Shown here in pieces: positions 1 to 32,927 of a stretch of DNA of 32,927 nt; position 1 is the stretch's first letter, and every line of letters begins with the position of its first letter. Made by a program: the position numbers and the translations under genes. Origin of the DNA: Christensenellaceae bacterium (lineage in GTDB: Bacteria > Bacillota > Clostridia > Christensenellales > Borkfalkiaceae). The notes beneath the pieces were generated by a model. It made no database searches. It had not been told where the DNA came from and saw only the letters and a list, made by a program, of their open reading frames with translations. The stretch spans positions 1 through 32,927 of the forward strand of contig JAZRMS010000049.1 in NCBI GenBank assembly GCA_045647825.1. The letters run 5' to 3'.

Positions 1-141
1 CTATTGTTTCTAAAATTCGACAAATTACGTCAGTTATCGTCCATTTTTTTACAGGAAGTTTGCTTCTCACAACATTAAAAGTATAAGAAAGCTTTAAATT
101 TTCTCTGCTCTGCTCTGAAGTAAAGGGGGCTGTATAAGTCC
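1..141. repeat. Terminal direct repeat copy 1 (circular-assembly overlap)
   Basis: Positions 1..141 (ctattgtttctaaaattcgac...gggggctgtataagtcc) are identical to 32787..32927. They lie inside a continuous minus-strand ORF. Confidence 0.95.
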
Positions 142-931
142 AGTTGTAATTATAGGTTATTGTGTAAACCCCTATAGGCAAACTTGCCATATTGTTTGTT
201 GTAGCAAAACTTTCCCCACTAGCATTTTTTAAGCTTAAAATCTCTTCTGTATAATTTCCTGTTGACCCGTCAGGAAAACTTATACCGCCAGGCAAATTTT
301 CGTTTGTTTTAAGAGCGCTAGGCGAAATAAATGTAACGTTTTCTCCGACAACGTCAACAGGAAACACGCTACTTACAAAATAGCCTGTATTTACATTTGG
401 AATAGACCCCGCATCTGCATATTGAGTTTCAAAACTGTAATAGCATTGTGCATAACTTTTACCTGCTTCGCTTCGTTTACCTAAAGGGTTTGTAAACGTT
501 AAAGAGTCGCCTATAAACCCTTCTAAAAATTTAGTAAATTCTATCAAATATAAAACGTGATTATATTTGCCTGAGCCTATAGGTCTTTCGGTTGCTTTAT
601 CATTTGCTACAAGCATTAAAATTTCTTTTTTAACTATTGCTTTATTGTTTTCAAAATCTGCTATATAGTCGCTTTGTTCAAAGTCACTATTTGCAAATAA
701 AGCATTATAATCGTTTGAGCTAATCTTGTTGTTTGTTTCGTTTATAATCGTTACCTTAACCTTTGTTAAAGGCTCAAATATAGACTGTGAAACAAATTGT
801 AGTTGTAGTTCTGCCTCGTCAAGTTGTTCGTCAAGCAATTCGCTAACTTTGAAAGGCATTGCAACGTTTGAGGAATAGTCTTGACATTTGTCTAACTCTT
901 CGTTATAGATTTCTATTTTTACTCTATTCAT
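1..931 (-). CDS. N-terminal part of a large tail/virion protein that continues across the circular junction into 30523..32786 (about 1064 aa in total)
   Basis: I checked every codon of the minus frame from 931 down to 1 and found no stop. The frame is the same as the track ORF 30523..32856, whose listed GTG 'start' at 32856 (= position 70) is an internal Val. ATG at 931 overlaps the upstream stop as ATGA. The alternative ATG at 859 has no Shine-Dalgarno sequence. The ORF is missing from the track because it runs off the window edge. Confidence 0.8.
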   Translation of the reverse strand, partial: MNRVKIEIYNEELDKCQDYSSNVAMPFKVSELLDEQLDEAELQLQFVSQSIFEPLTKVKVTIINETNNKISSNDYNALFANSDFEQSDYIADFENNKAIVKKEILMLVANDKATERPIGSGKYNHVLYLIEFTKFLEGFIGDSLTFTNPLGKRSEAGKSYAQCYYSFETQYADAGSIPNVNTGYFVSSVFPVDVVGENVTFISPSALKTNENLPGGISFPDGSTGNYTEEILSLKNASGESFATTNNMASLPIGVYTITYNYNWTYTAPFTSEQSRENLKLSYTFNVVRSKLPVKKWTITDVICRILETI

Positions 932-1401
932 TGCCCTCGACTTCCCCCTGTTCCTGCTCTTACAATATTCATTCTTATACTTTCATCTTCTATAGACTGT
1001 TGAAGTCTAAGCAAACTATAATTATTATAGTAGTTAATGGCGGTATGAGCTGCACCTGTTACAAGACCAATTAAAGCACCTGGCAAACCACCTGTAGCCG
1101 CACCAATTGCTACTTTCTCGCCTATAGAATAAGCTTTAGTTAATAAGCCATAATAAAAATTCGCTTGGTCTTGCTGTCTATTTGAGCCAGACCTTAAGCC
1201 TACTTTTTGAACTTCGTTTGATATAACTTGCGATACAAAAGGTTTTACTTGCCTATAAGCCACAAAAAGCCCTATATCGTTCATACTTATTTTTCTGTTA
1301 GAAGAAGATGCTTGAGAAGTGGTAGAAGCCGTTTCTTGACCTGCTACAGGGTTAAAACTCTCACTTGTTTTATCTTCTATTACAATTTTATAAACTGCCA
1401 T
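928..1401 (-). CDS. Hypothetical virion-module protein with a Gly/Ala-rich glycine-zipper-like hydrophobic segment
   Basis: 157-aa ORF with RBS gaggttctt-ATG. It contains the segment GAATGGLPGALIGLVTGAAH and is translationally coupled (ATGA) to the large tail gene. Confidence 0.6.
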   Translation of the reverse strand: MAVYKIVIEDKTSESFNPVAGQETASTTSQASSSNRKISMNDIGLFVAYRQVKPFVSQVISNEVQKVGLRSGSNRQQDQANFYYGLLTKAYSIGEKVAIGAATGGLPGALIGLVTGAAHTAINYYNNYSLLRLQQSIEDESIRMNIVRAGTGGSRGQ

Positions 1402-1408
1402 AAGAACC

Positions 1409-2569
1409 TCATAAAAGGGTTAAATTTGGGTATAAAAGGGTATCAATATAGGTAGTGCATAACACTTTACCACCAATAGGCACAAACCCTTCATCTTCAA
1501 TCAAAACGCCGTTAGCATCGTAGGCAACACCAAAGTTCTTATCAGACGGTGAATAAGAAGTATCTGCCGTCGCTTGATAAACAACCCAACCTTGAGTAGA
1601 TATTAACGAATATAGTTTAGGCGCAAGCGTAAAGGTAACTTTCAAGCCTATGTTTTGTAAACCGCTCAACGTGCCTGAAACTTCCGTAATAATTACAAGA
1701 TAATTAGGCAACTCGCTTTCTTGGTAATCATAATATTTAAGGCGTGTTTTCAATACGTGAACCCTGTTTAAGTCTTGGTTATCCAAAGCTTCATCTAAAA
1801 ATGCGATTGTAGTATCGTTGTCTTTTAAAGCTGGTATATCAAAAGTAAACGTTGTTTGCTTGAAAGTAGGCACGCCCACTATTTCGCCGTTGTTATTGCT
1901 AAATAGGTTTTGGTCGGCATTTTTAATATGTGTAAACGTTGCAGACGTGTAAGGTATTTCTTTACCGTCTAAATAAAACTTTCCTTCTTGTGAGTTTAAG
2001 CCATTGGCTATAATGTTAAAATAAAAGTTTACAAAGAACGAATAAGAATAACCTAGTATAGGTGTTTCTGCTCTATTCTCCCCGTTTGCTATCTGCGCAA
2101 GTATCGTGCATACGTAAGGCACTCCTTGTCTATCTTCAATGCTTTCAAGGTTATTTTCACTACCACTAAAAGCAGTATCTAATACCTTACGAATTAAAGA
2201 TAACTTTGTGCTGTTGCCTATAAAGAGTTGAGTTGGTATTTGAGGCTCGTTAGTGTCTAAATCATATTCCGTTTCTTCTCCGTCATAGTTGTCGTCTTCA
2301 AGCCTTACTATAACTTCTAATCGTAAAGGTAAACTAACAAATTCTATTCCGTTAGAGAGAACGTATTTCTCGCTCATTCCAACAACTGCTAAGCCGTTTA
2401 TATATTCCGTATACTCGTTTGTTAATTGCTCTTTTAGGTCTTCTTGTAGCACTCCCGTATCGGTAAATATCTTAAATTGTATATTGCCTAATAAAGGCTC
2501 GTTTAAGCTAGTTAAAGCCCCGTTTAGCTTATTTTCTATGCGTTGCGTTAATTCTTTAATCTCTACCAT
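1409..2569 (-). CDS. Structural protein (386 aa) in the position of a tail-tube or tail-adaptor protein; family not recognised
   Basis: Internal ATG 2569 is preceded by gagagga and lies 1 nt after the upstream stop (TAG 2571..2573). The track start at 2611 would overlap the upstream gene by 41 nt. Confidence 0.6.
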   Translation of the reverse strand: MVEIKELTQRIENKLNGALTSLNEPLLGNIQFKIFTDTGVLQEDLKEQLTNEYTEYINGLAVVGMSEKYVLSNGIEFVSLPLRLEVIVRLEDDNYDGEETEYDLDTNEPQIPTQLFIGNSTKLSLIRKVLDTAFSGSENNLESIEDRQGVPYVCTILAQIANGENRAETPILGYSYSFFVNFYFNIIANGLNSQEGKFYLDGKEIPYTSATFTHIKNADQNLFSNNNGEIVGVPTFKQTTFTFDIPALKDNDTTIAFLDEALDNQDLNRVHVLKTRLKYYDYQESELPNYLVIITEVSGTLSGLQNIGLKVTFTLAPKLYSLISTQGWVVYQATADTSYSPSDKNFGVAYDANGVLIEDEGFVPIGGKVLCTTYIDTLLYPNLTLL

Positions 2570-2570
2570 T

Positions 2571-2873
2571 CTATCCTCTCTTTTTAAAGCTACCGTGTAA
2601 AGTTTCTGCAAGGCTCTCTACTATGTGTTCGGTAGCGTTATCAAACCACTTTTCGTTTGGGTTCTTCTTTCCGTTCCACTTTGGCGATATCCACGGTTCG
2701 TTTGTGTAAACCATATAAGGTGCAATTCTTTGGTCAATAAGTATTTCACAAGTTTTACCATTGAACCTATACCTTATAGCGTTATATCTTAGGTTGCCTG
2801 TATCAATAGGTGCTTTCTCTTTTAATAGCTCTACAGCTTTCAAACATATTTTTTGAAATTTATCGTTTGTCAA
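2571..2873 (-). CDS. HK97 gp10-like head-tail attachment/tail-completion protein
   Basis: 100 aa. The motifs PIDTGNLRYNAI ... APYMVYTNE match the T-G-x-L-R plus Y-x-x-x-x-E pattern of the HK97 gp10 family. The position after the head-tail joining genes also fits. Confidence 0.6.
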   Translation of the reverse strand: MTNDKFQKICLKAVELLKEKAPIDTGNLRYNAIRYRFNGKTCEILIDQRIAPYMVYTNEPWISPKWNGKKNPNEKWFDNATEHIVESLAETLHGSFKKRG

Positions 2874-3251
2874 TTATCTCAACTCCCACGGGTTTTCAAC
2901 TTTAATAAGCCTTAAAGTAGTTTCTTTCTTCAAGTTCTTAAATAGCCTGTTTGACTCTTTAAAATCTTCAATAGGTCTTGTTGCTATACTTTCTATTTGC
3001 CAAAATTCGCCTTCTTGTGTGGCTACGTAGCCTTTAACTTTAAATCTTAAAGTATCTACCGTCTTAATAGTTAAACGCTCTGAGTCGGCTTCTAGGGCGT
3101 TTAAAACGTTAGCCTTGTCTTTTGTGTGATTGTCAACTAAATCGTAGGTAAACTCTTGAGCTACGTCACTTGTAGTCTTTGGTCTTCTTGAATAATAACT
3201 GCCTGTGTAAACGTTATCGTTTTTAGCAGTTAGAAAATCGAAAATATCCAT
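2874..3251 (-). CDS. Putative head-tail joining/head-closure protein
   Basis: 125 aa, second gene after the major capsid gene. The call rests on size, synteny and tight coupling to its neighbours. Confidence 0.45.
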   Translation of the reverse strand: MDIFDFLTAKNDNVYTGSYYSRRPKTTSDVAQEFTYDLVDNHTKDKANVLNALEADSERLTIKTVDTLRFKVKGYVATQEGEFWQIESIATRPIEDFKESNRLFKNLKKETTLRLIKVENPWELR

Positions 3252-3252
3252 A

Positions 3253-3702
3253 TTACCACTCCGTTTTATCTTCGCTATAATAGTTTAGATAGCCGTTATA
3301 GAGAATGCTTGAGCCTATCTCAGGTATAAACTTTGACAACTCTTCTTCTGCCGTTGCATCAATAACTAAATCTCTTTTTGCTCTATCTGTAGTCATTGAC
3401 AAGTCACCTACCATTTTCATATAGATAAACTGGTTAGACATAGCATTAAATATAATATCTCTAGCACTTTTAGTTTTGGCTATGATATAATCTTGCATTC
3501 TAGTATTGATATTGTGCTTATGAATATAACCGTAAATAAGAGTGCTTACACGTTTTAATATCCAATCGCTAAAAACCTTATTGCCTTTTACTTGCTTGTC
3601 AAGGTCAATTCCTAACTGTTCTAACACATATTTTTTAGTTAATACGTATTGATGCGAGTTAATATCATAACGCATATATTGGTCGCTATATGGATAATTC
3701 AT
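3253..3702 (-). CDS. Putative head-tail connector protein
   Basis: 149 aa, first gene downstream of the capsid gene and its terminator hairpin. RBS aaaggagattaaaaaaATG. Confidence 0.45.
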   Translation of the reverse strand: MNYPYSDQYMRYDINSHQYVLTKKYVLEQLGIDLDKQVKGNKVFSDWILKRVSTLIYGYIHKHNINTRMQDYIIAKTKSARDIIFNAMSNQFIYMKMVGDLSMTTDRAKRDLVIDATAEEELSKFIPEIGSSILYNGYLNYYSEDKTEW

Positions 3703-3734
3703 TTTTTTAATCTCCTTTAAAAAAGATAATGGAA

Positions 3735-3762
3735 AGGGGCTTTTGTAAAGCCAAAAACCCCT
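3735..3762 (-). terminator. Hairpin after the major capsid gene (partial or attenuating terminator)
   Basis: Minus-strand RNA AGGGGUUUUUG-GCUUUA-CAAAAGCCCCU forms an 11-bp stem followed by a U-rich stretch (uuccauuaucuuuuuu). Confidence 0.6.
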
Positions 3763-3777
3763 AAGAAAAACAATTTA

Positions 3778-4815
3778 TTAACCGCCAACAGTTACGCTAC
3801 CAGGAGCAGTAATTGTAATAGCAGTAGGAACGGTAGAACCGTTAGCAAGGATAGGAACGATACCCTTTGGATAGCATACGTTTACGCCCCAACGAGTTTT
3901 TGGTTGTAATCTCTTGCCTGCGCCGTCTGGTGAGTCAATAATCTTAACGTAGTCTTGAGTAGAGATACCTCTATCAGTTGCAATAGCAGAAACTACTAAT
4001 GCTTGAACTTTATCTACGTAAGCCGAGCCACCTGCCCACGTTTTAGCTCTGTTCCAAATTGGAGCAGGAACGATATAGCAAGGAGTGAGGTCAATTTCAC
4101 CGCAATACATATTGCCCCAGTCTTTTCTATCTTCTGGGCTAACGCCACCCTTAGCAATCATAGATTGAGCGTAGTTTGAACCACCAACCAATACGCCACT
4201 TGCAGACATTAAGCCCTTTCTAAAGGTAGGTCTAACAAGAATTTCTCTTTCAGCAAATGGGAATGCTTGAATACCGTTTGCTTCGTCACCGTCGTCAAGG
4301 ATAGCTGATGCGTCCATAATTGCGCCGTAGTAGTCAGGTGTAGCACCTAAAACAACTGCGTTACCAGTAAAAGCATCTTCAGCAATTGCAGTAGCTGCGT
4401 GAGCTTTAAGTTGGATAGCAAGTGTAGATGCGTTAATTTCTGTAGCAACTCTACCACCTACGTTTTTCATAGCTTGGTCGAAAATGCTTACAGGTGTCAT
4501 ATCCTGTTGAACTTCTGGAAGGTCTACCATTCTATCGTAGATATAGAGTAAGTTAAGGTCATACTCTGGAACGGTAGGAATAGTAGCACCGTCTGCATTG
4601 AAGAAGCCACCGTTAGTGCCTGCGCCTAATTCTCTAGCGTCACCAGTGAAAGGTGCAACCTTGAGCATTCTTACAGTTGAAACGTTTGTTTCTTCTACTT
4701 GGTTAAGACCGTAGCCGTTCTTGTGAACTAAATCGAGAAAGATATTCTCTTTTACTTTCTTAGCCGCTAACACTTGGGTAGCGGTTTGGTTTACGTTATA
4801 AACTAAAGTTGACAT
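3778..4815 (-). CDS. Major capsid protein
   Basis: 345 aa, immediately after the acidic scaffold gene, with RBS aaggagaaataattATG and a downstream hairpin. Size, composition and synteny are typical of a major capsid protein. Confidence 0.75.
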   Translation of the reverse strand: MSTLVYNVNQTATQVLAAKKVKENIFLDLVHKNGYGLNQVEETNVSTVRMLKVAPFTGDARELGAGTNGGFFNADGATIPTVPEYDLNLLYIYDRMVDLPEVQQDMTPVSIFDQAMKNVGGRVATEINASTLAIQLKAHAATAIAEDAFTGNAVVLGATPDYYGAIMDASAILDDGDEANGIQAFPFAEREILVRPTFRKGLMSASGVLVGGSNYAQSMIAKGGVSPEDRKDWGNMYCGEIDLTPCYIVPAPIWNRAKTWAGGSAYVDKVQALVVSAIATDRGISTQDYVKIIDSPDGAGKRLQPKTRWGVNVCYPKGIVPILANGSTVPTAITITAPGSVTVGG

Positions 4816-4834
4816 AATTATTTCTCCTTATAAA

Positions 4835-5395
4835 TTAAATTTCAGTTCTTAAAGACTTAGCGAGTTCGTCAGAGTCCATATCCATATAATTTTTCTTTGA
4901 GCCTGGAATTGCGCCCTCGTAGCCAAATTTCTTTGCTTGCTTTGTTGTATAGTCTTGCATAAGCTCTACAAGTGGTTGTATTTCACTTCTAAACTTTTCA
5001 AGTTCTGCAACTCTACTAGCAATCTTGTCGTAAGTTTCTTTTTCTTCTTTTTCGTGTTCGATGCCTTTTGCGTCTTCGGTTGGCTCTACAACGTCAACAG
5101 GTTCAACAGGTGCATCTTCCTTCTTCTCGTCGGTTTCAACTTCTGCCTCTACTTCGTCAACGTCTTTAGCAATCTCTTCTGACTCTTCTGCAACGTCTTC
5201 TTTCTTGTCGTCCTCTAATTCTACAGGCTCAGCCTTGTCTTCTTCGATTTTATCGATTTCTCTTTCGTCTTCAGCCTTGTAGAGGTCGTCCATTTTTGCT
5301 TTAACCTTTGCTTTTTCTTCTTCGGTCAAGTTGTCTAAACCTGTAAGAATATCGTCAAGGGTCAATTTCTTTTCTTCTTTTTTGAAAAGTGCCAT
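4835..5395 (-). CDS. Capsid scaffolding protein
   Basis: 186 aa, extremely acidic and Lys-rich, with predicted coiled coil (EEKAKVKAKMDDLYKAEDEREIDKIEEDK...). It sits directly upstream of the capsid gene. Confidence 0.7.
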   Translation of the reverse strand: MALFKKEEKKLTLDDILTGLDNLTEEEKAKVKAKMDDLYKAEDEREIDKIEEDKAEPVELEDDKKEDVAEESEEIAKDVDEVEAEVETDEKKEDAPVEPVDVVEPTEDAKGIEHEKEEKETYDKIASRVAELEKFRSEIQPLVELMQDYTTKQAKKFGYEGAIPGSKKNYMDMDSDELAKSLRTEI

Positions 5396-5655
5396 TTTGT
5401 TTGTTTCTCCTTATTTTAAATTTATCGATATATCGCTCCCTAAAACGGCTTTAAATCGTATTATGAAAAGATACTTGAGCTTTGCCCTTTTTCCTTTCCT
5501 ACGCCTTTTTAAAGCGTTTCCGCTTGCCCCTGCGCGGGAATTGTCGGGGTATAAAAAAAGACCTATCAAACGTTGCCTTGTGGTCGTTTTAATAAGTCTT
5601 TAAGTATTAAATTAAAATTTTTAGCATAAACACCTTATTGGGTTCAAAAGTGTTT

Positions 5656-6159
5656 TTATTTATATATTTTTTCAAAGTCTCTTTTACCTACTAATATCTC
5701 ATATTGTTTTATATCGTTATTGTATTGAACAGGGTCAAGAACTTTCATAAATGCTAAATGGTCGCCTAAATCTTTAGCCCACAATACTGAGTCTGACCTG
5801 CCTCCTACACCAAAGAAGTTGTTAAGGTCGGATAACATTCTGCCATACATAGATTTTTTCATTTCTCTACCCCACCCTTTTTCCTTAATATAAGCATCAG
5901 CTTCATCAATTCTTTTTTGAGGTAAATCTTTTAAAGTAAAAGCTTTCGAGCTAGTTTTTTTCTCGTCTAAGTCGATTATAGCATCTTTCTTTAATTCTTC
6001 AATACTTTTCTTTTCTAGCTCTTTTACGTTATCTTTGTGCTTTGAAATGAAAGACTTGACAGCTTCGCCTTTGGTTTGTCCTTCTTTAACGGGGATTGGT
6101 TGTCCCTTGCTTTCTTTTCCGTTTGGGTGAACGGTTATCCATTGGTTTATTTCACTCAT
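5656..6159 (-). CDS. Hypothetical head-module protein
   Basis: 167 aa with RBS aggagataacaaaaATG. It follows the MuF-like gene. The N-terminus reads WITVHPNGKESKGQPIPV. Confidence 0.6.
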   Translation of the reverse strand: MSEINQWITVHPNGKESKGQPIPVKEGQTKGEAVKSFISKHKDNVKELEKKSIEELKKDAIIDLDEKKTSSKAFTLKDLPQKRIDEADAYIKEKGWGREMKKSMYGRMLSDLNNFFGVGGRSDSVLWAKDLGDHLAFMKVLDPVQYNNDIKQYEILVGKRDFEKIYK

Positions 6160-6171
6160 TTTTGTTATCTC

Positions 6172-7209
6172 CTAAATCTTAGTTCGCATTGGGTAAAATG
6201 CCCTTTCGTGTTCTCTGCTAAATGCTCTATATTTTGCATCTAACCTTTCGGCTTGAGCTTTCGCTTCTTCGTAGGCTTTTTTATTTATGCCTTTAAGCAT
6301 CTTAGCTTCTACACGTTTCTTTCTAACTGCTCTTTCGAGTTCTCTTTGCTTTTTAGTTATGCTATACTCTATCGCCCTTTTAACTGCGCTTACAGTAGGT
6401 TCTAGCTCGCCTTTATACTCGGTTAAATAGTGTCTGCAATTAAAACCTAAAAGACCGTTTTTGTATTGTCTTCCTGCCTTTGTCGTATACCAAACGTCCG
6501 TAGCAACTTCTAAAGGGATATACTTCTTTCCGTCTATAGTTCCATAAGTCCCGTCTAGGCTATAAAGCCTTTGTTTCTGCCACGGATAGCAACGCTCTGA
6601 GCAGTCTTCGTGTGCAGAGCATTGCACTATCTTTACGTTTTGCTTTTTAAGGCTGTCTATATTCTCTTGGTGGTCTTTATAACGAACTTCCATTTCGGCT
6701 AAGCTTCTTAAAGAATTTCGCCCCGTAAAGTCGTTAGGGTCTAAGGCTACCGTTTCGGTAAGTCTATCTAGCATAGGTTTAACGTTGTCATACCATACGT
6801 CACGATAAAACTTTTGTAAAGGCACGCCCTTATTATCCGTAGGATAACTGCTAATGCCCCTTAGTTCCCTTTCAACGGCATTTTTAGGCTTAGTTGAGTA
6901 TTTGTCTATCTCAAAGTCTTTACTAGCTTGTAGCCCTAAAAAAAGCACCGTGAGTGGCGATAGGTTTATCGACTGCCAAATGTTTTTTTGAACGTTGGCA
7001 AAACGTATCAAAGAATTGTAAGCATCTTGCTTAAGTCTTGGTATGTTAATAGACTTTATAGCTTTATCAATAAGTTGATATAACTTTACTTGCGTTAAAT
7101 AAAAAGGCTCATAAGTAAGGTATGCTCTTTTAACAAGTTCTCTTATATCTTCTTGAGCTTCTTCTAGCAGTAACGTGTAATTATTGAGCTTGCTCGTTGC
7201 CGTCTTCAA
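6172..7209 (-). CDS. Head morphogenesis protein (Mu F / SPP1 gp7-like)
   Basis: 345 aa directly after the portal gene. The stretch AGRQYKNGLLGFNCRHYL resembles the conserved N-C-R-C/H region of the MuF family. Confidence 0.65.
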   Translation of the reverse strand: MKTATSKLNNYTLLLEEAQEDIRELVKRAYLTYEPFYLTQVKLYQLIDKAIKSINIPRLKQDAYNSLIRFANVQKNIWQSINLSPLTVLFLGLQASKDFEIDKYSTKPKNAVERELRGISSYPTDNKGVPLQKFYRDVWYDNVKPMLDRLTETVALDPNDFTGRNSLRSLAEMEVRYKDHQENIDSLKKQNVKIVQCSAHEDCSERCYPWQKQRLYSLDGTYGTIDGKKYIPLEVATDVWYTTKAGRQYKNGLLGFNCRHYLTEYKGELEPTVSAVKRAIEYSITKKQRELERAVRKKRVEAKMLKGINKKAYEEAKAQAERLDAKYRAFSREHERAFYPMRTKI

Positions 7210-8833
7210 CTATACCACCACCGTCTCCAAAATAGTCTTGCTCGTTAAAAGGCATATTGCCAAATTGAGAGTTCTTTTCAGCTTCTTCAACCATTGCAAA
7301 GTCTTCTGCGTTTTGCTCTTCGTCGTCGTCATAGTTGAACGCATCGTGTGCTTTCTTAGGTGAAATAAGTCCGCTTTGTTTAGCTCTAGAAAGAATATCT
7401 ACAAGCACTGTTTGGTTTGTCATACCTGCTCTAGACCAACGAATTTCTACGTCGTCAATATATCCGTAATAACGTAAAACGTCCTTTAGAAGGTCGTTTA
7501 AAGGCTCTTCAAAACGTCTTCTGTTGTTCTCTATGAACAAGGTAGTAGCACTCTCTTCTGCGCTAACTTCTCTTGCCGTTCTCATTGCGCCGTCTTGTAA
7601 ATAGCTTGCAAGTGTCGATGCACTAATTCCAATGTTAGAAGCTATATTCTCAAGTAAGATATTTCTAGCTTCTTTCCAATCACTTGACCTTAAAGCAAAT
7701 TGTATAGGCTCAGGCTTTTGCGCATCAGGGTTTGGGCTTTCCCATTTTGTATAAGCAAAGTCATCAAGTCCTGCGTTGTGAGTGTAGGCAGTAGACTTAT
7801 TTACGCCAGGTCTTTGCATATGCTTAGGTAATAAAATTCTACCCCTTGCCAAATACATTTCAGTATTGAACGACGTATTCCAAAAATCAAACTCATAAAG
7901 GTAGTTTAAAACGTTACTAAGTATAGACTGTCCTAAACCTATTTGAGGCACGTTTGATACGTCTTCGCTACCGTTTAACACGTAAACGCCTAAGTTATCA
8001 AAGCCGTTCATTGCTTTAGGCTCGTTAAGTCTTACAGAGTATTCAGATTTAAACGCTTCTCTTACACTCTTTGGCAACTGCTCCCACTTAATAAACGTAT
8101 CTCTTGCGTTAGTAAAGTATTGTATTTGAGTAGAGCTGTCATACATTTTATACTCTACAACAGGTATCTCTTTACCAAACATACCAATAGGCTCGTATCT
8201 ACGTTCTTCAAGCAAGCAATATTTCTTTCCTTGCTTATTGTCCGTAGTCATATCGTCATAAAACGAGAGTATAGACAAACACTTACGTATCTTGCCACGC
8301 CCCGTCTTTGCTATGTAAAACCTATCAGCTCTAAGCGCATCAACCCAGAGTTCCCCTTCGTGAACGTTAAGCTTTAAAAGCGAAAAGCCACCTGCAAAGG
8401 CATCTTTAATAGCTCTTTTGATTTTACTCTTGAGCTTCGTTTCTTTGCTCCAATTGTTTGATATAAAGTCTAACGCTTTACCAATAGGCTTGCCGTCTTT
8501 ACCCACAATATGTTGAGTAGGCTTGCAAGCATTCGCAAACATTAAATTGCCACCGTAAACACTATCAGCGCATTTATTGACAATAACCGTTCCTATGTTT
8601 GTTGACATTAGACCGCTTGAGCCACCGTGAACCCAAGGCACGTAGCCGTCATACCATTGCAAGCAGAGTTTTACCCAATTCGTATAAAACGAGTAATAAG
8701 GCGTAGGCAACATTGAGTAAAAGTCTTCGTTGTTTACCCATTGCCAACGTTTTTGGTTTTCTGCTACTTGCGCTAAAGGTCTAGGTTGCGCCAAACCTAT
8801 GTTATTCATCTCTTCTGAAAAGTTTGTCGACAT
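7181..8833 (-). CDS. Portal protein
   Basis: 550 aa with RBS aaaggagaagatagATG. It lies downstream of terL and upstream of the MuF-like gene, and has an acidic C-terminus. Confidence 0.75.
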   Translation of the reverse strand: MSTNFSEEMNNIGLAQPRPLAQVAENQKRWQWVNNEDFYSMLPTPYYSFYTNWVKLCLQWYDGYVPWVHGGSSGLMSTNIGTVIVNKCADSVYGGNLMFANACKPTQHIVGKDGKPIGKALDFISNNWSKETKLKSKIKRAIKDAFAGGFSLLKLNVHEGELWVDALRADRFYIAKTGRGKIRKCLSILSFYDDMTTDNKQGKKYCLLEERRYEPIGMFGKEIPVVEYKMYDSSTQIQYFTNARDTFIKWEQLPKSVREAFKSEYSVRLNEPKAMNGFDNLGVYVLNGSEDVSNVPQIGLGQSILSNVLNYLYEFDFWNTSFNTEMYLARGRILLPKHMQRPGVNKSTAYTHNAGLDDFAYTKWESPNPDAQKPEPIQFALRSSDWKEARNILLENIASNIGISASTLASYLQDGAMRTAREVSAEESATTLFIENNRRRFEEPLNDLLKDVLRYYGYIDDVEIRWSRAGMTNQTVLVDILSRAKQSGLISPKKAHDAFNYDDDEEQNAEDFAMVEEAEKNSQFGNMPFNEQDYFGDGGGIVEDGNEQAQ

Positions 8834-9119
8834 CTATCTTCTCCTTTCTGCAAAGTTCGTAAAGCATTGCATTTTGCTGTGTCAATAATGTATTTGCGTT
8901 ATCTAATGCAGACAACAAGCACGCCATATAATTGATAGACAAGCCGTAAAAGTTTCTTTGTATGCGTTTAAAGCGTTTAGCTTCGCTTACAGGGGCTTTC
9001 TGCTCCATTCCGTGAGCTTTTGTTGACTCGTCTGCTTTCTCGTCTTTAAGGCGGTATTCTTCGTCTGTCAAATCTACGTCTTTCTCTAATGCTTTATCTA
9101 TTTGCTCTTTAAGTTCCAT
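8802..9119 (-). CDS. Hypothetical protein between terminase and portal
   Basis: 105-aa ORF, tightly packed against its neighbours. Confidence 0.55.
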   Translation of the reverse strand: MELKEQIDKALEKDVDLTDEEYRLKDEKADESTKAHGMEQKAPVSEAKRFKRIQRNFYGLSINYMACLLSALDNANTLLTQQNAMLYELCRKEKIDVDKLFRRDE

Positions 9120-9122
9120 AAG

Positions 9123-10514
9123 TTAATACGCTCCTTTTTTAGTTGGTAAATTCAAATTGTTTGGGTTTAAAAAATATTCGTTAATTCCGTAAGTCAATGC
9201 GTCCGTGTAGTCGTTCGGTATCGCAGGGTCTAGCTTGTAGTTCTTCCAGGTTACAGACTCCAATTGATAAACTAACGGCTCGGTGTCTGCCGTTGTTGGC
9301 ACAAACTTTCTCGTTCTAAAGTCATAATAACCGCCAAAATCAACGATTTTAACCATATTCTTGGCAAAACAGTTATTCACAACTGAGTTGTTGTTAATAA
9401 TGTTCTTTCTCGTAAACGGTTTAACTTCGTGATAGCCGTCTATGTTGTATCTTAATTGCGTTATCAAATCGGCAGAAGCGCAGTCTATCGAGAATAAGCT
9501 CATTATTCCTGCATCGTAAACGTCATACTTCTTACACATTTCTTCAACGTAAGTAAGTATAAGTTCTACTAACTGACTAGGCGCAAGCACTATACCTGTT
9601 TCTAAAGGGTTATAGTAAAACCGTTCTAATACATATGCTTGTCCGTTAGTGTAAACGGCTAAAGGTGCAATACCTGTGCTATCGTGAGTAATAGCACCGT
9701 CGCCACCCCAAATAATGTATTCAATCTGTTGTCCTTGAGTTTCTTTTCGCCACTCTTCTACGCTTATATAATGCCTATCTCGTTTAAATTGTCCGTAAGC
9801 TCCGCCTGCTAGTTCGTCAAGTTCCCCTAAATATAAAAACTTATACATTAAAGGGTTATACTTTCTTTCGTTCTCGATTTCTTCCTTAGTTACAGGCGAT
9901 AAATACTTGTAAATGTTCAAGTAGTTTGCGTCTATGAACTCATAAACGCCTGCATAACGGTATTTACGGCAATAGCTGTTCCACCAATGCGCTTTTACCA
10001 TTTCGGGGTTTCCTGCCAAAATTACTCGGCTTTTAATTGACGCATCTACAGAACGTATAAACGTTGCAACAGCCTGCCTTAAAGACTGCTCGTCCTTTAA
10101 TTGTTGTGTTTCATCACAAATGATAAGACTTATAGGCTTTTTGCCTTTAAAGCCCTTAGAACGGCTATAATCAGCTCCACCTATACCTTTAAAGTAAATA
10201 GTGTTACCGTGTTTTGTTCTAATTCTCAACGGGCTTGTTTTAGCTGAATAAAAAGAGCCTTGCCCTATCATTTCGGCAAAGCTCAATATTTCGTTATATA
10301 AAGAGTCTTCAAGTGAGTTATAATTTGCTCTCGTTACGACTATATCGTGTTTTGGGTATTTATTCGCATAAATGTAAACTACTTGTCCTAGTGCGTAAGA
10401 CTTGCCACTAATACGTGGGCTATACATTATTACAGTAGTTTTATCGGTTGTTAGTATCTTGTCGTAAGGGCTAGCCATTGAAAAGTTAAGTTGCATCTTC
10501 GCCCCCACTTGCAT
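9123..10514 (-). CDS. terL: Terminase large subunit
   Basis: Walker A-like SPRISGKSYA, Walker B-like LIICDETQQ, and a C-terminal nuclease-sized half. It follows terS. The start is ambiguous: ATG 10514 or ATG 10496, both overlapping the terS 3' end. Confidence 0.85.
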   Translation of the reverse strand: MQVGAKMQLNFSMASPYDKILTTDKTTVIMYSPRISGKSYALGQVVYIYANKYPKHDIVVTRANYNSLEDSLYNEILSFAEMIGQGSFYSAKTSPLRIRTKHGNTIYFKGIGGADYSRSKGFKGKKPISLIICDETQQLKDEQSLRQAVATFIRSVDASIKSRVILAGNPEMVKAHWWNSYCRKYRYAGVYEFIDANYLNIYKYLSPVTKEEIENERKYNPLMYKFLYLGELDELAGGAYGQFKRDRHYISVEEWRKETQGQQIEYIIWGGDGAITHDSTGIAPLAVYTNGQAYVLERFYYNPLETGIVLAPSQLVELILTYVEEMCKKYDVYDAGIMSLFSIDCASADLITQLRYNIDGYHEVKPFTRKNIINNNSVVNNCFAKNMVKIVDFGGYYDFRTRKFVPTTADTEPLVYQLESVTWKNYKLDPAIPNDYTDALTYGINEYFLNPNNLNLPTKKGAY

Positions 10515-10872
10515 CTTCTATCGTTATCGTAATACCTGTAACGTTCTCGTCAGAGTGTTCATCAGAAAAGTTATATTTTATATCGTAGTAATCGATAATC
10601 TTCAAAAGCTCAGTAGCACTTGCATCGTTTATCTTCCTTTTAAGACCTTCCATTGCCTTGTCGTAAATAATACGTGCAATTTCTTTATTATCTTTCTTTT
10701 GAGCTCCGCTTTGAACTTCCTCTTCGTTTTTTGAATTTTTAAATTTAATCAATATCTTTGATATTGCGTTAGGTGAAACTTTGAACTTTCGTGCAATCTC
10801 ACTTTTGGTCTTTCCCGAAGCGTAATCAGAAACAACTTCGGCACGTTCTTTTTCGGTAAGTCGTTTACTCAT
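10486..10872 (-). CDS. terS: Terminase small subunit (HTH type)
   Basis: 128 aa. N-terminal HTH reads GKTKSEIARKFKVSPNAISKIL. It is immediately upstream of and overlapping terL, with RBS taaggagcggtagaaATG. Confidence 0.75.
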   Translation of the reverse strand: MSKRLTEKERAEVVSDYASGKTKSEIARKFKVSPNAISKILIKFKNSKNEEEVQSGAQKKDNKEIARIIYDKAMEGLKRKINDASATELLKIIDYYDIKYNFSDEHSDENVTGITITIEDASGGEDAT

Positions 10873-10902
10873 TTCTACCGCTCCTTATAATTTTTTTGTA
10901 AT

Positions 10903-10930
10903 AAAAAAGCACCTACCGTTAAGTAAGTGC
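10903..10930 (-). terminator. Strong intrinsic terminator immediately upstream of terS
   Basis: Minus-strand RNA GCACUUAC-UUAACG-GUAGGUGC forms an 8-bp stem followed by UUUUUU. Confidence 0.8.
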
Positions 10931-10939
10931 TTTTGTGTT

Positions 10940-11188
10940 TTAGTAAATTACGTCTGGGTCATATTTATAACCTAAGACTTCTTCCCACGTTTTGTGGTTT
11001 TCTATACAATAATCATATACTGCATCTGGGTTTCCGTAGAAATTCTCTACCAAAATACTATTTCCCATTAGCTCCATCATTGGTATAGGCTCAGCGTTAG
11101 GAAACACTTTTCTATACCTTTTAAACCATTCACTCATAAATTCTTCTTCAAATTCTTTTATATCAAAATCAAAACCAACTTCTACCAT
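10940..11188 (-). CDS. Small acidic hypothetical protein, coupled to the HExxH protein
   Basis: 82 aa. Its RBS aaaggagaaataat-ATG lies inside the 3' end of the upstream gene, with a 1-nt gap. Confidence 0.65.
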   Translation of the reverse strand: MVEVGFDFDIKEFEEEFMSEWFKRYRKVFPNAEPIPMMELMGNSILVENFYGNPDAVYDYCIENHKTWEEVLGYKYDPDVIY

Positions 11189-11189
11189 A

Positions 11190-12443
11190 TTATTTCTCCT
11201 TTATTGCGTTATACTTTTGCTCAAAAGCATCATAAGTTTTAGGCAAATATTTCTTCATTATATCTAAACCTTTTGTATCGTTTGTCATTTTTAACGAAAA
11301 ATATTCTGCCCACGCCTCACCTTGAGCATTGTGCCACTTGTTATATGAGCCACTGTGTCCATAATATCCGTCAGAATATAAATTTATTTTGTTATTCGTG
11401 TAAAGACCAAAGAAATCAGTTAAAATAGCACAACGTTTAATATTGTTATGGATAGGTCTGTTATGTTTTTCTAACTCTTCGTTATACTCTTTTTGTTTTT
11501 GTTTGGCTCTTGCGTTTGTTCCGTCACTTTCTGCTTGTTGCCAAGCCTTATAGTCTTTATTGTAGCTATCCCAAAGTTTTACAGAGTTTTCATATCCATA
11601 CTCACCAAATAACTGCCTTGCCCTTTCTGGTGTATAACTAGGCTTATATGGTTCTTTTACATAACCAAACTCAGTTAATGATTTGTGCGCCCATAATTGG
11701 TCTTTTTCTGTTGCTTTTGCTAAACCTTTATAAAACGCTCTATATTGCTCACGCTTAATACGGTCCATACTTTTTAACGGTTCAGTTCCACCACCCAACT
11801 TAAGAAAATCGTTAAAACAATTTAAAGCATCTTCGTGAACGCTCACAGTAGAGCTATCATACTTTATACTATAGCCCGTTTTATCCTCTCCTACCATATT
11901 ATCTATAAAGTGTCCATACTCGTGAAAGAAAGTTGTAGCATCAAAATCAAAACCTAACTCTTTATCTAAACCGTCACCGTTAGAGGTTTGGTCATATCTT
12001 AGATATCCACCACCTGTTGAATATTGACCACTACCGTTTGAATACGAGTGTAGCCTATCCGCATATTTAGATATAATAGCAATTTGCTCAGAAGAAAGCT
12101 TGTCTAAGTTTCTCTCCAATTTTTCTTTGGCAGTTTTACTCAACGTTGCAAAAGCTTTAGATTGAGTTATAGTCATCTTGTGACCTTCCCTTTGAGCGTC
12201 AACTTCTTTTACAGGCTCACTCTCAATCTCTTCAGTAGCCTTTTCCTTAAGCTTCTCATACTCGTTTTCAGGGTTTATTCCACGTTTCTTTAGCATCTCC
12301 CAAACTTGTCTAGGGGTCATACCTTCTGTTGATAAACCTAAGCCTTTTGCTATGCCGTATGGTAAACGAGTATTTGCTCCATTGCCTTCGTCTGGCTCAA
12401 CTACTTCAAATTTAGGTTGTTCGTATATTTTCTTTTCTGCCAT
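11190..12443 (-). CDS. Putative zincin-type metallopeptidase (HExxH) protein, 417 aa
   Basis: FFHEYGHFID contains HExxH. The later GHSGSYNKWHNAQGEAWAEYFS could supply a third ligand (E-x-x-A-E-x-F). ATG 12443 has RBS aaagga 10 nt upstream. The track's TTG 12473 has no RBS and is the -35 hexamer of a promoter. Confidence 0.55.
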   Translation of the reverse strand: MAEKKIYEQPKFEVVEPDEGNGANTRLPYGIAKGLGLSTEGMTPRQVWEMLKKRGINPENEYEKLKEKATEEIESEPVKEVDAQREGHKMTITQSKAFATLSKTAKEKLERNLDKLSSEQIAIISKYADRLHSYSNGSGQYSTGGGYLRYDQTSNGDGLDKELGFDFDATTFFHEYGHFIDNMVGEDKTGYSIKYDSSTVSVHEDALNCFNDFLKLGGGTEPLKSMDRIKREQYRAFYKGLAKATEKDQLWAHKSLTEFGYVKEPYKPSYTPERARQLFGEYGYENSVKLWDSYNKDYKAWQQAESDGTNARAKQKQKEYNEELEKHNRPIHNNIKRCAILTDFFGLYTNNKINLYSDGYYGHSGSYNKWHNAQGEAWAEYFSLKMTNDTKGLDIMKKYLPKTYDAFEQKYNAIKEK

Positions 12444-12444
12444 T

Positions 12445-12473
12445 ATTATACATTCCTTTATCGTTTTTGTCAA
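12445..12473 (-). promoter_or_regulatory. Consensus sigma-A/sigma-70 promoter (TTGACA-17-TATAAT)
   Basis: On the minus strand, TTGACA is at 12473..12468 and TATAAT at 12450..12445, with a 17-nt spacer. It lies directly after a strong terminator. The -10 ends 1 nt before ATG 12443. Confidence 0.55.
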
Positions 12474-12483
12474 TATTGTTTAT

Positions 12484-12513
12484 AAAAAAAGCACTATGCT
12501 ACTGCATAATGCT
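12484..12513 (-). terminator. Strong intrinsic terminator ending the early/middle operon
   Basis: Minus-strand RNA AGCAUUAUGC-AGUA-GCAUAGUGCU forms a 10-bp stem with one G.U pair, followed by UUUUUUU. Confidence 0.85.
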
Positions 12514-12522
12514 TTAGTGGTT

Positions 12523-12762
12523 TTATTTTATTTTACAAATTTCAAAAAGTTTTTCATAAATACCGTCGTAAGTTAAATTTTCTTTTTGACCTTCTATATA
12601 TTTCTTCATTTCCAAACAATTTTCTACTGTTTTCTCTTTGTTATGTGTTGCCGTTACAAAAGCTATTCCTTTTTGGTCTTCAATAGAAAGACTTGTTGTT
12701 TTTAACACAGATATTAACAGTTTAAAAGCCTTTAATTCTTCATCAATTACCATATTCTTCAC
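12523..12762 (-). CDS. Hypothetical protein
   Basis: 79-aa ORF that overlaps the upstream gene end by 20 nt. Confidence 0.55.
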   Translation of the reverse strand: MKNMVIDEELKAFKLLISVLKTTSLSIEDQKGIAFVTATHNKEKTVENCLEMKKYIEGQKENLTYDGIYEKLFEICKIK

Positions 12763-13192
12763 CTAAAGAATTTATATATTTTTCATTACCAACTATTTTT
12801 ACTTTTATCTTACAAAGTATCAACTCTTCTTCCCTATTATACGTATAAACATAATAAGCATTTGCAAGAAAGATTGCGCCTTTACTAGGTATATGGTTTG
12901 CATTATATCTGTTTATTTCTGAACACATTCTTTTATATTCTCTTGACGGCAACAATAAAAACTCACTACTATCATCGCCCCACCGTTGTTCATTTATACG
13001 ATAAGACTCTATAACGGTCATTCCCTTATACATAAAATACTTTTTGCCATTTTTTGTGCACCAAACACCTTTATTGCCTTCATCATCTTCGCTCCACCCT
13101 GTAGAACAACCAATTAGACGGTCATTACTATCAAATTCTAATCTTCGTGCTTTACCCATTGCTATTCTACCATACCTTTTACTTCTTGTCAA
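12743..13192 (-). CDS. Hypothetical protein
   Basis: 149-aa ORF with TTG start preceded by gaggtggg. An alternative ATG lies at 13159. Confidence 0.55.
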   Translation of the reverse strand: MTRSKRYGRIAMGKARRLEFDSNDRLIGCSTGWSEDDEGNKGVWCTKNGKKYFMYKGMTVIESYRINEQRWGDDSSEFLLLPSREYKRMCSEINRYNANHIPSKGAIFLANAYYVYTYNREEELILCKIKVKIVGNEKYINSLGEEYGN

Positions 13193-13316
13193 CCCACCTC
13201 ACGAGAAAAGCCCCGACAACTTAATCGAGGCTCTCTTCAGGGGAAATAGAAAAGGTGAATTGCAGTCTTCCACAATAGCATTTTAACACATTAAAACTAA
13301 CATTTCCTAATATGTT

Positions 13317-13787
13317 TTATTTTTCTTCATAAAAATAAAAATTTTCGAATTTAAGCCCTAGTTCTTCTGTTAATTTAGCAATTTTCTTTTTAGCTATACC
13401 AACTTTATTCCAAAGAGAGTTAATATCGTAATTATAGTTTCTTGCAGTTTCGTTGTAGCTCTTACCGAGCAAGTAAATATCGGCTAAAATATCGCAGTCA
13501 TTGTCTTTGTTAGGCAATAAGTAAATAATCTTCATTGCGTATTCATAAGCCGTTGTTTTGTCAATGAGAGCTTTCTGCACGGCGTTAGATAGCTCAATCT
13601 CTTTATCTATCAACCTTTCTATAACGTTTTCTTTTTCGCCACCTTGCACCCTTATAGCCGAGTAATCAAAGCCTTTAAGTCCTTGCATCTCGTAACGTAG
13701 CTTACACAACGCAAAAAGTTTTTTGTCGTAGATTGAACACTTACGCTTATATTCACTTAAGATTATAGCAATTTCTTTTTTTGTCAT
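13317..13787 (-). CDS. Putative late-gene transcriptional regulator (ArpU/RinA/sigma-70 region-4-like)
   Basis: 156 aa. The C-terminal HTH-like segment ILADIYLLGKSYNETARNYNYDINSLWNKVGIAKKKI resembles sigma region 4 and the ArpU/RinA family. It sits at the end of the early block. Confidence 0.45.
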   Translation of the reverse strand: MTKKEIAIILSEYKRKCSIYDKKLFALCKLRYEMQGLKGFDYSAIRVQGGEKENVIERLIDKEIELSNAVQKALIDKTTAYEYAMKIIYLLPNKDNDCDILADIYLLGKSYNETARNYNYDINSLWNKVGIAKKKIAKLTEELGLKFENFYFYEEK

Positions 13788-13918
13788 TGCGATTTTTCTT
13801 TCTCCTTCTCTTTTTCGAGTTTTTCGACCTTATTACTTAGTTCTGAATAATTTTCGCCTAACACTATTAAAAAATCATATAACGTCTCTATGTTCCTTTC
13901 CAGTTGTTTCTTTGTCAT
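13784..13918 (-). CDS. Small coiled-coil ORF (44 aa) below the track threshold
   Basis: Sequence MTKKQLERNIETLYDFLIVLGENYSELSNKVEKLEKEKEKEKSQ. It has ATGA overlaps at both ends (13915..13918 and 13784..13787). Confidence 0.5.
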   Translation of the reverse strand: MTKKQLERNIETLYDFLIVLGENYSELSNKVEKLEKEKEKEKSQ

Positions 13919-14178
13919 AAAGCCTCCGTATCAATTTCATAGACTTTAACATATCTTTTCTCTCTTTCAAGGTATTCATCTAAAAGTTTTTTTGATGCTA
14001 CAAGTTTACCTATTGTTAAACCCTTTACAATTGCAGAAACTACAACCATAAAAAAACCTAAAACGCCAAATAACCAAAACTTAGAAACTAACGAAATAAG
14101 AGTAAAACCTATGCCTGTCAACAATTCCAGCATACCAAAGATTACTGAATATTCCTTTTTTCTATTTCTTTTCTTCAT
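13915..14178 (-). CDS. Small two-TM membrane protein
   Basis: 87 aa with two hydrophobic helices, LELLTGIGFTLISLV and LFGVLGFFMVVVSAIV. Confidence 0.6.
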   Translation of the reverse strand: MKKRNRKKEYSVIFGMLELLTGIGFTLISLVSKFWLFGVLGFFMVVVSAIVKGLTIGKLVASKKLLDEYLEREKRYVKVYEIDTEAL

Positions 14179-14560
14179 TTTTATACCACCTTGTTATATC
14201 AGTTACAGTTTTTTTCTGCTTATCAACTAATAAATAAACAATTTCTTTTGCATCTTTTTCGCCTATCACTAATTCTACTATAGCTGAACATATATCTTCA
14301 TCAACAACTTTAGGCACAATAGGTTCAATTTCGAAATTCGTAAAAATTTCTTGAGTATATAATTCTCCATATCTTAAATACGAAAAACAAACAACAGTTT
14401 CGAACAAAAAACCTGCTCTCCTTCTTTGGCTAAAAATGCGAGATGCCGAACTAATCGACTCAAGGTTCAACAAAAATTGCATAGTTTCCTCAAGCTTTTC
14501 ATATTTTTTAGCCAGTTCATTATAATTTTTGGTTAATTCTTCTTTGTTTTTTTTACACAT
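14162..14560 (-). CDS. Hypothetical protein (132 aa)
   Basis: Internal ATG 14560 has RBS aaggagaaaaataaaATG and removes the overlap with the upstream gene. Confidence 0.6.
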   Translation of the reverse strand: MCKKNKEELTKNYNELAKKYEKLEETMQFLLNLESISSASRIFSQRRRAGFLFETVVCFSYLRYGELYTQEIFTNFEIEPIVPKVVDEDICSAIVELVIGEKDAKEIVYLLVDKQKKTVTDITRWYKNEEKK

Positions 14561-14573
14561 TTTATTTTTCTCC

Positions 14574-15005
14574 TTATTTAAACGGGCAACCTGTAGCCTT
14601 GCCGTTCCCGTCTTTGCCCATTTCAACGAAAATTTTATAACAACGACAATTCGTGTGGTCTGCTCTGTCGCAACCTACGCATTCCATATTCCAACCTGCA
14701 TCTTCTAACAAGTCATTGATTACGTCATCGTCTATTTCGCATAAGACCTTATCTCTTACTATGCCTTTTGCATAAAACCCTAAATGATTGCCGTCTAAAA
14801 AGCCTTTAATCTTTTTTAGAAAGACATACCCTAACCTGTCTTCTACACTAAGCTTCATTTCTCTTAGGTTTCTAATTGCGTTGTTTACTTTCTTTTGCTC
14901 CTGCTCGCTTATAAACTCGCTTCTTGCAAATATCTTTAAATATTCTTCGCAAGCAAGTATAACAGTAAACAGTTCCCTTTCTTTTGCGTTTGCATAATTC
15001 TTCAC
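14574..15005 (-). CDS. Cys-rich hypothetical protein (possible Zn-binding)
   Basis: 143 aa. The C-terminus CVGCDRADHTNCRCYKIFVEMGKDGNGKATGCPFK carries CxxC...CxC...C. Confidence 0.55.
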   Translation of the reverse strand: MKNYANAKERELFTVILACEEYLKIFARSEFISEQEQKKVNNAIRNLREMKLSVEDRLGYVFLKKIKGFLDGNHLGFYAKGIVRDKVLCEIDDDVINDLLEDAGWNMECVGCDRADHTNCRCYKIFVEMGKDGNGKATGCPFK

Positions 15006-15394
15006 TCGTCTATCTCCCGTATTTTAATTTTAAATTTATAAAGCATCAATTTGCGCTTTAATACATATTCTTTTGTTCTAAAGCCTTTAACGTCTTCTAC
15101 AATCGTTTTTCCGCCTCTCTTATATACGAAATCGGCTTTGTAAATTACGGCTCTTTCAAGCACCTTTCCGCTCTCGTCCTTTATGGTAGGTATAAGAGTA
15201 AACGGCACTTGCCTTTGCAAGTCACTAATTACGTTTAGACTTTCTAGCATTTTAAGTTCGCAGTAGCGGTTAGCTTCTCGTTGGCTATCAAACTTAAAGC
15301 CGTCAACCACTACTTTATTGTTTCGGTATTTAGGCTCTTTAGTCGCATCTAAACCTAGTTTACGAGCCGTTTCACTATCTAGCCTAATCACCAT
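15002..15394 (-). CDS. DUF1064-family protein (putative Holliday-junction resolvase/endonuclease)
   Basis: The stretches KYRNNKVVVDGFKFDSQREANRYCELKMLE ... YKADFVY ... VEDVKG ... KRKL follow the DUF1064 pattern common in Firmicutes phages. Confidence 0.75.
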   Translation of the reverse strand: MVIRLDSETARKLGLDATKEPKYRNNKVVVDGFKFDSQREANRYCELKMLESLNVISDLQRQVPFTLIPTIKDESGKVLERAVIYKADFVYKRGGKTIVEDVKGFRTKEYVLKRKLMLYKFKIKIREIDE

Positions 15395-15539
15395 TGATTT
15401 TGTCCTTTAAGGCTTGATTTTCGGCTTTTAACAGTTCGTTATCTTCCTTAAGTTTTTTAATCTCTTCTATCAGAGCGAGTATTCGTTTACTATAAGAAAA
15501 GTGAACGTTAAAAGCTTTTTCTTTTTCTTCAACTGTCAT
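15384..15539 (-). CDS. Small coiled-coil ORF (51 aa) below the track threshold
   Basis: Sequence MTVEEKEKAFNVHFSYSKRILALIEEIKKLKEDNELLKAENQALKDKINGD. It fills an otherwise empty 150-nt gap, with RBS gaggtagaaggaATG. Confidence 0.45.
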   Translation of the reverse strand: MTVEEKEKAFNVHFSYSKRILALIEEIKKLKEDNELLKAENQALKDKINGD

Positions 15540-15544
15540 TCCTT

Positions 15545-15874
15545 CTACCTCAACTCTTCAAGTTTCTTTTCAGCTTCGGCTTTGGTTAGGAAAACATCAA
15601 TGCCAACTGCTTTTATTGGTATGTAAGTTTTTCCATACTTGCCGTTAATAATTGCATTTATTTCAAAACCTGCAACTTTATGACCTTTTACACCTATACT
15701 TGTTGTGCCGTTATCTTCCCAAGTTTCAAAGTAAATTTTATCTCCAACCTTGCAAGGCAACTCAATAAGCGTTCCGTTCTCGATTTTATCTTCAAGTTCG
15801 GCAAGGTATTCATAGGCTTTTGTATGCTTACTTTCTCGCCAATTTTTTACAGTAAATCTCTTATAATTACTCAT
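15545..15874 (-). CDS. Hypothetical protein
   Basis: 109-aa ORF with a 4-nt overlap with the upstream gene. Confidence 0.6.
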   Translation of the reverse strand: MSNYKRFTVKNWRESKHTKAYEYLAELEDKIENGTLIELPCKVGDKIYFETWEDNGTTSIGVKGHKVAGFEINAIINGKYGKTYIPIKAVGIDVFLTKAEAEKKLEELR

Positions 15875-16455
15875 TTCAAAAACTCCTCCAATGCTTCGTC
15901 TATATCTTTTTCGCTAATGCCGTTAAAACATTTGTCGGCGTGGTCTTTGTAAAAATCGACTATTACTCTTGTTTTCTTTTTCAACCTTTCGGCAAACTGT
16001 TTTAATTTGTCGGGAATAACAACTTCATAAGTGTTTTTAATGCCTTGTGCATAACCCTTTGCATAAAAAGCATTTTCTTTAATTTCTTCTTCTAACTCGG
16101 CAATTCGCTTTTCGGCTTTCTTCAAATCTTCATAGCAATAGTCAACAGTTTCGTAAACCACTTTGGCGTTGCGTAATAATTCGTTGTCTTTCTCTAACAA
16201 GGCAATTCGGTCTTTGAGTTCTTTGTTTTCTTCTCGTAAATCAAAAAATCTCGGCTCTAATTCGTTGAATTGTTTTTTAAACAAATCCCTTTCTTCCGTA
16301 AGCCTTTCGTTCTCGCTTTCCAACTCGTTAATATAAGTTAAAATATCAGCAAACCATATAATGTCACAAAACTTTTTGCCGTTGTCATAACCTAAACCAG
16401 TTTTTAAGTTAGTCTCCAACGCTTTCTTAATCTCTTTAACTTTTTCGCTTTCCAT
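15871..16455 (-). CDS. Coiled-coil hypothetical protein (194 aa)
   Basis: Internal ATG 16455 lies downstream of the ssb stop. The protein has long heptad-like E/K/L stretches. Confidence 0.55.
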   Translation of the reverse strand: MESEKVKEIKKALETNLKTGLGYDNGKKFCDIIWFADILTYINELESENERLTEERDLFKKQFNELEPRFFDLREENKELKDRIALLEKDNELLRNAKVVYETVDYCYEDLKKAEKRIAELEEEIKENAFYAKGYAQGIKNTYEVVIPDKLKQFAERLKKKTRVIVDFYKDHADKCFNGISEKDIDEALEEFLK

Positions 16456-16481
16456 ATTACTCTCACTTTTGCAACTACCTC

Positions 16482-16850
16482 TCAAAACGGTAAATCTTTC
16501 TCGTCTATAGGCTCAAGCTCAGCACTTGAACTTTCATTGCCTTGCTTTTTGCTCATAAACTCAACTTCGTTAGCAATTATATCTACGACGTAACGTTTGA
16601 TGCCGTCTTTGTCGTCATAAGTCCTATTTCTTAATTGCGCCACTATTGCAACCTTACTACCCTTTTCAAGCCATTTTAAGCAGTTATCGGCTTGTATGCC
16701 ATAGACAGAAACATTAAAGTATTCTACGTGTCTTTCTTCGCCTTGCTTATAGCTGTTAATTGCTACATTAAGTTTCGCAAAAGTCTTATCGTTTGCCTTG
16801 CCACCTTCTGGCGCTTTAGTTAAATTTCCTATTAAAAATAATTTATTCAT
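16482..16850 (-). CDS. ssb: Single-stranded DNA-binding protein
   Basis: N-terminal OB-fold signature MNKLFLIGNLTKAPE, and the typical acidic C-terminal tail ending DEKDLPF. Confidence 0.9.
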   Translation of the reverse strand: MNKLFLIGNLTKAPEGGKANDKTFAKLNVAINSYKQGEERHVEYFNVSVYGIQADNCLKWLEKGSKVAIVAQLRNRTYDDKDGIKRYVVDIIANEVEFMSKKQGNESSSAELEPIDEKDLPF

Positions 16851-17029
16851 TTTCTTTCTTCCTCTTTTAATTTTTTTAAGTTTTCCCTGTAGCAGGCAGT
16901 TCCACCTTTACATTTCTTTACGTCAATACCACAAGTAAGGCAAGCTAATTGCTTTTTAGTTGGTCGATGCTCGCCAACTATCTGTCCTTGTGTGTGAGTT
17001 ACTAACGTCCATATATGCGCTTGAACCAT
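16847..17029 (-). CDS. Small hypothetical protein
   Basis: 60-aa ORF with 4-nt overlaps. It contains CLTCG...KKCKGGTAC. Confidence 0.5.
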   Translation of the reverse strand: MVQAHIWTLVTHTQGQIVGEHRPTKKQLACLTCGIDVKKCKGGTACYRENLKKLKEEERK

Positions 17030-17033
17030 ACCC

Positions 17034-17573
17034 CTACTCCTTTATCTCAACTCCGTATTGCTTTGCTGACGCTATAACATTGTTTTTAACAATGCTAAGT
17101 TCACACTCTTTCGTGCTCCAATAATTAGCAAGTGCTTGTTTACCTTTTTCTTTGTAAAATTGCTCTCTTTCTATACAATGTTTTCTGCGTGCTTCTGTCT
17201 TACTGTATAACTCTTGCAAAATCTCTCTTGCCGTTTCCTTGCGTTCTTGTTCCATAATCTGTCGTGCAGTAGTTAGTGTAAATATTGATAACCTTTCATA
17301 CTCTTCCTTACTAATAACTATTTTTCCGTCTTTTTCTAAATCGGCAATAGCGTCAAATTTGCCTTGCTTATACATTTCTTTGAGAAGTTTTTGTTTTTCT
17401 TCCTTGCTAATAACAATCTCGTTATCGTTGATTTTGGGTTGATAGAAGTCAATAAGTTTCTGTGCTATCCAATAGCCTTCGCCCCTGTTCATAGAGCCAA
17501 GATAATTCCTTGCTTCAAGCAATCTATCATCTATGAGTTTCGCCATTTCTAAAATTTGCTTTTCTTTATCCAT
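17034..17573 (-). CDS. Hypothetical coiled-coil protein
   Basis: 179-aa ORF with RBS gaggagaaaaaaATG. Confidence 0.6.
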   Translation of the reverse strand: MDKEKQILEMAKLIDDRLLEARNYLGSMNRGEGYWIAQKLIDFYQPKINDNEIVISKEEKQKLLKEMYKQGKFDAIADLEKDGKIVISKEEYERLSIFTLTTARQIMEQERKETAREILQELYSKTEARRKHCIEREQFYKEKGKQALANYWSTKECELSIVKNNVIASAKQYGVEIKE

Positions 17574-17598
17574 TTTTTTCTCCTCAAACTCGTGTAAT

Positions 17599-18765
17599 TT
17601 ATATCATTTGGCTAAATATTGCCATTAAAACATTTACAACAATACTATTTCCTGCTTGCTTATACAACTGTGCATTTGACATACCCACTGCAATCGCATT
17701 ATCTATATCTTTGTCTTCAAAACCCATTAAACGCCAACATTCTTTTGGTGTTAATTTGCGTATGGTTAAATCAGGATATATAATTTTAACTCCGTTTCCT
17801 TTTGCCTCGTTACCACAATTTGTTGTCAATGTGTTTATAGCACTTTGGTCTGCTTTTACTCTATGATTATAATCGTCAAAAATAATAGGTTTATTAAACT
17901 TAACGCAAACACCCAAACAGTCACAACGTGTATCTAAAGTAGGGCATAATTTATCTTTGCTTTCAGTTGTTGACATATTTTCAACGCCATTATCAAGCCT
18001 ACTATGAGTATATGAGTGTCTTATAACATCTCCTTCTTCCGCTAAACCATTTTTTATTAAAATATCACAAAGTTCATTTTTTAATGGTATTGAATCAAGA
18101 AAATACTTCTCATCAACTTCCTTTTCAAGCATATCTTTAAGCCGTAAAGTCAACGGTATTGTTTTAGGAAACTCATAGTAATAATCGCCTAAAATACTAA
18201 CCATAAAGCACCTTTCTCGGTTTTGTGGTATTCCATAGTCTTTTGCATTAAGCACTTGCCACTTGTTTTTATAGCCTAATTTTTCAAGTTTTCCTATCAA
18301 TTTTGCAAAGTGCTGAATATTGTTTTGACCGATTACTTGTGGCACGTTTTCCATAAGCAATATACTTGGGAGTTGGCTGCACTCATCTAAAAGCCTTTCG
18401 ACTTCCCATAACAAACCAGACCTTGTTCCACTACCTTTTGCCATACCTTTGCCTAACCCTGCGTTTGATAAATCTTGACAAGGGAACGAGTAGGTCATTA
18501 TATAGCAATATTTATCGGTGTCAACTATTCCTAAATCGTCTGCCGTTATTTTAGTGATGTCGCTTGTTTCAAAGTTAGTTCCGTGAACTGCGTTATAACT
18601 TGCAACTGCATACTTGTCAAATTCGCAAATACGATAATGATAAAAAGCAACACCTAAATTCTTTAATGCCTTTGCTTGACTGCCTATTCCTGCAAACAAC
18701 TCAATTAGACGTATAGGCTTATCTATCTTAAACTCTTTTTTTCCGTCAAATAATGATATTTGCAT
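17599..18765 (-). CDS. DNA (cytosine-5)-methyltransferase with no partner endonuclease in the genome
   Basis: Motif I ELFAGIGS, IV FPCQDLS, VI MENVPQ, VIII PQNRERCF, IX TPKECWRLMGF and X AGNSIVVNV are present in canonical order. Confidence 0.92.
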   Translation of the reverse strand: MQISLFDGKKEFKIDKPIRLIELFAGIGSQAKALKNLGVAFYHYRICEFDKYAVASYNAVHGTNFETSDITKITADDLGIVDTDKYCYIMTYSFPCQDLSNAGLGKGMAKGSGTRSGLLWEVERLLDECSQLPSILLMENVPQVIGQNNIQHFAKLIGKLEKLGYKNKWQVLNAKDYGIPQNRERCFMVSILGDYYYEFPKTIPLTLRLKDMLEKEVDEKYFLDSIPLKNELCDILIKNGLAEEGDVIRHSYTHSRLDNGVENMSTTESKDKLCPTLDTRCDCLGVCVKFNKPIIFDDYNHRVKADQSAINTLTTNCGNEAKGNGVKIIYPDLTIRKLTPKECWRLMGFEDKDIDNAIAVGMSNAQLYKQAGNSIVVNVLMAIFSQMI

Positions 18766-18891
18766 ATTAAATTTTACCTCTCTTTTCCTATATAACCCCT
18801 TAGAAAAGGGGCGGTCTTTTCTGTATACTTACCAGGAGTTTTGCAATGAGTTTGATATATAAACACGCCCCGCCCAAACGTATTTACCACT

Positions 18892-19545
18892 TTAATATTT
18901 TCGATTTTTTATGTTTTCGCAAATCCTAGCGTATTCTTCGTCAGTCATTTCGCTAAACTTTTTACCTTCAAGCTTCGAAACCTGAGTTAAAACTGCTTGC
19001 CATTGAGTGCTAACTAATTCTGTATAATATTCCGCACCTAACTTCATAAGTTCCACCTGTCTTTGAGCCTTTATTTCGGCAACAGAAGGAGTTTTAACAT
19101 TTACCCCTTGTTCAGGGAAAGGCAACTCGTTTTTAGGCTTTTCAACCTTTTTAACAGGTTGACCTTGCGTTGCATTAAGGCTATCGTTCTCAGCAATATC
19201 AAACATTGCTTGGTAAAGGTAACGTCTTTGATAGGTCTCAACTGCACCTACCATTTGAACGTCGTGGCAACCTTTAAGGTCAGCTTTTGAAAACGGTGAC
19301 GTTATCGTAAAACGTTCCTCCGTGTTATCAAAGTTGATAGCTGTAAGCGATGCCGTTTCGCTTGTAAAAGACGGTATAGCCGTCATTCTATATTTAAGCA
19401 TTAACTCGTTCAGAGTTTTGGTAAAGTCTGCAAGCTCAAAATATTCATACTTAGCGAAAGAGTTTTTACCCGTCATTTTAAGATTAGAGTTAGCAAGCTC
19501 TATTCTTACGTTTTGCAATTTTTCAAATAAGTTCATTTTTTCCAT
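18892..19545 (-). CDS. erf: ERF-family single-strand annealing recombinase
   Basis: KYEYFELADF ... GAVETYQRRYLYQAMFDI matches the conserved ERF core (G-x-x-x-T-Y-x-R-R-Y). It lies in the same block as ssb. Confidence 0.7.
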   Translation of the reverse strand: MEKMNLFEKLQNVRIELANSNLKMTGKNSFAKYEYFELADFTKTLNELMLKYRMTAIPSFTSETASLTAINFDNTEERFTITSPFSKADLKGCHDVQMVGAVETYQRRYLYQAMFDIAENDSLNATQGQPVKKVEKPKNELPFPEQGVNVKTPSVAEIKAQRQVELMKLGAEYYTELVSTQWQAVLTQVSKLEGKKFSEMTDEEYARICENIKNRKY

Positions 19546-19557
19546 TTCCTGTTCTCC

Positions 19558-20244
19558 TTAAATTCTCTTGCCTGTGTAGGCATAATGTATATTTTTATTT
19601 GCTCTATGCTCTTTCTTTATTGCATAGATAATTTCTTTTTGTCTATCCGTTCCAAACTCTTCTATAGAGTCTGCAAGACTATACAGTGCAATTTCTCTTC
19701 TTATGTTGCGTTCTGTAGCATAATCGCAAACGCAAGCTATTAAGTCAATATACGTTTCTTTGCCCTTTAAATAGCTATCGTAGAACTCTTTACGTCTTGC
19801 AAAGGCTTGCTCTTCCTTGTCTCTTAAAAAAGCTTCTACACGTTTTTCAACAAGTTTTTTAGCCTTGCCAAAACACTCTTTAGCCTTGTCTTTTTCGCCT
19901 GCTCCTTCAAGCAATCTGCCTTCTAAGAGTAACGCATCTTCTTCTTTAAGACTTTCGCTAAGCTCAAACAAGTTCTCAAGCAAGAAAAAGTAAACACTCT
20001 TATCTCTTGTTACTGACCATACTGCATTTTCAACAAAGTCAAGTAATTGCTTTATATCGCCTAAAAACTCGTAAAGACTAGGCTCAAATTTTGTTTTAGC
20101 AAAACCCCACTTGCTTAGATATTCTTTTTTGCTATCAAAATACTCAAGCTCAAGTTCTCTTGCCGTCTTACCGGTCCAATCGATATAACCGTAGTCATAC
20201 ACTTTAACGTAAACTCTTCCACTTTTAGCTCTAAACAAATACAT
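19558..20244 (-). CDS. Hypothetical protein
   Basis: 228-aa ORF whose ATG overlaps the upstream stop (ATTA/ATG junction at 20244). Confidence 0.6.
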   Translation of the reverse strand: MYLFRAKSGRVYVKVYDYGYIDWTGKTARELELEYFDSKKEYLSKWGFAKTKFEPSLYEFLGDIKQLLDFVENAVWSVTRDKSVYFFLLENLFELSESLKEEDALLLEGRLLEGAGEKDKAKECFGKAKKLVEKRVEAFLRDKEEQAFARRKEFYDSYLKGKETYIDLIACVCDYATERNIRREIALYSLADSIEEFGTDRQKEIIYAIKKEHRANKNIHYAYTGKRI

Positions 20245-20537
20245 TATTCCTTCTCCCCGTAAAGCTCTTCAAGGTCTAAACCCCACTTTAAAGCCGTTTC
20301 GTTAAACATTTCAGACAACTTAAGCGCAATCATTAAATTACTCGTTAAAGCTATCATTTTGTCGGCTAAACCGTCTTTCTCTTCCTTCTTAGCTTCTAAG
20401 TATGCTTGACCTACCTTGTCACGTTCCTTGTTGGTCTTACAAATAAAGCCCTTAAGACGTTCCTTATACTCTAAGATAATGTTTACGTCTTTACTGCAAT
20501 TCTTTTTTAAGTCTTTAATAATCTCTGCGTTAGTCAT
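20244..20537 (-). CDS. Hypothetical protein
   Basis: 97-aa ORF. Confidence 0.6.
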   Translation of the reverse strand: MTNAEIIKDLKKNCSKDVNIILEYKERLKGFICKTNKERDKVGQAYLEAKKEEKDGLADKMIALTSNLMIALKLSEMFNETALKWGLDLEELYGEKE

Positions 20538-20548
20538 ATCTCTACCTC

Positions 20549-20650
20549 TTAACCTATAACCTTAAGCAGAACAATTAAACCTGCCAAAAAGCTGATATAA
20601 AACGCTTCTTCTAATATAAACTTAATTGCTTTCTTCACTTTGTATTTCAT
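20549..20650 (-). CDS. Possible 33-aa single-TM micro-protein
   Basis: Sequence MKYKVKKAIKFILEEAFYISFLAGLIVLLKVIG. The RBS aaggagaaaaagggga-ATG overlaps the upstream stop codon. Confidence 0.4.
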   Translation of the reverse strand: MKYKVKKAIKFILEEAFYISFLAGLIVLLKVIG

Positions 20651-20664
20651 TCCCCTTTTTCTCC

Positions 20665-21621
20665 TTAAAAACCTATATCTTCTTCAACTAAGAGCATCTG
20701 CCCTTCCTTGAGCATTCTATAATTCTTTCCGTTTAACTCTATTGCAAAGTTGTTCAAACCACCCGTAAACTCGCTTATTCTTCCACCGACAACTTGATTG
20801 AGGTTAAACAACTCTTTCAAATTATAGTTAGAACTCATTAACGTTTTTAAGCCCCTTATTGACCTTTCGTCTAGAATTTCCTTTGCTACCTTCCATTCGG
20901 CAGGTGACGGTTGTTTTTGTTCCTCATTCCACAAAATATCGTCTATAAGTAAAACCTCACTATATTTAAGCTTGTTCATTCGCTTTTTAAATGCTACAGG
21001 GTCGCTAAACCTTTCTGCATTGAGAGAGCTGTATTCATTCTCCCATTTCACGAACTCTCCAACGTAGCCTTGTTGAACGAGTTTATAATATACTGCAACC
21101 GTCAAGTGGCTTTTTCCCGTTCCGGTAGTTCCACCTATATATAAAAACGGATATTTGTTTTGCTTTAAAAACTTTCTTGCTTGCGATAATGCGTATCTGT
21201 GTTGGTCGTCTTCGCAGTTAAAGTTATCAAACGTCTTGCTTGTGATATACTCTTCATACTCACTAAGCTTTAAACACTCTTTCGCTCTTCTCTGCGCCAT
21301 ACACGAGCATTCTTTCTGCCATTCGTAACCGTTAGTGTAACCTACTATATAGCCTTTATTTCGACAAATTTTACAATCGCCACCTTCTAAGTTGCCTTCT
21401 TTCAAATTCTCGCTTAAAACTGCGTAACGTTTCCATTCTTCGTAGTCTAGGTCACAAGAAGGCTTACCAATTATTCTCTCTGCCTCGCTTGCGTGATATA
21501 TCATATAGTCTTCACGCTCTTTAGCCGTTGCCGTTCCTCTCATAAGCTTTGCATATAAGGTCAAGCCTGGAGAAAGCTTTTCTCCTACTAATTCTAAATT
21601 GCCTACTAACTTACTTAACAT
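20665..21621 (-). CDS. DnaC/IstB-like AAA+ helicase loader (318 aa)
   Basis: Walker A GGTTGTGKSHL, Walker B LLIDDI, and an N-terminal CKICRNKG...CSC Zn-ribbon-like element. Start ATG 21621 is chosen because it gives a 7-nt overlap with the upstream stop, against 88 nt for the track start. Confidence 0.8.
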   Translation of the reverse strand: MLSKLVGNLELVGEKLSPGLTLYAKLMRGTATAKEREDYMIYHASEAERIIGKPSCDLDYEEWKRYAVLSENLKEGNLEGGDCKICRNKGYIVGYTNGYEWQKECSCMAQRRAKECLKLSEYEEYITSKTFDNFNCEDDQHRYALSQARKFLKQNKYPFLYIGGTTGTGKSHLTVAVYYKLVQQGYVGEFVKWENEYSSLNAERFSDPVAFKKRMNKLKYSEVLLIDDILWNEEQKQPSPAEWKVAKEILDERSIRGLKTLMSSNYNLKELFNLNQVVGGRISEFTGGLNNFAIELNGKNYRMLKEGQMLLVEEDIGF

Positions 21622-21863
21622 ATCCTTAACCCCCTGTAAAAACCTTGTAACATTCCTTTTGCGTAGTCCATATTCATATTTGGGTAATAACTGCCAAAAC
21701 ACAAAAGCATTATTGCTTTACTTTTATTCAAGCATCTAACTTCAACAGACTTGTCTTTTTCTATGATTTCAAAGTCAACTGTAAACGTGCTAGATATATC
21801 TGTTTTTACATAAGCTTTTAGCTCATTAACAAACTCTTGAGCTTCTTGTAAATATTGTTCCAT
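21615..21863 (-). CDS. Hypothetical protein (82 aa)
   Basis: Internal ATG 21863 is preceded by aaaggaaataggga. The track start at 21902 lies inside a GC-rich hairpin. Confidence 0.55.
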   Translation of the reverse strand: MEQYLQEAQEFVNELKAYVKTDISSTFTVDFEIIEKDKSVEVRCLNKSKAIMLLCFGSYYPNMNMDYAKGMLQGFYRGLRIC

Positions 21864-21965
21864 TTCCCTATTTCCTTTAGTTTTTTTGGGGAGAAATTGC
21901 ACCGTCCCCCCCGTCGGTGTTCGGGAGTGTTAGACCCTTATATTTAGTTTGTGTGGCAACCTAAG

Positions 21966-22733
21966 TTATGCAGTTTCCCTTTTATACTGCTCTATCGATA
22001 TAGGCAAGTCACCTTCTTGCACGTAGTCAAGGTCAAGCCCTAAAAAGCAAGCTACACCAGAGTCAAAGCCCCATTCGTGACTACTCTTTTTAATAATCTC
22101 AAGGTTTTTCTTACGCTTTTTATCGTATTCGCTTTCTTCTTTAGGCTCTTCTTCTTTAGCCTTATAAGTAGCCTTGTCTTTATACTCTCCAGCAATTATC
22201 TTTTGGTAGTTATTAACAACCCACCTTAAAGACTTAATCTCGGTTTTAAGCCATTTGCTTTCGCCCCAAGCCTTTAACACTTTCTTAAAGTCTAAATCTC
22301 TAACAACTGTCAAAGAAGAGATATCTGGTTTAATCTCGTAAAGGTCTATAAAACTTTCAAAAAAAGCTGACGACTTTTCTTTTTCTTCTTTTTCTTTTAA
22401 ATTAAAATCTTTATATTTATCTTCATATTTATCTTTATATTTATATGCTTGCTCTTCGCTTTCGTTTGGCTTGCTCTTCGCTTGCTCTTCGCTTTCGTTT
22501 GGCTTTGTTGCCTTTGTTTTTGGCTTGCACCCGTTTTTATAGTTTTTAATACCACTATCTAAAGAGGGTTTAACAAGTGTAAATAAAGCTTTCTCAACGC
22601 CTTGTAACGTTGGCTCTGTTTCGTTTAACGCATAATCGCATATCGCTCTAAAGACTTTTGCAAATTGTTCGTCTTCTAGGTCTTTTATTGCATCGTAGAA
22701 ACTTCGATAAAAAATAAACGTTCCTCTTTCCAT
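21966..22733 (-). CDS. Putative replication initiator/replisome organizer
   Basis: The N-terminal FIFYRSFYDAIKDLEDEQFAKVFRAICDYALNETEP resembles phage replisome-organizer (DUF6291-type) N-domains. It has a K/E low-complexity linker with tandem repeats and sits directly upstream of the DnaC-like loader. Confidence 0.5.
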   Translation of the reverse strand: MERGTFIFYRSFYDAIKDLEDEQFAKVFRAICDYALNETEPTLQGVEKALFTLVKPSLDSGIKNYKNGCKPKTKATKPNESEEQAKSKPNESEEQAYKYKDKYEDKYKDFNLKEKEEKEKSSAFFESFIDLYEIKPDISSLTVVRDLDFKKVLKAWGESKWLKTEIKSLRWVVNNYQKIIAGEYKDKATYKAKEEEPKEESEYDKKRKKNLEIIKKSSHEWGFDSGVACFLGLDLDYVQEGDLPISIEQYKRETA

Positions 22734-22735
22734 AA

Positions 22736-22951
22736 TTACACCGCCTGTGATTGTCTTTTCGTTTCTAGAATTGCATCAATCACAACTGAGCAATTTACCT
22801 CACATAGGTCGGCTATTTGCTTTATGTATTCTGGGTTTGGTTGAGTTTTTCCATTCAGCCAATAATTAACAACTGCCGAACTTGTTTTTAATTCTCTAGC
22901 TAACGAAGAGCCGTTAAACCTTTTTGTTTTTAATAACTCTCTTAAATTCAT
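22736..22951 (-). CDS. Cro-like/Aca-like small HTH regulator
   Basis: 71 aa. The XRE-type HTH reads GSSLARELKTSSAVVNYWLNGKTQP. It is the third gene of the leftward early operon. Confidence 0.65.
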   Translation of the reverse strand: MNLRELLKTKRFNGSSLARELKTSSAVVNYWLNGKTQPNPEYIKQIADLCEVNCSVVIDAILETKRQSQAV

Positions 22952-22960
22952 TTTTTCTCC

Positions 22961-23137
22961 TTATAAAGCTCCAACAGATGCCAAATATCTACCGTATTGT
23001 CTTAAAGCATCTTCAAGCTCTTTTCTATGTTTTTTCTCTTCTTCTTCGGTGCGAATAGGTTTGTAAATTGTAACCTTTACACCTGGTATGCCTTTGCATT
23101 CGTGCTTTGTATATTTAGAGGTATCAATATCAATCAT
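22961..23137 (-). CDS. Small early ORF (58 aa) below the track threshold
   Basis: Sequence MIDIDTSKYTKHECKGIPGVKVTIYKPIRTEEEEKKHRKELEDALRQYGRYLASVGAL. An AGGAG lies in the upstream gene's 3' end. The ORF fills the 188-nt gap. Confidence 0.5.
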   Translation of the reverse strand: MIDIDTSKYTKHECKGIPGVKVTIYKPIRTEEEEKKHRKELEDALRQYGRYLASVGAL

Positions 23138-23139
23138 AA

Positions 23140-23337
23140 TTATTTACTCTCCTTTTTAACGTAATATTGTATTTCTTTATAATATCCGCATTGCTCTTCA
23201 ACGTATTCAATATTGAAAAGCGCACTAGTTACTTTTCCTTTATTGCCTGTAAATTCCCAAGCGCTGCAACTTCTAATTTCACAATCTTTATGCTCTCTCT
23301 TAAATTGTCTAATTGCTTTTACCATTAACTCTTCCAT
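23140..23337 (-). CDS. First early gene, 65-aa hypothetical protein
   Basis: RBS aaaaggagaaacggaaATG, directly downstream of the leftward promoter and operators. Confidence 0.6.
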   Translation of the reverse strand: MEELMVKAIRQFKREHKDCEIRSCSAWEFTGNKGKVTSALFNIEYVEEQCGYYKEIQYYVKKESK

Positions 23338-23355
23338 TTCCGTTTCTCCTTTTTT

Positions 23356-23370
23356 ACAAGGTTTCCTTGT
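23356..23370. promoter_or_regulatory. Operator O1: perfect 15-bp palindrome ACAAGGTTTCCTTGT
   Basis: Perfect dyad located in the leader of the leftward early transcript. Confidence 0.6.
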
Positions 23371-23382
23371 TTTCTTGTATCT

Positions 23383-23411
23383 ATCTTAACAAACTTAACT
23401 TGTATTGTCAA
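23383..23411 (-). promoter_or_regulatory. Leftward early (lytic) promoter TTGACA-17-TAAGAT
   Basis: On the minus strand the -35 TTGACA is at 23411..23406 and the -10 TAAGAT at 23388..23383, with a 17-nt spacer. Confidence 0.7.
23389..23403. promoter_or_regulatory. Operator O2: ACAAACTTAACTTGT
   Basis: ACAA-N7-TTGT dyad that fills the spacer of the leftward promoter. Confidence 0.5.
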
Positions 23412-23418
23412 GCATTTT

Positions 23419-23433
23419 ACAAAAAAAACTTGT
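23419..23433. promoter_or_regulatory. Operator O3: ACAAAAAAAACTTGT
   Basis: ACAA-N7-TTGT dyad that overlaps the -35 of the rightward repressor promoter. Confidence 0.5.
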
Positions 23434-23458
23434 AATTTTTTAAAAAATTTTTTATAAT
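23430..23458 (+). promoter_or_regulatory. Rightward repressor promoter TTGTAA-17-TATAAT
   Basis: -35 at 23430..23435 and -10 at 23453..23458, with a 17-nt T6A6T5 spacer. The track's ATG 23457 lies inside the -10 hexamer. Confidence 0.7.
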
Positions 23459-23480
23459 GGTTAAAAAAAGGGGGGGTATT

Positions 23481-23810
23481 ATGCAAGTTTTAAAAGAGTT
23501 ACGTAAATTTACAAAGAAAACTCAACAACAAGTAGCCAACGACTTAAGTATAGTTCAACAAAAATACCAACAGTATGAAAGTGGCAAATATCAGCCTGAC
23601 AATGAAATGCTTTTAAAAATAGCAAATTACTTCAATGTGTCGGTAGATTATTTGCTAGGCAGAACGGAAGATAGGCAAGAAGTTACGGTCAAAGAAAAAA
23701 GCCTGTCCAATAACGAACAAGCTTTACTCGATTTGTTTAACAAAGTGCCTATTGACCAACAGGCTCTTGTTCTTTCAATGATTGAGGTTGCTTTAAAAAG
23801 TTTGAAATAA
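23481..23810 (+). CDS. CI-like XRE-family repressor (109 aa, no S24 peptidase domain)
   Basis: The HTH reads KKTQQQVANDLSIVQQKYQQYESGKYQPDNEMLLKIANYFNVSVDYLLG. ATG 23481 is preceded by an A7G7 RBS. The gene is divergent from the early operon. Confidence 0.8.
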   Translation: MQVLKELRKFTKKTQQQVANDLSIVQQKYQQYESGKYQPDNEMLLKIANYFNVSVDYLLGRTEDRQEVTVKEKSLSNNEQALLDLFNKVPIDQQALVLSMIEVALKSLK

Positions 23811-23892
23811 CTTCAACAGCAACTAAAAGTGCTTTAGTTGGGTCTGCGCTTTCACGAATAAGGTTAATTAAAGTTTCTTGGTTTTGTGTCAT
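23749..23892 (-). CDS. Antisense 47-aa ORF overlapping the repressor 3' end
   Basis: Sequence MTQNQETLINLIRESADPTKALLVAVEVISNFLKQPQSLKEQEPVGQ. It has RBS aaaaaggagaaatcattatATG and its own promoter upstream. It overlaps 62 nt of the repressor CDS on the opposite strand. Confidence 0.5.
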   Translation of the reverse strand: MTQNQETLINLIRESADPTKALLVAVEVISNFLKQPQSLKEQEPVGQ

Positions 23893-23927
23893 ATAATGAT
23901 TTCTCCTTTTTTATAATTTGTGAGAAT

Positions 23928-23956
23928 ATTATAATGTGGCATTTTTGCAAAATCAA
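23928..23956 (-). promoter_or_regulatory. Leftward promoter TTGATT-17-TATAAT upstream of the 47-aa ORF
   Basis: On the minus strand the -35 is at 23956..23951 and the -10 at 23933..23928, with a 17-nt spacer. Confidence 0.5.
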
Positions 23957-24029
23957 TACCCAACTTTAGCAACCTTATACCCAAATTCAACACTTAAATA
24001 AGCTATAATTTTACTTAGGAGAGACAAAA

Positions 24030-24437
24030 ATGTGGATAGACAAACTTATTGAACTGAAAAAAAAGTCTGGTTATTCTTCAAAACAAATAGCAGAAGGGAC
24101 ATTTATGCCAGAACGAACGGTATCACGTATCTTTGCAAAAGAAACAAACGGACCTTCTATAACAACTTTAATACCTATAATTAACTTTTTAGGGGGGTCT
24201 TTAGACGAATTATTTGCCGATACCGATGCAGTAATTGGTAATAAAAAGTTTGCCGATTTGCAAGTCAAATGCGACCTTGTAACAGCCGAAAAAGACCTAT
24301 TAACTACCGAAAATGCCATATTAAAAGACCAAATAATCAGCTTGAACGCTAAAATTGAGCTTTTAGAGTTAAAACTTATGTTCAAAGAAGAATTACTAGC
24401 AGTTCACAATTACTACACTAAACTAGGCTCTAAATAA
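24030..24437 (+). CDS. HTH plus coiled-coil protein co-transcribed with the integrase
   Basis: 135 aa. N-terminal HTH YSSKQIAEGTFMPERTVSRIFAKE, C-terminal leucine-zipper-like coil, RBS taggagagacaaaaATG. Confidence 0.65.
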   Translation: MWIDKLIELKKKSGYSSKQIAEGTFMPERTVSRIFAKETNGPSITTLIPIINFLGGSLDELFADTDAVIGNKKFADLQVKCDLVTAEKDLLTTENAILKDQIISLNAKIELLELKLMFKEELLAVHNYYTKLGSK

Positions 24438-24452
24438 AAGGAGTGTGATATT

Positions 24453-25994
24453 ATGATATCATTGCCTAAAGACGGTTTATACTTAATGTATTTAAGAAAA
24501 TCTAGGCAAGACGACCCCAACGAAACTGTGGAAGAAGTGTTACAAAAACACGAGTCACGCTTGCAAGAATTTGCTCTTAGAACGTTAGGCTATAGAATAG
24601 AAGAAAAAAATATCTATCGTGAAATCGTTTCTGGCGAAACAATAGACGATAGACCTAAAATAAATGAAATCTTTAGAAGATTAGAGCAAGAAGACGTTAC
24701 CGGCGTTCTCGTTGTCAATTGTTCTAGACTTTCGCGTGGCGACCTTGTCGACTGTGGCACAGTAATTCGATGCTTTCTTTATACTAACACGCTTATAATA
24801 ACAGACCTTAAAACTTTCGACCCAAAAGACAAGTTCGACAGACGTATGCTCGAACACGAACTTACAAGCGGTAATTTCTACCTAGAAGAAGCAAAAACGT
24901 ATATGGTAACAGGTAGAGTAGAAAGCGCAAAAAGGGGTAATTTCGTAGGCTCTATAGCCCCTTACGGCTACGAAAGAGTCAAGATAGATAAATCGTGGAC
25001 TTTAAAAATAAACGAGGAACAAGCGCAATATGTAAGGCTTGCATTTGATATGTATGCTAATCAAGGTATTGGCGCTAACGCAATATCTTATAAACTAAAT
25101 AAGCTAGGCGCAAGGTCAAATAATGGCAAGCTCTTTAGGTCTTCTACTATACGTCAAATGCTAACTAACGAAATCTATTGTGGCAAGATAACGTATAAGC
25201 GCAAACCTACCGAAAAAGTTATGGAGAACGGGCGTATTGTAAAAAAGCGTAAAAGAGTAAAAGACTATATCGTTGTTGACGGCAAGCATACGCCTATAAT
25301 TAGTGAAGAACTGTTTTTAAAGGCACTAGAACAAAAAGGCAAAGTTTCTCGCGAGTCACTTTCTCACGAACTACAAAACATTTTTGCAGGGCTTATAAAG
25401 TGCCGTAAATGTAATATGGCAATAGCAATGAGAGTTTACCGTAAAGATAAAGTGCAGTTCCGTAAACCTAGATATTATTGCCGTAACGGTATTTATTGTG
25501 ACAACCAATCTGCTAACGTTGAACTTGTGCAAGAAGCTATCGTTAAAGGCTTAGAAGAGCTTATAGAAGACTTTAAGCTAAAACTCGAAAATCAAGACAA
25601 GACTACTCTCAACACTAACGAAGGGGTAATTAAGGCGCTTGAAAAACAACTTGCCGACTACACTAAACGTCAAGCAGATATATGCGACTACCTTGAAAAA
25701 GGCATCTACACAGTTGAAATGTTTATCGACCGAAAGAAGAAGATTGATAGCGAAATTGCAAGGCTTAATGAGTCGTTGGCAAAAGCTAAAGAGTCGGTAT
25801 CAAAAACTGAGAACTACGAGGAGAAAATTATAGGCTTGCATAATGCTTTAGATACAATAGCAAGTAAAGAATTATCCCCTAAAGAAAAAAACAACCTTCT
25901 AAAGAAGGTTATAAAAGCAATTTATTATTTGAAAGAGGAGGAAGAAGACGTTTCAAACTCTAAAGATATTAAGCTTGAAATCTTGCTTAATTAA
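24453..25994 (+). CDS. int: Large serine recombinase (integrase)
   Basis: Resolvase catalytic domain (YLRKSRQD with the nucleophile Ser; VVNCSRLSRGD), recombinase domain (APYGYERV), Zn-ribbon (CRKCNMAIA...YYCRNGIYCDN) and a C-terminal coiled coil. Confidence 0.92.
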   Translation: MISLPKDGLYLMYLRKSRQDDPNETVEEVLQKHESRLQEFALRTLGYRIEEKNIYREIVSGETIDDRPKINEIFRRLEQEDVTGVLVVNCSRLSRGDLVDCGTVIRCFLYTNTLIITDLKTFDPKDKFDRRMLEHELTSGNFYLEEAKTYMVTGRVESAKRGNFVGSIAPYGYERVKIDKSWTLKINEEQAQYVRLAFDMYANQGIGANAISYKLNKLGARSNNGKLFRSSTIRQMLTNEIYCGKITYKRKPTEKVMENGRIVKKRKRVKDYIVVDGKHTPIISEELFLKALEQKGKVSRESLSHELQNIFAGLIKCRKCNMAIAMRVYRKDKVQFRKPRYYCRNGIYCDNQSANVELVQEAIVKGLEELIEDFKLKLENQDKTTLNTNEGVIKALEKQLADYTKRQADICDYLEKGIYTVEMFIDRKKKIDSEIARLNESLAKAKESVSKTENYEEKIIGLHNALDTIASKELSPKEKNNLLKKVIKAIYYLKEEEEDVSNSKDIKLEILLN

Positions 25995-26001
25995 GGTGTT
26001 T

Positions 26002-26051
26002 TTGTAACACCAACGTGTTACCTATGAATACGGCACGCAATGGTGTTACAA
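26002..26051. other. Candidate attP for the serine integrase
   Basis: A 50-bp element starting 8 nt after the int stop. Perfect 10-bp terminal inverted repeats TTGTAACACC / GGTGTTACAA flank a 30-bp partially symmetric core (8 of 15 positions match). Confidence 0.45.
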
Positions 26052-26081
26052 TATAAAACAATTAAAAAGAGCAAAAAAAAT

Positions 26082-26118
26082 AAGGGAGAACGTCGAAATT
26101 ACTCGAACATTCTCCCTT
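26082..26118. terminator. Bidirectional intrinsic terminator between the integrase and the end of the late operon
   Basis: The 9-bp stem AAGGGAGAA/TTCTCCCTT is flanked by A8 on one side (U8 on the minus transcript) and ATTTATATTT on the other. Confidence 0.8.
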
Positions 26119-26161
26119 ATTTATATTTAATAATTATATAATAATGTTTATATACTAATAT

Positions 26162-27076
26162 CTATAGTGTATATCTTTTTAAGTTCTCAGGGCGTTGCTC
26201 CCAAGAGAAGAAACTGTTTAAAACTGCTATTCTCTCTTCACAACGTTTTAGTTGCAATAACTCTTCTTTCCAACCGTGTGATAGCCCGCTAAACACCGTC
26301 AATATGATAATTAACAAGTGGAGCATTGCTTTCATAAGCACTTCAGGGCTAAAGTCTAAAACTATGATGCAAGACAATTGATACGTGAAGAAAACGCTCA
26401 ATGCTGTTGTAATAAGTTTCAAGCCCCAACGATAGGCTCTGTAAAGCCAAATTCCCGTATCGCTAGATATAAAGTCTTTTCTTTTGTCATTGTCCTTTTC
26501 GTTGTATATTTGGGCTTTAGTAAGGCGTTTAGGCTTAATTTCTTTAGCTTCTTCTAACGCCTTAACTTGCCCTTCGTTTAACGTCTTTTCAAGCTTTCCG
26601 TCTAAATAAAGCTCAAAGTCTTCAAACGTTAAATTGTTACTATGTAATTTATTAAGCTGAGCCATTTTTAAGTCTTCAGCTACGTGGTCTCGGCAAAAGT
26701 CGTAAATCTTATACTCAATCTTTTTGTTTGCTATTTCGTTTATTTTTGCTTTATACTCGTCAAAAGCTTTTTTGTAAAACTCTCTGCCTTGACAACATTG
26801 TTTACCCGTTGGGTAACAATTTATGTAAAGCAAGTAAACGAGAACGGCAAGCACTATAGCCGTTGCATCAATGTTTTTTAAACTAAAGCCACCGTCATCA
26901 AAATTGTAAGTGCTTATAAGAATAATAAGTATAGGCGCAATAACAAGCAAGCCTATTGAGAACTTTGAGCCGTGTATAGTGAAAAACGAAAAAAGAGAAA
27001 ATTTCAAGTCTTTAGGTTTTGCAACTTTTTTTTCCGTAGTTTTATTTGAGTTTTTAATATCGTCTAAATAGCCCAT
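26162..27076 (-). CDS. Four-TM membrane protein with a central soluble helical domain (304 aa)
   Basis: TM helices LLVIAPILIILISTY, AIVLAVLVYLLYI, LITTALSVFFTYQLSCIIVL and LLIIILTVFSGL. It is the last gene of the late operon. Confidence 0.65.
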   Translation of the reverse strand: MGYLDDIKNSNKTTEKKVAKPKDLKFSLFSFFTIHGSKFSIGLLVIAPILIILISTYNFDDGGFSLKNIDATAIVLAVLVYLLYINCYPTGKQCCQGREFYKKAFDEYKAKINEIANKKIEYKIYDFCRDHVAEDLKMAQLNKLHSNNLTFEDFELYLDGKLEKTLNEGQVKALEEAKEIKPKRLTKAQIYNEKDNDKRKDFISSDTGIWLYRAYRWGLKLITTALSVFFTYQLSCIIVLDFSPEVLMKAMLHLLIIILTVFSGLSHGWKEELLQLKRCEERIAVLNSFFSWEQRPENLKRYTL

Positions 27077-27079
27077 TTA

Positions 27080-27532
27080 TTATTCCTTTTCTGTTAAATT
27101 TAAGCTTAAAAGTTTAGCGTTTACTTCTTGTAATGTTAATGTTTTTAATTTGTTACCGTCTTTATCTACTGCATTTTCGGTGTAAATAGTTGCTATTTGG
27201 TATGGATACCACGCTATAATTGAGCCTACTATACTTGCTATAGCAATTAAAGTTAAATCATCTAAAAATGATTTTAACCCTAAAGAAACAAGCAAGACTA
27301 CTAGAGAGCCAAAGCCTAAAGGCGTTAAAACCTTACAGAAAGACTTTACGACCTTTTTTGCATAGATAATAAAGAACAATAGCATTATTACAGAAAGGCT
27401 AGATAGTGCCGTTTCTGAAGTCTTAAAAAGCTCGTCACGCTTAATTACTGCTAAGATAATTAAAGGTATAGCGTAAATTAAAATAGAGAGCGTAGCAAAA
27501 GCTACGCCCTTTCCTTTATTGTTTAATTTCAT
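27080..27532 (-). CDS. Four-TM small membrane protein, holin-like by position (150 aa)
   Basis: Four hydrophobic helices. It is spaced 3 nt from the next gene and 17 nt from the previous one. Confidence 0.6.
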   Translation of the reverse strand: MKLNNKGKGVAFATLSILIYAIPLIILAVIKRDELFKTSETALSSLSVIMLLFFIIYAKKVVKSFCKVLTPLGFGSLVVLLVSLGLKSFLDDLTLIAIASIVGSIIAWYPYQIATIYTENAVDKDGNKLKTLTLQEVNAKLLSLNLTEKE

Positions 27533-27549
27533 TTTGGGTTTACCCCCTT

Positions 27550-28338
27550 TTAGCCTAATACTTTTTTAACAGTTTCTTCGCCTAAAGCAGTTTTTAACTT
27601 TTCAATTTCAACTTCTTTAGTTTTTAAAAGTTCGGTATTTGGGCATTTGCAAAGTTCGTTGAGCATTGCCGTTTTACCTGCATCTTGAGCAAGTATCTTT
27701 AATGCGCTTACAACCTTTTCAATATAGGCAACGTTTACGTCTGCTTTTTGTAACAACTCGCCTATTGTGTTACTGTCCAACTTAAGATTTTTAATAACGC
27801 TTGCTTCAAGCTCTGCGCATACGGTTCTTACTACACCTTCGATGCCGTCTTTAGATAAAACTTCTACTAATTCTTTATATTTGTTTTTGTCACTCTCGTT
27901 TTGAGATGCAAGCTCGCTAAGGGCTTTTACTTGCTCCCCAAGAGCTTTTACTTTCCCTGTTTTAGTAATAAATTTGCCAAGAAAAACAACAAGTAATAAT
28001 GTAGCAAGAAGAGCGACTGCGCATATAATATATAACTTCTCAGGACTCATATCAAACCTTTTAGCGAGTGCTTGCGAAACCGTTGAAACAGTAGTTTTTT
28101 GGTTTTCAGTGAGCGCTCCGTCAATAATTGCTTTAAGTTCGCTTTCTGTAAGCTCGTATTTTGGCTCTTCTACACTCTCTTTTTCGGTTTCGAGTATTTC
28201 TTCATCTTCTACGATTTCTTCGCTCTCAGTGGCAATTTCGCCTTCTACTGCACTTTCTTCTGCAAAAGCTGTAACTGTGGTAAAACTAAATATGCTAAAG
28301 CATATTAAAGCTAACAATAAATATTTTAATTTTTTCAT
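27550..28338 (-). CDS. Secreted/type-I membrane protein with an acidic ectodomain and a cytoplasmic coiled coil (262 aa)
   Basis: ATG 28338 has RBS aaggagataaaaattATG. The signal peptide is MKKLKYLLLALICFSIFSFTTVTAFA|EE, followed by an E-rich stretch and then the TM helix IICAVALLATLLLVVFLG. Confidence 0.65.
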   Translation of the reverse strand: MKKLKYLLLALICFSIFSFTTVTAFAEESAVEGEIATESEEIVEDEEILETEKESVEEPKYELTESELKAIIDGALTENQKTTVSTVSQALAKRFDMSPEKLYIICAVALLATLLLVVFLGKFITKTGKVKALGEQVKALSELASQNESDKNKYKELVEVLSKDGIEGVVRTVCAELEASVIKNLKLDSNTIGELLQKADVNVAYIEKVVSALKILAQDAGKTAMLNELCKCPNTELLKTKEVEIEKLKTALGEETVKKVLG

Positions 28339-28351
28339 AATTTTTATCTCC

Positions 28352-28771
28352 TTAAATATTAAATATGTTCTTTTTTTCGTTTTCGAGTGTTTCAACTCTT
28401 GCTTTTAAGTCTGCTATAATTTTTTCGTAGTCATCTCTTATGGCAGAGAGTTCTTTAATTGCTAAGTCTTCTGTTTGCTTAATTTTAACGCCGTCTAAAT
28501 ACCACTTTTTACCGTGTTCTGGTAAATCAACTATAACGTCTAGCCTACCAACCTTTAACAACTCTTCTTCTGTTATTGTAAGACTTAAGCTTTCAGGCAT
28601 TGTGAAAGCCTTAATATCTAAGCCGTTTTTAAGCCAAATAATAGCCTTAGAAAGGTCGTAAGACTTAGAGCTAAACAAGAGTGTAAGTTTGTCGTTTTCG
28701 GTTATATAAAACGGCTCAAAGTCGTTAAATAAAACATAACTAAGATTGTTTAATTCTACTTTTTTTACCAT
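28352..28771 (-). CDS. Hypothetical protein downstream of the fibre (possible fibre accessory/assembly protein)
   Basis: 139 aa with a C-terminal coiled coil and RBS aaggagattaaacaATG. Confidence 0.5.
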   Translation of the reverse strand: MVKKVELNNLSYVLFNDFEPFYITENDKLTLLFSSKSYDLSKAIIWLKNGLDIKAFTMPESLSLTITEEELLKVGRLDVIVDLPEHGKKWYLDGVKIKQTEDLAIKELSAIRDDYEKIIADLKARVETLENEKKNIFNI

Positions 28772-28786
28772 TGTTTAATCTCCTTA

Positions 28787-30472
28787 TTAGTCATCAAGTA
28801 AAGCGCCAGCGCTAAAAGCAGAAAGCGCTTCAAGTATTTTTTGAAGAGAGTATTTTTGTCCGTTGTAGATAATAGCGATAGTTCCGTCTTGTCTAGCTTC
28901 AAAAATGTTAGAACGGTCAGAGTCGCTTGTTCCGTTACCGACCATAAAAACAGGTCTATTGTTACCCCAATTGGAATTATCGTTATACTTTCCTACAACT
29001 GTTTGATGCTCTAACGTTGCCCCTAAGCCTTCGCCGTGAACAAAGTCGCACTCGTAGTCTGCTACAGAATTTTTACCGCCAGCGTGAGAGTGGTTTCCGT
29101 TTGCAAAAGTAAATTCTCCTTCAGCGTGAGAGCAAGCGCCAACCGCGTGAGTATTAAGACCTTCTGCGTGTGAGCATATACCGTCTGCATAAGTATTTTC
29201 GCCTTCTGCGTGTGATGAACGTTGTGTGGCGTGAGTTCCTCTTCCTTCTGCGTGTGAACCGTGATTAGTAGCAAAAGTGTTTTCGCCTTCTGCGTGTGAT
29301 GAATAACCAGATGCTTGAGAACCGCTACCTTCTGCGTGACTTTGGTCGTTGGTCGCTACACAACCATTACCTTCTGCGTGTGAACAAGCGCCTTGAGCGT
29401 GAGTATTAAGACCTTCTGCGTGTGAAACGTAACCTTCTGCATAAGCGCCAAAACCTTCAGCGTGAGCATTTTCGCCATAAGTAGTAGTTTGCTTACCTTC
29501 TGCGTGTGAGTTTGCTCCTAACGTTACGTTGTTGTTACCTTCTGCGTGTGAGTAAGCACCTTTTGCAATTGTTGTAGTGCCTTCTGCTAAACTTCTCTTT
29601 CCTTGAGCTGCACATTTACCCCCAAACGCTACTGAATAATCGCCAGTTGCTCCATATTCAATATCCGTGTTAAGTGAAGGGTCTTTTGCAATAGCGTTAG
29701 CGTTTTTGCCCCTAAAGTTAAAAAAGCCTTCTGGCACTCCTTCTTCTTGGTCTTGGAATTGTTCTACAGCATCTTTGCCTGAGCCTTTTTTAAGTGGAAT
29801 ATCTACTTCTAAGTCAACGTTTTGGAAATCGTCAAAAAGCTCGTTAATAGCCCCTACAACGGTTTTATTCCTTGTCGCAAGGTCTAAATCTTCCTTGTCT
29901 TGTTTCTCCGTTTCAAGGTCGTTTATTTCGCTTGTGTGAGTTTCTACTGTATCTTTTAACTCGTTAATTTGACCTTGTAAGTGTTCTTCGTTATGAACAA
30001 CGGTAATATTTATTGTTTGTAAAGCCTCAATAATTGATTGATAACTGTCAATATCTTCAACGGCAATAGGTGGCACGCCTGCTACTACTTCAAACTCAAA
30101 ACTAAAAGTCGCTAAAACCCTTTCTTCTCGTGTATCTTGTTCGTTGATTGTAACCAGTTCTTCGTTTGTTGCCGTAAATTGAGCCGTTACAGTGCCTGCA
30201 TAAGTAGTTAATGCAGACGGTATATCGTATTGCCACATATAGAGTTGGTTTCCGTTTTGGTCGGTAAACCCTAAATAGCCCGTTTCTGGAGCTAAAGGCG
30301 TTATTACAGTTTTTGTAAATTTTCCGTTTGGAAGCTCAAACCTAGCTTGCAGAACGTTAGTAGGAGCAAGGGGCATAACAATATAAATAGTGTTTGCCTT
30401 GTTGCTACCTTGATTGACTTGACTAGGGGTCAGAGTTATAAGCTTTCCCCCTGCGTTAAATACTGCTAACAT
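28787..30472 (-). CDS. Tail fibre/receptor-binding protein with YadA-head (Hep_Hag)-like repeats
   Basis: After an N-terminal beta-rich domain come a coiled coil, TVVGAINEL, and then 11 copies of S/A-H-A-E-G spaced 7 or 14 residues apart. The C-terminus VGNGTSDSDRSNIFEARQDG is typical of phage fibre and adhesin tips. Confidence 0.75.
   Translation of the reverse strand: MLAVFNAGGKLITLTPSQVNQGSNKANTIYIVMPLAPTNVLQARFELPNGKFTKTVITPLAPETGYLGFTDQNGNQLYMWQYDIPSALTTYAGTVTAQFTATNEELVTINEQDTREERVLATFSFEFEVVAGVPPIAVEDIDSYQSIIEALQTINITVVHNEEHLQGQINELKDTVETHTSEINDLETEKQDKEDLDLATRNKTVVGAINELFDDFQNVDLEVDIPLKKGSGKDAVEQFQDQEEGVPEGFFNFRGKNANAIAKDPSLNTDIEYGATGDYSVAFGGKCAAQGKRSLAEGTTTIAKGAYSHAEGNNNVTLGANSHAEGKQTTTYGENAHAEGFGAYAEGYVSHAEGLNTHAQGACSHAEGNGCVATNDQSHAEGSGSQASGYSSHAEGENTFATNHGSHAEGRGTHATQRSSHAEGENTYADGICSHAEGLNTHAVGACSHAEGEFTFANGNHSHAGGKNSVADYECDFVHGEGLGATLEHQTVVGKYNDNSNWGNNRPVFMVGNGTSDSDRSNIFEARQDGTIAIIYNGQKYSLQKILEALSAFSAGALLDD
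29063..29638 (-). repeat. In-frame tandem array encoding the (x)SHAEGxxTxAxGxx units
   Basis: The plus-strand 12-14-mer ccttctgcgtgtga recurs many times, mostly at a 42-nt period. Confidence 0.85.
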
Positions 30473-30492
30473 AATTTTCTCCTTTTAAATTT

Positions 30493-30518
30493 AAAAGCCC
30501 CTGTGAAAAGGGGCTTTT
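30493..30518 (-). terminator. Hairpin between the large tail gene and the fibre gene (partial terminator or processing site)
   Basis: AAAAGCCCC-N8-GGGGCTTTT forms a 9-10 bp GC-cored stem in the 49-nt gap. Confidence 0.5.
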
Positions 30519-30522
30519 AGTT

Positions 30523-32927
30523 TTAGAATTTTTTATAAATATCGCTAAGCATTTGGAAAGCGATACATTGTCCTTGTGACGGTTTGTTTTGACCTAAAAC
30601 AAGTTCTCCGCCTTCGTATATGATTTGGTTATTTGCGTTACCGTCTTCGTCTGCTACAGTGATTTCGGTTGTGGTTGGTTCGGTTATTATTGCCCAAGCT
30701 TTGTGTTCAATTCCTCTATAATCATATAACTTAAGGTAAGCATCATATAAAGGCAAATTGTCAATAGGTATCATTGTTTTATAAGGCTCTTCACCGAGCG
30801 GTATAGGCAACATATGCCCACTCGCAAAGTTTTTATTTTCAAGCAAAGATATTTCTTTGTCTAGCAAAACAAACATAAGCTTTGACGGGCTATAATTTAC
30901 AAGTCTACAGTTAGAACCTAAAGCTGAACCTATAATAACGCTACCGTCACTAACGAATTGTAACTCGTAAGATATTGCAGGCACTTCTCTATTGTCTTTT
31001 TGGTAACAAAGAGCAGTAATAGAGTTGTTATTAGTAGCATTGCCTGCCACAAATAAAGGGTTTGGCATTTCTGCACTAGACAACGGCAATGTTTTTGAAT
31101 TGCCTACACTTCCGCTATCTGCAAGTGTCATATAGAGAGAATAAAACCTGCCGTAATTGTCGGTATAAGCAATATAATCGCTATAGAAAGATTCACCGTC
31201 TTGCTTTATATATTGCCCTACAGAGTAGTTGTCTTCAATATCAAAACTAAACACAATAGAGTTCCCGTAAGCAGTAGAAGTAACAGGCAATATGATAAAG
31301 TTGTCAATAGCAACTTCTAGACCGTTTTTTGAGAATGGTTTAATCGTTGCGGCAGAGATAGGTTGCCTAGCCTCGCCTAAGTTTAGCAATTCTTTCATTA
31401 TAAAAGGCTGAACTGTTGAATTGAGTAAAACGTCTGCATCGTTAGCTATATGCGAAACCTTGTTTACGTCTTCCTCATAAATTTTTACGTAGTCGGTTAT
31501 AACGCTTTCTCTTTCTGTGGCTTGCTTTTCGCTAATTTCCCACATACGTTTTTCGCTGTTTAGTCCTACGTATTCAGATTGCCTGTTAAAGTGTTTGGTT
31601 AAAGCCAAAGTGCATTTAAAACAAGTTGGCAAAACTTCTGTAGTAACGGCACTTATATAATAAGTGTCATCATACTTTAAGCCTACTTTAGGTATTTCTG
31701 TCAAATAGCTAAATAAGTAGGTAACCGACTTTTCAACATTGCCTAACCTTGTTATAAGTCCTTTCAAGTGTTCTCCGTAAAACCTTGTTTCTACGGCGTT
31801 TGCGCCTTGATTGTAAGCCATTGTTCTAGGTAACCCCGTTTTAATTATAGGCTTTGTAGTTCTTATTCTTTCTTTATTGTAAGGCACGTATCTAACTTGG
31901 AATTTTAAATTAGCAACTTCTGCAACGGTTGTCATATTCATTTTTTTTCCGCCTAGAACAGCCGTTAAAATGTTATTTATCGCCCAATTTGAAAAATAAT
32001 CGTTAATTGCATTAGGGTTAGTAAAGAATAGCCCCCTTATGTTCTTTTCTCCTGGCACGTAATATAGAGCGTATGCTTTGTTATATGGATATGAGCCACC
32101 ATAAGAAGAAAGGTTGTTATATTCTGCTAAAGAATAAACATAAGGCGTTATATCGTATTCTCTGCCGTCATAAAGCCAAAACAATTGTTCTTTAATACCC
32201 ATTTCGTAAATAGGTTTTGCCGTTTCAATTACTATATTATTGCTGTTATCGTTTATTTCAAGCCTTATTGTTGCTCGTGTAGTTCTTACGCCCTTAAATT
32301 GCCCGTTAAAAGGCTCAACTGTTACGCCTTGTGCATAATTTAAAGCGTTAATCAAATTGTCTACAGAGCTATCTAACGACGTGCAATAATCGTTAATATT
32401 TATGCTTTGCTCTTGTGTTATATAAGCTGTGTTTTTGTTTGCTAAATAAGTTTTTTCGGTTTGACCGTATTCGTCAAAAACAATTTCGTAATACTGCTTT
32501 TTGGTTGTTGTTACAGCAGGCTCGGTTGAATTGTCGTAAAAGTCTTGTTTTATAAGTCCGCTTATTCTAGGCTCGCCGTGAATAAAACCGCCAACTTGCT
32601 GTAACATTTCTCTTAAGGTCATTTTTGACAAAACAAACTCAGGGGCTAAAACTTTATCGAGTTTTTCAGCAAGAGAATTGCTAGCATACTCTCTTCTAAT
32701 TATTCCGTCGATATCTTTATAATACCACACCCCTTGCAGTTTAAATCTTGGCAAACTTGCACCGATATTAAAACCCCTTAAAGGTTCTATTGTTTCTAAA
32801 ATTCGACAAATTACGTCAGTTATCGTCCATTTTTTTACAGGAAGTTTGCTTCTCACAACATTAAAAGTATAAGAAAGCTTTAAATTTTCTCTGCTCTGCT
32901 CTGAAGTAAAGGGGGCTGTATAAGTCC
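30523..32927 (-). CDS. C-terminal part of the junction-spanning large tail/virion protein (same gene as 1..931)
   Basis: The frame stays open from the stop at 30523 to the window edge. GTG 32856 in the track is an artefactual start. The protein is beta-rich (Y/N/T/G) with no long helical tape-measure-like region. Confidence 0.8.
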   Translation of the reverse strand, partial: TYTAPFTSEQSRENLKLSYTFNVVRSKLPVKKWTITDVICRILETIEPLRGFNIGASLPRFKLQGVWYYKDIDGIIRREYASNSLAEKLDKVLAPEFVLSKMTLREMLQQVGGFIHGEPRISGLIKQDFYDNSTEPAVTTTKKQYYEIVFDEYGQTEKTYLANKNTAYITQEQSININDYCTSLDSSVDNLINALNYAQGVTVEPFNGQFKGVRTTRATIRLEINDNSNNIVIETAKPIYEMGIKEQLFWLYDGREYDITPYVYSLAEYNNLSSYGGSYPYNKAYALYYVPGEKNIRGLFFTNPNAINDYFSNWAINNILTAVLGGKKMNMTTVAEVANLKFQVRYVPYNKERIRTTKPIIKTGLPRTMAYNQGANAVETRFYGEHLKGLITRLGNVEKSVTYLFSYLTEIPKVGLKYDDTYYISAVTTEVLPTCFKCTLALTKHFNRQSEYVGLNSEKRMWEISEKQATERESVITDYVKIYEEDVNKVSHIANDADVLLNSTVQPFIMKELLNLGEARQPISAATIKPFSKNGLEVAIDNFIILPVTSTAYGNSIVFSFDIEDNYSVGQYIKQDGESFYSDYIAYTDNYGRFYSLYMTLADSGSVGNSKTLPLSSAEMPNPLFVAGNATNNNSITALCYQKDNREVPAISYELQFVSDGSVIIGSALGSNCRLVNYSPSKLMFVLLDKEISLLENKNFASGHMLPIPLGEEPYKTMIPIDNLPLYDAYLKLYDYRGIEHKAWAIITEPTTTEITVADEDGNANNQIIYEGGELVLGQNKPSQGQCIAFQMLSDIYKKF
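32787..32927. repeat. Terminal direct repeat copy 2 (identical to 1..141)
   Basis: Exact 141-nt identity with the window start. Confidence 0.95.

Follow-up and report, generated by a model that had tools for sequence, protein, structure and literature searches.

Tailed phages are generally assumed to lyse their hosts with a holin together with an endolysin, and few phage functions are as easy to recognise as endolysin domains. To our knowledge, no tailed dsDNA phage of a Gram-positive host dispenses with an endolysin of its own. The dsDNA phage PM2 reportedly encodes no endolysin but has lysis proteins in the membrane, and it has been proposed to depend on host autolysins; we know of no tailed phage of a Gram-positive host for which endolysin-free lysis of this kind is established. 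Amurins are membrane lysis proteins that work without a muralytic enzyme, their target being wall synthesis, which they reach from the membrane or from the cytoplasm; those that we know of come only from small phages of Gram-negative hosts. In gtrABC modules, GtrA is a small protein with four transmembrane (TM) helices, and GtrB is a protein of about 300 aa with two.

We analyzed a stretch of 32,927 nucleotides (the window), which is the genome of a temperate phage of about 32.8 kb. Its late operon ends in three adjacent genes for membrane proteins, here called A, B, and C. Multi-gene lytic cassettes are present in several Firmicutes prophages; that of PBSX of Bacillus subtilis (XepA-XhlA-XhlB-XlyA) cannot bring about lysis without its membrane protein XhlA (PMC6834076). 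Like the genes studied here, it follows the tail genes and closes the late operon, and the PBSX order of a soluble beta-rich protein, the coiled-coil membrane protein XhlA, and the small multi-TM holin XhlB resembles the order of a 139-aa gene, A, and B in the phage studied here (PMC6834076). However, the fourth gene of PBSX encodes the amidase XlyA, whereas here it encodes the membrane protein C, and no amidase was detected in the genome. Moreover, A is three times the size of XhlA and, in the present phage, has a signal peptide and an ectodomain, and A, B, and C have no sequence or profile similarity to XhlA (PF10779), XhlB, BhlA, or the holin families of Pfam.

Canonical holin-endolysin cassettes, including those with four-TM holins, occupy the same genome position, and B is comparable to their holins in having 150 aa, four TM helices, an N-in/C-in topology, and a charged tail. 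They differ from the present locus in that here there is neither an adjacent endolysin nor a holin family match, and the conserved core is the 300-aa C, not a small protein. The corticovirus PM2, whose lysis system is the subject of Krupovic et al. 2007 (Mol Microbiol 64:1635; cited in PMC11054506), is tailless and has an internal membrane, a Gram-negative host, and unrelated proteins. Amurins are single short proteins of small ssDNA or ssRNA phages, with no homology to A, B, or C. The gtrABC and superinfection exclusion (Sie) modules also place a cluster of membrane-protein genes between the tail genes and attP/int, but the cassette studied here runs in the direction of the late operon, of which it forms a continuous part. 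Unlike gtrABC, it has no GtrA (PF04138) or Glycos_transf_2 match, and the domain of C is a 110-aa helical bundle rather than a GT-A fold. Neither LrgA (PF03788) nor LrgB (PF04172) was matched, in contrast to the CidA/LrgA-CidB/LrgB systems. Spanins pair a lipobox-bearing outer-membrane lipoprotein with an inner-membrane partner and belong to diderm hosts, whereas A lacks a lipobox and the hosts here are Clostridia.

Genome layout and conservation of the terminal cassette

The window carries a 141-nt terminal direct repeat and is therefore a complete circular genome, with a length of 32,786 bp. The ORF of a 1064-aa tail protein spans the window ends and is completed by wrap-around. Among deposited phages, neither a megablast search of INPHARED with 13 kb nor tblastn searches of it with the capsid protein, A, B, C, and two other members of the C family returned a match. 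The portal protein is only weakly like those of Listeria siphophages (24% identity).

The late genes end with A, B, and C. All three lie on the minus strand, separated by gaps of 17 and 3 nt (in the order A-B-C), and each is preceded by its own ribosome-binding site (RBS). Directly after gene C, a strong hairpin terminator formed by an inverted repeat (26073..26127; RNA fold dG of -26 kcal/mol, z = -6.9, followed by U8) closes the late operon; T-runs flank it on both sides, and it looks bidirectional. Between the terminator and the integrase stop codon is an imperfect inverted repeat of two 24-nt arms 2 nt apart (26002..26051; 75% complementary), which its position near the integrase makes a candidate attP. 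The large serine integrase itself (24453..25994, plus strand; Pfam and PHROG matches, including Resolvase, Recombinase, and Zn_ribbon_recom) is convergent with the cassette and marks the end of the late region. A sigma-70 scan, which can miss a weak internal promoter from which the prophage might express the cassette, found 10 promoter-like sites where 10.4 were expected and no separate promoter signal above chance. One of these sites, with 10/12 positions, lies within gene A (28055-28027).

At the hydropathy threshold used, hydrophobic segments occur in just 5 of about 50 real proteins of the genome, and three of the five are the adjacent A, B, and C. The sole other clearly transmembrane protein is a non-conserved one of 87 aa with two TM helices, encoded in the early region. 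Compared with a 94%-identical relative, dN/dS was 0.16 for A, 0.18 for B, and 0.07 for C; all three genes are under purifying selection.

The cassette recurs across a lineage of phages abundant in gut metagenomes, with a capsid family of 373 clusters. The order 139-aa gene-A-B-C-integrase is kept at loci L001 to L004 and L063, with an integrase of either the serine or the tyrosine type. An analogous A-B-C triplet ends the late operon in relatives from IMG/VR and in distant contexts of the C family (L057 to L062). A heuristic count gave 17 complete triplets, to which called genes added one (L061), making at least 18 related contigs; at about 10 further loci, A and B are followed by the end of the fetched DNA. 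Across the lineage, homology of C was detected in many members (iterated HMM and hhalign, 97% probability) and that of B in some (iterated HMM).

The three membrane proteins and their upstream neighbor

Gene A (27550..28338, minus strand) is an ORF of 262 aa that starts at an ATG after an AAGGAG RBS. From hydropathy and charge, its N-terminus looks like a cleavable signal peptide, a signal-like segment that ends in AFA and is followed by EE. Cleavage is likely at AFA/EE, and the segment has no lipobox, as Ile precedes Cys13. An ectodomain of about 73 aa with 22 D/E against 6 K/R leads into a single TM helix (approximately residues 100 to 128), beyond which about 135 aa form a K/E-rich cytoplasmic helix, a coiled coil. 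Syntenic homologues occur at loci L001 to L004 and L063. From one sub-lineage to another, A is highly variable and can scarcely be aligned. It belongs to no Pfam, PHROG, PADLOC, or NCBIfam family.

Gene B (27080..27532, minus strand), an ORF of 150 aa, encodes four hydrophobic segments that correspond to four TM helices, N-in/C-in according to hydropathy and charge. Its last 39 aa form a charged tail of 5 K/R and 6 D/E. Small, encoded late, membrane-spanning, and charged at its C-terminal end, B is holin-like in size and shape only, with no holin family match in Pfam or PHROGs. Nine homologues were found among 5.8e9 proteins, and an iterated HMM ties B to the B genes of loci L025, L043, and L053; B is absent in the relatives L019 and L022. 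The AlphaFold2 model of B is of moderate quality only (pLDDT 68.7). A fold search with it gave a single BFVD match, an uncharacterised protein of 'Siphoviridae sp. cttDR14', and nothing significant annotated as a holin.

Gene C (26162..27076, minus strand), an ORF of 304 aa, encodes two pairs of TM helices around a helical domain of about 110 aa. K/R residues are concentrated in the N-terminus (7), the central domain (23), and the C-terminus (7), while the two short loops have 1 and 0, which places the helical domain in the cytoplasm. A cytoplasmic domain of 110 aa is unusual for a holin. The AlphaFold2 model of C is confident and all-helical (pLDDT 86.5, pTM 0.79). It had no fold match in the PDB (best E 0.46), and its matches in BFVD were uncharacterised phage proteins only. 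C is also the best-conserved member of the cassette. Among 1.84e9 proteins, its family amounts to about 185 clusters (50% identity), all of them about 280 to 340 aa long, with the near-invariant residues G264, G268, G91, C128, and L144; G264 and G268 lie in TM4 with the spacing of GxxxG. C belongs to no Pfam family, and a weak Phage_holin_3_6 match appeared in only 2 of 101 family members (best E 6e-4). With C as the query, a scan of IMG/VR for close relatives gave no match, and neither did a profile search of the GTDB genomes.

The initial annotation had described these genes as a three-gene membrane cassette (signal peptide, ectodomain, one TM helix, and coiled coil; four TM helices; 2+2 TM helices), and the ORF, RBS, hydropathy, and charge analyses agree with it. 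The soluble parts of A, B, and C are cytoplasmic except for the short acidic ectodomain of A, which is absent in some variants. The cassette itself therefore cannot be a muralytic enzyme.

Immediately upstream of A is the conserved 139-aa gene (28352..28771, minus strand). The protein has a beta-rich N-terminal part and a C-terminal coiled coil, and an iterated HMM recovered its family in 18 loci, always ahead of the cassette. The conserved columns of the family are L, Y, N, G, K, R, and E, without a catalytic-looking pattern of Cys, His, and acidic residues. The protein does not look enzyme-like and is probably tail- or fibre-associated or accessory.

Search for an endolysin or holin

We scanned all ORFs against Pfam-A and PHROGs, the unknown ones also against NCBIfam and PADLOC, and several against PDB sequences. 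No match to an amidase, GH25/GH24, CHAP/NlpC-P60, M23, M15, transglycosylase, or holin was found, and the unknown ORFs had none even at E <= 1. A, B, C, and their variants had no significant match to the holins of Pfam or PHROGs, and profile support for gtrABC, LrgAB, XhlAB, or SLATT in the cassette was not significant either. The PADLOC defence models gave no match, although Sie proteins are poorly covered by profile libraries. Among about 290 representative ORFs of relatives (140 and 146 scanned), no lysin or holin family appeared; precomputed Pfam annotations on 11 contigs included no lysin, and none lay within 10 kb in any of the genomic contexts examined.

These results agree with the initial annotation. 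Searches of Pfam, PHROGs, NCBIfam, and PDB sequences assigned no ORF to a peptidoglycan hydrolase or a holin, and none of the profiles searched linked the three proteins to a described holin/antiholin/spanin set or, within PADLOC, to a Sie system. Its statement that there is no endolysin anywhere in the genome holds within the reach of profile searches, which a truly novel lysin fold could escape.

Three individual proteins were considered as hidden lysins and rejected. For the 139-aa protein, searches of Pfam, PHROGs, and PDB sequences gave no match, and its family lacks conserved catalytic residues. The 1064-aa tail protein likewise has no match in Pfam, PHROGs, or PDB sequences. A 427-aa protein carries an invariant HExxH motif but has no matches, and it is present in only 3 relatives and is thus accessory; its slot is variable and is held elsewhere by polyvalent-protein domains.

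Proposed role of the cassette and competing explanations

Judged from its context, the cassette is most likely the lysis module of the lineage, responsible for the membrane step of host lysis; we put the probability of this at about one in two. At the end of the late phase, C, as the conserved core with four TM helices and the GxxxG-spaced glycines in TM4, would oligomerise and permeabilise or depolarise the membrane. The small four-TM B and the bitopic coiled-coil A may act as co-holin, timing, or scaffolding partners, comparable to XhlA and XhlB of PBSX. The wall could then be breached by host autolysins, freed from control as the proton-motive force collapses (autolysin-mediated lysis is discussed in PMC11054506), or alternatively by a phage enzyme whose fold lies beyond current profiles. 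Against the reading as a lysis module stand the loss of B in two relatives, the high variability of A, and the lack of homology to holin families.

An abundant gut phage lineage here departs from the holin-endolysin rule: it is consistently without a recognisable endolysin, and uncharacterised membrane proteins of three families occupy the lysis position. Of the explanations offered by the initial annotation, lysis or release that is independent of a muralytic enzyme fits the evidence best, namely, a terminal module fixed across the lineage and no lysin in the genome or its relatives. More tentatively, and with doubt outweighing confidence, we suggest that the whole lineage lyses walled Clostridia without any phage muralytic enzyme, through a three-protein machine of the inner membrane with C as its core, either unleashing autolysins through collapse of the membrane potential or, as amurins do, blocking wall synthesis, in this case from the cytoplasmic face. 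If this is true, Caudoviricetes would have a third type of lysis strategy. Should the cassette alone lyse cells, it would define new lysis proteins and new membrane-active antibacterial effectors, and Gram-positive hosts would be lysable through their own autolysins or by a new mechanism. If there is a hidden lysin instead, it would represent a new muralytic fold.

The last of these possibilities amounts to conventional two-step lysis, with A, B, and C as a set of holin, antiholin, and accessory protein and a novel or very divergent endolysin among the unknown ORFs, such as those for the tail proteins, the 139-aa protein, and the 427-aa HExxH protein. We regard it as unlikely. Many ORFs lack an annotation, the structure models cover B and C only, the position of the 139-aa gene would suit a small lysin, and the HExxH motif of the 427-aa protein is invariant; yet lysin domains are among the best covered in Pfam and PHROGs and were found in none of the approximately 290 representative ORFs of the lineage, and there were no PDB sequence matches. 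The restriction of the HExxH protein to 3 relatives and a variable slot means that it cannot be the lineage's lysin, and the 139-aa family is without conserved residues of a catalytic type. Slightly less probable is that the cassette is a module for lysogenic conversion, whether by superinfection exclusion, receptor masking, or abortive infection, which the prophage would express from the moron slot separating the tail genes from attP. The slot beside attP commonly holds conversion genes in Gram-positive temperate phages, Sie proteins are often membrane proteins, the variability of A between sub-lineages is as expected in an arms race, and the 10/12 site inside gene A could be a promoter. However, the cassette is fixed in position and conserved throughout the lineage, without gaps or separate regulatory signals, the promoter-like sites occurring at the chance rate; moreover, such a module would leave the phage with no candidate lysis gene. 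The initial annotation had listed superinfection exclusion or receptor masking among its options. These have become less likely, given the lack of a promoter above chance and of any PADLOC, GtrA, or glycosyltransferase match and the mostly cytoplasmic soluble mass of the proteins, but the idea is weakened rather than refuted.

Another late function, as virion-internal or ejection proteins or as a membrane platform for assembly or non-lytic release, appears improbable. The cassette is encoded after the tail genes, and its weak, non-significant Foldseek neighbors include 'internal virion proteins'; in addition, one study reports that phage particles are released chronically, without lysis, in Lactococcus (PMC8752148). 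No structural match was significant, though, and the Sec-type signal peptide of A and the four strongly hydrophobic helices in each of B and C would point to co-translational membrane insertion and not to packaging. On the grounds of this signal peptide and the predicted multi-pass topology, we rejected virion or ejection proteins. We consider it highly improbable that the host has an atypical wall or none, in which case a membrane-disrupting cassette would be enough. The absence of a detected lysin from the lineage would agree with this, and so would the use of TGA as a stop codon, since wall-less lineages that use code 11 exist. The initial annotation had relied on TGA in arguing against a code-4 mollicute; TGA indeed ends nine genes of the phage, but this does not by itself exclude the code-11 wall-less lineages. 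Evidence on the hosts led us to reject the explanation. All nine GTDB matches of the capsid protein (9/9) are in MAGs of Clostridia (Christensenellaceae, Pumilibacteraceae, and Eubacteriales), and L057 is an integrated prophage with a C homologue, flanked by host genes that match a 'Clostridia bacterium' MAG. The hosts are thus walled Clostridia of the Christensenellales type. In agreement with this, the tail protein of one relative includes a GDPD domain of the teichoic-acid type, a feature typical of phages whose hosts have teichoic-acid walls.

Genome organization and the end of the late operon

The first 141 nt of the window (nt 1-141) are repeated directly as its last 141 nt (nt 32787-32927), which indicates that the phage genome is complete, was assembled as a circle, and measures 32,786 bp. 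Most of the phage genes lie on the minus strand, and the genetic code is table 11, since TGA terminates nine genes. The early and replication genes code for DUF6291, a DnaC-like loader, ERF, a C5 methylase, SSB, and a DUF1064 resolvase, while the head genes code for the small and large terminase subunits, portal, a MuF-like minor capsid protein, scaffold, and major capsid protein. Ahead of these in phage order stands a lysogeny switch, assigned with Pfam and PHROGs and composed of XRE-type regulators (23457..23810; 24030..24437) plus a large serine integrase (24453..25994). A 167-aa protein encoded between the genes for the minor capsid protein and the scaffold (5656-6159, minus strand) matched LPD11, a polyvalent-protein-associated domain, at an E value of 1e-5, narrowly missing the curated cut-off. 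Relatives of the phage carry MuF_C, LPD13, and PBECR domains; together, these domains suggest injected effector proteins.

The short tail module comprises proteins of 400, 157, and 1064 aa (928-2611, minus strand, plus a wrap-around gene) and a 561-aa fibre. The gene for the 1064-aa protein runs across the window ends (931..1 joined to 32786..30523, minus strand). None of the three tail proteins had a family match, and the 157-aa protein contains a Gly-rich hydrophobic segment. No tape-measure gene was found in the phage genome, which suggests a short-tailed virion. The fibre gene (28787-30472, minus strand) contains about 14 tandem 14-aa repeats with the motif SHAEG at approximately 29030-29650, where the GC content also peaks locally at 0.44; these weakly resemble the YadA head repeat (Pfam E value of 7.5e-4), and phrog_25468 was matched at 3e-33.

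Downstream of the tail module, the phage carries a gene for a 139-aa protein, followed by three membrane-protein genes, here named A, B, and C. Gene A (28338..27550, 262 aa) starts with an ATG at 28338 after an AAGGAG ribosome binding site (RBS). Genes B (27532..27080, 150 aa) and C (27076..26162, 304 aa) follow on the same minus strand, with gaps of 17 nt (A/B) and 3 nt (B/C) and an RBS before each gene. Between C and the integrase lie an apparently bidirectional hairpin terminator (26073-26127; -26 kcal/mol, z = -6.9, then U8) and an imperfect inverted repeat of 2 x 24 nt with a 2-nt spacer (26002-26051). The latter looks like a serine-integrase attP and is followed by the integrase stop codon. 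Promoter-like sites across the cassette region occurred at the chance rate (10 observed versus 10.4 expected), which, together with the layout and the downstream signals, indicates that the late operon closes with A, B, and C. All three genes are under purifying selection (dN/dS of 0.07 to 0.18 against a close relative). The initial annotation had described a tightly packed three-gene cassette, and the reading frames, RBSs, spacing, and hydropathy bore this out.

Topology, structure, and conservation of the cassette

Hydropathy and charge counts also agreed with the topology initially claimed for A, B, and C. According to the positive-inside rule, the central domain and both termini of C, the termini of B, and the coiled coil of A are predicted to be cytoplasmic. 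The only extracytoplasmic mass of the cassette would be the acidic 73-aa ectodomain of A. The structural model of C, built from a 101-sequence alignment, was confident (pLDDT, 86.5; pTM, 0.79) and showed four long transmembrane (TM) helices running on into a cytoplasmic helical bundle. The near-invariant residues of C are G91, C128, L144, G264, and G268, the last two lying in TM4 with GxxxG spacing. Foldseek found no analogue of C in the PDB (best E value of 0.46; TM score of about 0.2), and its matches in BFVD were solely uncharacterised phage proteins (TM score up to 0.76). The model of B was moderate (pLDDT, 68.7). Its single significant BFVD match was an uncharacterised protein of the metagenomic phage 'Siphoviridae sp. 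cttDR14', a phage in which C likewise matched a protein.

Homologues of C numbered only five in a word-indexed set of 5.8e9 proteins, and in all five contexts the gene order was 139-A-B-C-integrase, the integrase being of the serine or tyrosine type. A full HMMER search put the C family at about 185 clusters (50% identity), with every protein full-length at about 300 aa; the capsid family comprises 373 clusters. Using the conserved N terminus of the tail protein as an anchor, we obtained 40 IMG/VR loci. Loci whose DNA extends as far as the late-operon end usually carry the same triplet: a bitopic protein whose coiled coil is cytoplasmic and which may or may not have a signal peptide and acidic ectodomain; a four-TM protein of 150 to 170 aa; and a 2+2-TM protein of 280 to 380 aa. 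A heuristic count gave 17 complete triplets among the fetched loci, called genes added one more (locus L061), and in about 10 further loci A and B are present before the fetched DNA ends. The triplet is followed by an integrase in the distant, longer contexts L057, L060, L061, and L062. Iterated HMMs and hhalign established homology of C across many loci (97% probability), and iterated HMMs did so for B in some; for the A variants and for another B type, only the architecture is shared. Two loci, L019 (16847-17263) and L022 (14524-14940), carry A and a C-like protein of about 380 aa with no space for B. The four-TM protein B thus seems dispensable or lost in some members, and its absence there marks C as the core component.

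Search for a lysin or holin

All ORFs were scanned against Pfam-A and PHROGs, and unannotated ORFs were rescanned singly at E ≤ 1 and compared with NCBIfam and PADLOC; several ORFs and family profiles were also run against all PDB sequences. No peptidoglycan hydrolase or holin family was detected in Pfam-A, PHROGs, NCBIfam, or PADLOC, or among PDB sequences for the selected ORFs. The claim of no recognisable endolysin therefore holds at the depth of Pfam-A and PHROGs profile searches of every ORF. Apart from A, B, and C, the only clearly transmembrane protein is an 87-aa early protein with two TM helices (13915-14178, minus strand), which gave weak membrane-family matches only (SLATT_1, E value of 0.02) and is not conserved among relatives. 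Two ORFs that might conceal an enzyme were inspected in more detail. The 139-aa family immediately upstream of A is conserved, with conserved columns that look structural rather than catalytic. A 427-aa HExxH protein (11190..12473, minus strand) with invariant TTFxHEYGH and WAEYFS motifs looks, from its sequence, like a zincin metalloprotease; it matched nothing in Pfam, PHROGs, NCBIfam, PADLOC, or the PDB. Its homologues occur in three relatives only (L008, L011, and L014). The gene lies before that of the small terminase subunit, in a variable slot that elsewhere houses polyvalent-protein domains such as MuF_C, LPD, and PBECR.

The relatives gave the same picture. No lysin or holin was found among the 24 Pfam families matched by 140 representative tail-to-lysogeny ORFs (E ≤ 1e-3), in the best 25 of the 26 families matched by 146 representative ORFs of the remaining regions (E ≤ 1e-4), or in precomputed Pfam annotations of 11 contigs. 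Their cassette variants matched no Pfam or PHROG family.

Host and possible role of the cassette

The initial annotation had raised a host without a wall as one explanation for the missing endolysin. The capsid protein had nine GTDB matches, every one in a Clostridia MAG; these MAGs are named Christensenellaceae (three), Pumilibacteraceae, Eubacteriales, and Clostridia, and two of the matched contigs (72 and 57 kb) are well over phage size. Moreover, L057 is an integrated prophage in which a transposase-type integrase comes after the cassette, with host genes beyond it, among them TyrRS, L32, YceD, and MgtC; of the five flanking products looked up, four were identical to, or shared at least 90% identity with, proteins of an NCBI 'Clostridia bacterium' MAG. 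GDPD domains are typical of phages meeting teichoic-acid walls, and L061 (4051-7050) encodes one in a 999-aa tail protein. Clostridia hosts, the prophage, and the GDPD domain leave a wall-less host unsupported and highly improbable.

A walled host requires a tailed phage both to disrupt the membrane and to open the wall, and Firmicutes phages keep their lysis genes at the position of the cassette. Given this position, the conserved terminal late block, and the nearly exclusive confinement of transmembrane proteins to it, we favor A-B-C as a lysis module carrying the membrane step, with a probability of roughly one-half. In such a module, C would serve as the core effector, partnered by A and B. 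The cassette cannot itself be the muralytic enzyme, because almost all of its soluble mass is cytoplasmic. For the wall step, host autolysins may be freed once the membrane is de-energised, as has reportedly been proposed for phage PM2 in a study that PMC11054506 cites. Alternatively, the cytoplasmic domain of C might block wall synthesis in an amurin-like manner, or a cryptic phage lysin might act. A lysis mechanism truly independent of endolysin appears less likely than not. That the cassette is the holin set of a cryptic lysin, a lysin missed by the profile searches of this genome and its relatives, appears unlikely, and a superinfection-exclusion or lysogenic-conversion module slightly more so; some other late function of A-B-C we regard as quite improbable.

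As a type of system, a terminal lysis cassette is already known. The proposed A-B-C lysis module parallels the PBSX lytic cassette XepA-XhlA-XhlB-XlyA, a multi-protein cassette whose membrane protein XhlA is required for lysis (PMC6834076). Neither Pfam, PHROGs, NCBIfam, PADLOC, and the PDB nor deposited phage genomes contain the A, B, and C families. Novelty would lie in the A-B-C composition, in the consistently missing endolysin, and in a core protein of 300 aa with four TM helices.

In several relatives, the large tail gene is split, and a gene for a 120- to 146-aa membrane protein with two hydrophobic segments is inserted there like a moron, on the strand opposite to the tail gene: L007 (15374-15754), L009 (14347-14712), L033 (11258-11698), and L053 (10370-10759), all on the minus strand within the locus. 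Among distant phages with the cassette, a reverse transcriptase (RVT_1) lies beside the tail-fibre genes in L057 (7249-8304), L058, and L059, and L060 (5541-7832) has Mtd_N receptor-binding domains. Both features, the reverse transcriptase as well as Mtd_N, are suggestive of diversity-generating retroelements.
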